Virus record (IMG/VR): IMGVR_UViG_3300045051_000531 | Direction: 5' to 3' (one strand) | DNA: 64,000 bases | Source: a virus | The notes under the pieces: model-generated | Told to the model about the DNA's origin: nothing | What the model saw: the letters and a program-made list of their open reading frames with translations, nothing else | Databases searched by the model: none | Shown: one piece after another, positions 1 through 64,000 of the stretch | Position numbering within the stretch: the first letter of the stretch is position 1 | Layout of the letters: every line of letters begins with the position of its first letter | Program-made: the position numbers and the translations under genes

Positions 1-5
1 ACACG

Positions 6-131
6 ATGCCCGAAGACACCAATGACAAGGTCCGCAAGACGCTGCTCGGCGGACTCCTGAACCCCTGGGTCGGCGTCGCCGCCCTGGCTGGCGCCATCGT
101 CGGCTACATCATCGGTCGCGTCGTCGGCTAA
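6..131 (+). CDS. small membrane protein (41 aa), not in ORF track
   Basis: ATG at 6, TAA at 129-131; MPEDTNDKVRKTLLGGLLNPWVGVAALAGAIVGYIIGRVVG, one Gly-rich hydrophobic helix. Confidence 0.5.
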   Translation: MPEDTNDKVRKTLLGGLLNPWVGVAALAGAIVGYIIGRVVG

Positions 132-143
132 GAAGCTGACCCC

Positions 144-1367
144 ATGGCAACGACGCCGTTCATCTTGGAGAGGGGTGGGTTCACGCAGATCCTCGGATCT
201 GCGTCATCCCTGGCCTTCGCGGCGCCGTTGTCCAACGGGAGTCGCGATGCAGCGGCTCTGACCGATGCGACTCGCATCGGCTGGTTCTGGGATCGCACGG
301 CATCCTCGGAGAAGGCGGGCCTCGTTGTACAGGGCACCGAGGTCGCGCATCTCGGTGTCTACGGCATCCGGACCATCGCGGGGTCCGAAACGGTCCCATC
401 GCTGTCGTTCATCGCGGATCCCGACACCGGGGTCTATAACGCTGGAACGAACCGGCTCGGACTCATCACAGCTGGTGTCGAGCGGCTCCGGGTCTACGAG
501 GCCGGCGGTGTCGCGTTGCGTGGGCTCGCCGGTTTCGGAGCCGATCCCGGTTCCGGTAACATGCAGGCCATCACGTACCGCGGGAACTCCGGCGGGCTCA
601 CGGAGGCCACCTATACCGTCGCGGGTGACCTGGACACCGGCATCTGGTTCCCTTCGTCAGGTTCCGTCGCCATCACGAATGACGGCACGCTAGGGTTCAG
701 TGTTACAACGACTGCGGTCACGGCGTACCGGCAGCTCCTGACACAAGCGTCGACGACGGCCGCGGCTAGTCTGCGGGCCCCGCATGGAACCGCCCCGACG
801 TCACCTGTGAACGGCGACATCTGGACGACCACGGCTGGCTTCTTCGTGCAGGTCAACGGCGCCACCGTTGGGCCGATCAGCTCCACGATCCTGTTCTCGC
901 AGACCCAGACCGTAACGGTGACCGGAACTACGCCAGGGACACTGCTTGGAACAGGTATCGGCTCTGTCACGATTCCAGCGAACTACTTCGTAGCTGGTAA
1001 GAAGATTCGGATCGCGGCGACCCTGGAAACCGCACGCCCAGCGAACAGCTTCATCGGGACATTCACGCTGACCTTCGGGAGCTGGACCGCTACGATTGCG
1101 TCGTCATCGACGAACGGTACCAGGCCTGTTGTCCTGGTTGCCGATTTTACGGTGAAGACCACTGGGGTAACAGGTACTCTGGCGGGACATCTGACCTGTA
1201 TTATTGGTCCCGGTGGCGGTGGCGCCGCGACGAACACCAATGTGTACTCCAGCACGGTCACTTTTGATACCACCGCCGCAACGACACTGACGTTGGTTGG
1301 TTCCACGAACCAGGCCAACGCCACGACGACGTGTTACGCTCTGACCATCGAATCCCTGTTCTTCTGA
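144..1367 (+). CDS. tail fibre-like structural protein
   Basis: repeated fibre-type motifs (SLSFIADPDTGVY / TVAGDLDTGIWFP; APTSPVNGDIWTTTAG), Gly/Thr-rich beta-type C-terminal domain. Confidence 0.6.
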   Translation: MATTPFILERGGFTQILGSASSLAFAAPLSNGSRDAAALTDATRIGWFWDRTASSEKAGLVVQGTEVAHLGVYGIRTIAGSETVPSLSFIADPDTGVYNAGTNRLGLITAGVERLRVYEAGGVALRGLAGFGADPGSGNMQAITYRGNSGGLTEATYTVAGDLDTGIWFPSSGSVAITNDGTLGFSVTTTAVTAYRQLLTQASTTAAASLRAPHGTAPTSPVNGDIWTTTAGFFVQVNGATVGPISSTILFSQTQTVTVTGTTPGTLLGTGIGSVTIPANYFVAGKKIRIAATLETARPANSFIGTFTLTFGSWTATIASSSTNGTRPVVLVADFTVKTTGVTGTLAGHLTCIIGPGGGGAATNTNVYSSTVTFDTTAATTLTLVGSTNQANATTTCYALTIESLFF

Positions 1368-1374
1368 GGTACCC

Positions 1375-1884
1375 ATGGGTGAACTTCTCGACGAAGTCAC
1401 GACAAACGAATCCATCACGACCTACACGCGGTCGTACGCCGGTGGATTCGAGAACCCCTACAACGGGGCCCCGTCGCTGACGTTCCATATGCACCGGGTC
1501 ACGATCCGGAACGCCGATGACACCGTTATCGCGGCGCAGTCCCTCCCGAACGTCCATGAGCCCTACGTCCCGAACAAGACCTACGCGCTCTACAATCCGT
1601 CCACGGGTTCCAAGATCCCTGGTCAGACCGTGACGTCCGACATGGCTTACGCGGTCATCTATTCCATGATGATGCGTGCTATCCTGGATAGCCGTGTCGC
1701 CGCGGCGCAGGTCACGCTCACGATCGCCAACAACGGTGTCGCCGTTGCCCAGGCCGCCTATGACGCCGCTGTGGTCGGAGGTGACCAGCCAACCATCGAT
1801 GCCGAGCTCGCCGCGCTCACCGCAGCGCAGGCCGCGCAGACGGCTGCCCAGGCTGCCTATGATGCCGCGGTAGCGGAGATCTAA
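1375..1884 (+). CDS. hypothetical, fibre-associated protein with Ala-rich helical C-terminus
   Basis: RBS GAGG, GC3-biased codons, directly follows fibre gene. Confidence 0.55.
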   Translation: MGELLDEVTTNESITTYTRSYAGGFENPYNGAPSLTFHMHRVTIRNADDTVIAAQSLPNVHEPYVPNKTYALYNPSTGSKIPGQTVTSDMAYAVIYSMMMRAILDSRVAAAQVTLTIANNGVAVAQAAYDAAVVGGDQPTIDAELAALTAAQAAQTAAQAAYDAAVAEI

Positions 1885-1886
1885 TC

Positions 1887-2204
1887 GTGGACGTGCCACC
1901 GCTGGCTCCTGCGAGCACCGACAACAACACGGTCATCCTGTGGGTTGTCTTAGTGCTTGTCGCTGCCGTGATCCTCGTTGGCAAGGTGCTCTGGGCCAAG
2001 ATGCAGGAGAACGAGAAGCGGATGCAGGACGAGATCGCCAAGGCCAACGCCAAGGCCGAGGCCGCGAACGCCAAACTGCTCGAAGTCCACGGTGGCACCA
2101 TCATGGAGCAGCAGAAGACTCAGCTCGGGGCCAACGCTGCGATGAACCGCATGGCCGATGTCGCCGAGAAGATGACGGTCATCGTCGAGAAGAGCATGAA
2201 GTGA
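1887..2204 (+). CDS. holin-like single-TM protein with coiled coil
   Basis: TM VILWVVLVLVAAVILVG followed by basic residues and heptad-like MQENEKRMQDEIAKANAKAE. Confidence 0.5.
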   Translation: MDVPPLAPASTDNNTVILWVVLVLVAAVILVGKVLWAKMQENEKRMQDEIAKANAKAEAANAKLLEVHGGTIMEQQKTQLGANAAMNRMADVAEKMTVIVEKSMK

Positions 2205-2789
2205 ATGCCGCTCCTGCTGCCACTGATTCTGCTCGGGCTCCTCGGGTTCACGCTCTGGGGGAACACACAGCCGGCTCCGTCGGAGGACGGCATGACTGTT
2301 GTGAAGCAGAAGGCCAGGTTGCAGTGGGATTCCCAGACCTCGGGTGGGATGGATAAGGCCGATGTCTACACCGAGTTTACGAGCAATAAGTCTGGTGAGC
2401 GTCTTGGCGTTGGGCTCTTTGATGGTGGCCGTGAGCTGCGCATCCGAGACGAGGACGTCGGAAACTGGACCTACGAATCCGCCCGTTACACCTTCCTCTG
2501 GGACACCAGCACCCTCGACATCGGAGCCTGGGTCGCCGCCCGACCCGACGCCGATCCCCCTGCAGACATCGGCATCCGCCTTTCGCCTGTTCGGACCTTA
2601 TATGGGCTCCTCAGCCCCGATCTTCTCGTCGGCTCCCGGTCGGCCGGTGTGGGTGCCAGCATCTACGTCCCGCCGGGGTGGATCCCTCGGAGTTGGGATC
2701 GTTTTGGTCTTGGTCTTGGCTACCTCGTTGATTACGGCGGTGATGGTTCTGGATGGGCGCCGTACGTCTCGCTCTCGACCCGCTTCTAA
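2205..2789 (+). CDS. envelope protein: N-terminal hydrophobic anchor/signal, beta-strand-rich C-terminus ending in Phe (outer-membrane beta-barrel-like)
   Basis: MPLLLPLILLGLLGFTLWG start; alternating strands RFGLGLGYLVDY and WAPYVSLSTRF; C/G-ending codons in mid-gene. Confidence 0.6.
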   Translation: MPLLLPLILLGLLGFTLWGNTQPAPSEDGMTVVKQKARLQWDSQTSGGMDKADVYTEFTSNKSGERLGVGLFDGGRELRIRDEDVGNWTYESARYTFLWDTSTLDIGAWVAARPDADPPADIGIRLSPVRTLYGLLSPDLLVGSRSAGVGASIYVPPGWIPRSWDRFGLGLGYLVDYGGDGSGWAPYVSLSTRF

Positions 2790-2871
2790 CCCCACCCTTC
2801 GACCCCGCGGTACCGATGCCGTGAACGCTGTCGTTGCCTGTATCAAAGCCAAACTCGACTCTAAGGAGTAA
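2362..2871 (+). CDS. overlapping +1-frame lipoprotein with C-terminal TM helix (u-spanin-like architecture)
   Basis: MSTPSLRAISLVSVLALGSLMVAVS-C lipoprotein signal (Cys codon 2437-2439), P/S/T linker, TM LGVGIVLVLVLATSLITAVMVL, basic tail; stop 3 nt before next gene. Confidence 0.6.
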   Translation: MSTPSLRAISLVSVLALGSLMVAVSCASETRTSETGPTNPPVTPSSGTPAPSTSEPGSPPDPTPIPLQTSASAFRLFGPYMGSSAPIFSSAPGRPVWVPASTSRRGGSLGVGIVLVLVLATSLITAVMVLDGRRTSRSRPASNPTLRPRGTDAVNAVVACIKAKLDSKE

Positions 2872-2874
2872 CCC

Positions 2875-3234
2875 ATGGGATTCCTCGCTGACCTCGTCGC
2901 CGCCCGCGCCAAGAGCGCTCAGGAGAAGCTGGAGGCCACGTTGGTCCCCAAGAGCGGCTGGGGCTCCCGGAAGCTCTGGATCTTCGCCGGCATCGCGTTC
3001 TCCCTGGTCTGGCTGGGGCGCGGCAACCTGGTGGTCATCCTCGATGGCCTGATCTACCTCACCGGCGTCTACCTGATCACCCAGGCTGCCCATGACTGCG
3101 TCTCCGACGCCATGACGGCCTGGGTGAAGCGTCAAGAGATCCGGAGCGAGACCGAGCTCGAGATCGCCAAGCTGCAGTACGCCTCGGACACCGATCCGAT
3201 GGGCACGCCTTCCACGACGACAACGAAGCCGTAA
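2875..3234 (+). CDS. holin-like protein, two TM segments
   Basis: GSRKLWIFAGIAFSLVWLG and LVVILDGLIYLTGVYLI; RBS AAGGAG. Confidence 0.6.
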   Translation: MGFLADLVAARAKSAQEKLEATLVPKSGWGSRKLWIFAGIAFSLVWLGRGNLVVILDGLIYLTGVYLITQAAHDCVSDAMTAWVKRQEIRSETELEIAKLQYASDTDPMGTPSTTTTKP

Positions 3235-3258
3235 GTTGCTGGGGTCACGGAGCCCGAG

Positions 3259-4167
3259 ATGCCAGCTGCTGCAACCCTGGGGCGTGTACTTGGAGCTTCT
3301 GAGCACAGGCGCGGGAAGCGTACCCGTACCGCGGAGAAGCCGGAGGAGGACTCCTCGCTTTGGGACGACGTCTGGCCTGTCCTGGCTACGGTCGGAGCTT
3401 CCGCGTTCCTGACCGCTATTCTGCGGAGCCGTGGTGGCGATAGGCGGACGCAGACGACGACGTCAACGAGTACCGTGGTGCCAGAACAGCCCGAGCTGGA
3501 TGCTGGGATTCGTGATAGTCGGGTTCTCAGTACGTATGATCCGAATTCGAATCCTAAGCGAGCTCCGGCGTTGTTTCAGCGACTCGGTTTCCCAGGTCTG
3601 GCCGTAGACCCCGATAAGCCGGACACCGTTGCCGCGTCGGACGTCGAAAAGGCTATTGGCGGCGACATCGAGGTTGTACCGTCAGCGACTAAGCTTGACG
3701 ATGTGCGGGTCGAACTGCGTAGGCAACGGTGGCCGTGGTGGAGCAGGGACATGGCGAAGCCGCTCATGAGACTGCTTCCAGAAACCCCGCGAACGGTGGC
3801 GTACCATGAAACCGGACACGGTTACGACCCCAATGATAAGAGCCTCAGTAGGGCCGAGGACCGAGCAGATCTCCGGAAGGCGTTGATAGCAGGGGCCCCG
3901 CTTCCGCGCGAGAAGATCGATCAGCTCTTCGAGGGTGAGATCCCGGCGATGGCCATCGAGAACTCGGCAGCCATGGCGTCCGGGTTCCCGAAGCCGAGTG
4001 GCTGGGTCTACGACATGATGCAGAAGCAGATCCCCATCGTCAATGACACCAAGCAGGATGCCAAGGCGATTAAAGCGTTCATGAGTGGGCTGCGGAGCCC
4101 AGATACCGAGTTAGGTCGTCGGTACCTGGACTACCTCAAGGCGCAGGGCGTCCAGCCGGCCCCCTGA
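3259..4167 (+). CDS. putative virion protein with HExxH zinc-metallopeptidase-like motif
   Basis: VAYHETGHG, downstream EGEIPA; N-terminal hydrophobic helix VWPVLATVGASAFLTAIL. Confidence 0.55.
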   Translation: MPAAATLGRVLGASEHRRGKRTRTAEKPEEDSSLWDDVWPVLATVGASAFLTAILRSRGGDRRTQTTTSTSTVVPEQPELDAGIRDSRVLSTYDPNSNPKRAPALFQRLGFPGLAVDPDKPDTVAASDVEKAIGGDIEVVPSATKLDDVRVELRRQRWPWWSRDMAKPLMRLLPETPRTVAYHETGHGYDPNDKSLSRAEDRADLRKALIAGAPLPREKIDQLFEGEIPAMAIENSAAMASGFPKPSGWVYDMMQKQIPIVNDTKQDAKAIKAFMSGLRSPDTELGRRYLDYLKAQGVQPAP

Positions 4168-4191
4168 GATAAGCTAGGCTTGGAGAGCCGA

Positions 4192-4219
4192 TGGACGGGG
4201 CCCACATAGTCCGTAACTT
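4192..4219 (+). promoter_or_regulatory. sigma70-like promoter TGGACG-N16-TAACTT
   Basis: in intergenic gap; CCGTAACTT shared with the promoter at 39864-39892. Confidence 0.4.
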
Positions 4220-4246
4220 TGCGGTACCCCCTTTATGAGGTCCCAG

Positions 4247-4666
4247 ATGCCTGACTCCCTGATCCGCAAGCTGGCTGGTGTTCGCAAGCTGGCGTTCATG
4301 ACGATCCCAGGCGCCGTCATCGGGGGTGTTGGTGGCGCCATCGATGACGAGGACCGCTCCGAGGGTACCGGGGACAAGTTCATGCGTGGTGCCGCCACTG
4401 GTGGCATCACCGGGCTCGGCGCCGACATCGGGGCCATCGGGGGTGCCCTGGCTGGGATGCATCTCTCCGACGACAAAAACAAGTTGAGGGGTGCCATCAT
4501 CGGTGGCGGTGCCGGGGCTGTGAGCCTGGGCATCCTGGCGTATCTGCTGGCACGTAAGAAGGACAAGTACAAGCAGACCACGTACCTCGACAAGCCAGCG
4601 CGGCCCCTGGCTGCTGGTAGCGCTGCCGATCTCGGGCTCCTCGGGGCCGGACTCGCGGCTTCCTGA
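4247..4666 (+). CDS. glycine-zipper membrane protein, putative internal head protein
   Basis: MPDSLIRKLAGVRKLA leader, three GxxxG helices; start chosen from GAGG RBS (track starts at 4235). Confidence 0.65.
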   Translation: MPDSLIRKLAGVRKLAFMTIPGAVIGGVGGAIDDEDRSEGTGDKFMRGAATGGITGLGADIGAIGGALAGMHLSDDKNKLRGAIIGGGAGAVSLGILAYLLARKKDKYKQTTYLDKPARPLAAGSAADLGLLGAGLAAS

Positions 4667-4673
4667 GATCATT

Positions 4674-5396
4674 ATGCCGCTGAATCAGAAGGCCAAAAAG
4701 GTTCTGGATTCCATGAAGAAGCAGTACGGCGCCGAAGAAGGCGAGCGGGTCTTCTATGCCACGGCAAATAAGCAGGGGCGCAAGGCGGAGACCTGGACCA
4801 AGGAAGCCGCGGCGTGCTGCGGTTCCAAGTTGAAGAAGCGGCTCAAGAAGCGGGCCCAGAGTCCGCAGGAGCACTTCGCTGGGACCGTCGAGGAGCTCGA
4901 GCACACCGACAAGCCGGTGGTCGCGAAGCGGATCGCTGAGGACCACCTCGACGAGGACAGCAACTATTACAAGAAGCTCGACGAAGCCGGACTCTTCGGG
5001 GACAAGGCTTCGGAGACCAAGCAGGCCGCGTACTACGAGGTCGGGGACCCCGAGGATGACGACAAGCCGTCATTGATGTGGAACGTCCTCGGCGGTGCCG
5101 GTCTTGGTGCCGCTGCCGGTGTCGCCGGTGGCGGCGGTTACGGGGCCCTGAGTGGTTACTCCGATTACAAGACGAACACGGCCCCCGTGCTGAGCGCAGC
5201 CAGGAACCTGGCGACAGAAAACAACCTTCCGCCTCCGTACTTCGAGATGATCGATAGGGCGAACCAGGAAGCCGGTGGATCTCCGAGTGGAGCCGCCTGG
5301 AAGGGGTTCTCCGAGAACAGCTGGAAGCCAGGCCTCTGGGGTGCCGGGATCGGTGCCGGGATCGGTGCCCTGCGTTACCTCCTGAGCCGCGGTTAA
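4674..5396 (+). CDS. modular virion protein: DUF5661-like domain plus glycine-zipper helices
   Basis: GTVEELEHTDKPVVAKRIAEDHLDEDSNYYKKL resembles DUF5661; modules separated by KEAA, KRA, KQAA. Confidence 0.6.
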   Translation: MPLNQKAKKVLDSMKKQYGAEEGERVFYATANKQGRKAETWTKEAAACCGSKLKKRLKKRAQSPQEHFAGTVEELEHTDKPVVAKRIAEDHLDEDSNYYKKLDEAGLFGDKASETKQAAYYEVGDPEDDDKPSLMWNVLGGAGLGAAAGVAGGGGYGALSGYSDYKTNTAPVLSAARNLATENNLPPPYFEMIDRANQEAGGSPSGAAWKGFSENSWKPGLWGAGIGAGIGALRYLLSRG

Positions 5397-5407
5397 CAGG
5401 ATTAGAG

Positions 5408-6985
5408 ATGCCACGTCCGCAGTTCATGCAGACCTACCTGAACGCGTGGCGTGCCAACCCGGTTCGCACGCTGCGCGATACCGGGCTGGTGTCTGGTCTC
5501 GGCATGTTCTCGGCGAATCAGGCCTGGAATCTGCTGAGCCCGGAGCGTCGTCGAGCCAACGCTGATATCGTCAGCAAGAACATGTCCAAGGGCGTCATCG
5601 ACGCCTTGGTCCCTCCGGACATGACGCAGAAGCTTCGGGACCAGGTTTCCGGGCTCCCGCAGGGGATCAGGCAAAGCATGGAGGCCGGTATTCAGGGCGG
5701 CTTCCGGGAAGGTACCAGCGACCTGTTTAAGAGCGTTAAGAACAACACCCCGGCATGGTTGGCGGCTGGTTCCGCGGTTCTCGCGGTTCCCACACTGGCG
5801 TACCTGTTGTCGCAGTGGAGTTCAGAGCGGGAGTCCAAACTCGACGCTGACAAGGCGAAGGCCGATGTAGCCAAGCTCAAGCTGCGCCGTAGTCGGGCGC
5901 TGTCGTTGAAGCGGCGGAAGCGCGACATCGAACGTCGCGCACAGGCTCTCATGGCTGAGCGGCTCGGTACGGTCGGGCTTCCTGGCGAAGCTGGACCCGC
6001 CGCGATCGGGTTGCAGCCCAAGCTGGCTGGTTGGCGTAAGCTGGCAGCACAGCAGAAGCAGGCGATTCGATTCTGGCCGCGCCGGCTTGGCGGCGCCCCG
6101 AGCACACCCCCGAAGCCGGTGGTCCCCGCGGAGCCGCGGGCCTTCTCGAACTCGCTGCTCTGGGGTCTCGGTCTCGGCGGTGCCGGGCTTGGTGCCTACA
6201 ACGTCGGTACCGGCATCCACGGTGGCGTCGGTGTCGCCAAGAAGCTGATCTCGGATCCCGAGGCCGCCTCGGACATCGTGAATCAGTACGCCTCGCGGAC
6301 CGCGGATCTGGTGCGCGAGAACCTCCCGTTGTCTGACATCGGGCGCGTGGCTGGTGAGGCTGCATCGACAACGGCCATCGGGCTGCTGAAGTCACCTTGG
6401 ACCTATGCTGGTATCGGAGCCACAGTTGGCGCTCCGTATCTCCTGGCGTACCTGCTTGGTGGTCGGAAGCGCCGGAAGCCGGCGAAGACGGCTGCGTTAC
6501 TTGATTACGCGCCGGCAGCGGCTGCGCTAGCTCCACTGGGGTTGTTGGCGAATCGGCGGATCCGGCACTACGCCAGGAATCACGCCTGGCCAGCACTTGG
6601 AACTGGTATGGCGTACACCACGGCCGGACTCGGGCTGGCCTCTACGGTGGACCCACAGCTGCCAGCTCGGGTCTATTCGAGTGCGGCGGCCAAGGCGTTG
6701 CCGGCTATGTTCAGCTTGAATGGCGCCATGCGGGAGCGGCTCAGCGAGCCGCTGGCGAGCACGATGCAGAGCACGATTGGCGGGCTGCCATACAAGGTGT
6801 TCCAGACCGCCAAGGATAGCTCGAAGCGCCTGTTCGATACCGTCAAGGACTCCTTCGAGAAGCGCCCCGTGTACTCTGGAACGGTGGTCGGGCTCGGAGC
6901 TACAGCACTGGGGACCCTTGGTTACTTGTTGTGGAAACAGACACGTCGACAGGCTGAGGACATCGCGGAGGACAAACCAACGTGA
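5408..6985 (+). CDS. multi-TM putative internal head protein
   Basis: several Gly/Ala helices ending LAYLL/LGYLL; KLAG, RKLAA, KTAA motifs. Confidence 0.65.
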   Translation: MPRPQFMQTYLNAWRANPVRTLRDTGLVSGLGMFSANQAWNLLSPERRRANADIVSKNMSKGVIDALVPPDMTQKLRDQVSGLPQGIRQSMEAGIQGGFREGTSDLFKSVKNNTPAWLAAGSAVLAVPTLAYLLSQWSSERESKLDADKAKADVAKLKLRRSRALSLKRRKRDIERRAQALMAERLGTVGLPGEAGPAAIGLQPKLAGWRKLAAQQKQAIRFWPRRLGGAPSTPPKPVVPAEPRAFSNSLLWGLGLGGAGLGAYNVGTGIHGGVGVAKKLISDPEAASDIVNQYASRTADLVRENLPLSDIGRVAGEAASTTAIGLLKSPWTYAGIGATVGAPYLLAYLLGGRKRRKPAKTAALLDYAPAAAALAPLGLLANRRIRHYARNHAWPALGTGMAYTTAGLGLASTVDPQLPARVYSSAAAKALPAMFSLNGAMRERLSEPLASTMQSTIGGLPYKVFQTAKDSSKRLFDTVKDSFEKRPVYSGTVVGLGATALGTLGYLLWKQTRRQAEDIAEDKPT

Positions 6986-8520
6986 CCGAGCCGGACCTGA
7001 CTCCGAAGACCAACGCGCCGCCGAGGAACACCGATACCGGTGGTCGCCCGGCGCGCCCGTCGAACGCCGTTCTGATGCGACAGGCCGGGCAGGTCGAACG
7101 CTACAGCGGCGGCACCCCGATCTACGAGAAGCTCGGTGCGTTCATCGTCGATGTCACCGCGGCACGGATCCGGGCTGATCTCCAGAAACGGGCGTCGGCG
7201 GTCCTGCAGTTCCCGACGCGCGAGATCGAGATCCGGCTCACCAAGCTGGCTGGTGTCGCCAATGAGCCCGAGGTCGACGACCACGACTCCGCTCCCACCG
7301 ACAAGATGCGGCCTCGCGCCGAGCTCATCCTGTGGAACCGTGACGGCGTCTACGCCATCGACAGGGGATCCTACATCCTGTTCCCAGGTGGCGGCATCGA
7401 TGATGGCGAACAGCCCAGGGATGCCGCGATCCGGGAGACCTTGGAGGAGTCCAACCGTCACCCCATCAACGTGGTCAACGCGGGCATCGTGGAGTCCGTG
7501 TGGCCGCTGGATTCCGGGAACGAGTTCTGGGATGACTCCGACTTCGATGGCGAGCGGACCTACTTCTTCTCGGGCGTCGACGCCGGTGAAGCCGGGATCA
7601 CGCACGAGGACCGCGAGGACTTCGCAGTCATCGGGTTCGATGAGCTCATCACCAAGCTGGAAGCGCTCATCGAACGTGACGACCAGACCTGGGCGGCTCA
7701 GAACAACCGGACCCGTCTCAAGCTGGTCAAGCACGCCAAGCGGATGGCGGCCTCACGCGTCAACCTGAAGCCGATCAAGCAGGCCGCTGTGGCTGAGCAG
7801 GCCCTGGCTGAGGTCCAGCCTGCTGCGGCTCCAACTGGCCCAGCTCCGATCCCGACGCACCCCACCACCGCGGTTCCCACGAACCCTGGTGAGGCCCCGC
7901 CGCCCGCTCAGGACGGCCAGCCGGAGACCACCGACAACAAGACGTTCGTGGCTGGTCTGGCGCAGAAGTTCGTGCCTGCAGAGGGTGACCAACAGCCTGG
8001 TACCGTTGCCGAGAAGCCGATCGCACCACAGGGCGCCACGGCTCCCGAAGGTGCCACGGCCCCAGAGGGTCAGACTGCTCCGGTCACCAAGACTGCGGAC
8101 GCCGCCAACCTGATGCGGCGGAACCAGTACATCATGGTGACCCCCGATGGCCGCGTCATCGTGCGTCGGCTGCCGAATCGGAGGTTCTCGTTCCCCGAGC
8201 AGGGCACCGGCAAGCGGGCCCCCTACGAGGAGCCCGTGCGTCTGCTGCCGCCAACCGGTGTCCCGGAGCCCGGCTACCATGGCTACGAAGTCGGTCTCCA
8301 TGTCGGTGACGCTCCCGAAGCGATCCCCGAGGGATTCGAGGCGGTGCCCTCAGAGGAAGCTCTCAAGGAGCTCTACGCCTCGATGGGTCTCTCCGCAAAC
8401 CGTCCCTTTCAGGCCTTGGATCGCGCCCGAGCCCGCGCCTTGGTCCGCCTGCTGAGGAAGCGCAAGAAGCCCGAGATCACTCCCACGGTCATCCCAGAGG
8501 TTCCAGGTGCCCCGCTCTAA
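6982..8520 (+). CDS. NUDIX hydrolase domain protein (putative virion cargo)
   Basis: Nudix box FPGGGIDDGEQPRDAAIRETLEES; GTGA overlap with upstream gene; KRAS, KLAG, KQAA, KTAD at module borders. Confidence 0.8.
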   Translation: MTEPDLTPKTNAPPRNTDTGGRPARPSNAVLMRQAGQVERYSGGTPIYEKLGAFIVDVTAARIRADLQKRASAVLQFPTREIEIRLTKLAGVANEPEVDDHDSAPTDKMRPRAELILWNRDGVYAIDRGSYILFPGGGIDDGEQPRDAAIRETLEESNRHPINVVNAGIVESVWPLDSGNEFWDDSDFDGERTYFFSGVDAGEAGITHEDREDFAVIGFDELITKLEALIERDDQTWAAQNNRTRLKLVKHAKRMAASRVNLKPIKQAAVAEQALAEVQPAAAPTGPAPIPTHPTTAVPTNPGEAPPPAQDGQPETTDNKTFVAGLAQKFVPAEGDQQPGTVAEKPIAPQGATAPEGATAPEGQTAPVTKTADAANLMRRNQYIMVTPDGRVIVRRLPNRRFSFPEQGTGKRAPYEEPVRLLPPTGVPEPGYHGYEVGLHVGDAPEAIPEGFEAVPSEEALKELYASMGLSANRPFQALDRARARALVRLLRKRKKPEITPTVIPEVPGAPL

Positions 8521-9811
8521 AGCTCGCATCGCGTTGTGCCGTAAGCTGGCCGCTGTCACCGGGTCAGATGCCCTGTATCGCAAGCTCGCAGCTGCGCGAG
8601 CCGCTGGCTTGTTCCCCAATCAGAAGCAGGCCGCGGAACCGCTGGGGGTCCGGATGTACCAGGCCGGGGACGCCGACCGCGCTGCTCGAGAGGCCGACAA
8701 GAAGGCGTTGCTCGAGGCTCAGAAGATGCGCGGTCAGCGTGACCGCGAGATCAACGCGGCGAAACAGGAAGAAGAGGAAGCCGCGTTCCGCTCGAAGATC
8801 ATGGAACAGTTGGAGCAGAAGAACCCCGAGTTCGCCGCGGCTCGCAAAAACTTGAAGGCGTGGCAGGAGGCCGTAACTGCCTATGAGCACGTCCAAAAGA
8901 CTCGAAGCGGCAGACCGGCGATCACCAAAGGTCAGTACGACGATTACGTCAAGAACATCAACAGTACGCAGAGCATGGTGAACCGGGTTTTCAAACAGGC
9001 CGTGGATGAGGCCAGGGCCGCCGAGGCTGCGCAGCCTTCGCAGGCCGCGCAGGCCACACAGCCCAGCGCACCCCCAACAGCCACTGAACCGGCACAGTCG
9101 GAGACCGCACCGCAACCAGCTCCGGTGGCCCAGACCACGGAGCCCAGCCCGGTCCAGTCCGCACAGCCGGAACCGCCGCCGCAGGCTCCTGTGGTCAAGG
9201 CCCCGGAGCCCGTACAGCCGACGGCTCCAGTTGCCGTAGCTCCTGAACCGGAGCCTCCAGCGGAAGAGGAACCCCAGCAGTTCTCGCCCATGGGTGGCGA
9301 CGATCCCGCTGCGATCACATCGAATGTTCCCGCGAAGCCGCCGACGCCGATCTCGACGCCGTCGCAGTCCATGGCGAAGGCGCCGACTCCGAAGCCACCG
9401 AAGATCGAACCCAGCAAGCCGGCTCCGGTTATCGGTGGGAAGTTCGCTGCGCTGAAGCGCAAGCTGGCCGCCGTGATGCCGTTCACAGCGCTTCGTCGTG
9501 CCCAGCGGATCGGCGGTGGTGAGAAGTTCGACTTCGATGCGCTGCGGAAGGCCTACAACACGGGGCCCTATCAGTGGCTAGCCAAGTCGACCGAACAGCC
9601 TGGGAAGCAGAGCGTCGTGTTCCAAGGCGTCGACACCGGGCTCCCGTTCTCGAAGGCTGGGCTCATCGCGGCTGTGAAGGCTGCGTTGGCTGCGAAGGCT
9701 TCTAAGTCTGGTTCGAAGTCCTGGATGGGCAGAGAGGCTCGGGCTGTGCGTCGCGACGCGAAGACCCACGGCCGCCCGCCCGGTCCGAGCGGCGGCGTTC
9801 TGGGGGACTGA
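8507..9811 (+). CDS. Pro/Ala/Gln-rich putative internal head protein
   Basis: LCRKLAA, YRKLAAA, KQAA leader; low-complexity centre. Confidence 0.6.
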   Translation: MPRSKARIALCRKLAAVTGSDALYRKLAAARAAGLFPNQKQAAEPLGVRMYQAGDADRAAREADKKALLEAQKMRGQRDREINAAKQEEEEAAFRSKIMEQLEQKNPEFAAARKNLKAWQEAVTAYEHVQKTRSGRPAITKGQYDDYVKNINSTQSMVNRVFKQAVDEARAAEAAQPSQAAQATQPSAPPTATEPAQSETAPQPAPVAQTTEPSPVQSAQPEPPPQAPVVKAPEPVQPTAPVAVAPEPEPPAEEEPQQFSPMGGDDPAAITSNVPAKPPTPISTPSQSMAKAPTPKPPKIEPSKPAPVIGGKFAALKRKLAAVMPFTALRRAQRIGGGEKFDFDALRKAYNTGPYQWLAKSTEQPGKQSVVFQGVDTGLPFSKAGLIAAVKAALAAKASKSGSKSWMGREARAVRRDAKTHGRPPGPSGGVLGD

Positions 9812-10620
9812 TGCCGAACCTGGCCCTTGAAGGCGTCCGGGCGGTGACCCCGTTGACACAGGGGGCACGTGATCTGAGCTGGCTGCAACCCAGGCACGTC
9901 GATCACGCCGCTCCGCTGTCGGAGCAGCTCTACGATCAGCTCACCGCGGAAGAGCAGATCGCCAACTTGGACGAGGACCGCCGGAACCCGCTGTGGAAGC
10001 GCACCCTGATGCACGCCGGTATCGGTGCCGGTCTCGGTGGTCTCCTGGCTGGCGGCAAGACCTTGGTGGGAACCCACGGGGACTGGTCCTCGGTTCCCGT
10101 TGGTGCCGGTATCGGTGCCGCTTCAGGCGCCGTGCTGGGTGCCGCGTTCACGGGAGCCAAGGAGCTCCTCGCCGGACTCCTGAGGCGTAACGCGAGGCGC
10201 ACGATCCGGGAGTCCTCGCCAACCGCGAAGCTCGTGATGCGGTCGCCACGGTTCCGGTCGCACGTCAGCGACTACGCGTTGTCCGGCTGGCATCCCTGGT
10301 ACGGCGCCGAGCTCGGCCTGTACGCCGGAGCCCTGGGAACCGCAGCCCATGACTGGGTCTCGGGGACCCCGGTGTCCTGGAAGCGCCCCCTGATCGGTGG
10401 TGGCATCGGGGCCGCCGCTGGCGGCCTGCTCGGCTACATCCTGAGCGAACGGAGGCGTAAGAAGCTCCTGCATCGGATCCGGGACAACTTCGGTCGCCAG
10501 GACCGCGCCAGGACGCGCGCCGAGGTCGAGGCCGCCCGCCAGGCTGGCGGAGAGCTTGCCAACGCGGATACCAGGTTGGAAGCTGCTATGCAGCCCGCGT
10601 TCCCGCAGGTCCAGGGGTGA
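9811..10620 (+). CDS. glycine-zipper membrane protein
   Basis: AGIGAGLGGLLAGG, GAGIGAASGAVLGA, GGGIGAAAGGLLGYIL followed by basic RRRKK. Confidence 0.65.
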   Translation: MPNLALEGVRAVTPLTQGARDLSWLQPRHVDHAAPLSEQLYDQLTAEEQIANLDEDRRNPLWKRTLMHAGIGAGLGGLLAGGKTLVGTHGDWSSVPVGAGIGAASGAVLGAAFTGAKELLAGLLRRNARRTIRESSPTAKLVMRSPRFRSHVSDYALSGWHPWYGAELGLYAGALGTAAHDWVSGTPVSWKRPLIGGGIGAAAGGLLGYILSERRRKKLLHRIRDNFGRQDRARTRAEVEAARQAGGELANADTRLEAAMQPAFPQVQG

Positions 10621-10621
10621 C

Positions 10622-11437
10622 ATGCTGATCTCCAGGCAGGGACAGTTCGGACCCATCGAGCTTCGTGATACCCTCACGACGCGCGAGATCCTGTTGAACG
10701 GGCAGTGCCAGGGCGGCGCCCTGCTGACCCCGTCGGCTCGGTGCGTCGACGACGAGCTCCCTGACGACGCCCCGGGTCCAGTCGCGGCGTCTTCGTACGC
10801 CATGGGATGGCTCCACGCGGGCGTCCACAACCGCAACGGCTCAGGAATCATGATCGGACTGGGTTCCGGGGCCGGTGCCGTACAACTCCTCCAGAACTTC
10901 CCGCAAATCGATCTGACGGTCATCGAGGTTGACCCCGTCATGGTCACCGTGGCCCTGGCTGGGTTCCCCCTGCTGCACTGGTACATGAACCAGGGCAGGT
11001 TGAACATCGTGGTCGCCGATGCCACGAAGTATCTGGAATCCCGGTATGACGTCTGGGACTTCGCGTGCGCCGACGCCTACACCGGTTCGAACGAACTCGT
11101 TCCGGACTACATCCCGCTGCTTTGTGACCGCGCGGACAACATCTACTTCAACGTCATCGACACCCTCGATGGGCCCCTGTTGGAGGGCCTCCAGGACTAC
11201 CTGGCCCGGAAGCGTATGGAGCCCGTGGCTGGGCTCTTCAAGGCGATGCCGTGGGACCGCTACGACAACTACCCCTTCGGGGCTCGTTCGAACTGGATCC
11301 TGACGACGCAGCCCACGGACTGGGCGACCGCGGGTCACTTCCTGCCGTTCGCTGACATCCGGGATCCCAACGTGGCCACGGCACAGCGGACCTGGGATGC
11401 CTTCCTGGCACACGGAGTCACGTCGGATAGCGAATAG
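10622..11437 (+). CDS. spermidine-synthase-like SAM-dependent transferase
   Basis: REILLNGQCQG; IGLGSGAG; LTVIEVDP; NIVVADATKYL; DFACADAY; start taken at ATG 10622. Confidence 0.75.
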   Translation: MLISRQGQFGPIELRDTLTTREILLNGQCQGGALLTPSARCVDDELPDDAPGPVAASSYAMGWLHAGVHNRNGSGIMIGLGSGAGAVQLLQNFPQIDLTVIEVDPVMVTVALAGFPLLHWYMNQGRLNIVVADATKYLESRYDVWDFACADAYTGSNELVPDYIPLLCDRADNIYFNVIDTLDGPLLEGLQDYLARKRMEPVAGLFKAMPWDRYDNYPFGARSNWILTTQPTDWATAGHFLPFADIRDPNVATAQRTWDAFLAHGVTSDSE

Positions 11438-11441
11438 CCTG

Positions 11442-11470
11442 TTGCGAAAAGCTATGGCTACCACTACGAT
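11442..11470 (+). promoter_or_regulatory. sigma70-like promoter TTGCGA-N17-TACGAT
   Basis: spacing counted; ACCACTACG shared with promoter at 43640. Confidence 0.55.
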
Positions 11471-11491
11471 CCTGGCTCACAGGAGTTCCCC

Positions 11492-12442
11492 ATGGCTGAC
11501 CAGCGCCCAGTGATCGATACCCCACGCGCGTTCAGCGAAGGTGAAATCGCGGCTTCCATCGCGGCGGGCTCCGACCTCAGTGTTCCCTTGGAGAGCCGTC
11601 CCGCGACGAGCCCCCGGGTCCAGGGGGTCGTCATCGCCGACGCCGGGCGTCCCACGGAACGCTCCGCGGCCAAGGTCATCGACTTCGACAAGAACGACCG
11701 CTTCAAGCCGAACACCTCGGTGATCTCGCGGTCCTCACAACCCCTGGCCGAGATCCCGGTGCAGCGGGTCTACCTGCCTGAGAAGGGCCAGAAGGGTGAC
11801 ACGGTAATCGAAGATGCTGGCGTCCAGGCCGTCACCACGGGGACCAGGCAGGTCCTCCCGGCCGCTGCGTTGTCGGCGCGTCCGGCTCCAGCTGACGGCA
11901 CCGTCGGTGGCATGACACCCGACGTCGAGATCTCCGAGGCCCCACGGCGTGCCGCGATCCTGAACCCGGGTGCCGAGCACGCCGTTGGGGTCCAGCCCGT
12001 GGTCAGACAGGAGACCCGGTTGAGCTCGTTGACCCCAGTTCGTCCACAGGGGGCCCCCGTGATGCAGAAGCAGGCCGAGGTCCAGCCTGCGGCGCCAGCC
12101 GCGCCGTCGGTTCAGTTGCAGGGTCTCGCTGGCGGTATCGGTATTGCGCAGATGACCCCAGCGGTTCCGCAGAAGCAGCGCGTCACGATCTCGTCGCCGA
12201 CGATCGGGAAGCATCGGATCCGGGTCGATTTCGTCGGTGTGAGCTCATCAGTTGTCGTGTTGGCGTACCTGAACACCGATGACGCCGTGATCTTCGAACC
12301 ACCGGCTGGTGGTGTCGAGAACCCGTTGACCGTCGAGTTCAACGAGAAGTCGTACACCTGCGCGTACCACGGGTTCTCCGTGGAAATGTCGTACGGCCCC
12401 TATGCGGTCTTCCAGGTTGTCCTTACCCGTATCGACGAGTAA
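11492..12442 (+). CDS. hypothetical protein upstream of portal
   Basis: RBS AGGAG; disordered N-terminus, compact beta-rich C-terminal domain. Confidence 0.6.
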   Translation: MADQRPVIDTPRAFSEGEIAASIAAGSDLSVPLESRPATSPRVQGVVIADAGRPTERSAAKVIDFDKNDRFKPNTSVISRSSQPLAEIPVQRVYLPEKGQKGDTVIEDAGVQAVTTGTRQVLPAAALSARPAPADGTVGGMTPDVEISEAPRRAAILNPGAEHAVGVQPVVRQETRLSSLTPVRPQGAPVMQKQAEVQPAAPAAPSVQLQGLAGGIGIAQMTPAVPQKQRVTISSPTIGKHRIRVDFVGVSSSVVVLAYLNTDDAVIFEPPAGGVENPLTVEFNEKSYTCAYHGFSVEMSYGPYAVFQVVLTRIDE

Positions 12443-12445
12443 GCT
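12417..12445 (+). promoter_or_regulatory. sigma70-like promoter TTGTCC-N17-TAAGCT upstream of portal
   Basis: spacing counted; -10 overlaps the upstream stop codon. Confidence 0.4.
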
Positions 12446-12454
12446 GAGGCCCTC

Positions 12455-14326
12455 ATGAGCGGTCTGGATTCACTGATCCCGGCAATGAGCCAGCAGATGC
12501 AGGGCTCAACGACGGCGCCCAACAACAAGCCGTTCATGACGCCGTGGTTGGACTACTCCACCGTCACGGTTCCCGACAACCACGAACTCGTGATGTGGTG
12601 GGCCCAGTACCTCTGGCTCACCGATGGCAACTTCCGTACCGCGATGGAGCGCGTCGCTGCCCACTTCATGACGGTGTTGGAGTTCCCGGATCTGGAGCCC
12701 GATGAGGAATCCAGCTGGAAGGACTTCTTCAACAACGAGATCAACTATCGCCGCGAGCTGATGTCGGTGGCGTACGATTTCCTGGCGTACGGGAACTGCT
12801 TTGTGTCGCCGTACCTGCCGTTCAAGCGGTTCATGCGGTGCCAGAAGTGCTTCCTGGAACAGCCCATCGATCGCGTCGACTACAACCTGGAGTTCTCGGC
12901 TGTGAAGCCGTACGTGAAGTGGCATCGCAAGCACAGCTGCCCGCGCTGTGACGACACCGGGGATTACGAGGTCCTCGATCGTCGGGATCGCACGCTGTCC
13001 AAGATCAAGCTGAACCGCTATGACCCCGCCGAGATCGAGCTCGCCCAGAACCGGTTCAGCCTGCGCAAGGACGTCTACTGGAAGATCCCCGAGGAGACCC
13101 GGCGTGACATCCTGGAGAAAGCCAGGATCCACATCGATGATACCCCGTTGGAGGTTCTCGAAGCCGTTGCCGTGAATGGTCGGCTCTGCTTCGAGGAGGA
13201 CATGATCCTCCACATCGATGAGCCCATCATCTCTGGCGTCAGGTCGCGTGGCTGGGGTCTGCCGCGTTCGATCTCGAACTTCAGGACTGCCTGGCTCCAG
13301 CAGCTCATCAACAAGACCGACCAGGCCGTCGCCATCGACTACACCCTGGGCATGCGCGTCCTGTCGCCGGCTCCGACCCCAGGCGGTCAGGATCCCATGG
13401 TGACCACGGGCATGGAACAGTTCGTGACCCGCATCAAGAGCATGGTGCAGGAACACCGCAACAATCCAGCTAGCTATCACACGGCGCCATATCCGATTCA
13501 GTACCAGTTCCTCGGCGGCGAAGGTGGCACTCTGATGCCGCCCGAGAAGCTGAAGTTCCGTCAGCAGGAGTACCTGAACCAGCTGGGTGTCCCGTTGGAA
13601 TACCACCAGATGAATCTGAGCACGCAGGCCGCCCCGATGGCACTGCGGCTCTTCGAGTCGTACTGGCAGGTCGTCCCGACGGCGTACAACCGTGTCCTGG
13701 ACTGGCTCGTCGATATCCTGAGCAAGGTCTACGGCATGGAGCCGACCAAGGTCAGGATGCAGAAGACCACCATCGCGGACGACATGGAGCGCAAGGCAGT
13801 CCTGCTCCAGCTCATGTCGGCGAACCAGCTCTCCCCACAGACCGCGCTGCAGCCGTTCGGGATCGATGCCCACGACGAGGTCAAGAAGGTCATCCGGCAC
13901 CAGGAGTTCGTGTCGCGTCAGCAGGACGCCCAGGCCGAGAAGGACGCCCAGCGCGAAGAGATGGGTGCCCTGCGCAGCATGACGGCACAGCCCAGCCCGG
14001 CGACCCTGCAGGCCCAGCAGGCCCAGGCTGCCGCTGGGGCGGCTGGTCCAGCGGGCGCCCCCATGGGTGGCATGCCCACAGGCGGCATGCCTGGGGTCCA
14101 GAGCCAGACGCCGTCATCACTTGGCGAGATGTCCGAGCAGGCCCAGGGGATCGCGCAGCAGCTCGTCACCATGGACGACTACAGCCGAAAGGGCGAGCTC
14201 AAGGCGCTGCGCGAGGGCAACAAGGACCTCCACGCCCTCGTCATGCAGAACCTCGACGACCTCCGCAGCCAGGCCAAGAGCCAGGGTGGCCAGATGCTGT
14301 TGAGTGGCGGCATGCCCGCGGCTTAG
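12455..14326 (+). CDS. portal protein (probable)
   Basis: 623 aa, DFLAYGNCFVSP and RGWGLP motifs typical of portals, inserted CxxC..CxxC, position in head module. Confidence 0.65.
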   Translation: MSGLDSLIPAMSQQMQGSTTAPNNKPFMTPWLDYSTVTVPDNHELVMWWAQYLWLTDGNFRTAMERVAAHFMTVLEFPDLEPDEESSWKDFFNNEINYRRELMSVAYDFLAYGNCFVSPYLPFKRFMRCQKCFLEQPIDRVDYNLEFSAVKPYVKWHRKHSCPRCDDTGDYEVLDRRDRTLSKIKLNRYDPAEIELAQNRFSLRKDVYWKIPEETRRDILEKARIHIDDTPLEVLEAVAVNGRLCFEEDMILHIDEPIISGVRSRGWGLPRSISNFRTAWLQQLINKTDQAVAIDYTLGMRVLSPAPTPGGQDPMVTTGMEQFVTRIKSMVQEHRNNPASYHTAPYPIQYQFLGGEGGTLMPPEKLKFRQQEYLNQLGVPLEYHQMNLSTQAAPMALRLFESYWQVVPTAYNRVLDWLVDILSKVYGMEPTKVRMQKTTIADDMERKAVLLQLMSANQLSPQTALQPFGIDAHDEVKKVIRHQEFVSRQQDAQAEKDAQREEMGALRSMTAQPSPATLQAQQAQAAAGAAGPAGAPMGGMPTGGMPGVQSQTPSSLGEMSEQAQGIAQQLVTMDDYSRKGELKALREGNKDLHALVMQNLDDLRSQAKSQGGQMLLSGGMPAA

Positions 14327-14395
14327 TGAAGGTCACCCTTTCCATAGCGTTGGAAGCTGCATAAGGTTGTGGCACCGCACTAAAGGATCCCGCCG

Positions 14396-14989
14396 ATGCC
14401 TACGTCCCCGTTGTGCCGCAAGCTGGCCAGTGTTCTGCAGACCAAGACCGCCGCCAAGTTCCGGTGGAGCGCGGATCCCGCACAGCTGACGGTGCCTGCG
14501 CACCCGCTGAAGCCGGGATCGTACATGCCGGAACCGGAAGGTTCGACCAAGCCGGTCCTGGGTTCCATGAAGATGCCGGACCTCGGACACGGTGGCCCGG
14601 TGCGCCCGTACAGGCCAAGCCTTGGCGACCGCGGTCGTGATGCCGCCAGTCTCGCAATCCTGCTTGGGCTCCCCGTGGCTGGAGCGGCTGGAATCGCTGG
14701 TGCCGGGTACGCAGCTGGTCGAGCTGGCTCAGAAGGTACCCCGGTTGAACCGCCCGTCACGCCGGCAGCGGATCCGCCGGCGAAGCCGAAGCCGCCGGTG
14801 AAGCCGCCTGTCAAGACTCCAGTCGTCCCGGGTGCCGCACTTGAAGAGCCCGGCATGCTGGATCAGGCCTGGAGCTACGCCAAGGAGAACCCGTGGCAGG
14901 CCGCTGGCATCGGCGTCGCTGGTGCCGCTGGTGTCGCCGGAGCCGTCATGCTGCTCAAGAAGCTTCTGAGCAAGAACCGCGACGAGTAA
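14396..14989 (+). CDS. membrane-anchored putative internal head protein
   Basis: LCRKLASVLQTKTAA leader; C-terminal KENPWQAAGIGVAG anchor. Confidence 0.6.
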   Translation: MPTSPLCRKLASVLQTKTAAKFRWSADPAQLTVPAHPLKPGSYMPEPEGSTKPVLGSMKMPDLGHGGPVRPYRPSLGDRGRDAASLAILLGLPVAGAAGIAGAGYAAGRAGSEGTPVEPPVTPAADPPAKPKPPVKPPVKTPVVPGAALEEPGMLDQAWSYAKENPWQAAGIGVAGAAGVAGAVMLLKKLLSKNRDE

Positions 14990-15005
14990 ACGTCGAGAGG
15001 GCTCC

Positions 15006-17912
15006 GTGACCACGAAGCCAGTCCGTCAGGTCGAGCGACCACGACGCGCTACGTTGCGCGGTGTCAGGGAGCGTGACGCCGTTGATCAGATCAACACCCT
15101 GAATCTGCAGGGTCCCAGGTCGGCGAAGCTCGATCTGAACAAGCTCCTCAAGGACGCCTGTGCGAAGGCCGTTAAGCAGGCACAGCAGGCGCCATCGCCG
15201 GACCCCAAGAAGCCCGGTGCCTACGAGGGTCCCGAGGTCCGTGCCCTGTTGGATCGCATCGGGCAGGTCTTCGAGAGCAACGATCAGGATTATTTCACGA
15301 AGAACGGAACGACACGTTCGGCGTGGGTACTGAACACCGCGCAGGACCCCTGGCAGACTGCCTCGGTGTTCAAGAACTTCGGCAGGATCACGCGGACCCC
15401 GTTGTTCGAAGATCTCGCCACGATGATCGCGGGTTACCAGCAGAGCCAGGCCGGTATCGAACATGGTGAAGGTCGACAGCAGCGCATGCAGCGGTTCGCG
15501 GAACCCGAGCAGGCCGTGCAGGCGGGAACCAAGGATTACGGGATCAACCGCAACGCGTATCAAACCAGGATGGCTCAGGAGTCCACGGTCCTGGAAGCTT
15601 TCAACCAGGCCGGTAACGCGGTTGACCTCGTCGTTCCAGGCAAGGTTGTCAGTTTCATCGCCAACTATGGCCCCGATATAGCGGCTGCGACGTGGGCTAA
15701 GGTTCGGGGTGATGCCGTGCATCCCGGGCACGCCGAGTTCGAGCACCCCGAGCTCCGGCCATTCATTCCGTTGGCGAATAGCACGATGGATGTCATCGAG
15801 GCGCGTGAAAGCGTGGCCAGGCTGGAGAACGCGCAACGTCGTGGCGAAGCCATCGATCGGACCGCGTTGGACTCCGCTAAGAAGCGGGAAGCTCTCGCTG
15901 AGCAGGGCGTCGTCGAGGCCTCCAAGCAGGTCCCACAGCGTAAGATCGAGGCATCAAAGGAGAGCGCCTGGAACGGTATCGCAGAGACCGCGTCTAAACT
16001 CGGGGCTCTGCCGACGTTGGCGATGTCGCCAACCGCGATGCCAGCGATCTCGTTTCTGATGGAGTTCACGCTGACTCCGAATCTGGCCAATGCGCAGGCT
16101 TTGAAGGCGCTGGAGTCTGATACCGCGATGCTTGGGCTGCAGGATCCCAAGCTGGCCGGTCGTGTCCTGTTGTCCGAGATCGACGGGATCCCAGCTGGTA
16201 CCGAGTTGACGCCTGAGGTCGTCCAGAAATTGAGCGCGACACATGGAACCGCTCTGATCCCAACGATCACACCAGAAGGATCCAGGCAGCTCCAAGCTGC
16301 TTATCAGGCCAACGCGCCAGATGCCCAGAAGGCTGGAGCCGCCGGGGTCCAGGCGATGTTCGATATCGTCGGTGCCCACATGGTGCGTGGCGCGATGTAC
16401 GATGTCGCCTCGAACATGCGGGTCTCGCGAAACACGTCTCCCATGTTGAAGAGCTTCGTGACGGCGGCGCGTACCCAGCTCGGGCGGGCCACCGCTGGAC
16501 AGCGGGTCGCGACCTGGGCCGGTAACAAGTTGGCTGCGAAGGCGGGTGCCGTGGCGAGGTTCGGGGCTCAGGCGATCGGACATCTTGCCCAGGACGTCCC
16601 GGGTGCGGCGCGCGTCGGTAAGGCGCTCGAGCAGCTCTCCCGGATTGGTAAGCTTCCTGCTGCCGCAGCATCTCGAGCGGAGCGGTTAGCTGCGCTCGGT
16701 CGGCTCGGCGGTGTTGGAGCCCGGCTGGCTACAGGTGGAGCCGTGGTAAGCGCCGGGCTCGCGGCTCGCGAAGCCATCCTGTCTGGTACAGAGCAAGGCA
16801 AGTATCAGCACGAGCAAGGTCTCCGCGACCTCGCGGCCTCCGATGCGGAGACCTCGTGGGGACGCCAGGTTGGCCGAGATCTTGCCGCGATTCCGGAGTC
16901 CCTGTTCTGGAGCACGGAGCACGCCAAGGCCAGGCTTGGTGAATGGATGGGGTCCCGCGGATTCGGAGACCCTGAGTACGCCAGGATCTACAGGGAAGCT
17001 CTCGATGAGGCCCGGTTCAACCAGGATCTCGGGAAGCAGTACGAAGTCGCCCTGGCTGACGTCGAAAAGATGATGCCAGGTCTGAGCCAGACCAGGTACC
17101 ACGAGCTCGCCAGTGAGATGGCATTGAACCGGACCGGCACGGCACGTGGGCTGATTCCGCGGCAGCGTCAGGTCAGTGAGTACGAACGTGCCTTCCTGGA
17201 GTCGCCAGTAGGCGAAGCGTTGCCGCCGGAGAACAAGGCGCGCGCCGTTCAGATCCTGCGTGAAGTCGGCCCAGAGGTGTTCCACAACACATTCTTCTAC
17301 GGGGACAGCATCCCCGACAAGCCGACCTGGGCTGCTCTGCATCACGGGCTCCAGGCCCAGGTCCCCGATCGTCTCGCCGAGTTCAATGTGAGCTGGCGGG
17401 ATCCCGTCGAAGATCGGATCGCGGCTCAGGAAGCCAAGGTTCAGCAGACCAGGCAGGTCGCCCAGAACGCCGCGGAGACCCAGGAGATCAGTGCGGCAAC
17501 CCAGCAGGCCCGAGCGGAGACCCAGCAGTCCGCGGTTCAGTCCCAGCAGCGCGCCCAGCAGTCCGAGGCTGACCTGGCGGCGAGGTCCCAGCAGCAGGCC
17601 GAACAGCTCGCTCGTGATAAAGCTCTGACGCAGCAGAAATTGAGAGCGCAGGAGTCCGAGCAGGCCGCGTTCATGGCTGCACTGGATTCCCAGCAGGCTC
17701 GCTCCGTTCGTCAGGATCAGGCGTTTGCCGCGAAGCACCCCGGGCCAGCCCAGCAGCCCCAGCTTCCCGAGTTGCCGCAGCCAGCTGTTGCGGCCGTTCC
17801 AGGCGCCAGTGTTGATTCAGCCCCTACGGGTACCGATAATCCTACCACGGCGTCGAAACCGGCGCGGCTCGACGTCACGAAGTACCTCCCGAAGACCCCG
17901 GCCCCGATCTAG
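15006..17912 (+). CDS. large helical Ala/Gln-rich virion protein (968 aa; ejection or tape-measure candidate)
   Basis: long ORF, helical composition, KQA after N-terminal segment, coiled-coil Q-rich C-terminus. Confidence 0.6.
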   Translation: MTTKPVRQVERPRRATLRGVRERDAVDQINTLNLQGPRSAKLDLNKLLKDACAKAVKQAQQAPSPDPKKPGAYEGPEVRALLDRIGQVFESNDQDYFTKNGTTRSAWVLNTAQDPWQTASVFKNFGRITRTPLFEDLATMIAGYQQSQAGIEHGEGRQQRMQRFAEPEQAVQAGTKDYGINRNAYQTRMAQESTVLEAFNQAGNAVDLVVPGKVVSFIANYGPDIAAATWAKVRGDAVHPGHAEFEHPELRPFIPLANSTMDVIEARESVARLENAQRRGEAIDRTALDSAKKREALAEQGVVEASKQVPQRKIEASKESAWNGIAETASKLGALPTLAMSPTAMPAISFLMEFTLTPNLANAQALKALESDTAMLGLQDPKLAGRVLLSEIDGIPAGTELTPEVVQKLSATHGTALIPTITPEGSRQLQAAYQANAPDAQKAGAAGVQAMFDIVGAHMVRGAMYDVASNMRVSRNTSPMLKSFVTAARTQLGRATAGQRVATWAGNKLAAKAGAVARFGAQAIGHLAQDVPGAARVGKALEQLSRIGKLPAAAASRAERLAALGRLGGVGARLATGGAVVSAGLAAREAILSGTEQGKYQHEQGLRDLAASDAETSWGRQVGRDLAAIPESLFWSTEHAKARLGEWMGSRGFGDPEYARIYREALDEARFNQDLGKQYEVALADVEKMMPGLSQTRYHELASEMALNRTGTARGLIPRQRQVSEYERAFLESPVGEALPPENKARAVQILREVGPEVFHNTFFYGDSIPDKPTWAALHHGLQAQVPDRLAEFNVSWRDPVEDRIAAQEAKVQQTRQVAQNAAETQEISAATQQARAETQQSAVQSQQRAQQSEADLAARSQQQAEQLARDKALTQQKLRAQESEQAAFMAALDSQQARSVRQDQAFAAKHPGPAQQPQLPELPQPAVAAVPGASVDSAPTGTDNPTTASKPARLDVTKYLPKTPAPI

Positions 17913-17922
17913 GACCTCAGAC

Positions 17923-19197
17923 ATGTCAACGCTGTTGCAAAATCAGGTCAAGCTGGCCCTCGCTCGAGTCGTCGCAGATCGAGTTGCCAAGAAGGTGGCG
18001 GCAGAGGGTGAAGGCTTCTTCGCACCGTTCCAGAAGGCGCTCGATCTGGTCCAGCCCCCGAAGCCCGCTGTTCCGGCTAAGAGCCCCGTGACTCCGGTTC
18101 CGGTGCCGAAGCCGGCAGTTCCAGCGGCGGCTGCCCCGCCAGCGGCTCCTGCGGTTCCCCTGGCTCCGGTCAGCGACCCAGCCCCGGTTCCTCCGGCTCC
18201 AGCTAAGCCGGTCACGGCACCTGGACCAGCTGCCACGACCCCCAGCGACGCGATTGCCGCACAGACCGCAGCGGCGCAGGCAGCGTCGGCTCAGGCTCCG
18301 ATGCGCGGCGGGAAGCCGGCGCCGGCGGAAGCCGCGGCACCGGCCACACCGCCGGTCCCAGCTCCAGCTTCTACCCAGCCGCCGGCGTTGCCTGATGAAG
18401 GGAAAGCTCCGAACACGGTTGCGGCTGCAGTCGAGGCCGCCAATGACCCCAAGCAGTTCGAAGAGGCGCTCAAGCAGCACAAAGCGAAGTTTGATGCTGA
18501 TCGCGGGGCGATCACCCAGGAGACCGCTGCAATCGCGGATGCCGTGGTGAAGAATCCAGCGGGGTCCGGGTTCGGCGACTGGGTGACCAGTAACTGGCAG
18601 AACTTCCTGATCCCAGCCGGCATCCTGGCGTTCGCGTTCGGTGGAACTGTTGGCGGTGAGAAGGGCGACATCATCGGCAAGGTTCTCGGAGCCCTGGCGA
18701 TCGGTGCTGGTGGCTACAACCTGTACAAGCGGTACGGGAACATCACCGAGGACCCCGAGCAGGCCGAACCGGGTTCGGCACGGCGCGCCGAGCTTGAGGA
18801 CATCCAAGCCGGGATCCGGACCGCGCTGTTCCAGCAGAAGGACGACGGCACCAAGGCCCCGTTCTACAATCCAGCCGCGGCCTACGACGAGCTGGTCGCT
18901 GGTGCAGGCGGCAATCCCGAGGTTCTGAAGCGGCTCGAGGCCAACAAGGCCTCGATCATCCAGGGCATCCAGGATGTCAGGCTCGCCGCTGGCCTCGGGT
19001 TCACAGACAAGATCATCGCGAAGCTCAAGCAGGGCGAGCAGGCCGTATTAGGGAGCCTCGACGCAGCCGAGGCTGCTCAGCGTCCGAAGGCCCCTGCCGC
19101 GCCGAAGCCGGTGGCCTCAGCACCGGCTGCGACGGCTGGTACGGGTGCAACGCAGACCCCGCGGGCCGGTGGTCCGGCTACGCGGATTCCTGGCTGA
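17923..19197 (+). CDS. Pro/Ala-rich protein with TM hairpin, putative internal head protein
   Basis: MSTLLQNQVKLAL..KKVAAE leader; FLIPAGILAFAFGG / VLGALAIGAGGY; start at ATG 17923. Confidence 0.6.
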   Translation: MSTLLQNQVKLALARVVADRVAKKVAAEGEGFFAPFQKALDLVQPPKPAVPAKSPVTPVPVPKPAVPAAAAPPAAPAVPLAPVSDPAPVPPAPAKPVTAPGPAATTPSDAIAAQTAAAQAASAQAPMRGGKPAPAEAAAPATPPVPAPASTQPPALPDEGKAPNTVAAAVEAANDPKQFEEALKQHKAKFDADRGAITQETAAIADAVVKNPAGSGFGDWVTSNWQNFLIPAGILAFAFGGTVGGEKGDIIGKVLGALAIGAGGYNLYKRYGNITEDPEQAEPGSARRAELEDIQAGIRTALFQQKDDGTKAPFYNPAAAYDELVAGAGGNPEVLKRLEANKASIIQGIQDVRLAAGLGFTDKIIAKLKQGEQAVLGSLDAAEAAQRPKAPAAPKPVASAPAATAGTGATQTPRAGGPATRIPG

Positions 19198-19203
19198 TAG
19201 CCC

Positions 19204-19920
19204 ATGACGTATTCGGACGCCCTGAACTACTACAACGCCATGCAGGCCCAGGACGACATCGCCCGGGGTCCGGGTGGGCTGCTGGACACGACGGAGGCCA
19301 TGACGGAGTTCCGTCGGCATCTCAATACCCCGGCTCAGCAGCCCAAGCAGCTCACGTTCGGGGACATCTTGCACGGCGCCATCGGTGCCGCCCTCGGGGC
19401 TGGCGTAGCTCGCGGAGCCAGTTCAGCACTTGGGCTCAGTGATCGCTTCTCAGACAAGCTGGAAACCATCGGACTCGGACTCGGAGCTGCTATGAACACA
19501 GGGTACATCAAGAGCGCCGCGGAAGCCGAGGCCTCACTCGCCAAGCAGCTCGACAGGCTCGACGAGCTCGAACCCAAGGTCGCCGCGGCTCGCGTGGATG
19601 CCTTCCGGCTCGGGTTCGTCCGCGGGCTCCAGGACGCCGGGTACTTCGAGAAGGGCGCCGCCGTGATCCCGCTTCCGATCGTCACGCTGGACGCCGCCAA
19701 CATGTTGTCGGTACCTCGCAGCATCGGTAAGGCGATCACGAGTGGTGGCGAAGTCGTCGGTACCGGGCTCGGTGTCGCGGACTCCCTGGATGAGACCGAT
19801 GAAGAGGTCTCCAAGATCAACGTGGAGCGCGCCATCCTGGAAGACAGGCTTGAGCAGCTCAAAGCGGATCGCCGGAATGCCGCGCTGAAAGACATCCTTG
19901 CGAAAAGGCGTGTGAAGTAG
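19204..19920 (+). CDS. glycine-zipper putative internal head protein
   Basis: GAIGAALGAG; KSAA, KVAA, AFRLGF..FEKGAA. Confidence 0.6.
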   Translation: MTYSDALNYYNAMQAQDDIARGPGGLLDTTEAMTEFRRHLNTPAQQPKQLTFGDILHGAIGAALGAGVARGASSALGLSDRFSDKLETIGLGLGAAMNTGYIKSAAEAEASLAKQLDRLDELEPKVAAARVDAFRLGFVRGLQDAGYFEKGAAVIPLPIVTLDAANMLSVPRSIGKAITSGGEVVGTGLGVADSLDETDEEVSKINVERAILEDRLEQLKADRRNAALKDILAKRRVK

Positions 19921-19931
19921 TAGCGTTCGGC

Positions 19932-20282
19932 ATGGTCGACGTACACCCCGCGCTCCGGTTGCCCAAGGGGATCCCGACGTCGCGGTACCGGCCGCCAGCC
20001 CCTGTTGAGATCCCCAAGGGGCTCCAGGAGCTCCCCCTCATCGACAAAGACACCCCGGACTCCGGGAAGGTCCAGGAGCACTGGATCGCCCGAGTTGGCG
20101 TGTTTGATCTCTGCGACGATACCCAACGCGAGGCTTACGAGCGGATCTGGCAGTCGGTATGCGACGGACAGGCCATTATGTCGGAGCACCGGACCGAATA
20201 CGACAGCGCGAAGTGCCGTTTTCTGGCCTTGTTGCGTTGGGCCGACATCAAGTATAAAGTGCCTGACGAACCAAGAGGATAG
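19932..20282 (+). CDS. small hypothetical protein
   Basis: tightly packed ORF with globular C-terminal domain. Confidence 0.55.
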   Translation: MVDVHPALRLPKGIPTSRYRPPAPVEIPKGLQELPLIDKDTPDSGKVQEHWIARVGVFDLCDDTQREAYERIWQSVCDGQAIMSEHRTEYDSAKCRFLALLRWADIKYKVPDEPRG

Positions 20283-20285
20283 AGC

Positions 20286-21179
20286 ATGGTGCTGCCCAAC
20301 ATGGACTGGACCGGCGACGCTGGGTACATCCCGCACGTTGCCTTGGGCGCCCTGGCCGCGGGTGGTGTTGCTCGACTCGGAAAAGGGCTCATCGATCTGT
20401 ACCGTGAGGGCGGCGATGACGACTCCAGGTACCCCGTGAAGGCGATTCGACCGGCGCAGGCCATGATCCCTGTCGAGGTCAGCACAGACGAGGCCAGGGA
20501 GCTCAGGAAGCGTGGTGTCAAGGTCCGCCACGTCCTCGCCAAGCGTGCCGCTGAGGCCCCTCCGAAAACGAATCCGTCGTTCGTGAACGCGCTGCTGTAT
20601 GGCGGTCTCGGTGCTGGCGCCGCCGTGGGTGGCTGGAAGCTCATCGACTACGCCATGGATGCCCAGCGGAAGTCTGAGGCCAAGGCGCGCCTCGACGCGG
20701 TACGGAAGCGCATCGAGAAGATGCTCAACAATGACCCCTACGCGCAGGACGTCGGGGTCTACGAGAGCATGAAGACTGGGGCTGCTCGTCTGCTGAAGGG
20801 CGACGACCTCGTCAAGGAAGCCGGGCTGGCTGACCTCTTCGCGATCGGCGGTCTCCTGGTTGGCGGCGGTGCCACGTTGGCCGGCATTTCAGGCTACCAG
20901 AAGGGTATCGCGTCGAGCCCGTCGCGGGCCAAGGCGAAGGCACTGCAACGTCTCCTGGCCTCGTCGCCGACCGCGGTTCCGCGCGCCACGATGACGCCTT
21001 ATGTTCTCACGGATCCCACGCTGCTCGAAGACGAGGAAGACGAGGACAAGCAGGTCGCCGCGGTGCCAGCGCTCCCGGCTCCGAAGCCGACCTTCGTGCA
21101 GGTCTCCAAGCCGTCGGGAAGCCCGGCTCGACAGGCTGCTGCCACAGGCGCCCAGGCTCCAGTCGCCGTGATGCTCTAA
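20286..21179 (+). CDS. three-helix glycine-zipper protein, putative internal head protein
   Basis: hydrophobic helices separated by KRAA and KEAG. Confidence 0.6.
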   Translation: MVLPNMDWTGDAGYIPHVALGALAAGGVARLGKGLIDLYREGGDDDSRYPVKAIRPAQAMIPVEVSTDEARELRKRGVKVRHVLAKRAAEAPPKTNPSFVNALLYGGLGAGAAVGGWKLIDYAMDAQRKSEAKARLDAVRKRIEKMLNNDPYAQDVGVYESMKTGAARLLKGDDLVKEAGLADLFAIGGLLVGGGATLAGISGYQKGIASSPSRAKAKALQRLLASSPTAVPRATMTPYVLTDPTLLEDEEDEDKQVAAVPALPAPKPTFVQVSKPSGSPARQAAATGAQAPVAVML

Positions 21180-21188
21180 GGGGTACCG

Positions 21189-24100
21189 ATGCCGGCCCCG
21201 ATGGACTCCTTCCTGGACCAGGAACCGGTCGAAGCCGTCAAGTTTCGGCGGTTCGATGACGTCGACACGGAGCGCGACGACATCTACGAGAACGCGAAGC
21301 GCGCCTTCAAGCAGCTCCGTCCTGTTCAGAACGCCACGCACCGACTCGAAGTCGCAGATGTCGACTACGATGGTCCCTTCGAGCCGACGAAGGCTGACGA
21401 GAAAAAGGCTATCCTGCAGGGAACCTCGTTGCACCGTCCGTTGCGCGGAACCGTGCGACTCGTCGACATCGCGTCGAATAAGGTCCTCGACGAACAGAAG
21501 GCCACGCTGGCCAGGATTCCGCATCTGACCTCGCGTGGCCTCTTCATCCGGAACGGGGTGACGTGGTCGCTGCGCAACCAGGCCAGGTTGCGTCCTGGCG
21601 TCTACACCCGGCACCGTGCCGATGGCGGTACCGAATCGCACTTCAACATCAAGCCAGGAACCGGTCGTGGGTTCCGTATCTTCCTGGAGCCCGAGAGCGG
21701 TCTGTTCAAGTTCCAGGTCGGGCAATCCACGACGAAGCTGTACCCCGTGTTGCGGCAGCTCGGTGTCGATGATGACGTCATCAAGCAGGCCTGGGGCGAC
21801 GAGCTCCACAAGAAGAACTTCGTTCCGGAGAGCGGCCACGACATCCAGGACATCCGGAAGCTGGTCCACAAGCTGTCCAGCACGAAGGCTGGTGTGGTGC
21901 CCGATGATCTCCTCAAGGATGCCCTCAAGGATGCCCTGGCTCGTGGCGAGGTCGACGAGGACACCACGGAGCTCACCTTGGGTGAACGGTTCCGGAACCT
22001 GAGCCCGGAGCGGCTCCTGCAGGCCACCACCAAGGTGCTCAAGGTTGCCCGTGGTGAGGACCCCGGTGACAACCGTGACTCCCAGGCCTTCCAGTCCATC
22101 CATAGCTCCGAGGACTACATCCGGGAGCGGCTGAGCCGGGATCAGGCCGGGACGCTGCGTAAGCTGCTCTGGAAGGCTGGCCGCACCGGGAAGCTGGGAC
22201 AACTGCAGCCCGGTGTCATGGACCGCAACCTGGGTTCGATCTTCGAAGGCTCCGGTCTCGCGATGTCCGTCGAAGATATCAACCCGTTCGAGATCCACGA
22301 TCAGCGCCAGGCCATCACCAGGCTCGGCGAAGGTGGCATCAGCTCTGAGCAAGCTGTGAGCCGTGACGCCCGTGGCGTCCAGCCCAGCTACATCGGTGTC
22401 ATCGATGCCGGCCGTGGTCCGGAGTCCAGCAAGCTGGGGCTCGATCTGCGCGTCACCGATGCCGCGCTGAAGGGATCAGATGGGCAGCTCTACACCACGG
22501 TAACGAATCGCGATGGGAAGCCTGAAGTTGTGTCCGCGCGGACACTTTCCACGAAGACGGTAGCGTTCCCTGGTGAGATGGAGCGGGACGCCAAGCGGAT
22601 CCCAGCTATTCGTGACGGCGACATCACGTACGTCACCAAGGACGAAGTCGACTACGTCATCCCGAATCCCAACGCGTTGATGTCGCGGGCCACGGCGATG
22701 ATTCCGTTCCCGGAGTCCGTGAAGGGGCAACGGCTTCTCATGGGCGCCCGGATGACTGCTCAGGCGATGCCGCTGCAGGAACCCGAGGCTCCGCTCGTCC
22801 AGACCGCGGACTCCGACGGGGTCAGCCTGCACGAAAAGATGGGAGCCACCATTGGTGCCGTTCGGGCTCCAGCTGCTGGTGTCGTCACCAAGGCGGACGC
22901 CGACGAGATCCAGCTGTCGTTCCCTGACGGGACCAAGAAGACGTTCTCGCTGTACAACAACTACCCGACGGCGCGGAAGACGGTGGTCCACAACACCGCG
23001 CTGGTGAAACGTGGCGACGTCGTCCAGCCCGGGCAGATGCTCGCCAAGTCGAACTTCACCGATGACAAAGGTGTCGCCGCTATCGGTCGGAACCTCCGGG
23101 TCGCCTTCATGGCGGCTGAGGGTGACACCATCGAAGACGCCTTCGTGATCTCGGAGAGCGCTGCGAAGAAGCTGACCTCGGAGGCCCTGTACAAGTCCGA
23201 CCTCGATCTCAGCGAGATCTCGTCGACGAAGAAGGCCGACTATCAGGCTATCTACGCAGATCGCTTCTCTCCGGATCAGTACGCCAAGATCGATGATGAT
23301 GGCGTCATCCAGGTCGGTGCCGAGGTCCGACCTGGGGATCCGTTGATCCTGGGTTACGGCACCAAGGAGAAGCGGGCTGTTGGCGCCCTGATGAATAGCC
23401 CGCGGGCGATGCACAGCGATCGGGCCCAGACCTGGGAGCACCACGCTCCTGGTGTCGTCACCGACGTCGTCAGGACTCGTGGTGGCATCAAGGTCGCCGT
23501 GAAGTCCTACGACGCCATGCGGGCCGCCGACAAGCTGAGCGGTCGGCACGGCAACAAGGGTGTCATCGCAGCGATTCGCCCCGATGAGCAGATGCCCGTG
23601 GACGCCAACGGGGAACCCGTCGAAGTCATCATGAACTCGCTGGGCATCGTGAGCCGCACGAATCCGGCGGCGCTGGCTGAGGCCATGCTCGGCAAGGTGG
23701 CCCAGCGTACCGGGAAGCCTTACGTGGTTCCTGGGTTCAGCGGGAACGATGTCACCGAGTTCGCCCTGCAGGAGGCCCTGAAGAACGGGGTCATCACGCA
23801 GAACGACAAGGGTGAACTCGTCGACACCGAGACGCTCACGGATCCCAGGGATGGTCGCAAGATCCCCGGGGTCTTCACGGGCAACATGTACTTCATGAAG
23901 CTCCAGCACATGGCGGAGTCCAAGCTGGGTGCCCGTGATACCAGTACATACACCACGGAAGGCTTCCCCGCAAAGGGCGGCAAAGAGGGCAGCAAGCGGA
24001 TCGCGATGCTGGACACCCACGCCTTGCTCGCCGCTGGTGCCACGGACTTCATCAAGGACGCCAAGCTGGTCCGCGGTCAGCGGAACGATGATTACTGGCG

Positions 24101-25595
24101 CGCCATCCGTGCTGGCGAGACCCCTATCGTTCCGACAGAGAGCTTCGCCGACGAAAACTTCAAGACGTTGCTCAAGGCGGCTGGGGTCAACGTGCGTGAG
24201 AAGGGGACCAGGAGCCAGCTGGCCCCGCTGCTGGATCGTGACGTCGACGCCTTGGCACAGCACGAGATCGATAACCCGGGCACCTTCGATTTCGAAAGCA
24301 TGGAGCCCATCAAGGGTGGCCTCTTCGATGTCAGCAAGACCGGCGGCGCCGAAGGCAACCGGTTCACCAAGATCACGCTGCCCCAGAAAATCCCACATCC
24401 CTTGTTCGTGGAGCCGATTCAGCGGCTCCTCGGGCTCACGGGTAAAGAGTTCGAGGCGGTTCTCTCGGGCAAAGAGGAGCTCCACGGTAAGACAGGCCCA
24501 GGTGCCGTTGAGGCCGCGCTCTCAGGCATCGACGTGGACCGCGACATCGCGCTCGCCAAGGAACAGATCCGTACTGGCCGTGGGCAGAAGCGCGACGACG
24601 CCGTGAAGCGTCTGAACTATCTCACCGGGTTGAAGAAGACGGAAACCACACCGAGCGATCTCTTGATCAGCAAGATCCCGGTGATCCCGCCGCGGTACCG
24701 CCCCGTGACGAAGAGCCGTGGCACCGACATGGTGCATGATCTCAACTACCTGTACCACGATCTCCTCGAGGCCCGGAACAACTACAGCGACGCCACCAAG
24801 GAGTTCGGTGATGCCGGCGATGAGTACCTCACGATGTGGAACGCGGTTCGGGCGATCAGCGGGGTCCGGGATCCCGTGAACCCGAAGACCGCTGAGCAGG
24901 GCGTCAAAGGGGTCCTCCGGTACGCCATCGGCGTCGGCGACACCCCCAAGGGCGCCTTCTACCAGCGCAAGGTCATCGGTACCGCAGTGGACACCGTTGG
25001 TCGTGGCGTCATCGCGGCGGACAAGGATCTCGACATCGACGAGGTCGGTCTTCCCAAGGACATGGCGGTTAAGATCTTCAGGCCGTACGTGATCCGTCGG
25101 TTGACCAGGATGGGACTCCCGGCAACGGAGGCCATCGAGGCGATCAAGACGGAGACCCCGATGGCGATGAAGGCGCTGGAAGAGGAGATGAAGGCGCGCC
25201 CCGTGGTCTACAACCGGGCCCCGGCGTTGCACCGCTACGCCTACGTGGGCGCCTGGGCCAAGCTGCGTGACGACGACGCCATCGGGATGCCGTACCATAC
25301 CCTGAAGGGTCTTGGCGGCGATTTCGACGGTGACCAGATCAACATCCATGTCCCATCGACTGAGGAAGCCGTTGCCGACGCCACTGATAAGTTGATGCCG
25401 TCCAAGAACCTGTTCTTCACGGGGTCCTTCGAAACCCACCTGGAGCCCGTGCAGGACTACCTCGCCGGACTCTACCTTGCCAGCACCCCGAAGTCCGGAG
25501 AAGCTGTACGGACCTTCGCGAGTGCCGAGGAAGCCAAGGCTGCCTACGCTCGTGGTGAGATCAGCGCCAGAACCCCGATCAGGATACTGACCTAA
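21189..25595 (+). CDS. rpoB/rpoC: DNA-directed RNA polymerase: beta subunit fused to N-terminal half of beta' (both double-psi barrels)
   Basis: beta motifs QRLLMGARMTAQAMPL, GDTIEDAFVISE, DKLSGRHGNKGVI, YFMKLQHMAESKL; beta' motifs IPVIPPRYRP, YNRAPALHR, GGDFDGDQINIHVP. Confidence 0.95.
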   Translation: MPAPMDSFLDQEPVEAVKFRRFDDVDTERDDIYENAKRAFKQLRPVQNATHRLEVADVDYDGPFEPTKADEKKAILQGTSLHRPLRGTVRLVDIASNKVLDEQKATLARIPHLTSRGLFIRNGVTWSLRNQARLRPGVYTRHRADGGTESHFNIKPGTGRGFRIFLEPESGLFKFQVGQSTTKLYPVLRQLGVDDDVIKQAWGDELHKKNFVPESGHDIQDIRKLVHKLSSTKAGVVPDDLLKDALKDALARGEVDEDTTELTLGERFRNLSPERLLQATTKVLKVARGEDPGDNRDSQAFQSIHSSEDYIRERLSRDQAGTLRKLLWKAGRTGKLGQLQPGVMDRNLGSIFEGSGLAMSVEDINPFEIHDQRQAITRLGEGGISSEQAVSRDARGVQPSYIGVIDAGRGPESSKLGLDLRVTDAALKGSDGQLYTTVTNRDGKPEVVSARTLSTKTVAFPGEMERDAKRIPAIRDGDITYVTKDEVDYVIPNPNALMSRATAMIPFPESVKGQRLLMGARMTAQAMPLQEPEAPLVQTADSDGVSLHEKMGATIGAVRAPAAGVVTKADADEIQLSFPDGTKKTFSLYNNYPTARKTVVHNTALVKRGDVVQPGQMLAKSNFTDDKGVAAIGRNLRVAFMAAEGDTIEDAFVISESAAKKLTSEALYKSDLDLSEISSTKKADYQAIYADRFSPDQYAKIDDDGVIQVGAEVRPGDPLILGYGTKEKRAVGALMNSPRAMHSDRAQTWEHHAPGVVTDVVRTRGGIKVAVKSYDAMRAADKLSGRHGNKGVIAAIRPDEQMPVDANGEPVEVIMNSLGIVSRTNPAALAEAMLGKVAQRTGKPYVVPGFSGNDVTEFALQEALKNGVITQNDKGELVDTETLTDPRDGRKIPGVFTGNMYFMKLQHMAESKLGARDTSTYTTEGFPAKGGKEGSKRIAMLDTHALLAAGATDFIKDAKLVRGQRNDDYWRAIRAGETPIVPTESFADENFKTLLKAAGVNVREKGTRSQLAPLLDRDVDALAQHEIDNPGTFDFESMEPIKGGLFDVSKTGGAEGNRFTKITLPQKIPHPLFVEPIQRLLGLTGKEFEAVLSGKEELHGKTGPGAVEAALSGIDVDRDIALAKEQIRTGRGQKRDDAVKRLNYLTGLKKTETTPSDLLISKIPVIPPRYRPVTKSRGTDMVHDLNYLYHDLLEARNNYSDATKEFGDAGDEYLTMWNAVRAISGVRDPVNPKTAEQGVKGVLRYAIGVGDTPKGAFYQRKVIGTAVDTVGRGVIAADKDLDIDEVGLPKDMAVKIFRPYVIRRLTRMGLPATEAIEAIKTETPMAMKALEEEMKARPVVYNRAPALHRYAYVGAWAKLRDDDAIGMPYHTLKGLGGDFDGDQINIHVPSTEEAVADATDKLMPSKNLFFTGSFETHLEPVQDYLAGLYLASTPKSGEAVRTFASAEEAKAAYARGEISARTPIRILT

Positions 25596-26683
25596 TGCTC
25601 GGACATCTTTACATGACCAAGGTGGCCGTCGATTGGACGGACCCAGCTGAGGTCCAGCAGTTCCGGGCCGGGGCCGAGAAGGCGTATTCGGACGCCGTAA
25701 AGTCTAAAGATTTCGCCGGGATCAACGAAGCCCTGAACCGGATCCGGACGTACGAACACAAGACGAAGCAGAAGATGGTTCCGAAGGACGGCTACGACGG
25801 GTTACTGCGCGTCATGCGGATGCTGCACGTCGACGCCGTACGTACGCGCGACGCAACGAAGCTCAGCGCGTTGCAGGATCAGATCGAGTTCCTGGAGTCC
25901 CACACCAACAAGAAGTGGGAGTCCCCCAACGTCAATGCACGCGGCAAGGGTCCATCCGGCGGCACGCTTCCGGATCCCAAGGCGCCGGCTCCGACACCAG
26001 CGCCGAAGCCAGCCGCTCCGGCACCGCCAGCAACGGGTAGCAGCGCCGCCCCGAAAACACCCATGGTTGATTCGGGAAAGTTCAAGGAGCTCAAAGAGCG
26101 GCTCAAGGCCGAGGCCAAGGCTAAGCTGGGCCCAGGCCCAGTCGCCCCAGCGAGTCCGGCTGCGCCGCCCCCGCCTCCTGGTGGCGGAACCGCGGCTAAG
26201 GTCCCGCCAGCACCGGCTCGTGGTGGGGCCGGGGCTCCTCCAGCGCCTCCTGGTGGCGGAACTCCGGCGCCCCGTAGTCGGGCTGCTGCACCGCCGCCGC
26301 CGCCGAAGCCGCCAGTCGCTGCCCCGCTTGGCGGCGGTCCAAAGCCTCCCAGCGGCGGCACAGCTCCGCGTAGTCGACGTGGGTTCGGAGCGCTGATGCG
26401 CGGCGCGCTGCCGTACGCCGGAGCCTTCGCGGCTGGTGGGGCTGCTGGTTACGGGGCCAAGAGTTACCTGGGCCCCACGTCTAAGAGCGACTCTACTGAG
26501 ACCACAGCAGAGAAGCCCGGTATGCTGGACCAGGTCACGAATTACGTCAAAGAGAACCCCTGGACGTCGGCTGGTATCGGGGTCGGAGCCGCAGGAACCA
26601 CAGCCCTGCTGGCTTACCTGCTGAGCCAGGGCAAAAAGCCGGATGAGCGGCCTGACATGGCTGAGGACGTCGTCCTCGCGTAG
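25595..26683 (+). CDS. Pro-rich membrane-anchored putative internal head protein
   Basis: TKVA leader; C-terminal GMLDQVTNYVKENPWTSAGIG anchor homologous to that of 14396-14989. Confidence 0.6.
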   Translation: MLGHLYMTKVAVDWTDPAEVQQFRAGAEKAYSDAVKSKDFAGINEALNRIRTYEHKTKQKMVPKDGYDGLLRVMRMLHVDAVRTRDATKLSALQDQIEFLESHTNKKWESPNVNARGKGPSGGTLPDPKAPAPTPAPKPAAPAPPATGSSAAPKTPMVDSGKFKELKERLKAEAKAKLGPGPVAPASPAAPPPPPGGGTAAKVPPAPARGGAGAPPAPPGGGTPAPRSRAAAPPPPPKPPVAAPLGGGPKPPSGGTAPRSRRGFGALMRGALPYAGAFAAGGAAGYGAKSYLGPTSKSDSTETTAEKPGMLDQVTNYVKENPWTSAGIGVGAAGTTALLAYLLSQGKKPDERPDMAEDVVLA

Positions 26684-26724
26684 CCGCTGTTCACGTAACG
26701 AACGACACATAGGATATCAACACC

Positions 26725-27450
26725 ATGGACAACAAGATCGCCGCTCGCCTGTTCCGCCGCGGGCTTGACGAGAAACTCGCTGAATACCGGAAGTCAGCTT
26801 TCGTCCCGATGGGGACCCCGGCTGAGAAGACCGGCCAGCAGGCCCCTGGCCCTGGTGGGGCCCCCGTGGATCCCGCCGCAGCCGGTGGTGCTCCTATGGA
26901 CCCCATGGCGGCTGGAGCCCCCATGGATCCCATGGCGGCCATGGGTGGCGCCCCTCCCATGGATCCCGCGGCTGGTGGCGCCCCTCCGATGGACCCCATG
27001 GCTGCCATGGGTGGTGCCCCTCCTGCGGACCCCGCAGCCGGTGGCGCCCCGCCCATGGACCCCATGGCCGCGCTCGGTGGCATGCCGCCGCTGCCGGCTG
27101 ATGCCGGCGCCGGTGGCGAGGCCCCGCCTCCGCCACCCCCGCTGGAAGGCGCTGGCGGTGAAGATGGTGGCGGCGGTGGCCTCACCAAGGCTGACGCGGA
27201 GACCGTCGACACGATCACGCGGCGCACTATGGACATCGTTCGGGAGACCCTGGACATGGTCGGGAAGACCAAGCAGCCCAAGGACGGCGGCTCCGCCGCT
27301 GCCCCGGCTGAGCCCGACCCGAAGTCGCAGCCTGGCCCGGTGACTGGTCAGCCCGGCTTCGACCCCAGCATGCTGTCTGGCCCGCTCAAGATGGCTTCGA
27401 CCATCCTGGCTCGCCAGCTCAAGAAGCGCGCAGAAGCGCCCCGGAAGTAA
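26725..27450 (+). CDS. GGAPPMDP-repeat protein
   Basis: MDNKIAA..EKLA..RKSA leader, tandem peptide repeats. Confidence 0.65.
   Translation: MDNKIAARLFRRGLDEKLAEYRKSAFVPMGTPAEKTGQQAPGPGGAPVDPAAAGGAPMDPMAAGAPMDPMAAMGGAPPMDPAAGGAPPMDPMAAMGGAPPADPAAGGAPPMDPMAALGGMPPLPADAGAGGEAPPPPPPLEGAGGEDGGGGGLTKADAETVDTITRRTMDIVRETLDMVGKTKQPKDGGSAAAPAEPDPKSQPGPVTGQPGFDPSMLSGPLKMASTILARQLKKRAEAPRK
26854..27090 (+). repeat. degenerate in-frame tandem repeat encoding GGAPPMDP(M/A)AA
   Basis: repeated ggtggcgcccctcc(c/g)atgga(t/c)ccc units. Confidence 0.8.
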
Positions 27451-27451
27451 G

Positions 27452-29323
27452 ATGCCCAAGCTGGGCCGCCTCGCGTTCCGCAAGGTAGCCGAGGCTGCTG
27501 AGATCCCTCAGCAGCCCGCTGGGCTGTTTGATCGGATGCTGCAGCAGCACGGCGCCGAGCAGGGCCAGGGGCGGTACACTGGTAGCGGTTCCGTGGGTCC
27601 CTCGCAACAGCAGGGCCAGGGGTTCGTCACCGGCCAGCAGGCCTTGTTGGAGGGTGCCCAGTCGGCGGCTGGACCGCTGGGGGTCTCCCTGGCTATGCTG
27701 GGGATGCCGTGGATCCAGCAGGCCACAGCCGGAACCGGCATCGATCTCGCGAAGCCCTGGCAGATGGGGTACGGCGGCAGCCCGAGGGCGTTCCAAGAGC
27801 AGGGTCGTGTCGCGGCCCAGATGATGTCGGCTCAGCTGACCTCCATGGGTGACTCCGGGCGCCAGCTCGCCGTCGCGGCCATCGAGCAGCTCGGCAAGAC
27901 CGGGATCCCGGTTGAGGGAGTCATCAATTACCTGAAGACGGCGGATCCCAACACGGTCGGAACTATCGTACAGCAGCTCTCCCTGCAGTTCCCGCAGGTC
28001 CAGGCGATCATGTCGCGGCTCGACCCGGCGTTCATCAGCGACTTCACGCCGATCGCGCAGGCCACGTACTTCCAGAACAACGGCGATTTCGACGAAGCCC
28101 TGTTCCAGAAGACCATGCAGCGGTTCCAGTCGGATTACCGTTCCGGCAAGTACGGGCAGGTTCCCGCTCAGATCGCGGCGCACTCCGTGGCGTTCGTAGC
28201 TGAGAAGGGCCTCCCGCCTGGTGCCATTCCCGATGCGTCGAAGAACGTGGCTCAGGCCGCGAACTCGCTCGTCGACCGTGGCCTGGCCCCGAGCTTCGGA
28301 GCCGCGATGGAGCTCGCGCAGTCCATCAGCCCGGAGGTCATGCAGAACCCGAAGTCGGTTCAGCAGTTCGCGAACTACACCGATAACCTCGCCAGGCGCG
28401 GCTTCCTGAGCCGGGATCAGATCTACTCGGCGGCCCAGTACGCCATGCATAATGGTCTCGACGTGGCCTCCACGATGACGGCTGTCGGGCATAGCGGGCG
28501 ACTGAAGCGCCTCATGGGGCAGCACGCCGGCAAGCTCCCGGATCTCGCGGCGACATCGCTGGCCGGATTCCAGAAGTCCGAGCAGGCCTCCGTGCTGGGG
28601 GCCGCGCGTCAGATCAGCAAGTCGCTTCGTCACACCATCGATACCGCGATCTCCAAGGGTGACGTCGCTGCGTTGACCAGGGTCTACAAGCAGGTCGCCA
28701 GCAACCCGGACATCCTCAACATTGCTCGGCAGAACCCGAACGTCGGAGTCAGCTTGGCGAAGCAGATGTCGGCGAAGAACCCGGCGATGCTGGGACAGCT
28801 GATGACGGCGCAGTTCGCAGAGCAGGGCAAGAATGATCCCTCGATGCGGAAGTTGCTGCGGAACCCCACCGAGATCAGGCGGCGCATCATCCAGCAGGAT
28901 CTCAGCGGGCTGTCACCTGCAGCGCGCGACTTCATGCTGCGGAACGGTGGCGCCGACGCCGCAGCTGTCCTGGCTTCGAAGTCTCCGGACTACGAAGGTG
29001 CTCCGCTGCCGCCCGGTGTCGACGAGGTCAAGGCGTCGCGCATCGGACTCCAGTACCCGGATGCCCAGTCGGACCGTCCAGCTCCACTGGTGCGCGGTGA
29101 GGCTGAGGTGCCTGAGAACCTGGCCGAACCGGTCCGCACGGGTTCCCGCCCGGCTGCGTTGCCGCGCGGCAACTTCGTACCCGATGGGGTCGAACAGCCG
29201 CCCGGGCTCGGTGAGCTCGCGTTCGGTGATCGTAGCGTGGTTGACCCGAATCGCGGGGTCCGGGCGCCGCCGACGAAGCAGCCCTGGAAGCCGACGAAGC
29301 CTGCCCTGACCCGCGGGATCTAG
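27452..29323 (+). CDS. helical Gln/Ala-rich virion protein (623 aa)
   Basis: MPKLGRLAFRKVAE leader; no Cys seen. Confidence 0.6.
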   Translation: MPKLGRLAFRKVAEAAEIPQQPAGLFDRMLQQHGAEQGQGRYTGSGSVGPSQQQGQGFVTGQQALLEGAQSAAGPLGVSLAMLGMPWIQQATAGTGIDLAKPWQMGYGGSPRAFQEQGRVAAQMMSAQLTSMGDSGRQLAVAAIEQLGKTGIPVEGVINYLKTADPNTVGTIVQQLSLQFPQVQAIMSRLDPAFISDFTPIAQATYFQNNGDFDEALFQKTMQRFQSDYRSGKYGQVPAQIAAHSVAFVAEKGLPPGAIPDASKNVAQAANSLVDRGLAPSFGAAMELAQSISPEVMQNPKSVQQFANYTDNLARRGFLSRDQIYSAAQYAMHNGLDVASTMTAVGHSGRLKRLMGQHAGKLPDLAATSLAGFQKSEQASVLGAARQISKSLRHTIDTAISKGDVAALTRVYKQVASNPDILNIARQNPNVGVSLAKQMSAKNPAMLGQLMTAQFAEQGKNDPSMRKLLRNPTEIRRRIIQQDLSGLSPAARDFMLRNGGADAAAVLASKSPDYEGAPLPPGVDEVKASRIGLQYPDAQSDRPAPLVRGEAEVPENLAEPVRTGSRPAALPRGNFVPDGVEQPPGLGELAFGDRSVVDPNRGVRAPPTKQPWKPTKPALTRGI

Positions 29324-29326
29324 GCC

Positions 29327-29551
29327 ATGCAGGTCATCCTGAACCATCCGAACGGTAAGCAGTACCGGCTCCCGGCCACACAGGTCGTCGTCTACAATGA
29401 CGACGGCCACCCAGTCGCGGTGACCTACGAGCACGGCGGTCTCCTGATCCACTCAGACGCCAGCCACAACGACTTCGACCGTACCCTGTTCTCGCTCAAG
29501 GTAGCCTCGATCGGCCCGATGCCGAAGGCTGAGGAGGCCAGCGGTGGCTGA
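29327..29551 (+). CDS. small protein coupled to beta'(C) gene
   Basis: 74 aa, overlaps start of 29544 by 8 nt. Confidence 0.55.
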   Translation: MQVILNHPNGKQYRLPATQVVVYNDDGHPVAVTYEHGGLLIHSDASHNDFDRTLFSLKVASIGPMPKAEEASGG

Positions 29552-31430
29552 CGTCACCACAGTCGGAACCCTGTTGATCAACGACGCCCTCCCTGAGGAG
29601 CTCCGGAAGGATCAGCACAAGCTCGACAAGAAGGGCGTCCACAAGCTCTTCATGGAGCTCGCTGAGAAATACCCGGACCGCTACAAGGAGGTCCTGAAGT
29701 CGTTGTCTGATGTCGGCAGGACCGCGGTGTGGACCGAAGGGCTCTCTGTGAGCCTGGCTGGGCTGCGGAAGTCGAAGGCCAAGGGGGCCATCCTGGGACC
29801 CGTGATGCAGCGTGTCCGAGCCATCATCGATGACGACACCCTGGATCCCAAGGAGCGCAAAGCCGCCATCATCAACGAGCTCATCCCGATCTCGGGTCCG
29901 CTCCAGGATGCCGTGTTGGAAGAGGCCCGCTCGGAGAACTCGCCGTTCGCCGTTCAGATCGATTCTGGTGCTCGTGGCAACAAGAGTGCCTTTGCGTCGC
30001 TTCGTGGCGCCGACCTGCTCACCACAGATCAGCGTGGTGACCTGATCCCGGTTCCGTTGGAGCACAGCTACGCCGAAGGTTTCACACCTGCGGAGTACTT
30101 CGCGGCGAGCTATGGTCAGCGGAAAGGCCAGCTGAGCGTCAAGCTGGCCACAGCTGACGCCGGGTTCCTGAACAAGCAGCTCGTCAATGCGGCGCACCGT
30201 CAGGTCATCACACGTGAGGTCCCCGAGCCTCGCCGGCTCCTGACCGGGCTTCCTGTCGACATCAACGACAAGGACAACATCGGAGCTGTGCTGGCGACAC
30301 AGATCGGTGATTACCCAGCGGGTACGGTCATCACCGATCGGATCCTTGAAGATCTCAAGGACAAGGATCACGACGAGATCCTGATCCACAGCCCGCTGAC
30401 GGAAATCAGCGAGGACGGCGGCATCAGCGCCTGGGCGGCTGGTCGGAGAACCCGCCAGGGCCTCCACGTCATCGGCGACAACATCGGGATCCCGGCTGCG
30501 CAGGCCATCGGTGAGCGGCTCAGCCAGGGTTCCCTGAACGCGAAGCACAGCGCCGGTGTCGGTGACCGGATCAAGAAGTCCGGTATGGAGTACATCAACC
30601 GGCTCATCCAGGCCCCCGAACACTTCCCCGAGGCTGGTCCCTTGGCGAACGCCGATGGCATCGTCAGCGACATCCGGGTCGCCCCGCAGGGTGGTCACTA
30701 CATCAAGATCGGCGAGGAAGAGCACTACGCCGGTCCCGACCTCGGTGTCACCGTCAAGGTCGGCGACAACGTCGAGCAGGGCGACGACCTCACCGATGGG
30801 GTCCCTCACCCAACCCAGCTCATCCGGCTGCGTGGGATCGGCGAGGCCCGCCGGGTCTATACGTCAGCGCTGCGGGACGCCCTGAACGATTCCGGGGCTC
30901 CGGCGCACCGCCGGAACGTGGAATCCGTGGTGGCTGGTCTGATGAACTGGGCCGAGATCCAGGATCCAGATGGTGTCGGTGACGCGATTTACGGCGACGT
31001 GGTCCCCTATGGGCGCCTCGCGGCGACCTACGAGCCCCGGCCTGATGCCAAGGAAGCCGACCCTGAGAAGCTCGTCGGGAACTACCTCGAAGAGCCCGCC
31101 CTGCACTACACCCCTGGTACCCGGATCACCAAGAAGGTCGCCAAGCGCCTCAAGAAGTGGGGCATCAACGGGGTCCGGGCGCACGTCGATCCCCCGGCCT
31201 TCGAACCGTACATGGTCCGTGGTCTCCACAGCGTTTACCACGACCCTGACTGGAAAGTCCGGCAAGCCGGCTTCTACACGGCCAGGGCCTTCGAGAAGTC
31301 CGTGCACCGCGGACTGGAGTCCGACACACAGTCCACCAGCTTCGTTCCGGCCCTGACGACCCCGAAAGTGCTTGGGCGTTCCCTGGGGACCCTGGGCAAG
31401 TACGGTGGCACCCCAGGCCAGAGCCGGTAA
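29544..31430 (+). CDS. rpoC: RNA polymerase beta' C-terminal subunit (bridge helix, trigger loop)
   Basis: DSGARGN; bridge helix YAEGFTPAEYFAASYGQRKG..ATADAGFLNKQLVNAA; trigger loop IPAAQAIGERLSQGSLNAKHSAG. Confidence 0.92.
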   Translation: MADVTTVGTLLINDALPEELRKDQHKLDKKGVHKLFMELAEKYPDRYKEVLKSLSDVGRTAVWTEGLSVSLAGLRKSKAKGAILGPVMQRVRAIIDDDTLDPKERKAAIINELIPISGPLQDAVLEEARSENSPFAVQIDSGARGNKSAFASLRGADLLTTDQRGDLIPVPLEHSYAEGFTPAEYFAASYGQRKGQLSVKLATADAGFLNKQLVNAAHRQVITREVPEPRRLLTGLPVDINDKDNIGAVLATQIGDYPAGTVITDRILEDLKDKDHDEILIHSPLTEISEDGGISAWAAGRRTRQGLHVIGDNIGIPAAQAIGERLSQGSLNAKHSAGVGDRIKKSGMEYINRLIQAPEHFPEAGPLANADGIVSDIRVAPQGGHYIKIGEEEHYAGPDLGVTVKVGDNVEQGDDLTDGVPHPTQLIRLRGIGEARRVYTSALRDALNDSGAPAHRRNVESVVAGLMNWAEIQDPDGVGDAIYGDVVPYGRLAATYEPRPDAKEADPEKLVGNYLEEPALHYTPGTRITKKVAKRLKKWGINGVRAHVDPPAFEPYMVRGLHSVYHDPDWKVRQAGFYTARAFEKSVHRGLESDTQSTSFVPALTTPKVLGRSLGTLGKYGGTPGQSR

Positions 31431-31457
31431 GCTGCTACCCAGGAACGGGATCCCACT

Positions 31458-33755
31458 ATGCCTGCACCCAATGAGACCGCACTGGAGAAGACGTTCTCGG
31501 ACCTGGCTTACAGCCATCTCCGCGACAAGAGCCAGGCGCTGCTGGACTACCTCGTCGGCTTCCAGCTCCTCAAGCAGGAGAACGATGGCCAGCGTGCCGT
31601 CGGCATCTTCGGCTTCGAGATCGACGAGGACTACTACTACGCCCCGATCTTCTTCCTGAACGGCGAGATTCGCGGCCTGGACTGCCTGTACTCGGTGAAG
31701 TCAGACATCTTCATGCCGCTGACCGATGACTGGGTCAACACGGTCATCAACCGTCGCCAGCTCTCCCTGGGCGAGAAGGACACCAGGTCCCGCGCCGAGC
31801 GCGGCACCCGTGTCCCGAACTACAGCCGGCTCAAGATCATCCCGGGCGGTGGCGGTGGCACCTCGCTGAAGCTGGGATCCGCTCAGCTCCAGAAGCTGAG
31901 CTCCGCCATGATGGGCGAGAACGCCGATCTGGCCGCGGTCCGCAAGATCGATCTGACCCACGAGATCGCTGCTGTCGGCGCCGGCCCGTTCTTCAAGGCT
32001 GCCATGGACCGGAACCCCCGGTTCCGCGCCGCCTTCGAAGACTTCGGCTACAACTACCTGGATCTCGCTGGGGCCCCAGTTCAGCAGGAGAAGGTCGCCG
32101 CTGAGGACGCCGTTGTCCTGATCAACTCGGTCACCGACGAAGGCGTCGACGAGCTCACCGACGAGCAGCGCACCACGGTTCTCGAAGGCGGCACTGCCGT
32201 CATCGACAATCGTCCCGAGGTCGCCAAGGCGATCCTGTACCGAAAGGAAGTCGAGCGCGAGCTCGAGAACCCGACTACGGGCGCCCTCTACGATGTCCTG
32301 TGGTCAGACGGTGCCGTGGCCCCAGCCCTGGTCTGCCCGATCGCCAATGGCGAAAACGAGGTCTTCGTCTTCCGTCCCAACGATGGCGACAAGTACTGCA
32401 GCATCGATCGCCGCAAGGTCTTCGTGACCCGGATGTACAGCGCCAACGAGCTCAACGACTGGCTCAAGAAGAACACCAAGGAAGCCTCGGCCATCAAGCC
32501 GCAGGAAGTCGTCGTCTTCATCGGTTGCGAGGGCGACGCTACCGCAGCGTTCTGCATCTCCGATGTTCGCACCGGGATCGATGGCATCACGGTGGCCACC
32601 GTGAATGATCGGCACCACATGGACGCCGGGAACAACTGCAGCAGCGCTCCGTGCATCAGCAGTGGCTACGCTCGCGGCAACAACGGCGACCCGGAGCCGA
32701 ATCAGTACAACAACCTGCCGATCGATGGGATGTGTGATCGGGGAACCCGTCAGCGCGATCCCACGGTCTTCACCAAGGAAGTCATCATCACCGAGGCCGG
32801 TGGTCGCTCGCCTCGGTTCTCCAAGACGCAGGTCATCGTCAACGACAAGCACTTCTACGCTCTGAAGGTGAACACCTTCAAGCTGGTCTCGACCAGCGAG
32901 CTCTACGAGGGCGAAGTCGAGAAGTACGGTGAGCCCAGGAAGGACGCCCAGCTCAAAGAGTCCGACTTCGGCTGCTACTCCACGGTCTACGAGGCCCTCG
33001 ACAAGGTCGCGGCTGAGTTGAAGACTTGGAAGACGGGTCGCGATCTCACCGTGAAGACCGCGGGTCTCCTGGAGACCGTGGCTTCGGAGCGCGACGCCCT
33101 GGCTGTTCTGATGCAGAAGCTCGGGATGTCGGAGACCGATGCGCGCGTCGTCATCGCTGAGGCTGGTCCAACGGTTCAGTACTACAAGCTGAGCCCGACC
33201 ACCAAGGCCGCGGCTGCCATGCTGGATCTCCCTGAGATCAGGGACACCGATCTCGGTGGTTTCATGAACAGCTACCACCAGTCCCAGGTGCCCTACGCGA
33301 CCACGAACAAGCGGGCCCCCGAGGACAACCGCGAGTTCTACCGGTACTACAGCCCGTTCGCGGGCGGCGCCCCGGACAGCGAGGGCGGCAATGATGGCGG
33401 CGAGGACACCTTCGGGATCGTCGACGAAGCCGCCAAGACGGGTGAGAAGGAAGTCTTCGATGCCGCCGCGTTGGGTTCCCTGATCAAGGCCCACAACCCG
33501 ACGGATCTCGTGGATCGCTTCCTGCCCACGATCACCTCAGGCATGGATCGCATCGGCCGCATGCTGTTCCTGATCTACTGGCACTACGAGGACTTCGAGG
33601 AGCGCTACGGCGAGGACGAGCTCAGCGAGTTCATGGACAACCTGCGCACCGTCTTCGAGCAGCTCGGCGACATCGTGATCTTCGCCAAGAAGCGCACCCT
33701 GGCTGGGGACCCCGAACACTACGGTCTCGGGGCCGCCCCGAACATGGAGGGCTGA
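31458..33755 (+). CDS. prohead core-type protein (765 aa)
   Basis: strongly GC3-biased ORF between RNAP and head genes; KVAA, KTAG, KAAA motifs. Confidence 0.55.
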   Translation: MPAPNETALEKTFSDLAYSHLRDKSQALLDYLVGFQLLKQENDGQRAVGIFGFEIDEDYYYAPIFFLNGEIRGLDCLYSVKSDIFMPLTDDWVNTVINRRQLSLGEKDTRSRAERGTRVPNYSRLKIIPGGGGGTSLKLGSAQLQKLSSAMMGENADLAAVRKIDLTHEIAAVGAGPFFKAAMDRNPRFRAAFEDFGYNYLDLAGAPVQQEKVAAEDAVVLINSVTDEGVDELTDEQRTTVLEGGTAVIDNRPEVAKAILYRKEVERELENPTTGALYDVLWSDGAVAPALVCPIANGENEVFVFRPNDGDKYCSIDRRKVFVTRMYSANELNDWLKKNTKEASAIKPQEVVVFIGCEGDATAAFCISDVRTGIDGITVATVNDRHHMDAGNNCSSAPCISSGYARGNNGDPEPNQYNNLPIDGMCDRGTRQRDPTVFTKEVIITEAGGRSPRFSKTQVIVNDKHFYALKVNTFKLVSTSELYEGEVEKYGEPRKDAQLKESDFGCYSTVYEALDKVAAELKTWKTGRDLTVKTAGLLETVASERDALAVLMQKLGMSETDARVVIAEAGPTVQYYKLSPTTKAAAAMLDLPEIRDTDLGGFMNSYHQSQVPYATTNKRAPEDNREFYRYYSPFAGGAPDSEGGNDGGEDTFGIVDEAAKTGEKEVFDAAALGSLIKAHNPTDLVDRFLPTITSGMDRIGRMLFLIYWHYEDFEERYGEDELSEFMDNLRTVFEQLGDIVIFAKKRTLAGDPEHYGLGAAPNMEG

Positions 33756-33758
33756 GCT

Positions 33759-34928
33759 GTGAAGAACACGGCCAAGATCTTGCAGCGTGCTGTCATTAAG
33801 ACAGCCGAGACTTGGGCTGACTACGAGCAGTCGAACCCGGACTGGACCGATGAAGAGAAACGGCGGTATTTCTTAGCCTATCTCGGGAAGCTTCAGGGCG
33901 ACGATAAGCTGCCGAAGGGTGTGAAAACGAAGCGCTGGGCCCGCTGGCTTCTGGGTGGTGTCCCGTACGTTCCGGGCAGCGAAGGTAAGCGACTCTACCC
34001 GAACCGGTTGACGTTCGAGAAGTCGGCGGTGATGGGCGCCATGCCGGTGTCCCTGCAGCCCAATGCTGACGTCAACGGGGTCATCGCGAATCAGCCCCGT
34101 GCATCGGTATCCAAGGCGGCAAGCCCGGCCCCGACCAAGGGGAACGTGGGTACGTTGCCACAGCAGCGCGGCCCAGGCTCTTCGACACTGACTGAGTCGT
34201 TGCGCAAGCTGAACGCGGCTCCGGGTGTCGGAACTCTTCCGGCGCCGAAGCCGACGGTGTCTCCTGGCGTCAGCTCGGTGAAGCAGACCTCGATGACGAA
34301 GAACGTGGGTAACACCGGCGCCCCGCAGATCGGCGGCAATGGACCTACAGCCCCCAGCAGCGCTCAGCAGAACCTCAACGATCTGTCGAGTGTGACGCCG
34401 TCGGGGTCCGGGGCATCCAATGACTCCATGCCGCTCATCAAGACGGAGTCCGCCAAGCTGGCTTGGTTCCTGAACCGGAAGACCGCGCTGAGCACCGGGG
34501 TCGGCGGCGGCACGGACCCCGTGTACCGCAACGACCAGCCGGCCAGCAAGAACCCGGCAGCACCACCGTTGCAGGAGAAGAGCGAGACCGGGCTCATGGC
34601 GGCCAGCAATAAGACGTCAGCGTTGACCAAGAAACTGGCGGCCTCCCTGGACCTCCTGACCAGGCTGGCCCCGCTGGTTAATAAGCGCTTCCTGCCGTTT
34701 GATGGCGGGCCCAAGGTTACCCCGACGTATCTGGCGCAGGCCCTGGCAGAGGGTGGCGCAGACTACGTTGGTGCGGCCGTGGAGACCACGGGAAAGGCTG
34801 CTAAGTCTTTGGCCGCACCTCCTTGGCCGGTACCCATGAAACTCAGGATTCTGCAGGCTGCTCGGAAGCTCCAGCGGACCGGAGAAGGCATAAGGCAATC
34901 CTGGCCCCTCGGTAGCTCGCTCCGGTAA
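33759..34928 (+). CDS. Ser/Thr/Pro-rich putative internal head protein
   Basis: IKTAE, EKSA, SKAAS, AKLA, RKTA, KKLAA. Confidence 0.6.
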   Translation: MKNTAKILQRAVIKTAETWADYEQSNPDWTDEEKRRYFLAYLGKLQGDDKLPKGVKTKRWARWLLGGVPYVPGSEGKRLYPNRLTFEKSAVMGAMPVSLQPNADVNGVIANQPRASVSKAASPAPTKGNVGTLPQQRGPGSSTLTESLRKLNAAPGVGTLPAPKPTVSPGVSSVKQTSMTKNVGNTGAPQIGGNGPTAPSSAQQNLNDLSSVTPSGSGASNDSMPLIKTESAKLAWFLNRKTALSTGVGGGTDPVYRNDQPASKNPAAPPLQEKSETGLMAASNKTSALTKKLAASLDLLTRLAPLVNKRFLPFDGGPKVTPTYLAQALAEGGADYVGAAVETTGKAAKSLAAPPWPVPMKLRILQAARKLQRTGEGIRQSWPLGSSLR

Positions 34929-34945
34929 CCTGCCAGACCCCTATC

Positions 34946-34973
34946 TAGCGAATCAGCTCGAACCCGATAACCT
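34946..34973 (+). promoter_or_regulatory. possible promoter TAGCGA-N16-TAACCT
   Basis: intergenic; GCGAA..AGCT resembles 11442 region. Confidence 0.3.
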
Positions 34974-35010
34974 GACCCACGTCAAGCAGCCATCCTGAAG
35001 GACCCCTACC

Positions 35011-35205
35011 ATGCCCGCTCCCCAGACGAAGCAGATCAAGCTCAGCGCTGACCAGCAGAAGAAGCTCGCCGCTGTCGACCAGTTCGACCGCGAGCAGGCC
35101 TTCGAAGTTGGCTTCGCGAAGTGCGCCAAGGACCTCGGCCTGAACGACACCGAGTTCAAGCAGTTCTACGAGGCCGCCTGCGAGAAGCTGGCTGCCGCGA
35201 AGTAA
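35011..35205 (+). CDS. small helical protein (64 aa)
   Basis: RBS GAAGGA; AFEVGFAKCA and EKLAA motifs; strong GC3 bias. Confidence 0.65.
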   Translation: MPAPQTKQIKLSADQQKKLAAVDQFDREQAFEVGFAKCAKDLGLNDTEFKQFYEAACEKLAAAK

Positions 35206-35218
35206 GTCCGAGTAGGAC

Positions 35219-36019
35219 ATGCTTCCTAGGCTGCTGGCCCCAGATCGGCCGGACTGGCGCTGGGCCCGTGTAGCCGATCTCTCGCAGTTCTCCAATACCC
35301 AGGCCACGGCGCGACTTCGTTCCGAGGACGAAGCAACGCGCCGTGCATACATGTTCCGGCGTGCCCTGGATCGCGGCACCCCGGACGACTTCCCGGATCT
35401 CCACGCCGCACATCATGTCTTCCACACCAGGCCACACGCCAGGTTCTTCCTGGAGGGCATGTTGCTGGCTGGTGCCGACAACGAGCGCATCGCGTCGGTG
35501 TCCGCTGATGTCGATGCGGTCTCCGTGGTCCAGGCCTACCATGACCTGTTCTTCGCGGTTCGGCCTTATCTGAAGAAGCCGGCTTGGGTTGTGGCCTCCG
35601 TCTTCCAGGGCCCCGTGTACCGGACCCACGCCATGGATCGCTCCGGGATCATGCTGCGGGTCGCCTGGATCCTGGGACCACAGGCGTTCGAGACGATGGT
35701 CTGCCGCGGCAACGCCACAGAGTTGGACCGGAATCAGATCCGGACCATGGTGGAAACCATCCTGCACTCCCAGCTCGCCGAAGTCGCGTTCTCCGCGGCT
35801 ACCCGGCAGGATCTCCCCGACTGGATCACCGCGTTCCTGGCCAAGGTCGACGACGCCAAGGCGCCGGGTTCCTCGGACGCCGAGGTCTCCGGACACGTGG
35901 TCTCGTTCCTGGACGGCTTAGCGCTGTCTGTTGCTGACCCCACCGACACCCGTAACTTGAACCTGCCGGCGCGTGAAGCGCGTGCCATCGCCATACCCGA
36001 GGTAGCAACCAATGCCTGA
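35219..36019 (+). CDS. hypothetical protein
   Basis: 266 aa ORF, tightly packed, GC3-biased. Confidence 0.6.
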   Translation: MLPRLLAPDRPDWRWARVADLSQFSNTQATARLRSEDEATRRAYMFRRALDRGTPDDFPDLHAAHHVFHTRPHARFFLEGMLLAGADNERIASVSADVDAVSVVQAYHDLFFAVRPYLKKPAWVVASVFQGPVYRTHAMDRSGIMLRVAWILGPQAFETMVCRGNATELDRNQIRTMVETILHSQLAEVAFSAATRQDLPDWITAFLAKVDDAKAPGSSDAEVSGHVVSFLDGLALSVADPTDTRNLNLPAREARAIAIPEVATNA

Positions 36020-37394
36020 ATCTCTGATGAGTGAGGCCCGTCATGAGTGCCTCATCAAAGCCGCTGAGGAGACCATCGGGCTCATGAACATCGGTGTCGA
36101 TGGCAACGCTGCTCTCGCCAAGGTGGCCGAGGACTCCGATCTCAACGACCACGAGGTCGAGATCGTGGCTCACGCCATCAACAACTCCAAGCAGCTCGCT
36201 CACCTGCAGTCCTCGAAGCCCGAGGACCGCGAGAACGCGTTCCCGCTGGTGGATCCTAAGGCCGTGAAGGTCCATCAGGAGGAACCCACGACGAACGCCG
36301 ACGTCGAGACCGGGAACCGCTATGGCTCCCAGGATACCCCGTCGCAGAGCGCCGAGGATCGCTTCGAGGGGAACGATGCCCTCGACATCCAGAAGGAGGT
36401 CTCCAAGGAGGCCTCGGTTCAGGACTTCCGCACCGCTGGGACCAAGGTCGACCACGCCGCCGCGCTCCGCGAAGGCTGGGGACTCCAGCAGGCCAAAGTG
36501 GCCCAGGCCCAGGTCAAGCCGAACCAGGACGTCTGGGCTCCGTTCCGGAAGCTGAGCGGCGACGCCCACGTCCTCCAGGACGCCAGCCGAGCCATCCTGG
36601 AACTCCGGGAGGCCGCCGAGGGTGTCCTGGCCAAGCTGGCCTACGAGCTCCGCCGGACCGATGCTCCGAAGTGGGCCGGGATCGAGAAAGCCGCAGCCGC
36701 CAGTGGTGTCAGTTCAGACACCATCGACCTGGTCTACAACACGGCCGGGCTGGAGAAGTTCGGCGAGGCCCGGGCTGACCTCACCAAGACGGCGTCCGAT
36801 CGGATCTTCGTCTCGGCTCGGGAGGCTGCGATCGTCGAACTTTGTGTCCGCGCGGACACCATCATCAAGGAAGCCGGCGAGCTCGTCGCGACACGGGATG
36901 CCGCGCAGAACAGCTCCAGCGCCGCTGAGCTGGATCTCCTCGGGGTCAAGACCGCTGGTGAAGCCCAGTCGTACGCCCCAGGAGCCTTCGTGGAAGGCGG
37001 CTCGATCAAGTTCGATCCTGGTGCCATCAGCAAGGAGTTCGAAACGGCCCCGCAGGACATCCTGTCCCCGGACAACATGATGATTGCGGCTGGTGGCAAG
37101 CCGACCGGAGCCGAGGCTCCTGAGCTGAGCTACGATAATGCCGTTGGTCAAGGCTTCAGGCAGGACGTCGCCAACATCGATGCCAGGGGTCAGATCGAGG
37201 GGCTCATGAAGGATGACTACATCGGTGGTCACGAGCTCCCGGAAGTCATCGAGGCCTACAACGCCGCGATGTCGGTGAACCCGAACTTCGGTCGCGCTGA
37301 ACTCGTCAGCTATATCCGGCAGCACCTCGCCACGAAGGGCGGCGTCCCGCTGGATCTCCAGATCAGGGCGCGCAACAAGGGTCAGTCGGCATGA
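36012..37394 (+). CDS. putative prohead core protein
   Basis: KAAE, KVAE, KEAS, KTAS, KTAG motifs; acidic/Ala-rich. Confidence 0.6.
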   Translation: MPESLMSEARHECLIKAAEETIGLMNIGVDGNAALAKVAEDSDLNDHEVEIVAHAINNSKQLAHLQSSKPEDRENAFPLVDPKAVKVHQEEPTTNADVETGNRYGSQDTPSQSAEDRFEGNDALDIQKEVSKEASVQDFRTAGTKVDHAAALREGWGLQQAKVAQAQVKPNQDVWAPFRKLSGDAHVLQDASRAILELREAAEGVLAKLAYELRRTDAPKWAGIEKAAAASGVSSDTIDLVYNTAGLEKFGEARADLTKTASDRIFVSAREAAIVELCVRADTIIKEAGELVATRDAAQNSSSAAELDLLGVKTAGEAQSYAPGAFVEGGSIKFDPGAISKEFETAPQDILSPDNMMIAAGGKPTGAEAPELSYDNAVGQGFRQDVANIDARGQIEGLMKDDYIGGHELPEVIEAYNAAMSVNPNFGRAELVSYIRQHLATKGGVPLDLQIRARNKGQSA

Positions 37395-38572
37395 GTTTCG
37401 CCAAGCAGGCCTCGGAAATCGTCACGGATCGTGTCGCGTGTCTCCTGTTGGCCAAGGAGGCCGAGGCTGTCGTCATCGATCCGGATCGTGAGCTCCAGGA
37501 CGAAGCCACTGAGGACGAGGTCCGGAAGTCGAAGCGGAACCGACTGCTCTGGGCCCTCGGCGGACTCGCGGCGCTTGGTGGCGGCGGGTACCTGGCCCAT
37601 CGTACCGGGATGCTGGACGCGATCGGTGATAAGTTCAGGTCCAAAAATCCTGACACCCAACCAGGCGTGCTCCAGCGCGGTGCTGAGGCCGTATCGCAGG
37701 TCCCAGCTACCGCGTCGCTCGCACTGGGTGCTCTGAACGCATCGCGTGGTTCGCGTCGGATCTCCGAGTTCCTGCCCACAGGCCCGCGGGCACTGCGTCG
37801 GCATGCCCCAGGCAACCCGGCGGACTCCCTGCACGGTACCCTCGGAATGGCCGATCAGCTGCGCGAGGATGTACAGCGGACTCCAACGACCGGTGCTGGT
37901 GATGGGATCTGGTCGACCGTGAGCGGAAACCGTGAGCGGGCCGAATTGCGTGACCGTATGCATAGGATTTTCGAGGGCCTCCCGAAGGGCACGAACCAGG
38001 CGCAGCTCGCCGATCGATTCACGCAGATGTTCGATCGTCAGGGAGCCGCTCCAACTGGGCTTCAGGAAGTCCTGTGGAATCGTGCACGGGCCACGCCCGG
38101 CCCCGGTTCGATGACGCTAGACGATATCGACAAACTCGAGCGCACCGTCGCTGATACCACGCGAGGCGGCCGGTTCGGACGTCTCTTCGCGAATCGTCAC
38201 GTCGATCAAACCGCGCTCAGGCTTCTCGAAGAAGGCCTGCAGAACGACATCGCTGCAGCGAAAGCTGGCGATGCCACCGCGAAGGCGCGCATCGAACGCG
38301 TCGCACGCGAGGACATGGGCTTCGACCCGAAGATGCGAGCAAAGGGAGACCCAGCTATCAGTGAGGCTGACGCGGCTGAAAAGCTGCGCGGCACGCTGCG
38401 GCAGTTCCGTACGCTGCCGACACGCCCTGGTCGTAGTGTTGCGGGTGTACTGCGCCGCGGGCTTCTCCCGCTCGCGATTACACATGGTGTCGCCCCTGTG
38501 ACCGCTGGTGCGCTGCGCTGGTCCGGGCTCGACGCACAACCAGCTCCGAAACCGGAAGAGCAGAAACCGTGA
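37391..38572 (+). CDS. membrane-anchored putative internal head protein
   Basis: MSFAKQAS..AKEAE leader; LLWALGGLAALGGGGYLA TM. Confidence 0.6.
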   Translation: MSFAKQASEIVTDRVACLLLAKEAEAVVIDPDRELQDEATEDEVRKSKRNRLLWALGGLAALGGGGYLAHRTGMLDAIGDKFRSKNPDTQPGVLQRGAEAVSQVPATASLALGALNASRGSRRISEFLPTGPRALRRHAPGNPADSLHGTLGMADQLREDVQRTPTTGAGDGIWSTVSGNRERAELRDRMHRIFEGLPKGTNQAQLADRFTQMFDRQGAAPTGLQEVLWNRARATPGPGSMTLDDIDKLERTVADTTRGGRFGRLFANRHVDQTALRLLEEGLQNDIAAAKAGDATAKARIERVAREDMGFDPKMRAKGDPAISEADAAEKLRGTLRQFRTLPTRPGRSVAGVLRRGLLPLAITHGVAPVTAGALRWSGLDAQPAPKPEEQKP

Positions 38573-39855
38573 TTCCCAAGCTGATCTCGTCGCAGTCGTT
38601 CAACTTCGATGCCCCCGTGGCGTCGCTGGTTCCGCTGCACGGAAATCACGTCGGGCTCACCAAGCACGCCAATCACGGCGTCTTCACGAAGTACCTCAAG
38701 GACTTCAAGGCGCCGCCCAACAAGACCGTGATCCACGTCCTCGCCGTTGGCGACGAAGAGATGTACGGCCCGAACCGCAATGGCGACGGGTTCAGCCGCG
38801 AAGACAATAGAACCGCACATCGTTCTTTCGTCGACATCGGGCACGTCTTCAAGAACCATCAGAACGATGATCCGTTCAAGTCAGTTGGGGATGTCGTTCA
38901 GAGCGGGCATCACGATCTGATGTCGCGCATCGAGCTGCTTCTCGGGCTCGACAACGATAAGTGCCGTCGCGAGATTCAGGCCCTGCACGAGGGCAAGGAC
39001 ATCCCAGTCAGCATGGGATCCATGCAGGACTACGATGTCTGCAGCATCTGCGGGCACCAGGCTCCAACTGCGGCTGACCACTGTTTCCACATCACAGACC
39101 TGCTCGGCCAGATCCTCTCGGATGGCCGCCGGGTCTACATGAAGAACCCGAAGCCGAAGTACTTCGACATCAGCATCGTGTTCAAGCCAGCGGATCGCAT
39201 CGCATACGCGCTGCGCAAGGTAGCCGAGGCGCACGGTCGCGTCATCGGTGGCCACGAACTCGCCGAGCTCGTCGGTATGGGTTCCTGGGCGAACCCGAAG
39301 TTCGCCACGCTGAAGGCGCTGGCTGCGTTCGCGAAGCGGGTCCCTGCCAAGCTGACTGCAGCGGCTCCGAAGAAGCTGACGACGGCTTCCGTCAAGGAGC
39401 TCAGGAAGATCGCTGAACTTCACGGCATCGAGCAGCTCATCGGGTTCCTGAACGCGAACGGCTGGCTCCTCGGCCCCAGCGACTTCGGCGAGGTCATCGG
39501 CCACCCGAACCCGGCTGGCTGCGAGGCCGCTGCCAACGAGTTCGGCAGTCTGGACGCACTTCTCGACGATCACACCCAGGTCGCCGCTCTGGAGCCACCC
39601 GGCGCCCAGGAGTCCCTGAAGATCAGCCCGGACACCGTGTCTGATCTCCGCCGCCAGACCTCCATGGACCCCGGCGCCACCCAGGCCCGCGTCATCCAGA
39701 TCACGATCCAGCAGCCGGTTAGCAAGACCGCGGCGATCATGGATCCCACCGAGGCCCAGGGCTTCGCGCTGCTCTACGGACACTACAAAGTCGCCTTCGC
39801 CCACGTCCACTACGGTCGTCAGGATGTCCTGAGGACCGTGGCGGTCACCTTCTAG
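38569..39855 (+). CDS. prohead maturation protease (probable) with Zn-finger
   Basis: GPNRNGDGF, HVFKNH, IPVSMGS (Ser nucleophile candidate), CSICGH..DHC; directly upstream of scaffold and MCP. Confidence 0.65.
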   Translation: MIPKLISSQSFNFDAPVASLVPLHGNHVGLTKHANHGVFTKYLKDFKAPPNKTVIHVLAVGDEEMYGPNRNGDGFSREDNRTAHRSFVDIGHVFKNHQNDDPFKSVGDVVQSGHHDLMSRIELLLGLDNDKCRREIQALHEGKDIPVSMGSMQDYDVCSICGHQAPTAADHCFHITDLLGQILSDGRRVYMKNPKPKYFDISIVFKPADRIAYALRKVAEAHGRVIGGHELAELVGMGSWANPKFATLKALAAFAKRVPAKLTAAAPKKLTTASVKELRKIAELHGIEQLIGFLNANGWLLGPSDFGEVIGHPNPAGCEAAANEFGSLDALLDDHTQVAALEPPGAQESLKISPDTVSDLRRQTSMDPGATQARVIQITIQQPVSKTAAIMDPTEAQGFALLYGHYKVAFAHVHYGRQDVLRTVAVTF

Positions 39856-39863
39856 TATCACGG

Positions 39864-39892
39864 TTGACGAGTCCATTCGGCACCCGTAACTT
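39864..39892 (+). promoter_or_regulatory. sigma70-like promoter TTGACG-N17-TAACTT for scaffold-capsid operon
   Basis: near-consensus hexamers, spacing counted. Confidence 0.65.
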
Positions 39893-39920
39893 CCACCACG
39901 TACTCCAGAGGAACACAGAC

Positions 39921-41279
39921 ATGGCCGGTAAGAACATCCTCAGCGAACTCGATGGTCTGATCAAGCGCGCCAGCGCGAAGAAGACCGCCGAGCTCACCAA
40001 GGCTGCCCAGGATGGCAGCATCAGCGCCAAGCTCGACAACGCCGAGGACGGCACCTCGCCCGCCAGCACTGGCGAGCAGGCCGCCGCTATGGCGAAGGCC
40101 GAGAAGGAGACCTACGCCGACAACATGGTCGACACGGGCGCCAAGGACAACAAGCCCGGCGAGTCCGTCTCGGCTTCGACCGAGGGTGCCACGGCTGTCG
40201 CCACCGACGGCCAGAGCGGCACCGAAGGCGCCATGCTGGAGCCCAAGAAGGAGGCCGACAACGGCCCCACCCTGGGCGACACCCCCGAGGGCGGCAGCTT
40301 CAACAGCGGCTCCTTCAAGACCGCGGCTGCCGCGATGCGCAAGCAGGCCGCCGAGCTCCACAAGGCCGCCGAGGCCCTGCTGACCCCGCTGGACAAGTTC
40401 CTGGTCAAGGCGGCTCGTTCGAACCCGGATGCCAAGCTGCGCAAGCAGGCCGAGGCCGTGCCGGATGACGAGCTCGCGGGCTCCGCCGCTGACTCCCTGC
40501 TCCAGCAGATCGAGTCCGGCCAGCTCGGCGACGAGGAAGCCGCGCAGATCATCCAGGAGGCCGTCCAGGCTGGCGCCATCACCGAGGCCGAGCTCGCCGA
40601 GGCCGCTCAGGCCACCGGCGGCGCCCCCGCTGGTGACCCCGCTGCCGCTGCTGGCGGAGCCCCCGCTGGTGAGCCGGTCTCCGAAGAGCAGCTCATGGAG
40701 GCCAAGCTGGCCGCTGCCGATGTCGGCCCGAATGATCCCCGCTACATCAACAAGCTGGCCTCGTTCTACCCGGCCGAGATCAACGCGGGCTACGCCTTCG
40801 CGATGAAGCTCGCTCAGGACATGAGCGCCGAGGGCGACGTCAAGGAAGAGGCCAAGGCTGAGGGTGAGCCGGTCGCGCAGGAGAAGGAAGAGAAGGAGGA
40901 GAGCGGCGAGAAGGAAGAGGGTGGCGAGGAGAAGGAGGAAGGCGAGGAGAAGGAAGAGGGTGGCGAGAAGGAGGAAGGCGGCGAGGCCGCTCCCCCAGCT
41001 GCCGCTGCTCCGCCCGCTGGCGCCCTGCCTCCCGCTCCGGTCGACGACATGGCCGCTCTGGCCCCCGTCAACCCGGATGAGCAGGCCGCTCTCGGCGCCG
41101 TCCAGCAGGAGCTCGGCCTCGATGACGCCTCCCTGGCCCAGCTGATGGCTGCGCCGGCTCCCGAGGCTGCCAAGATCGCCATGGCGAAGGTCGCCAAGGC
41201 GATGAAGGCCGCTGGTGTCGACTACGGCACCCGCGCCCGCACCCTGATCCTCAACAAGGTCGCGGCCGTCCGGCGCTGA
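39921..41279 (+). CDS. scaffolding protein (probable)
   Basis: acidic Ala/Glu-rich, 16 K-x-A sites counted, between protease and capsid genes; RBS GAGGA, ATG 39921. Confidence 0.65.
   Translation: MAGKNILSELDGLIKRASAKKTAELTKAAQDGSISAKLDNAEDGTSPASTGEQAAAMAKAEKETYADNMVDTGAKDNKPGESVSASTEGATAVATDGQSGTEGAMLEPKKEADNGPTLGDTPEGGSFNSGSFKTAAAAMRKQAAELHKAAEALLTPLDKFLVKAARSNPDAKLRKQAEAVPDDELAGSAADSLLQQIESGQLGDEEAAQIIQEAVQAGAITEAELAEAAQATGGAPAGDPAAAAGGAPAGEPVSEEQLMEAKLAAADVGPNDPRYINKLASFYPAEINAGYAFAMKLAQDMSAEGDVKEEAKAEGEPVAQEKEEKEESGEKEEGGEEKEEGEEKEEGGEKEEGGEAAPPAAAAPPAGALPPAPVDDMAALAPVNPDEQAALGAVQQELGLDDASLAQLMAAPAPEAAKIAMAKVAKAMKAAGVDYGTRARTLILNKVAAVRR
40881..40985 (+). repeat. purine-rich in-frame repeat encoding EKEE(G/S)GE
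   Basis: gagaaggaagag/gagaaggaggaa units. Confidence 0.75.
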
Positions 41280-41304
41280 ACCATAGAACCAAAGGAATCC
41301 AGCA

Positions 41305-41730
41305 ATGAGCAAGTACAAGCAGCTCAAGGAAGCCGCCGCCGCTCTGGAAAGCGCCGCGAGCATCCTCGAGAAGCAGGCCGCCGCGGCCGACAACCTCACC
41401 AAGAAGGCTGCCGCCCAGCCTCAGGCCAAGCCTGAGGTCAAGACGGCCGCCGAGAAGGTCAAGCTTGGCCAGCAGGCCAAGGTGGCAGCCGCCAAGCTGC
41501 TGGAGGTCGGTCTGCTGAGCAACCAGAAGCAGGCCGATGTCTTCGCTTCGCAGCTCCTCGATCATGGCCAGGCGATCCAGAAGATCGCCCAGTTGACGCA
41601 ACACGTCACGGCCACGAAGATGGGCCGTGTCGTGATCGACGAGACCAAGACCAAGACCGCCGAGACGGCGACCGAGGTCTACGACGCCAGGGCTCGCGCA
41701 GTTCTTTCCAAGCTCAACCTCAAAGCCTGA
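41305..41730 (+). CDS. small scaffold/core protein
   Basis: at least 8 K-x-A sites in 141 aa; RBS AAGGA. Confidence 0.65.
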   Translation: MSKYKQLKEAAAALESAASILEKQAAAADNLTKKAAAQPQAKPEVKTAAEKVKLGQQAKVAAAKLLEVGLLSNQKQADVFASQLLDHGQAIQKIAQLTQHVTATKMGRVVIDETKTKTAETATEVYDARARAVLSKLNLKA

Positions 41731-41775
41731 CGGTTCGCCGATCAGACCAACCCCTCAGACCAAGGAACTCACACC

Positions 41776-42546
41776 ATGCTGCAGTCATCGATGGGCAAGC
41801 ACAAGCTGGACGTCCGCTACGGCGACCGGAACACGCTCCCCTACTACAACGGCGTTCTGGACACCACGATCCTGAACAACGTCAACAAGGGCGTCATCGC
41901 CACCGCGGGCAAGGTCATGACGCTGACCACCGCGAAGCGCCTCACGGTCGGCCTCAGCGTGCAGGGCGCCGTGCCCTACTACAGCTGGTCGGGCCTCGAC
42001 GCCAACAACTACCCGGACGTCGACCGTGTCCGCGGCATGCCGGGCTACCTGGACAAGCCGGCGGCCGGCATCGGCGCCCCGGGCTCGCCCGGCTGGGCCG
42101 GCATCCCCACGGGCTCCGTGCTCGCGGGCGGCTGGGCCACGATCCAGCACATCGCGGCGGCCGAGCTGTCCTCGACGGCGATGCTGATCACCCCGACCAC
42201 GGCGGCTGAGTGGGCCTTCAATGGCCTCGTCACGCCTCCGGCCACCATCACGGCTGCGGACTACGCCCCGGGCACCCCGCTGACCGTGCTGTGCTACAAC
42301 GAGACCACGACCCCGACCACGACTGACGAGCTCGCCTCGGTCGGTCTCCTGGTCCCGGTCAACGCCGCCGGCGGCGCCGCGGCGACCTCGGTCGTCGTCG
42401 GCTACGTGGCTCCCGCGGGCGTCTTCCTGGGCCCCGAGGGCTACCTGACCGTCGCCTTCACCCCGGCCTTCGTCGCGGGCACCACGGTTCCCGTGCTGAA
42501 CGCTGGCGCCCTGGCCAACGGCGCCGCCGGCGTCGTGATCCCGTGA
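41776..42546 (+). CDS. capsid decoration/cement protein (probable)
   Basis: Gly/Ala/Thr-rich beta protein immediately before MCP, extreme codon bias. Confidence 0.5.
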   Translation: MLQSSMGKHKLDVRYGDRNTLPYYNGVLDTTILNNVNKGVIATAGKVMTLTTAKRLTVGLSVQGAVPYYSWSGLDANNYPDVDRVRGMPGYLDKPAAGIGAPGSPGWAGIPTGSVLAGGWATIQHIAAAELSSTAMLITPTTAAEWAFNGLVTPPATITAADYAPGTPLTVLCYNETTTPTTTDELASVGLLVPVNAAGGAAATSVVVGYVAPAGVFLGPEGYLTVAFTPAFVAGTTVPVLNAGALANGAAGVVIP

Positions 42547-42553
42547 TGAACTA

Positions 42554-42581
42554 GGGGCCCCGGTCATCTGACCGGGGCCCC
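42554..42581 (+). other. perfect 13-bp GC-rich inverted repeat in MCP leader
   Basis: GGGGCCCCGGTCA-TC-TGACCGGGGCCCC, no U-tract. Confidence 0.8.
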
Positions 42582-42626
42582 GCCCCCAGCCTCCAGATCC
42601 ATCCAAGAACAGCAGAGGAACATAAC

Positions 42627-43565
42627 ATGTCGCAGCAGAAGCTCAGCGCGGCCCAGTCCAACAAGGCCTTCTTCGGTCTCCTGCAGAACGGGCAGACCAA
42701 GGAAGCTCAGGACATGGTGACCGACTTCACCCGGATTCGTATCCGCGAATCCAGCGTGTTCGAGAAGGTCATGCCGTCGGTCAAGATCGCCGACGACGAG
42801 CTCACCCCGCAGCTCGGCACCGACAAGAACGTGAAGCTGGTGGAGCGCGAGCCGAACTCGCCCGCCGCCATCACGATCCCGCTCGGCACCCAGCCGATCC
42901 AGTACTACTTCCGCGGCGACCGCTACCCGGTCTTCTTCGACCGGATCGTGACCCCGAAGTTCACCAAGGATGTCTCCGAGCTCCGTACGTACGGCATGGA
43001 CATCCGCCAGGTCATCAGCGACAACGCGATCCTGGACATGGACTTCGAGTTCGACCGCAAGATGATCGCTGCCGCGCAGTCGATCGTCGGCACCGAGGGC
43101 TCGACTGTTCCCGAGACCGGCGTCATCCAGAACCGCAAGATCGTCGACCCGCTCGGCATCACCCGCAACTCGCTCTTCGAGATGCGCAAGATCCTGCCGT
43201 CGACCTTCGCGCACCTGGAAGGCGTCACCATCCTGGTGAACAACATCACGATCCACGACATCGCCAAGTTCGGCCGTGACGAGGTCGGTGGTGAGCTCTC
43301 CGAGAGCATGTTCGTCGAGGGCTTCCAGCAGAAGCGCCTCCTGGGCATGAACTGGATCGTGACCAACAAGACCGAGCTGGTCGAGAACGACACCTTCTGG
43401 ATCTTCGCCTCGCCCGAGTTCATCGGCAAGTCGTTCGTCCTCGAGGACGTCACCCTGTACCTCGACAAGAAGGCCTACAACCTGGAGTTCTTCGCCTACA
43501 CGGAGCGTGGTGCCACCATCGGCAACCCGGCCGCCATCGCGAAGGCCCGCATCGCGACTGCCTGA
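42627..43565 (+). CDS. major capsid protein (HK97-fold, probable)
   Basis: 312 aa, extreme GC3 bias, strong RBS GAGGA, YPVFFDRIVTPKFTKDVSELRTYGMDI segment, followed by terminator. Confidence 0.75.
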   Translation: MSQQKLSAAQSNKAFFGLLQNGQTKEAQDMVTDFTRIRIRESSVFEKVMPSVKIADDELTPQLGTDKNVKLVEREPNSPAAITIPLGTQPIQYYFRGDRYPVFFDRIVTPKFTKDVSELRTYGMDIRQVISDNAILDMDFEFDRKMIAAAQSIVGTEGSTVPETGVIQNRKIVDPLGITRNSLFEMRKILPSTFAHLEGVTILVNNITIHDIAKFGRDEVGGELSESMFVEGFQQKRLLGMNWIVTNKTELVENDTFWIFASPEFIGKSFVLEDVTLYLDKKAYNLEFFAYTERGATIGNPAAIAKARIATA

Positions 43566-43588
43566 GCGCAGTTCCGGTACTGGTTGCG

Positions 43589-43622
43589 AGAACCCCGGTC
43601 GAAAGGCCGGGGTTCTTCGTTT
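43589..43622 (+). terminator. intrinsic terminator after MCP
   Basis: 12-bp stem AGAACCCCGGTC-GAAA-GGCCGGGGTTCT then TCGTTT. Confidence 0.75.
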
Positions 43623-43639
43623 CCAGCTGTCACAAGCTA

Positions 43640-43667
43640 TTGACGATCGGTCAGGCACCACTACGGT
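43640..43667 (+). promoter_or_regulatory. promoter TTGACG-N16-TACGGT giving a probably leaderless mRNA
   Basis: ATG at 43674 is 6 nt after -10; no RBS. Confidence 0.55.
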
Positions 43668-43673
43668 TCTGAC

Positions 43674-45578
43674 ATGGATGCCCTCGAGAAGCTCAAGCAC
43701 GCCAGGAACCTCTCCGATGCCGGGCGCTACGATGACGCCATAGCCCTGTTCAAGGAGCTCATAGGGGCCGGCAAGGAGCTCGATAACGCCCATCTTGGCG
43801 TCGGGGTCGCCTTGCTCCGAGCGGGCCGGAATCAGGCCGCTGGGGACTACCTGAAGGGCTGCGGCAGCACAGCCGCTGAGATCTTCATCAACGCGGCCAC
43901 CGCTTACAGCCTGGTCGGTGACGACGAAGCCGAGATCGAAGCGCTCCTGGGAGTCCTGAAGTCCCGGCAGCGGGTCCACGAGAACCCGTACCGCAGGCTG
44001 ACCCAGCTCGCCGTCGAGAAGAAGCAGTGGAACGTGGCCTACGAGGCCCTCATGCTGCTCTTCGAAATCAACTCCGAGGACTTCGCGGTCTGCAACCAGC
44101 TCGCCCAGGCCTGCAAGGAGCTCAAGCGGCACAAGCAGGCCGTGACGTTCTACCTGAAGGCTTACGAGCTCACCGAGGACCCCACCCACAAGGCCAACCT
44201 GCATGCCGCGTTGGCTGGTCTCTACAAGGACACCGCGGAGCAGAAGAAGGCGTACAGCCATTTCCGTGAGGCCTACGAGCGCCACCCGAACCCGAACACC
44301 TGTTCGAACTTCATCATGACGGCGCAGTACACCGCCGGGGTCAACCTGTCGGACTTCTACAATCTGTGTCGGGAGTACAGCGCCAGGTTCCTGAGACACA
44401 CCCCGCACTACCAGTTCCCGCTGGAGCGCTTGGATTCCACGAAGGCGGAACGCGGGCTCCGCATCGGATTCATGTCCGGCGATTTCATCGCGCACTCCCT
44501 GGCCAACCTGCTGCTGGAGCCGTTCAAGGCGTTCCGCAAGGTGGCTCCGCAGCACGACATCATCTGCTACGCGAACCGAGAAACCGACAAGGAGGACCGG
44601 ATCTCAGACGCCTACAAGACCACGGGGCGCTGGGTCAACCTGTTCGGAAAAACCGATAAAGAGGCCGCAGAAATCATCTATCGTGATGAGGTCGACGTTC
44701 TCATCGATCTCGCCGGGCACACCGCATACAACCGACTCCCTGTGTTCGGGTACAAGCCGGCCCCAGTCCAGGCAGGCTGGGTATCAGGCATGATGACACC
44801 CGCGGCTCTGGCGACCATCAACTACTTCATCACGGATCCCTGGATGAAACCGGTGAGCGCGGATCAGGTCTGTGCTGAGAAGTTCTACGAGATGCCGGCG
44901 GCGTACACGTACTTCCCGTTGGCGATGCCGCCACCGATCGCGCCGCTGCCCGCTGACACCGTGGGCTACGTGACCTTCGGTTCGTTCAACAATCCGTGCA
45001 AGATTCACGACGCCACGTTGGAGGCCTGGGCGCGGTGTCTGCGTGAAGTCCCCAGGAGTCGATTCATCATCAAGGTGTACACCTCGGCGACGGAGCATCA
45101 GATCCGGACGTACATGGCGGCTCGCGGAATCGGTCCCGATCGGCTGACGTTCTCGCAGGGCGTCCCGAGCACGGAAGACGTCATGAAGACGTACACCGAG
45201 AAGATCGACATCGTGATGGATACCTGGCCGTGCACGGGCTGCCTGACCTCAGCTGAGGCGATGTGGATGGGGTGTCCCGTGGTCACCTTGACCGGCGACG
45301 CCTTCCTGTTCCGGCAGACCTGGACGATTCTGAAGCAGATCGGGATGCCAGAGCTCGGTGCCGACACCGTCGATGGCTACGTCAAAGCGGCGGTCGAGCT
45401 CGCCAAGGATCGGAAACGGCTGCGCGACTTCCGTGCCACGATCCGCGACAAGATGAACGCGGCGCCGATCCGGAACCCGGAGCTCATCGCGACCCACGTC
45501 TTGAAGGCCTGCGAGACGTTCTGGGTGGACTGGTGCAGGAGCCGGGCTCCGCTGAAGGCGCTCCAGGCGCACCGCTGA
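43674..45578 (+). CDS. TPR-containing GT41 glycosyltransferase (OGT/SPINDLY family)
   Basis: TPR N-terminus; LRIGFMSGDFIAH, DEVDVLIDLAGHT..RLPVFGYKPAPVQ, TFGSFNNPCKI, DTWP..TSAEAMWMGCPVVTL. Confidence 0.9.
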   Translation: MDALEKLKHARNLSDAGRYDDAIALFKELIGAGKELDNAHLGVGVALLRAGRNQAAGDYLKGCGSTAAEIFINAATAYSLVGDDEAEIEALLGVLKSRQRVHENPYRRLTQLAVEKKQWNVAYEALMLLFEINSEDFAVCNQLAQACKELKRHKQAVTFYLKAYELTEDPTHKANLHAALAGLYKDTAEQKKAYSHFREAYERHPNPNTCSNFIMTAQYTAGVNLSDFYNLCREYSARFLRHTPHYQFPLERLDSTKAERGLRIGFMSGDFIAHSLANLLLEPFKAFRKVAPQHDIICYANRETDKEDRISDAYKTTGRWVNLFGKTDKEAAEIIYRDEVDVLIDLAGHTAYNRLPVFGYKPAPVQAGWVSGMMTPAALATINYFITDPWMKPVSADQVCAEKFYEMPAAYTYFPLAMPPPIAPLPADTVGYVTFGSFNNPCKIHDATLEAWARCLREVPRSRFIIKVYTSATEHQIRTYMAARGIGPDRLTFSQGVPSTEDVMKTYTEKIDIVMDTWPCTGCLTSAEAMWMGCPVVTLTGDAFLFRQTWTILKQIGMPELGADTVDGYVKAAVELAKDRKRLRDFRATIRDKMNAAPIRNPELIATHVLKACETFWVDWCRSRAPLKALQAHR

Positions 45579-45583
45579 GTCGC

Positions 45584-45612
45584 TTGTACGGAGTTCCCCG
45601 CGGGATTAGGAT
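45584..45612 (+). promoter_or_regulatory. promoter TTGTAC-N17-TAGGAT
   Basis: intergenic, spacing counted. Confidence 0.5.
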
Positions 45613-45633
45613 ATTTCCCAGGAGTACTCCACC

Positions 45634-46560
45634 ATGCCTCGCACCCCCAAGGGCCAGACGCAGCGTAGCTACGCTGGCCGATTCCTTTACGGCGCCGTCG
45701 GTAATTACCGGCTCCGCCGAGTTCTGAACACCGTCCTCGATGCTGCCAACCAGATCTCGGCAGCGGTCGCTCCCGGCGAGCCGCCGGTTACGGCGACCGT
45801 CACGATCCCTGCCAAGGATTCCACGGCCCCCGTCGCGCTGAGCGGCGACGTCGCGGTGTCCGCCGGCACGAGGCCGTCGTGGCCCAAGGAAACCGTGGCT
45901 GGCACCGTCAACGTCTCCAAGCTGCCCGTCCAGGGTGGCCGCTGCGGTGACAACTCCACGGTGGATCTGCCTTACCTGGGCACCGGCTCGCCGGCATCGA
46001 TCGCCAACGCGGCGTACCCACGCGTCTCCGGTGCCGTGGCTGCGGCGACCCCAGCACTCGACATCACCTACGGCAACGGGGACTCCGATCTCGGTGTCGC
46101 CTTCGGCACCGTGCAGACCAACCCGTACGTCGCTGGTGGCACCTACCAGATCGACGCCACGCTGACGGATGTCATGGGTCGGGAGACCCCGGCAGTCCTG
46201 GGAACCTTCGTGGTGGCCGGCGTCGTCCTGCCGGTGTTCACGGTGGCCCCGGCCCTGGCGAACATCCTGGCGACCTCGGCCGACGTGCTCGCCACGCTCA
46301 GCGAGAACGGCACGATCTACGTCGTCGTGGTTGCCGATGGCGACCCGGCTCCGTCGGTTGCCGAGATCCTGCTGGGTCAGGAGAGCGGTGGTGGAGCCCC
46401 GGTGGCCGCGGCCAACGGCGCCGCCACGGCGTCCGTCCAGGCCACGGTGCCCGTCACGGGGCTCACCACGGCGACGGCCTACGACGTCTACGTCGCCGCC
46501 AAGGACACCGCGGGCAACCCGGTGGCTGTCGCGGTCAAGCTGGACCTCACGACCGCCTAG
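45634..46560 (+). CDS. virion surface protein with Ig/fibronectin-III-like domains
   Basis: TGLTTATAYDVYVAAKDTAGN Fn3-like end; own promoter and terminator. Confidence 0.6.
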   Translation: MPRTPKGQTQRSYAGRFLYGAVGNYRLRRVLNTVLDAANQISAAVAPGEPPVTATVTIPAKDSTAPVALSGDVAVSAGTRPSWPKETVAGTVNVSKLPVQGGRCGDNSTVDLPYLGTGSPASIANAAYPRVSGAVAAATPALDITYGNGDSDLGVAFGTVQTNPYVAGGTYQIDATLTDVMGRETPAVLGTFVVAGVVLPVFTVAPALANILATSADVLATLSENGTIYVVVVADGDPAPSVAEILLGQESGGGAPVAAANGAATASVQATVPVTGLTTATAYDVYVAAKDTAGNPVAVAVKLDLTTA

Positions 46561-46576
46561 TAGAAGCGGGTCTTGC

Positions 46577-46620
46577 GAATGGAGGGACGGCGGCTACTGT
46601 AGCCGCCGTCCTTTCATTTT
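46577..46620 (+). terminator. intrinsic terminator
   Basis: long stem GAATGGAGGGACGGCGGCTA / TAGCCGCCGTCCTTTCATT ending in a T-run. Confidence 0.8.
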
Positions 46621-46632
46621 CGGAGTACCGCG

Positions 46633-47280
46633 ATGACCTTTGGCGCCACCGTCGACACCAGTCGCCCCCACACCGTCATCGAAGTACATCACCCCGTCGA
46701 CCTCTGGGTTCCCAGACGAGCCCATCTCGCCAAGGGTACCTACCAGTTCCAGGGCGACCTGAGGCCTTGCTTCCGGGATCTCTCGACACGGCGTCTCGTA
46801 GCCGCTGGGGTCGTCTCGGTGCGCTACGTCGCCGTCGATGAGGCCCCCCAGACGGTGTCCGCGCGGACAGAAATGGTCCCGGCGTCGGCCGTGGTGTCCC
46901 CGAAGGCCCTGGATCTGAAGTCACAGATCCCAACCGATTTCGCCCCGACCACGGTGAACACCGTGAACCTGGGTCCCGTGCTCCAGGAGCCCGTTATCGG
47001 GACCTCGGCACCGGAGCAGGCCGAGACCATGGAAACGCCTCCTGAGGCGATCTATACGCAGCCGGAACCGGTTCCGACGGAGACCACTCCTGTGGCCACC
47101 GAACCGGCTGTGATCGCAACGGAACCAGAGCCCGTGGTTACCGAGCAGGCCGCCGTGGCGACGGAGCCCGAACCCGTGGCTACCGAAACCAAGCCGGAGT
47201 CCACGGAGATCGAGCCCGTCACGGCTGACGCCATCGCCGGGGCCGAGCCGGTTCGCCGGCGCCGCCGGAACCAGCTCTAA
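46633..47280 (+). CDS. hypothetical protein with ATEPEPV repeats
   Basis: RBS GGAG; acidic Thr/Pro repeats, RRRRR C-terminus. Confidence 0.6.
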   Translation: MTFGATVDTSRPHTVIEVHHPVDLWVPRRAHLAKGTYQFQGDLRPCFRDLSTRRLVAAGVVSVRYVAVDEAPQTVSARTEMVPASAVVSPKALDLKSQIPTDFAPTTVNTVNLGPVLQEPVIGTSAPEQAETMETPPEAIYTQPEPVPTETTPVATEPAVIATEPEPVVTEQAAVATEPEPVATETKPESTEIEPVTADAIAGAEPVRRRRRNQL

Positions 47281-47285
47281 GTAGA

Positions 47286-47313
47286 TTGCGGCTATCCGGG
47301 GCTCAGGTAAGCT
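47286..47313 (+). promoter_or_regulatory. promoter TTGCGG-N16-TAAGCT, near-leaderless
   Basis: ATG 47321 is 7 nt after -10. Confidence 0.45.
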
Positions 47314-47320
47314 GCGTGCC

Positions 47321-47473
47321 ATGCAGGTCACGCACAACGCGATCCGTCGCGGGCTCGCCAAGCTCGCTGACACCCCGATGTCGAAGACCGCTGCCCGGAG
47401 GCGTTGGCTGGAGGACACCGACCTGGTGAAGCTCTGTCAACTCTTTAAGGCCCAGCAGTCCCGCAAGAAGTAG
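47321..47473 (+). CDS. 50-aa protein missed by ORF track
   Basis: MQVTHNAIRRGLAKLADTPMSKTAARRRWLEDTDLVKLCQLFKAQQSRKK; fills gap exactly. Confidence 0.55.
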   Translation: MQVTHNAIRRGLAKLADTPMSKTAARRRWLEDTDLVKLCQLFKAQQSRKK

Positions 47474-47481
47474 GAGCTCCC

Positions 47482-48504
47482 ATGACGGTTCCCGTGATTC
47501 AGTCCGTTCAGTACTCGAACGTCCTGGTCTACATCTTCTTCGACCGCGCCGTCACGGCGACCCTGGGCCAGGAGCTCAATGGGTTCACGTTCAAGGATGG
47601 TGGGGTCCCGTTCGTACCGACCTTCAGCGCGATCGATGACAACCTGATCACGGCCGTGCTGGCGCTCCCGCTGAGCTCGGATCTCGAGGTCAGCTATGTC
47701 TCCGGGTCCGGTACCGTGGTCGAGGCTGTTGCCCCGAATGATCCCGCAGCCAGCTTCACGGATGCCGTCGGGGTCCCGGTCTACACGGTTCCCGTGTTGC
47801 TGCGCGCCACCGCTGGTGAAGGTTCCAACGACTTCATCAAGGTGTACTTCTCCCAGGCCGTGGGGTCGCCATCTGGCGATCTCGTCACCGGGTTCACGGT
47901 CGAAGTCGACAACGTCGTCCTCGATCTGTCCGCTGCCACGGCGACGCTGAACGAAGACCAGACCGTCCTGACGATCGATACCGGAACGAACTTCGTGTAC
48001 AGCGATGTCGTCGATGTCGACTACGACTCCGGTGTCGGTGATCTCCGGATCTGGCCGGTTGGCACCATCGCCGACTTCACGCTCAACGCGGTCGACAACC
48101 TGAGCACGGACGGACTCCCGAACAGTTCGTACCCGCTCTCGTACGTCATCAAGGAGCCCGTGACGCCCTGCAACGGTGTCGTCACGGCGACCCTGGGCGT
48201 CTCCCTGAACCCGATCGACATCGACATCGTGAATCGCTACGGCCCGCTCGTCGTGTTCACAGGCGGCACCTTCGGGGTCACGATCCAGAACCCGGCTGGC
48301 GTCGTCTTCACGGGCGGCATGGTCGGTGTCGTCGATGGGACCCAGCTCCAGGCCTCCTTTGTGTCCACGAACGTCGCCTGGTCGGTGACCGCGGCTCAGG
48401 ACTGGCAGGCCGTGGTCGCCACGAAGATCGGCATCGAACTCGGCAAGCTCCGCTCCATCGATCAGGGTATCGTCCTCGGCGACCGTACCGTCACGGCGGT
48501 GTGA
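47482..48504 (+). CDS. structural protein with repeated Ig-like (SwmB-type) domains
   Basis: repeats GFTFKDGG..LEVSY and GFTVEVDN..VVDVDY. Confidence 0.55.
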   Translation: MTVPVIQSVQYSNVLVYIFFDRAVTATLGQELNGFTFKDGGVPFVPTFSAIDDNLITAVLALPLSSDLEVSYVSGSGTVVEAVAPNDPAASFTDAVGVPVYTVPVLLRATAGEGSNDFIKVYFSQAVGSPSGDLVTGFTVEVDNVVLDLSAATATLNEDQTVLTIDTGTNFVYSDVVDVDYDSGVGDLRIWPVGTIADFTLNAVDNLSTDGLPNSSYPLSYVIKEPVTPCNGVVTATLGVSLNPIDIDIVNRYGPLVVFTGGTFGVTIQNPAGVVFTGGMVGVVDGTQLQASFVSTNVAWSVTAAQDWQAVVATKIGIELGKLRSIDQGIVLGDRTVTAV

Positions 48505-48507
48505 TCC

Positions 48508-51357
48508 ATGGGTGCCCTCGGATCCAGGCTGTACTACAAGCTGGCAGCGGAAGCCGCAGCTAAAGAGTCCACCGTTGTTGGCGCGTTGAACAAGTACCCG
48601 GGCACACCTGAAGAAAAAGTTCAGGGGTTCCTGAGGGACGCGCCGAAGAATCTTAGGTCTGTTCCTGGGGTCATGTTCAAAATCCTGGCTCCGCAAGCGA
48701 TTCAGGACATGTTGGACTGGTCTGCTCAGCAACCGCCAGAGACCCAGGAGAAGCTTATCGGCTTGGTCAACCAGGCTGTCGGGCCCGAGGGTGAACTCGG
48801 CAAGATCATTCAGCAGAAAGATCCCAGCGGGGCGATCTTCAAGCAGGTCCAGCAGTCCGTGGCCGATACCACGGCGCGTGTTCAGGCCGCAATGAAGGCT
48901 GCGACACAGGCTGCCGCAGCTACAGCCAAACCGGTGACGCCGCCGCCGACTAGCCAGCCGGCGTCAACACCTCCAGCCGCGACACCAGCGGCACCTCCAG
49001 CGGGCCAGGCTCCGCCAGCTACCGAGAAGCCCGCTGCGCCACCAGCGCAGAAGGCTCCGGAGAAGCCGGCGACGACGCCAGCGCCTCCGCAGGAGAAGGG
49101 GTTCGGCGAGAAGATCATGGAGTGGTTCTCCAGCGAGGACGGCCAGAAGCTGCTCAGCTTCATTGGCCCCATGATCGGGAAGCCTGATCTCGCCCAGATG
49201 TTCGGCGGTGCCGCGGCATCGAAGAAGGCGCCACAGCGGGTAGCGCCGCCGAAGCCCATCGACTTGGGTAAAGGTGACGCCGCAACGCCTGAGGCGATCA
49301 ACAAGGCACAAGCTGCGGCGGTACCGCCAGACAGCGTCGCTGGTCTGCAGCCCATTCAGCCTGGCGTCAACGCCTACGACAGCGGTGGCAACCAGTACCA
49401 TGTCTCCGATGACAACCGGGTCTGGCGTCGCTACACGGATCCCACCACGGGGAAGGTCGGCTGGCAACACCTCCCGAATCTCAGTGGTTCCAAGACCCCG
49501 TCCGAAGCCGAGGGTGGCTGGGCGGGTCGGCAGAAGCAGTGGGAAGAGTACGAGATCGGGCAGGTCTACGCCAACAAGCGGTACAACCAGATCTACGAGG
49601 CCAAGGGTGCCGACGCCGCTGAGAAGTGGGCTCAGAACGAGATCGTGCGCGCCAAGCAGCGCGCCGCGAATCGTGTCAACGAGGAGCGCAACCTCGGCAA
49701 GGATGCCAAGGCGATCGGTCTGACACAGTTCAAGCCCGGCGATAAGCCGATGTACATCGGCAAGACCAATGACCCGAACTCGCCGGGAGTCGCGCTTCAG
49801 GAGGCCGACGGTAAGGGTGGCGTGAAGCGGTACGAGGGCGGCGTCTGGACCGCTGGCGACCAGGCATCGGCTGGTCGTACGAAGGAACAGCTCGCGTTGC
49901 AGGAGGCCCAGGCCGTCGAGCGCGACCGTCGCGCCAATCGAGCCCAGGATCCCGCGTACGTCGCCAAGCAGGTCAGGGCCTACCGTATGGCTGGTACGGA
50001 GCCGCCCGCTTGGGTTCTGAACGCGCTGCAGAATCCGGAGTTCGCAGCTCAGGTTGAAGCGCACACCGCTGTGGACGCCATGGCTGCGGACCCCAAGAAC
50101 CAGGGCAAGCCGTTCAATCGTGCCCAGCAGTACGAGATTGCGCTGCAGGAGCAGCGTAAGGCTCGTCAGCTCCAAGGGCCGCCGCCGGTGTTCCGGAAGC
50201 CTGGCGACCCCGTGAAACCAGGGCTCGCGAAGAAGCCGGCACCGCCTGAGGTTCCGGATCCCAACGCGGAGCGCGACGCTGCCAAGGATAGCGGCGACGT
50301 TCCGGACTACGTCAGCGTGGCTGATGCTGCTACGGTTCCAGGTGGCACTGCAGCCGCTAACGAAGGAACGCCAGCCGCCGAGCTCCCGAAGCCGAAGGCT
50401 CCCCAGGCACAGACTCCTGCTCAGCCGCCCGCTGCAAAGACAGACTCAGCGGCAACCGCTGCGAAGCCATCAGAGCCCAAGCCGGTCGACAACCGAGAGG
50501 CCGTCATAAACGGTGCCCTGGATCCGAATCGGAAGGCAGATCCTAACTTCCGGCCTAAGGACGGTCCTTCGGCACCGCCGGCCCCAGGGGATAAGCCAGC
50601 CACGGTAGCCAAGAAGCCGGTGGATCCGGATGCTCCGAAGTTGGCCTCAGCTCGTCTTGGTGCCCTGTTGCTCAAGGCCGCCTCGATGCCGGAACCAGCC
50701 CTGCTTCGTACCAAGCTGGTCGCAGCTAAGACGCGGGCCGCTGAACTGCTGGGAACCAAGTCGGCCGCCGAGGCCATCGGGACTCCGTCAACGGCGGGTT
50801 CAGCTCCGATCGGGACTCCATCGACGAGCTCAGCTCCCACCAAGACGCCGGCGAGCAAGCCGGTCGTCAAGCAGCCCGTACGTGGCTCCGTGAAGCAGAC
50901 CGGGCCAGCACCACGCATGAAGGGAACCCAGAAGGCTCAGGACTTCTCGGCTCGACAGGTCACCGGGTCCGTGGCTGGGCGTCCCATGACGCGTAGTCGT
51001 CCGCAGGGACTCGCGAACCCGACATCGGGTGTCAACGCGGCTCGCGTCGACACCAGAAACGTGAACACGCGCGAGGCCGCTCCCATGGTGATCGGCGGCG
51101 GGCGCCTCGGAGCCATGGCGACCCGCACCAAGGTCGACACCAGGGCTGCTTCGGAGTTGTCCGCGCAGCGCAGTGATGACAGCGGGATGCGCCGCGAAGT
51201 TCACAGCAGCGCCCCGGTCCGGAACTGGGGAACCCCCGGTCTCGGTAGCCTGGCGAGTGGGCGCAGCTACGATGTCGACAGGACCCCTGGTGCCAGGGGT
51301 CGTCACATGCAGCACTACAAGTCTGGTCCCATCAATTCCGCCGTGGTCAGAACCTAA
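48508..51357 (+). CDS. large low-complexity putative virion protein (949 aa)
   Basis: YYKLAAE leader, KLAS, KAAS, KSAA; no Cys seen. Confidence 0.6.
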   Translation: MGALGSRLYYKLAAEAAAKESTVVGALNKYPGTPEEKVQGFLRDAPKNLRSVPGVMFKILAPQAIQDMLDWSAQQPPETQEKLIGLVNQAVGPEGELGKIIQQKDPSGAIFKQVQQSVADTTARVQAAMKAATQAAAATAKPVTPPPTSQPASTPPAATPAAPPAGQAPPATEKPAAPPAQKAPEKPATTPAPPQEKGFGEKIMEWFSSEDGQKLLSFIGPMIGKPDLAQMFGGAAASKKAPQRVAPPKPIDLGKGDAATPEAINKAQAAAVPPDSVAGLQPIQPGVNAYDSGGNQYHVSDDNRVWRRYTDPTTGKVGWQHLPNLSGSKTPSEAEGGWAGRQKQWEEYEIGQVYANKRYNQIYEAKGADAAEKWAQNEIVRAKQRAANRVNEERNLGKDAKAIGLTQFKPGDKPMYIGKTNDPNSPGVALQEADGKGGVKRYEGGVWTAGDQASAGRTKEQLALQEAQAVERDRRANRAQDPAYVAKQVRAYRMAGTEPPAWVLNALQNPEFAAQVEAHTAVDAMAADPKNQGKPFNRAQQYEIALQEQRKARQLQGPPPVFRKPGDPVKPGLAKKPAPPEVPDPNAERDAAKDSGDVPDYVSVADAATVPGGTAAANEGTPAAELPKPKAPQAQTPAQPPAAKTDSAATAAKPSEPKPVDNREAVINGALDPNRKADPNFRPKDGPSAPPAPGDKPATVAKKPVDPDAPKLASARLGALLLKAASMPEPALLRTKLVAAKTRAAELLGTKSAAEAIGTPSTAGSAPIGTPSTSSAPTKTPASKPVVKQPVRGSVKQTGPAPRMKGTQKAQDFSARQVTGSVAGRPMTRSRPQGLANPTSGVNAARVDTRNVNTREAAPMVIGGGRLGAMATRTKVDTRAASELSAQRSDDSGMRREVHSSAPVRNWGTPGLGSLASGRSYDVDRTPGARGRHMQHYKSGPINSAVVRT

Positions 51358-51366
51358 GGAGTCCAG

Positions 51367-52242
51367 ATGATCGCTCCTATCGAAGTGGCTCCGGCCTCGG
51401 CTCCTGGTCAGGTCAAGGTGATCCGCGTCAGCCAGCGGGCCCGGAAGCAGGTCGTCTTCAAGCTGACCGACGACAGCGGGAAAGCTGTAGATCTCTCGCA
51501 GGAAGTCGAGAATCCGCCGGCACCACCACCGAACTTCTCACCGCAGCCTGCCGCCACGGGCATCAACGTCCGGGTCCGCATGGGAACCGTGAATGGTGGC
51601 GAGCTCGGTGGCGTCATCGGCCCGATCAACGGGACCGTCCTGAACCAGGAACAGTTCCGCGGCTTCGTCGAGTTCATCTTGGAGAACAAGGTCACGAACT
51701 GCGCCGGCGTCTACGACATGGCCGTTGAGCGCCTCACTGTCGGCGGCCAGGTCGTCGATCGGTGGCCGGTTCTCATGATCGTGGAGCCACCGGCGATGCA
51801 GCTCATCGCTGGCACCGGCCCCCTGCTGATCCCCGAGATCCGGCTGGCACTGCTGGATCTCGACAACGGCACCGACGGAGCCCCGTTCAGCAATCTGCTC
51901 GATGACGTCGAGTTCAGCGACATCGAGCTCGTCTTCGCGATGCGGCGTGTCGTCCAGAAGTGGAACGAGACCCCGCCTCCGGTGGCGCTGTTCTCCCCGA
52001 TGAACTTCCCGTATCGGTACCGCTGGCTCCAGGCCACCGTCGGTGAGCTTCTCCTCATGGGAGCAGCCAGGTACCGCAGGAACCGTCTCGCTTATCAGGC
52101 CGGCGGCATCGCCATCGACGACCAGTCCAAGGCCACGGAGTACGAGGAAGTCGGTCGACTCAACCTCAAGGAGTTCGATGAGTGGATGCGGACTGAGAAG
52201 TACCGCATGAACATGGAGCGGGCCTGGGCCACGGGGATCTAA
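51367..52242 (+). CDS. head-tail adaptor/neck protein (probable)
   Basis: helical C-terminal domain NLLDDVEFSD..RNRLAYQAGGIAIDD; first gene of neck-tail block. Confidence 0.5.
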   Translation: MIAPIEVAPASAPGQVKVIRVSQRARKQVVFKLTDDSGKAVDLSQEVENPPAPPPNFSPQPAATGINVRVRMGTVNGGELGGVIGPINGTVLNQEQFRGFVEFILENKVTNCAGVYDMAVERLTVGGQVVDRWPVLMIVEPPAMQLIAGTGPLLIPEIRLALLDLDNGTDGAPFSNLLDDVEFSDIELVFAMRRVVQKWNETPPPVALFSPMNFPYRYRWLQATVGELLLMGAARYRRNRLAYQAGGIAIDDQSKATEYEEVGRLNLKEFDEWMRTEKYRMNMERAWATGI

Positions 52243-53058
52243 ATGGCGGAGATCCGCGTCTTCAAGCGACTCGCCATCGACGTCTTCTTCAACCCCATCG
52301 TGACGGGCTCCGTGCTCGTCGAGTGGGCCCTGGAGAAGGACTTCGTCGCTGGTGCCGAGGGTCCCTTCACGTTCATCCTGGAACGTGGCTATGCGGCCAA
52401 TGACGACAACTTCGTTCCGGTTGCCCAGACCACAGATCAGCCCTGGGCCTACGACAACGACCCCCAGCTGCCTGACAAAGGCACCGATGTCTTCTACCGC
52501 GTCAAGCTGATCGACGGAGCTGGTCAGGAGTACCTCTCCCAGGCCACCGCGGTGGGGACCTACTGGAACCGCTACGACTACACCCTGGCTCGGGAGATCA
52601 TTCGGAAGGAGCACCTCCTGCAGCGCAAGCGTGCCGGGGTCCGTGGCTGGCTCCTGAAGCGGCGTGTCTACGGGGAGAGCTGCCCGGTCTGTGTGGATCC
52701 CGATACCGGCCAGATCAACAACCCGCAGTGCCCGGTCTGCTTCGGGACCGGCATCACCGGGGGCTACTACGACGCCTTCGAGTACTGGGTCATCATGAAC
52801 CCATCGCAGCGCCTGGGTAAGGTGGACGCCGAGCAGGGCCTCATCACGGCGACCATGGAGACCGTGCGGGCCATGGCTTATCCGCGTCCCGACATGAACG
52901 ATGTCTGGGTCCACGCGCACACCGATCAGCGGTTCCTGGTCCAGGGCGACGTCACCGCGCTGGCCCGGCACCGCGGCATCGACCTGATCCTGAACCTGCG
53001 TCTCGATGAGCGCGACCGTACCGAGGTCATCTACAAGGTCCCAGTTCCGTGCCAGTAG
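52243..53058 (+). CDS. neck/head-closure protein with Zn-finger
   Basis: CPVC..CPVCFGTGITGGY; position. Confidence 0.5.
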   Translation: MAEIRVFKRLAIDVFFNPIVTGSVLVEWALEKDFVAGAEGPFTFILERGYAANDDNFVPVAQTTDQPWAYDNDPQLPDKGTDVFYRVKLIDGAGQEYLSQATAVGTYWNRYDYTLAREIIRKEHLLQRKRAGVRGWLLKRRVYGESCPVCVDPDTGQINNPQCPVCFGTGITGGYYDAFEYWVIMNPSQRLGKVDAEQGLITATMETVRAMAYPRPDMNDVWVHAHTDQRFLVQGDVTALARHRGIDLILNLRLDERDRTEVIYKVPVPCQ

Positions 53059-53219
53059 CCTACCGGACCCGCAAGAAGGCCCCACCAGCTGGGGACGCTG
53101 GCGAGACTCCGGAGACTCGCCAGAATATGGCGAAGAGCTCGGCGGGCTCCGTTGTTCCTAAGTTGGGTTCCCAGCTCGGGATCAAACGGATCCGGTTGAT
53201 CTCGCGTCTGAGGACCTAA
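53049..53219 (+). CDS. possible small basic protein (56 aa)
   Basis: open frame GTG 53049 (or ATG 53127) to TAA overlapping next ATG (TAATG). Confidence 0.35.
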   Translation: MPVAYRTRKKAPPAGDAGETPETRQNMAKSSAGSVVPKLGSQLGIKRIRLISRLRT

Positions 53220-54064
53220 TGCCGAAGCGGAATGACGGTAACGAACAGGATCTCAGGGTCCGCCCGACCCTCGACGCGAAACCGTTGGAGGCCGATAACC
53301 CGTTCACGGGGGCCAAGCCGCCGGACAAGGGGCCCTGCGATGAGCACGGCACCCAGATCGATCTCCCAGCTCAGCCGCCCTGTGGAACTGGTGGTGGAGT
53401 CGTTACGACCCCATCGGGGGTCACTCCCGTTGGCTTCGACTGGACCGACCCGTCCGACGTGTGCCCCCGCGGCTTCGACAACCAGACCGTCGACAAGCTC
53501 TTCATGCGGATCCTGAAGAACCACTTCAGCAGGACGGACTGCCGGTTCTACGAGGTCACCAAGCAGTTCGTGTACAGCGATGACCCCAAGGTCTCCACGA
53601 TCCGCATCGCCATGAACACCACATTCGACATGGCGTCCGCTGGTCAGATGCCGGCGATCGTGGTTCGGCGTGGTCGCCAGGAGTTCAAGCGGGTCGCCAT
53701 GGGTGACCGCAACGAGAGCATCCCCCAGGATGGCGCCAGCCGCGGCTACAGCCGGTTCCAGACCGGGAGCCATCGGCTCATCTGTGTTTCCTCTGCCAAT
53801 GGATTCGTGGAGCAGTTCGCGTACGAGGTCTTCGACCTGATGAACGCGGTGAGCCCGGTTGTCCGAACCGATCTCCCCATGCACGACTTCCAGGCTGCCG
53901 GGATCTCCGAAGTCGGCATCCTGGACGAGAACGGCAGCGCTTACGGCGTCAGCATCGATGTCGCCTACACCTTCGAGTACTCGTGGACAACACAGTACAT
54001 CGCTCCAACATTGGCCGGCGGCCGTGTCGCTTTGGCCGCCTCCCTGCTTGAGGTCAACCCATGA
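53219..54064 (+). CDS. tail terminator/completion protein (probable)
   Basis: PAIVVRRG motif; position just before sheath. Confidence 0.5.
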   Translation: MPKRNDGNEQDLRVRPTLDAKPLEADNPFTGAKPPDKGPCDEHGTQIDLPAQPPCGTGGGVVTTPSGVTPVGFDWTDPSDVCPRGFDNQTVDKLFMRILKNHFSRTDCRFYEVTKQFVYSDDPKVSTIRIAMNTTFDMASAGQMPAIVVRRGRQEFKRVAMGDRNESIPQDGASRGYSRFQTGSHRLICVSSANGFVEQFAYEVFDLMNAVSPVVRTDLPMHDFQAAGISEVGILDENGSAYGVSIDVAYTFEYSWTTQYIAPTLAGGRVALAASLLEVNP

Positions 54065-56031
54065 CGACTTCGACGGTCCCACGTACTTCACTGCTGCAGA
54101 ACTTCCTGTCGCTGCCTGGGGTCATCACGGACAACCTCAGGACGATCATTGTCGGCCCCGATTACGCGGTCAGGCATGACGGCTTCGTTGGGAACTACGA
54201 TCAGACCCTGGGTACCAACGCTGCGTGGCCTGGGCTTCTGACCGGCGAGACCGTGGATCTCGCGACTCCCGCCGTGTTCATCCGCAATGCGCTGGTCCGG
54301 TACTTCACCGATGGCACCGGGGTTCCCACGGGGGCCAATGGCGTCCAGAGCGGGACCACGGTCAACGCGATCCGGCACAACGCTGGTGCCACGATCTGGA
54401 CGGGCATCAACCGGACCCCAGCCCTGAATGTGGACGTCAAGATCGGCGACTACGTCTACCTGGCGAACTCCGGAGCCACGGTGGTCCTCAGGACCAAGGT
54501 GAAGAACTTCGGGTATCTGACCAATGAACCCAGGATCCTGATCCTGGAGGACAACCTTCCAGCCGGGCTTCAGGGTGGCGTCTTTTTCAACGTCACCATC
54601 GCCGAGATCGTTCCCGAGATCGAGCTGCCCACCGCTGACGTCACCGTGACGTCGACCAACGTGCAGGCCGATCCGGCGATCACCTGGGCGACGACGCGTA
54701 CGGGTTCCGCGTACCCAGTCATCGCAGGCTCCAACTTCTCGGGGTCCACGGCGTACTCCAAGGTCTACACGAACTATCGAGCCCTGCGTGTCGCGAATAC
54801 GACTGCGGTGATCGAGGTCACCTCGGAAACTGAGTTGAATGCTTTGTTCGTGGGCTGGCAGTACCCGGAGTCCGAACTCGGATTCGCGATGGCGCGGGCC
54901 CTGGCTCCACAGCTCACCCCGCCGGTCGTGCGTCCCGTTGTCCTGGGGGCCGCGCTTCCCGGGCTCCTGATCACGGACTGGGAGAACACCTTCAGCAAGC
55001 TGCGTCGTCGCCGGGACTGGTACGAGATCGCCCCGTTGAGCACGGACTCCGCAGTTCTCGCCGCGACGCAGGATCTCCTGGAGTCACGTACAGCGTCGGA
55101 TTACGTCAGCCACGCCACCGTCAGCTTGGTCAGGACCACGGAGGCCGAGCTGTTCTCTGGTTCCCTGGCGGTGACGCTGAGTGGCGGCGACCTCGTCGTG
55201 ACGGTGTCGTCAGGGCAACCGTTCCTGGCTGCGGTGCCTGGCGACGTCATCACGCTGAACAATGGCGACTTCATCGTGGCCAACACGAACAGCTCACAGG
55301 AAGTCGTTGTCACGACTCCGGCTACAGGTGCCACCACGCTGACCGCGGTGACCCACCCGTTCTCGATCCCTGAGCAAGCCGCGGACTACGGGGCCCGGGC
55401 TTCGGCGTTCAACACCAGGACGATGTCGGTGTCGTTCCCGGATCAGCCGACGTGGAATGGTGTCGTGGTTCCCGGGTACCTGCTGTCGGCTGCCATCGCT
55501 GGCCTCCGTGGCTACACGGCACCTCAGCAGGGTCTCCGCGGGGTCCTCCTGGAGACCGGGTGGGCGGTTCCGCAGTGCGCCTACGAGTTCCTGGGCGAAC
55601 TCGAGATCCTCTCCAACATGGGCGTCTTCGTGGTCGAAGCCGTCGAGGAAGCCCCGACGGCAGCGTTCGTGGGGTACACGAACACCACGGATCAAAGCGA
55701 AGCCATCGATGCCTACGAGGCCATGGTCGCCAACGTGGACGCCGTGAGGCGGTACTTCAAGGACGTCCTGTGCGCCTTCGAGGGCCGCAACAAGATCACC
55801 GCGCTGACACTGAGCCAGATCACGACGGCTGCTTCAACGGCGCTGGAGTACCTCCGCACGAACTCCGTGATCTCGCCGTTCGGGGCCATCATCGTCGAGG
55901 GCTCCGTGGCCCCGGCTTACCAGGACCCCAACAACGCGGTTCGCGTCGTGGTCCCGATCGCGGTGTCCATCGCCGCGGAGCTCCAGCGTGTCGACGCCGA
56001 CATCACCGTCACGATCTCAGTGGCAGGATAA
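54061..56031 (+). CDS. contractile tail sheath protein
   Basis: 656 aa, sheath-like C-terminal domain (YLLSAAIAGL..NMGVFVV..TNTTD..VDAVRRYF), followed by tube-sized gene. Confidence 0.7.
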   Translation: MTTSTVPRTSLLQNFLSLPGVITDNLRTIIVGPDYAVRHDGFVGNYDQTLGTNAAWPGLLTGETVDLATPAVFIRNALVRYFTDGTGVPTGANGVQSGTTVNAIRHNAGATIWTGINRTPALNVDVKIGDYVYLANSGATVVLRTKVKNFGYLTNEPRILILEDNLPAGLQGGVFFNVTIAEIVPEIELPTADVTVTSTNVQADPAITWATTRTGSAYPVIAGSNFSGSTAYSKVYTNYRALRVANTTAVIEVTSETELNALFVGWQYPESELGFAMARALAPQLTPPVVRPVVLGAALPGLLITDWENTFSKLRRRRDWYEIAPLSTDSAVLAATQDLLESRTASDYVSHATVSLVRTTEAELFSGSLAVTLSGGDLVVTVSSGQPFLAAVPGDVITLNNGDFIVANTNSSQEVVVTTPATGATTLTAVTHPFSIPEQAADYGARASAFNTRTMSVSFPDQPTWNGVVVPGYLLSAAIAGLRGYTAPQQGLRGVLLETGWAVPQCAYEFLGELEILSNMGVFVVEAVEEAPTAAFVGYTNTTDQSEAIDAYEAMVANVDAVRRYFKDVLCAFEGRNKITALTLSQITTAASTALEYLRTNSVISPFGAIIVEGSVAPAYQDPNNAVRVVVPIAVSIAAELQRVDADITVTISVAG

Positions 56032-56040
56032 GGATACCAC

Positions 56041-56490
56041 ATGGCTACTGCGAACACCTGTGTGCCCCGGACGCTCGAAGGTGTCATCAGGGGAACCAAC
56101 TTCACGATCTCCGGTATGGACGGCACCGCGCAGGCCGGTCTGGTGCAACAGTTCAACCTGGAGTTCAAGCGCAACCTGAGCCGGGTCTACGATCTCGCCT
56201 CGCCGAGCTTCTACTACATCGAGGGTCCCGCTGAGGGCACCGTGTCCTTCACCAAGGTGGTTGGCCCCAAGGGTGCCCCTAAGCTGGACTGCAGCTGTGA
56301 GGCTCGCGACATCATCTTGGATACCGGGCCCATGTTGTGCCAGACCCAGGGTGGCGGACCTCTCGGCGCCGGCGGCACCTTCCAGTACATCCTGAAGAAC
56401 GCGATGCCCTTCGGCCTGAACGGGCAGGGGAGCGCGGACAACTTCCTGATCATCTTCGGGGTCAGCTACCTCTTCAACGATATCCAGTAA
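56041..56490 (+). CDS. tail tube protein
   Basis: 149 aa after sheath; LVQQFNLEFKRNLSRVYDL..YYIEG tube-like pattern. Confidence 0.65.
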   Translation: MATANTCVPRTLEGVIRGTNFTISGMDGTAQAGLVQQFNLEFKRNLSRVYDLASPSFYYIEGPAEGTVSFTKVVGPKGAPKLDCSCEARDIILDTGPMLCQTQGGGPLGAGGTFQYILKNAMPFGLNGQGSADNFLIIFGVSYLFNDIQ

Positions 56491-56503
56491 CCCAGGGGAC
56501 CCG

Positions 56504-58981
56504 ATGTCATATCTCGGGATCACCGGACCGACAAGCGGGCCATCGCAGAACAGCTACCTGTCAGCTGGGTTCTTCAACCAGCCGCATTACCTGGCTATCG
56601 GCACCGTGTTGCTTGGACTGCAGTCCGGGCAGTACTACGACGTCGCGCTCGATGGAAACAACGGACGCGTCCTGGCGTCCTATCTGGGCACAGGCCGCGG
56701 TCTCCTCGGGGTCAGCGAAGCTGGCGGAATCCTGCCAGGTGAGCGTGTCGTCGTAGCGGTATCGTTCGGGTCATCGATGCCTTCCGTCATCGTGGCCAAG
56801 ATGGACTACGCCAAGGCTGGCGACTACAAGTGGCCCTGCCAGCAGCTCACCTATCCGCAGGTCGCCGGCTTCGCAGTTGGCGAACGGATGTCGGGTCGGA
56901 CATACAGCGATTACCCGCGGCTGCAGACCATGACCACGGGGCTCGTCGACGCCCTCGACGGTGAATGGCACCAGCACAACATGTTCGGCGCCGGTGTCGG
57001 TGTCGAGATGTTCCGCAGCTATATCCGCGGTGGCCCAGCCGCGGGGTTGTTCTGCTACTCCGAAGACCAGCACGTCCGCATCATGGGCGCCAAGCTGGAG
57101 TTCGTGACGTTCGGTGAATCGTCAGACGACACCATTGTTGGGACCACGACGTCTAAGGTCGTCAAGCGGTACTTCTACGGTGGCGACCAGCTCGCCGGGT
57201 TCCAGGCACAGGGCTTCGATGCCTTCGGTCCCGTGTTCGGTGGCCACCAGGACATCGTGACGTACCCAGATGGGCTCAATGGTTCCGGCCCCAAGGAAGA
57301 CGGCTCCGTAGGTGAGAGCCGGGTTGCCATGATCCACGAGCATCGTGGGCTCGATGGCAGCTACATCCTGACCGCCGCGAACAGCTTGACGCTGCAGAAG
57401 TGGCTCGAAGTCGCGGTTCCCATCGATATCCGGGAGGCCTCGGCCGTCATTGCCCGCAAGAAGGCTGAAGCCGAGGCCAAGGCTGCAGCTGAGGCAGCAG
57501 CTCAAAGCGGTGAAGAGGAAGTCGTTGTCGAGGATACCTGCGGCTGCGATGCCTGCGAGCTGACCGCTGACCCGATCATCCCAGGGGTCACGGTTCCTGT
57601 CGAGACTCCGACGGAGCCTGGCGAAGAGCCAGAGACCTGTGTCCCGACTCCGAACAAGACCCGATTCACGACGTCGTCGACCCCGAACCCGCTGGCGTTC
57701 GCTATGAATGCGCGTGGGTTCGCGGAACGCCTCGTGATCTGGCAGTCCATCGGCGGCTTCGGCAACCTCTGCGATCAGTGGGGCTACGGGACCACGCCGA
57801 CCAAGCTGTACGGTGGCCGGACCTCCAAGCAGCTGACCTGGAGCAAGTCATCGGCGATGTGGAAGAGCATGCCGCAAACCGTCAAGCTGGCTCTGACGCC
57901 AGATGGTCAGGGCAAGCGGTTCTACTTCGGGCGCGCCCTGATCTCGATCACTGAAGATGGCTCCATCGTGCTCCAGGATGCCCAGGGCAGCCAGATCATG
58001 ATGTCCGGTGGCAACATCTATATGTCGGCGAACCACGACGTGATCCGGGTGGCCGGACGGAACCTGCTCGACATCGCTGGCCGCGACGCCGCACTTCGCG
58101 GTGGTCGTCACGTCGAGATCAACGCCAACGAGGGTCACCTGACTGCGGCTGCCGCTGGGCAGGTCAGCGTGGTTGGTGGCCGGGATGGTCACAGTGGCGT
58201 CATCATTGAATCCCAGGGCAACTACCACGGCACCAACGAGACCGGTGAGAACCCCGCGACGTCTGGTGGCGTCATCATCAAGGCTCGCGGATTCGTCGGG
58301 GTCAGTGCTGGCAACATCACGCTGCGGTCCCGTGTCGAAACCGGGTGGTCCGCGAAGGCCGACGGCTCCGGCTCGATCTCATTGGACTCCGAAGGTCCGA
58401 TCAGCTGGGGCGCCGAGGATAGCGGCGGTGGCTTCGGCAACATGGTGTGGGCCGGTCTCGGCAAGAACTCGTCGGACGGGTTCCGGTTCGGTCGCGGTAC
58501 CGCGGCGTTCAACTTGGACGTCATCACCAACAAGGCCCTGACGTTCCGCACGATGCGGCGCATCGCTGGCCGTGGTGCCGACGTCATCGAGAAGGAGTGC
58601 TACGAGGGCTTCGCGCGCAATGCCGAGCTCCGCGAGGCCTGGTGGGATTTCCAGAACAACCCGCTGTTCATGAAAGACGCGTTCAAGGTGAAGTGGCTGA
58701 CCTCGGCTCAGTACAACATGAACAGCACGTTGTACTTCCAGATCCCGGAGCCGGAGTGGCAGCTCAGGGCGCGGGATCACGTCGATTCGTCATCGACGAT
58801 CCTGAACTCGGTCATGATCGACCAGGACATCGATGGGACCTCACCGCTCCCAGGCAACCAGCGCTGGAACGACGGCATGGCCATCATCGAGTACAGCAGC
58901 CCGAACTTCAACACGACGCCGGTGCTCAAGATCTCCGTGGACAACTACCCGCTCGATGGTTCCCTCCTCAAGGGCATCTGA
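56504..58981 (+). CDS. baseplate spike protein (gp5/VgrG-like)
   Basis: OB-like N-terminus PGERVVVA; beta-helix ISITEDGSIVLQDAQGSQIMMSGGNIYMSA. Confidence 0.65.
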   Translation: MSYLGITGPTSGPSQNSYLSAGFFNQPHYLAIGTVLLGLQSGQYYDVALDGNNGRVLASYLGTGRGLLGVSEAGGILPGERVVVAVSFGSSMPSVIVAKMDYAKAGDYKWPCQQLTYPQVAGFAVGERMSGRTYSDYPRLQTMTTGLVDALDGEWHQHNMFGAGVGVEMFRSYIRGGPAAGLFCYSEDQHVRIMGAKLEFVTFGESSDDTIVGTTTSKVVKRYFYGGDQLAGFQAQGFDAFGPVFGGHQDIVTYPDGLNGSGPKEDGSVGESRVAMIHEHRGLDGSYILTAANSLTLQKWLEVAVPIDIREASAVIARKKAEAEAKAAAEAAAQSGEEEVVVEDTCGCDACELTADPIIPGVTVPVETPTEPGEEPETCVPTPNKTRFTTSSTPNPLAFAMNARGFAERLVIWQSIGGFGNLCDQWGYGTTPTKLYGGRTSKQLTWSKSSAMWKSMPQTVKLALTPDGQGKRFYFGRALISITEDGSIVLQDAQGSQIMMSGGNIYMSANHDVIRVAGRNLLDIAGRDAALRGGRHVEINANEGHLTAAAAGQVSVVGGRDGHSGVIIESQGNYHGTNETGENPATSGGVIIKARGFVGVSAGNITLRSRVETGWSAKADGSGSISLDSEGPISWGAEDSGGGFGNMVWAGLGKNSSDGFRFGRGTAAFNLDVITNKALTFRTMRRIAGRGADVIEKECYEGFARNAELREAWWDFQNNPLFMKDAFKVKWLTSAQYNMNSTLYFQIPEPEWQLRARDHVDSSSTILNSVMIDQDIDGTSPLPGNQRWNDGMAIIEYSSPNFNTTPVLKISVDNYPLDGSLLKGI

Positions 58982-58982
58982 C

Positions 58983-59615
58983 ATGGCTACGATCCCAACT
59001 GAATCCGAGCTCTCCGAGCTCATGACTGCGTCGCCACAGCCAGCCACGGAACAACCCGTGAATCGGCACAAGTTCCTGGATCGCAAGGCGCCTCCGGGCA
59101 TGCCGGATCCAACACCTGAAGTCGTCGAGCGGGCCCAGGTTCTCGTGAATGGTGCCGCCTCAGGTTCCATGGATTCCAAGCAGGTCGTGGAGTCCGTGAC
59201 GACGCAAGACGACAGGCTCCGGTTCCTGGCTCACCTGCTCGGCGGGATCCCGTACCGGAAGACCTACGAGATCCTGGGCGGTGCCCAGGCCGTGACGTTC
59301 ACGACGATCTCCGCTGTGCTCGACACAGCTCTCGCCAAGCTGGCACTCGAAGATGCCAAGGAACACCGCAAGGCGAAGTACCTGGACTACCTGATGCTGG
59401 CGTCGCTGCTGTCCGTGCGAACCGGAGACTCTGTTGTGGAGTTCGCTCCTGATGCCGATCCCAAGGCGTTCCGGGTAGCCTACGAGGCCTGGTTTGTTGA
59501 CCTGAACCGGGAGCAGTACCTCGTCCTGCGCGGCCTCTTCGACCGGTTCCGTGGTGAGCTCGATGCCATGCTCGGGAAGGTCGACGACCCAAGTTTTTGG
59601 CCGACCCCCTCGTAA
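58983..59615 (+). CDS. tail assembly chaperone (G-like)
   Basis: helical, ends DDPSFWPTPS over a T-run; ATG 58983. Confidence 0.55.
   Translation: MATIPTESELSELMTASPQPATEQPVNRHKFLDRKAPPGMPDPTPEVVERAQVLVNGAASGSMDSKQVVESVTTQDDRLRFLAHLLGGIPYRKTYEILGGAQAVTFTTISAVLDTALAKLALEDAKEHRKAKYLDYLMLASLLSVRTGDSVVEFAPDADPKAFRVAYEAWFVDLNREQYLVLRGLFDRFRGELDAMLGKVDDPSFWPTPS
59574..59598 (+). other. candidate -1 programmed frameshift (SD-like GGGAAGG, 10 nt, AAGTTTTT)
   Basis: downstream ORF is in -1 frame and lacks a well-spaced RBS. Confidence 0.55.
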
Positions 59616-59986
59616 CCGCGACCGTTGACGCCGTTACCAGGGGGTACCTGGATCTCAGGACCTACGAGGACACCCCGCGCTGGTGGGCCCAGGCCCGGTT
59701 GCGGATCCGGGCTTCGAAGCGGGTCACCGACATCGCCACGGCGACCCTGGAAGCCCAGCGGCTCATCGCCGAGGTAGCCGTGCCTGGGATCCGCATCGAA
59801 GAGGCTCGCCGCGTCGCCAAGGACGCCGTGCAGGTCGTCCGGGATCTCATGTACCCCTGGGCGAACGGGTTGCCGGCCGGCGGGGGTGACGATCTCGACC
59901 TTTTGGCGCGCTGGTATATCCTGAATGCTCCAGACCGTCTCCGTGCCCTTGGAGTAGACTTTGGCCCGCTTGAACCCACTTCTTGA
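59597..59986 (+). CDS. T-like extension of tail chaperone
   Basis: -1 frame relative to 58983-59615. Confidence 0.5.
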   Translation: MADPLVTATVDAVTRGYLDLRTYEDTPRWWAQARLRIRASKRVTDIATATLEAQRLIAEVAVPGIRIEEARRVAKDAVQVVRDLMYPWANGLPAGGGDDLDLLARWYILNAPDRLRALGVDFGPLEPTS

Positions 59987-60371
59987 CGGAGAGCCTGAGG
60001 ATTACGACCCCTTGGCCGGTGCCGAGGCCCCCTCTGGCGATTCCGCGCCAGCGGCCAAAATGAACCCACTGCTGGATGAGGTCTCCAAGCCCGGAGTTCC
60101 TCAGAAACCAGATATCGAGGTACGTCGTCCCGATGCCAGTAACGCCGCGGCCACGCTCGCCACAGAACTCACACAGCCGGGCACGCGAACGTCGCCCGCG
60201 GAGGCCGCGATGCGTCCGCGCTCAGAACCAGAAGCCGTGAAGCCGGCGCCACCTCAGGAGGCCAAGCCGGATCCCCGCATCGACGCCTTGATGCGCGAGC
60301 AGGTCGGCCTGAACTTCAAACCGCTGATCACGCGACGCGGCTCACTTCGCGAAGGGCCAGGAGTCGGCTAA
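59961..60371 (+). CDS. hypothetical Pro-rich protein
   Basis: TTG with GGAG RBS 6 nt upstream. Confidence 0.5.
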   Translation: MARLNPLLDGEPEDYDPLAGAEAPSGDSAPAAKMNPLLDEVSKPGVPQKPDIEVRRPDASNAAATLATELTQPGTRTSPAEAAMRPRSEPEAVKPAPPQEAKPDPRIDALMREQVGLNFKPLITRRGSLREGPGVG

Positions 60372-60886
60372 TGGCACTCATCACCGGTTGCAGTGGAGCC
60401 AACGGACGCCTGATCCGCGTCAACGCGCAGGTCGCCCTGCCGCTGACGCTGTCGTTGTCGTATCCGTCCACGACGGGTGGGACGACCGAAGGAGTCCCCG
60501 GGACCCAGCTGAACAACAGCGGGCAGACCGTCCTGAGCCAGATCGGTGTGGTCACCAGGTTGCGCGCCAGCCAAGAGGTCGCCGCACAGTTTCAGAACGC
60601 GTTGACCGATGTGATCTACATTACGCCGTTCGGCGACAAGCCTGGAACCATCGAGCTCACGTTTGTCGCCAATAGGTCCTGCGACGGTTCCAACGGCGCC
60701 GGCCTCGGGGTCATCCAGCACTACCTGGATCGTCGCCTGATGCCGTTGGCCAACAAGCGCCCCGCCACCATCATCATTGGCCCCGGCGTGTTCCGGAGCT
60801 ACTTGATCAGCATGGTCATCGACGCTGAGTCCAGCGGAGTCCAGCTCGTCCAGGGAACCCTTGTCTTCCGCGGGTGGCCACAGTGA
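60371..60886 (+). CDS. tube-like baseplate initiator protein (probable)
   Basis: IYITPFGDKPGTIELTFV pattern of tube-fold baseplate proteins. Confidence 0.5.
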   Translation: MALITGCSGANGRLIRVNAQVALPLTLSLSYPSTTGGTTEGVPGTQLNNSGQTVLSQIGVVTRLRASQEVAAQFQNALTDVIYITPFGDKPGTIELTFVANRSCDGSNGAGLGVIQHYLDRRLMPLANKRPATIIIGPGVFRSYLISMVIDAESSGVQLVQGTLVFRGWPQ

Positions 60887-61335
60887 TCAACAGCTTCTTG
60901 GTGACGTTGACGAACACGGAGACCCCGCCGGTGAATCCGAACAGCACAGGCGGCAACGTCCTGTGGCCGGATAACGTGCTCGTGAAGACCTACACGGGTC
61001 CCGCTGAGCTCGCCCGCACCGTGCTGTTCGACAACGAGTCCGACGACCTGAAACGGTTCCTGACTGCGATCCAGCTGCTGTGGGTCGTCGAGAACAGCGT
61101 ACTGGCTCCGCTCATCACAGCTGATGACCCCAGGATCTCGTACACCAAGGAGCAGCTTCTCGGGCAGTTCACCATGGCGGTCTATACGCCGCAGCAGATC
61201 TCCAGGATTCTGGGTTCATTCGACGACATCCCAGCGTTGCAGTTCTTGCAGGGCGACCTCCTGGTGACCTACCGCAGCGCGTTGTCTCGCATGGACAAGC
61301 TGGCCGCCATTATCTCGTACTTCGGGGTTCGCTGA
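60883..61335 (+). CDS. baseplate-module hypothetical protein
   Basis: GTGA overlap with upstream gene. Confidence 0.5.
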   Translation: MINSFLVTLTNTETPPVNPNSTGGNVLWPDNVLVKTYTGPAELARTVLFDNESDDLKRFLTAIQLLWVVENSVLAPLITADDPRISYTKEQLLGQFTMAVYTPQQISRILGSFDDIPALQFLQGDLLVTYRSALSRMDKLAAIISYFGVR

Positions 61336-62849
61336 TGGGGACCTCGGCGACCGTTATCCCAGCCACGGCCCGCCTCGTCACGCGAGGTGGTGCCTACGAT
61401 ATCCAGAGCGTCCAGGCATCGTTCAACTCGAACGGCGTCAACGTCTGCATCGTCAGCCTGGCTGTTGGTCGCAAGGAGACCGGAACCGCGATTGTCTCCG
61501 TTGGGTTCAAGCGCGGTGACGAGGCCCGTGTCGAGATCTCGAATGCGGCTCCTACGACGACACAGAACGTCAGGTTCGGGCTGCCCTTCAACAAGACCGA
61601 GTTCACGCTGTTCGATGGAGTCATCGACGACTTCGGGCCGTCTGATCTCAGCTTCGGCAGCTTTTCGATTCAGGTCAGGATCTTCGGTCGTCTGGCGTAC
61701 CTGGCCTCTGGAGCCCTGGACTCCTCGAACATCGTTCCGAAGTCGAACCAGGACACCGCGATTCTCTGGGCCTACGGGCAAGCCGGAGAGGACTCCCCCG
61801 GTCGCATCAACATGGCTACGGCCAGCCAGGACTTCTGGCACGGGCTCAAGGTGGCCCTGAACAACATCGCGTCGATGCGGCGGGCCCCGAAGAACAGCAC
61901 GACACAGTTCATCCAGGATAAGTTCGGCGAGGACGGCAACATCGAGGCTCAGCAGGTCTTCAGCGAGATCACGGGGTCCCTGCTGTGGCGCGACCAGGCT
62001 GAGGCCTACGCGCCAGGCATCGTCACCAGCATGAACGAGTACATGATGCGGCAGTGGTTCATGGAACCGTTCCTGCACCGCATCGCGGCGTTCGGTGAGA
62101 TGCTGCACTTCCGTATCCTGGAGAACGGGTCCGGTATCAAGGTGGTCCCCTACCACCCATTCTTCCGTCGCCGCGACGCCTACGACATCGGGCCAGACAC
62201 GTTCGACAAGTTCTCCTGGCAGATCGGCGAGTACCGGAGCTACGCTGGTGCCGTGTTGGTCGATGGTTCCGGACATGACCAGTCCCAGATCACCACGGGA
62301 CGGGTCGCCGGGTACTACAAGATGCGTGGGACCCCGCTCGGCCAGGTCCACGTTGGCACCGTGCCTGGGTTCCTCACAGGAATCACGGAAGCCATGAGCA
62401 CCGGCGGCGACGGTGTCAGATCCTTCAATGGATCCCCCGATGACACCGCGGCCCGCGCTGGTGCCATCACGATTCCGAATCGGTTCGCCAAGATCCTGAC
62501 CTGGGATCTGAACTACAGGAACCGTAAGTTCACAGTTGAGTGTCCCTTCATGCGCTCCGACATCGGGCCTCTAACTGCCATCCGGGTCTCGTTTCCGAAT
62601 GTCCCCGAGATCGTGTTCGCGGCAACGACTCCGGCGGTCTACGGGTCCGTGGAGTCCGTGGACATCGTGTTGGATGCCGCGCAGGGCTACGCGAGGACCA
62701 GGTACACCTGCAACTGGGCCCGTTCCTACGATCAGCAGGAGTACCTGATTGACCCCGACCTCGGGGCCGGAGAGCACCCCTTCTTCACCACGAACTACAT
62801 CGGCGGACGCCTGGACTCCACACAGAGTCGCGGCGTCAGTGCGGGGTAA
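61335..62849 (+). CDS. baseplate hub-like protein
   Basis: beta-rich, FTLFDGVIDD and YGSVESVDIVLDA segments typical of gp27-like hubs. Confidence 0.5.
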   Translation: MGTSATVIPATARLVTRGGAYDIQSVQASFNSNGVNVCIVSLAVGRKETGTAIVSVGFKRGDEARVEISNAAPTTTQNVRFGLPFNKTEFTLFDGVIDDFGPSDLSFGSFSIQVRIFGRLAYLASGALDSSNIVPKSNQDTAILWAYGQAGEDSPGRINMATASQDFWHGLKVALNNIASMRRAPKNSTTQFIQDKFGEDGNIEAQQVFSEITGSLLWRDQAEAYAPGIVTSMNEYMMRQWFMEPFLHRIAAFGEMLHFRILENGSGIKVVPYHPFFRRRDAYDIGPDTFDKFSWQIGEYRSYAGAVLVDGSGHDQSQITTGRVAGYYKMRGTPLGQVHVGTVPGFLTGITEAMSTGGDGVRSFNGSPDDTAARAGAITIPNRFAKILTWDLNYRNRKFTVECPFMRSDIGPLTAIRVSFPNVPEIVFAATTPAVYGSVESVDIVLDAAQGYARTRYTCNWARSYDQQEYLIDPDLGAGEHPFFTTNYIGGRLDSTQSRGVSAG

Positions 62850-62850
62850 T

Positions 62851-63621
62851 ATGCCTGACGAGAAACCATACACGATCCACGAGGCCTGGGACGACCGCAC
62901 CAAGAAGCGGAAGCCAACGCTTCCGTCTTACGACACCTGGGTGAAGGAGCAGACTCCGCAGAATCTCAAGGCGGTGATTGCTGACCTGACCCCGGATATC
63001 GACGGAGCCGTCGAACACTTCCTGGGCCCCCAGGCGTCCCCAGTGCTCCGGCAGCGTGCCAAGCTGCTCGCCGCGAAAGCGGTGCGGACCTACGATCCCA
63101 AAATGGGAGCCGCGTTGCGGACCCATGTGACCTCGAACCTCCGAGCTCTGCAGCGCATGGCGCCCGCAGTTACTGATCCCCTGGCGCCGCCTGAGCGGTT
63201 CCGTCGGAACCAGCTCGAGATCTCGAAGGCGTCTGAGCTGCTCAAGGAGCAGCTGCATCGTGACCCGACCGATGAGGAGATCGCTGATCTCACCAAGTTG
63301 CCGGAACGCCGGGTCACCAAGGTCCGGTCCAGGATGCGCGCCAGGATCCCGATGTCGTCGCAGGAGTCCGAGGATGACGACGACGCCCCGGACATCGTGG
63401 GTTCCGAGCACACCGACTACGACACCTGGACTGACGCCGTGTACCACGATCTCGGTGAGCTCGACCGGCTCATCATGATGCATCGCACCGGGTACCGGAA
63501 CGCGGATGTCCTTTCAACGACGGACATCGCGAACAAGCTGAACATGAGTGCGCCAGCGGTGAGCCAGCGGGCCCGTCGGATCCAGCAACGCTTGGACAGC
63601 TTCTATGCCTCTCCACGCTGA
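62851..63621 (+). CDS. sigma70-family factor (FliA/SigF-like regions 2, 3, 4)
   Basis: AVRTYDPKMGAALRTH (region 2), LHRDPTDEEIADLTKL (region 3), LSTTDIANKLNMSAPAVSQ (region 4 HTH); start ATG 62851. Confidence 0.85.
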   Translation: MPDEKPYTIHEAWDDRTKKRKPTLPSYDTWVKEQTPQNLKAVIADLTPDIDGAVEHFLGPQASPVLRQRAKLLAAKAVRTYDPKMGAALRTHVTSNLRALQRMAPAVTDPLAPPERFRRNQLEISKASELLKEQLHRDPTDEEIADLTKLPERRVTKVRSRMRARIPMSSQESEDDDDAPDIVGSEHTDYDTWTDAVYHDLGELDRLIMMHRTGYRNADVLSTTDIANKLNMSAPAVSQRARRIQQRLDSFYASPR

Positions 63622-64000
63622 CACCATCAAGTTCCTGGAGGGCAGGAACAAGTTCAGAAATGAGCTCGCCGCGGCCCTGACCGGGAAGCCGCAGGAGAAC
63701 GCTGATGGCAGCGAGCAGGAGCCCGAGCCTGTAGTGGACCCGGCGACTGCTGATGTCATCTCGGACTCCGATGGTACCGACTACGAGCCCATCCCACCTG
63801 CCACCGAGGAGAACCCGGATCCTGCGGCTGGTTCGGGGTGCGTGCTGCCGGCTCGCGGTGAATCCGATGGTGAAAAGAAGTGCACCAACGTGGTCGTCAG
63901 GCTCGCCGAGGTCACCCCGATCACGATGCTCCGGGACCCCAAGGGTTGGCCGAACTCGGACAAGCTGTACGAGGATCACCGGCTGGCTCTGGACCGCATG
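63605..64000 (+). CDS. partial hypothetical protein running off window
   Basis: ATG 63605, 132 open codons to end. Confidence 0.6.
   Translation, partial: MPLHADTIKFLEGRNKFRNELAAALTGKPQENADGSEQEPEPVVDPATADVISDSDGTDYEPIPPATEENPDPAAGSGCVLPARGESDGEKKCTNVVVRLAEVTPITMLRDPKGWPNSDKLYEDHRLALDRM

Follow-up and report, generated by a model that had tools for sequence, protein, structure and literature searches.

Cysteine suppression in ejected proteins has already been published for N4-like phages. In the ejection operon of the Schitoviridae, the reported Cys content is 0.00075% versus 0.865%, and the rationale given is passage through the periplasm and the tail. Coliphage N4 itself fits this description, as its virion RNA polymerase (RNAP), gp50, has no Cys in 3500 aa, in agreement with the statement on N4 in the original prediction, and gp50, gp51 and gp52 together have none in 4294 aa. 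Thermus phage P23-45 gp96 (TMP-vRNAP) also contains 0 Cys, in 5002 aa; the portal, protease and capsid proteins of this phage are Cys-free as well, and the authors of the gp96 study propose that its shape is adapted to tail passage. In contrast, the vRNAP of phiKZ has 16 Cys in 2614 aa (0.61%, versus 1.16% in the nvRNAP), which rules out the absence of Cys as a universal mark of injected RNAPs. The phiKZ nvRNAP keeps both zinc motifs of beta', and the vRNAP lacks the Zn-I pattern and has a CxxC sequence resembling Zn-II. A review of jumbo-phage RNAPs makes no mention of cysteine or zinc, and the published jumbo-phage scheme recognizes phages that have an RNAP but no sigma and phages that have a sigma but no RNAP. 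Phages with both RNAP and sigma factors fall outside that scheme.

We analyzed a 64,000-nucleotide stretch of viral DNA (IMG/VR record IMGVR_UViG_3300045051_000531), hereafter called the window, which encodes a bacterial-type RNAP and a sigma factor. For the RNAP family of the window phage, our literature search yielded only the paper on Salmonella phage Arash (OQ632216; PMC10585845); the "moraphage" paper was rejected as a source, as it deals with a different lineage without RNAP. Like Arash and Vibrio phages D69, D148 and D181, the window phage has a fusion of beta with the N-terminal half of beta' (beta'N) and a separate C-terminal half (beta'C). It also shares with the Arash/D69 group a sigma gene lying within structural genes, RNAP genes that adjoin the portal gene and a deleted Zn-I; Arash and D69 have one RNAP set per genome, and the window phage would be expected to do likewise.

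RNAP chain 1 (nt 21189-25595, + strand; 1468 aa) contains the Pfam domains Rpb2_6 (beta, E 3.5e-51) and Rpb1_1 and Rpb1_2 (beta'N). The catalytic DFDGD motif of beta' can be read directly from the sequence at nt 25320-25334 (+ strand; residue 1378), and alignment with Bacillus subtilis beta' places it opposite the bacterial NADFDGD. Chain 2 (nt 29544-31430, + strand; 628 aa, GTG start) corresponds to beta'C (Pfam Rpb1_5) and matched residues 666-1170 of Mycobacterium tuberculosis beta' with an E value of 2e-31 in phmmer; over the RNAP chains, phmmer E values against bacterial beta' ranged from 1e-31 to 1e-43. The AlphaFold model of beta'C has a mean pLDDT of 86 and a TM score of 0.66 to Thermus thermophilus beta'. 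Judged by its Pfam domains, the DFDGD motif, the phmmer matches and the match of the model, the enzyme is a bacterial-type multisubunit RNAP, and its similarity to the phiKZ RNAP is much lower than to bacterial beta'. A megablast search of a phage collection with the RNAP gene gave no match, and relatives were recovered by tblastn only. Within the tail and baseplate genes, the window also encodes a sigma-70-family factor (nt 62851-63621, + strand; 256 aa, Sigma70_r3 E 2.6e-9), whose best match in Arash is Gp10, a sigma factor detected in Arash virions.

The original prediction had described both RNAP chains and the sigma factor as devoid of Cys, and exact counts in the translated ORFs bear this out, with 0 Cys in 1468 and 628 aa for the two chains and 0 in 256 aa for sigma. 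There is no in-frame TGY codon in either RNAP gene, whereas out-of-frame TGY occurs 88 times in chain 1 and 29 times in beta'C, indicating no general shortage of TGY in the DNA of these genes. The other + strand genes of the window encode 95 Cys in 17,954 aa (0.53%); at this background and with a uniform model, the probability of finding 0 Cys in 2096 aa is about 1.5e-5. Because 9 of the 24 other large proteins in the window are likewise Cys-free, the count from a single genome is, taken alone, only moderately remarkable. Its significance comes from the conservation of Cys absence across the family, which numbers 968 representatives at E below 1e-30.

The comparison over orthologues that the original prediction had called for revealed family-wide suppression in both chains and in sigma. 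The 254 beta'C homologues contain 81 Cys in 156,734 residues, 52 of which are Zn-II ligands, leaving 0.0185% nonligand Cys. For beta-beta'N, 76 intein-free homologues yielded 19 Cys in 111,958 residues (0.017%), with none in 61 of the 76 and one or two in the others, and the 61 sigma orthologues have 0 Cys in 15,186 residues, that is, none in any of them. Suppression thus holds over more than 280,000 homologue residues, at identities down to 38%. The inteins within the RNAP genes contain 2.13% and 2.27% Cys, and at least 75 of the 84 beta'C inteins leave a Ser at the +1 position, never a Cys. Outside the RNAP chains, the gene that follows beta'C encodes 9, 8 and 4 Cys in three phages, and the prohead protease 5, 6 and 12. 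Cys-rich inteins in the same ORFs, together with these two controls, show that the avoidance acts on the mature protein. Chance, or the composition of a GC-rich and Cys-poor genome, would be in keeping with the low overall Cys content of the window, but it is at odds with the probability calculated above, the frequent out-of-frame TGY, the extent of suppression among homologues and the inteins with more than 2% Cys. Family-level counts effectively refute this explanation, to which we attach next to no credence.

The genes around the two chains share part of this bias. The RNAP genes lie between those of the portal protein (nt 12455-14326, + strand; blastp match to the Arash Gp204 portal, E 9e-52) and the prohead maturation protease (nt 38569-39855, + strand; PHROG 18299 head maturation protease, E 7.7e-9; match to Arash Gp222, E 9e-36), on the same strand and tightly packed with Cys-free proteins of unknown function. 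Directly upstream (nt 19204-21179, + strand) are ORFs of 238, 116 and 297 aa with 0, 3 and 0 Cys, in an order that is repeated in two relatives, L007 and L008; the 238- and 297-aa products have glycine-zipper-like hydrophobic stretches. Four ORFs of 362, 241, 623 and 74 aa, all Cys-free, separate the two chains (nt 25595-29551, + strand). The first encodes a Pro- and Ala-rich protein with a C-terminal glycine zipper and the second a Met-rich protein with PMDP repeats; the Met-rich protein and a protein of approximately 560 to 620 aa are conserved, and Cys-free, in L007 and L008. Pfam and PHROG searches assigned no family to the ORFs between the chains except DUF883_C, and for the ORFs between and around them nothing beyond DUF883_C, NUDIX, DUF5661 and the protease. 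The gene directly after beta'C (nt 31458-33755, + strand; 765 aa, 9 Cys), which weakly matches Arash Gp218 and has orthologues with 8 Cys in L007 and 4 in L008, served as the in-locus control mentioned above.

The Arash orthologues of the two RNAP chains are 31% and 27% identical to them, and there too Cys has nearly been purged, with a single residue in the 1525 aa of Gp206 and none in sigma Gp10. In mass spectrometry of Arash virions, Gp206 ranks first with 128 unique peptides and 3516 spectra, Gp216 is represented by 40 unique peptides and 1210 spectra, and Gp10 by 24 peptides (PMC10585845). The second Arash sigma, Gp196, which contains 3 Cys, does not appear in the virion table, and likely contaminant enzymes are represented by 2 to 3 peptides (PMC10585845). 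The preparation was not clean, as DNA ligase and primase were among the 116 proteins listed, and its authors raise carry-over of proteins abundant during infection as an alternative (PMC10585845). Taken with the locus and the family-wide Cys suppression, these data make it probable, in our judgment, that the RNAP and the tail-module sigma of the window phage are packed in the capsid and delivered to the host, and that their Cys were purged by selection. The original idea of a virion-packaged RNAP, possibly accompanied by sigma, thus has indirect support of several kinds, among them the suppression published for the N4-like ejection operon. Presence in virions is taken from the literature on an orthologue at approximately 30% identity, and for the window phage the ejection step, transcription early in infection and the reason for the selection are inferred.

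The Cys signal may mark residence in the virion rather than ejection, because 9 of the 24 other large window proteins are Cys-free, ejected or not. The RNAP could then be packaged without being functionally ejected, its Cys loss reflecting a long stay in an oxidizing particle, and early transcription would be carried out by the host RNAP or by newly made phage RNAP. The Cys-free portal, protease and capsid proteins of P23-45 and the carry-over raised for Arash are compatible with this possibility. However, Cys is no rarity in virion proteins of the tail and baseplate (9 in Arash Gp8 and 8 in the window protein at nt 56504-58981) or in portals (4 to 6), whereas the RNAP, sigma and the interleaved proteins stand at approximately 0.02% or less, matching the published ejection-operon proteins. 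Moreover, a high-copy enzyme and its sigma would have no obvious use in the particle unless they were delivered. We therefore regard packaging without ejection as unlikely.

Few structural features of bacterial RNAP are as well conserved as the two zinc sites of beta', and Zn-II is considered necessary for the enzyme to fold and assemble. The original prediction had held both sites to be lost in the window phage, and alignments support this: the zinc-binding domain (Zn-I) is deleted and the four Zn-II ligands are substituted. The alignment with B. subtilis beta' matches residues 27-47 and then restarts at residue 143, with a gap of 30 residues on the window side, so that a stretch of approximately 96 residues with the zinc-binding domain has been cut to approximately 30. 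What remains is a Cys-free remnant, GGLFD...TGG.EG (nt 24315-24374, + strand), and the peptide GGLFDVSKTGGAEGNRFTKI is present there at residues 1043-1062 of chain 1. This short form of Zn-I is also found in Arash and in Vibrio phage D69, and the zinc-binding domain is missing in 76 of 76 chain 1 homologues, each of which has at most 2 Cys.

At Zn-II, the M. tuberculosis sequence "hdCqterg", which holds the first ligand, aligns with ITREVPEPRR in the window (nt 30207-30236, + strand), where Arash and D69 have DC. The rest of the motif, LTC...GVCxxCYG, has become LTE...GISAWAAG (nt 30387-30446, + strand), within the peptide HSPLTEISEDGGISAWAAGR at residues 282-301 of beta'C. The M. tuberculosis Cys of hdC, LTC and GVCatCYG thus face the VPEP stretch (P/V), E286, S294 and A297, respectively. 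In the AlphaFold model, pLDDT is 94 to 97 over residues 210-310 of beta'C, and the former Zn-II module is therefore still predicted to fold. Because His, Glu and Asp are conserved within an HSPxTExSEDGG stretch, a nonthiolate metal site is possible.

In contrast to the window phage, Arash and D69 have all four Cys of Zn-II, and their beta'C contains no further Cys. Together with 13 metagenomic sequences, they make up 15 basal relatives that retain the site, and these have the four ligand Cys and essentially no others. To call the loss of Cys and zinc sites a hallmark of an injected enzyme, as was originally done, was thus too strong, given the 16 Cys of the phiKZ vRNAP and the Zn-II Cys kept by the Arash virion RNAP. 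Outside these basal relatives, Zn-II has been replaced by the GYD pattern or by the PA, SDS and ESA patterns. Our trees need two changes at Zn-II, and a single Zn-less clade was not rejected by the AU test (p 0.36). Members of the GYD clade have extensions at the C terminus, and a comparison showed that these are not the downstream 765-aa gene. In a sister clade, beta'C carries fused NUDIX and SNF2-helicase domains; because of these fusions, accessory enzymes may travel with the RNAP, should it be ejected.

The loss of Zn-II postdates the split from Arash-like phages, and the virion data come from Arash, which keeps the site. This would suit an RNAP that is not a virion protein in the clade of the window phage, and whose Cys and zinc were lost as an adaptation of an intracellular enzyme, conferring insensitivity to oxidative or thiol-reactive stress, to zinc limitation or to a phage or host factor that attacks the zinc-thiolate sites of the host RNAP. 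The P23-45 vRNAP domain, also of the two-barrel type and Cys-free, comes from a phage of a thermophile and could be cited to the same effect. Nevertheless, the gene order from portal to protease is conserved, and Cys suppression is older than the loss of Zn-II, being common to the Arash orthologues found in virions. The tail-module sigma and the flanking unknown proteins are suppressed as well, which is hard to reconcile with a stress specific to RNAP. We consider an intracellular adaptation unlikely.

The window belongs to a phage of approximately 190 kb from the Arash/Vibrio D69-like group, which is characterized by a single two-chain RNAP and by sigma-70-family factors of its own. A single beta' catalytic domain is present in Arash, and likewise in D69, so that one enzyme must serve all phases. 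If the RNAP and sigma are indeed packaged and delivered, the following sequence of events can be proposed. The polymerase and the tail-module sigma would be made late, at the same time as the proteins of head and tail, and would be loaded into the capsid. On infection of the next host they would enter together with the DNA and begin transcription without the host RNAP. Such cargo would sit outside cells under oxidizing conditions and would probably pass the tail channel at least partly unfolded, past the disulfide-forming enzymes of the periplasm. Under these conditions, thiols and zinc-thiolate clusters would be a disadvantage, through oxidation, cross-linking or loss of zinc without reloading, and selection would for this reason have cleared the mature chains of Cys altogether. 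Deletion of the beta' zinc-binding domain would have come first, early in the history of the family, and the Zn-II ligands, four in number, would have been the last Cys tolerated; in the lineage leading to the window phage these would have been replaced as well, with the local fold probably maintained by ordinary packing.

Phages of this group might carry a complete, sigma-dependent, bacterial-type RNAP holoenzyme that needs neither Cys nor structural zinc and that could be kept in the capsid, pass through the tail as a thread and regain its fold in the host without cofactors, a tentative proposal that we hold with slightly less than even confidence. If true, no beta/beta' RNAP would have been shown before to function in the absence of both conserved zinc sites, and the enzyme would represent an "ejectable transcription kit" that differs from the N4 and phiKZ solutions. 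Because the zinc sites were removed stepwise, the family provides a natural series of variants with which the purpose of these sites can be studied. The notion that ejected phage proteins avoid Cys would be extended from single-subunit, N4-type enzymes to a sigma-dependent holoenzyme of the cellular type, and conserved Cys suppression could predict ejected cargo from sequence alone in uncultured phages. In the window, a predictor of this kind would point to the NUDIX protein and, among the interleaved proteins, to those that are Met-rich or have a glycine zipper.

Compared with known systems, the locus most resembles that of the Arash group, in which, however, other genes separate the two chains, some of them on the opposite strand. 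With N4-like phages (N4 gp50-gp52, DEV gp71-gp73) it shares an RNAP gene in the structural module and Cys suppression in both the RNAP and neighboring proteins, which in the N4-like phages are ejection proteins; the N4-like RNAP is packaged and ejected with the DNA, whereas we infer packaging of the window enzyme through orthology. N4 gp50 is a single-subunit, T7-like enzyme of approximately 3500 aa from a podovirus and uses hairpin promoters without sigma, unlike the window enzyme, which is of the two-barrel bacterial type, is accompanied by a sigma-70-family factor and had ancestral zinc sites to lose. P23-45 gp96, a two-barrel RNAP that is Cys-free like the window enzyme, is delivered by the virion, but it consists of one chain to which the tape measure is fused, has no clamp, does not depend on sigma and belongs to a phage of a thermophilic host. 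The vRNAPs of the phiKZ/AR9 type (phiKZ gp178, gp149, gp180 and gp80) are multisubunit, beta/beta'-like enzymes found in virions and injected; they differ from the window enzyme in that four or five chains make up beta and beta', two paralogous enzymes are present and sigma is absent. With beta fused to beta'N, a sigma factor present and, in Arash and D69, a single set of chains, the window RNAP lies outside the phiKZ-type scheme.

Pfam content identified the enzyme encoded in the window as a two-chain bacterial-type RNA polymerase (RNAP). One + strand ORF (21189-25595; 1468 aa), with Rpb2_6 followed by Rpb1_1 and Rpb1_2 and with DFDGD at residue 1378, encodes beta fused to the N-terminal half of beta' (beta-beta'N), and the other (29544-31430, + strand; 628 aa), with Rpb1_5, encodes the C-terminal half (beta'C). 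The original prediction described both chains and the sigma factor as devoid of cysteine, and exact counting gave 0 Cys in each chain and in the sigma factor (62851-63621, + strand; Sigma70_r3 match). The two peptides that it quoted were located at residues 1043-1062 and 282-301. TGY codons are absent in frame from both RNAP ORFs, with 88 and 29 occurrences out of frame.

We asked how far chance could account for this absence. In the window, whose G+C content is 62-69% and whose + strand carries nearly all genes, the other + strand genes encode 0.53% Cys, giving P ~1.5e-5 for 0 Cys in 2096 residues; however, 9 of the 24 other large proteins lack Cys too. The window alone thus argues only moderately against chance. 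Homologue counts are decisive, as near-total absence of Cys was found among homologues of beta'C, beta-beta'N and sigma. Among intein-free beta'C homologues with at least 50% identity, 84 of 85 lack Cys; the 76 beta-beta'N homologues, whose identity goes as low as 38%, include 61 without Cys, and the others have at most 2. The 254 beta'C domains contain 81 Cys in 156,734 residues, 52 of them ligands of the second beta' zinc site (Zn-II), which leaves 0.0185% non-ligand Cys; the corresponding figure for beta-beta'N is 0.017%. Not one Cys occurs in the 15,186 residues of the 61 sigma orthologues (36-62% identity). Two related contigs share the window's gene order and again encode Cys-free RNAP chains, with Cys-free Met-rich and ~560-620-aa proteins between them; in-locus controls from three phages have 9, 8 and 4 Cys in the product of the gene after beta'C and 5, 6 and 12 in the protease. 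The observation of Cys absence is correct, and far stronger at the family level than could be seen from the window.

Inteins provided an internal control. The inserts in RNAP homologues contain 2.13% and 2.27% Cys, and the +1 residue after beta'C inteins is Ser in at least 75 of 84 cases and Cys in none, showing that Cys avoidance is specific to the mature polypeptide. Inteins or homing-endonuclease inserts are common in homologues of both chains (e.g., P0029, P0047, P0339 and P0136). Of these inserts, 49 lie in beta-beta'N, and the 84 in beta'C cluster at three hot spots, near residues 200, 210 and 330. In beta'C, the first intein residue is Cys and the last ones are ...SN, with Ser next in the chain. 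The window's own RNAP genes contain no intein.

Alignments to bacterial beta' also bore out the proposed loss of both zinc sites. The Zn-II cysteines of Mycobacterium tuberculosis (hdC, LTC, GVCatCYG) align to VPEP, E286, S294 and A297 of the window chain and are thus replaced. With Bacillus subtilis beta', residues 27-47 match and the alignment then jumps to residue 143 across only 30 window residues, indicating that the stretch with the N-terminal zinc-binding domain (Zn-I) is deleted. The former Zn-II module is predicted to keep a fold, given the AlphaFold model of beta'C (mean pLDDT 86; 94-97 at residues 210-310) and its match to Thermus thermophilus beta' (TM 0.66). The conserved HSPxTExSEDGG stretch could conceivably still form a His/Glu/Asp metal site.

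Zn-I is absent from every family member examined, and its loss therefore preceded that of Zn-II. In contrast, Gp216 of Salmonella phage Arash and D69_0264 of Vibrio phage D69 have four Cys each, all Zn-II ligands, and the same pattern occurs in 13 metagenomic relatives. On a tree rooted with Arash and D69, the Zn-II-bearing lineages are basal and are followed by two Zn-less clades. One clade, of 107 representatives, carries x-Y/F-D in the ligand columns; the other, of 134, runs from PA and SDS to E/D-S-A/S and includes the window, in its ESA group. This tree requires two changes at Zn-II, although a single loss is compatible with an AU test (p 0.36).

The window RNAP genes lie between those for the portal (12455-14326) and the prohead protease (38569-39855), a common site for genes of head-internal proteins. 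The nearest cultured relative, Arash, has the same RNAP architecture (31% and 27% identity). Mass spectrometry of its virions ranked Gp206 (beta-beta'N) as the top-detected protein, with 128 unique peptides and 3516 spectra, alongside Gp216 (beta'C; 40 and 1210), the Gp217 helicase (38 and 1148) and the Gp10 sigma factor (24 and 467; 100% coverage), while enzymes resembling carry-over yielded 2-3 unique peptides (PMC10585845). Gp10 is the orthologue of the window sigma, and Gp217 has 0 Cys. The other Arash sigma, Gp196, has 3 Cys and is not among the proteins in the virion table. As Arash (OQ632216) and D69 (OZ195729) each encode a single beta' catalytic domain, one enzyme serves all phases. 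Orthology, gene context and analogy thus support the proposal that the window RNAP is packaged in virions and injected. Arash Gp4 (L009 2528-5821; 1097 aa, 0 Cys), second in spectral count (1952 spectra), may be a further Cys-suppressed internal or ejected protein.

Several neighbouring genes and related chains also attracted attention. In the large sister GYD clade (P0333, P0277, P0281), C-terminal domains, among them NUDIX plus an SNF2-type helicase or DUF5661 and DUF4269, lengthen beta'C to 1000-1770 aa, and these long chains are still nearly Cys-free (0 Cys in 54 of 91). The window encodes a standalone Cys-free NUDIX protein and a DUF5661 protein (6982-8520 and 4674-5396) upstream of the portal; both may be RNAP partners. 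A 241-aa A/P/G-rich protein (26725-27450) consists of GGAPPMDPMAAM-like repeats and contains 18 Met but lacks Cys, Trp and His; no family assignment was found for it, and Met-rich counterparts (19-26 Met) occupy the same position in relatives. Three Cys-free proteins flanking beta-beta'N (19204-19920, 20286-21179 and 26500-26683) have glycine-zipper-like hydrophobic segments, one with a DUF883_C match, and may be membrane-inserting virion proteins. Within the head/tail module, 43674-45578 encodes a TPR and GT41 (O-GlcNAc-transferase-like) glycosyltransferase with 14 Cys, directly preceded by two genes of extreme GC3 (0.94-0.95) that likely encode major structural proteins.

The original prediction took Cys-lessness as a hallmark of injected enzymes, citing the N4 virion RNAP. 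Indeed, none of the 3500 residues of N4 gp50 is Cys, and gp51 and gp52 are likewise Cys-free. Schitoviridae virion RNAPs contain 0.00075% Cys against a background of 0.865%, a difference ascribed to their transit of the tail and of the periplasm, where disulfide-forming enzymes reside (PMC11445570, PMC3715699). The P23-45 TMP-vRNAP also has 0 Cys in 5002 aa, but its neighbours lack Cys as well. However, the phiKZ (NC_004629) virion RNAP has 16 Cys in 2614 aa (0.61%), against twice that density in its non-virion paralogue (33 in 2850 aa; 1.16%), and Cys-lessness is therefore a strong tendency rather than a rule. The non-virion gp55 has a Zn-I-like CxC...CxxC (residues 58, 60, 73 and 76) that is missing from the virion set, and gp74 has a Zn-II-like Cys set; virion gp180 has only 2 Cys, and virion gp80 a CxxC resembling Zn-II. 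It was already known that N4-type ejection proteins are depleted of Cys and that Arash particles contain an RNAP of this family. What is new is that a presumably sigma-dependent beta/beta' holoenzyme shows such suppression, that the suppression has gone as far as removing both conserved zinc sites step by step, and that it includes the sigma factor and neighbouring proteins of unknown function. Arash and D69 each encode an RNAP and, at ~11-12 kb among structural genes, a Sigma70_r3-bearing sigma; they thus pair a phage-encoded RNAP with phage-encoded sigma factors, a combination missing from the published jumbo-phage scheme.
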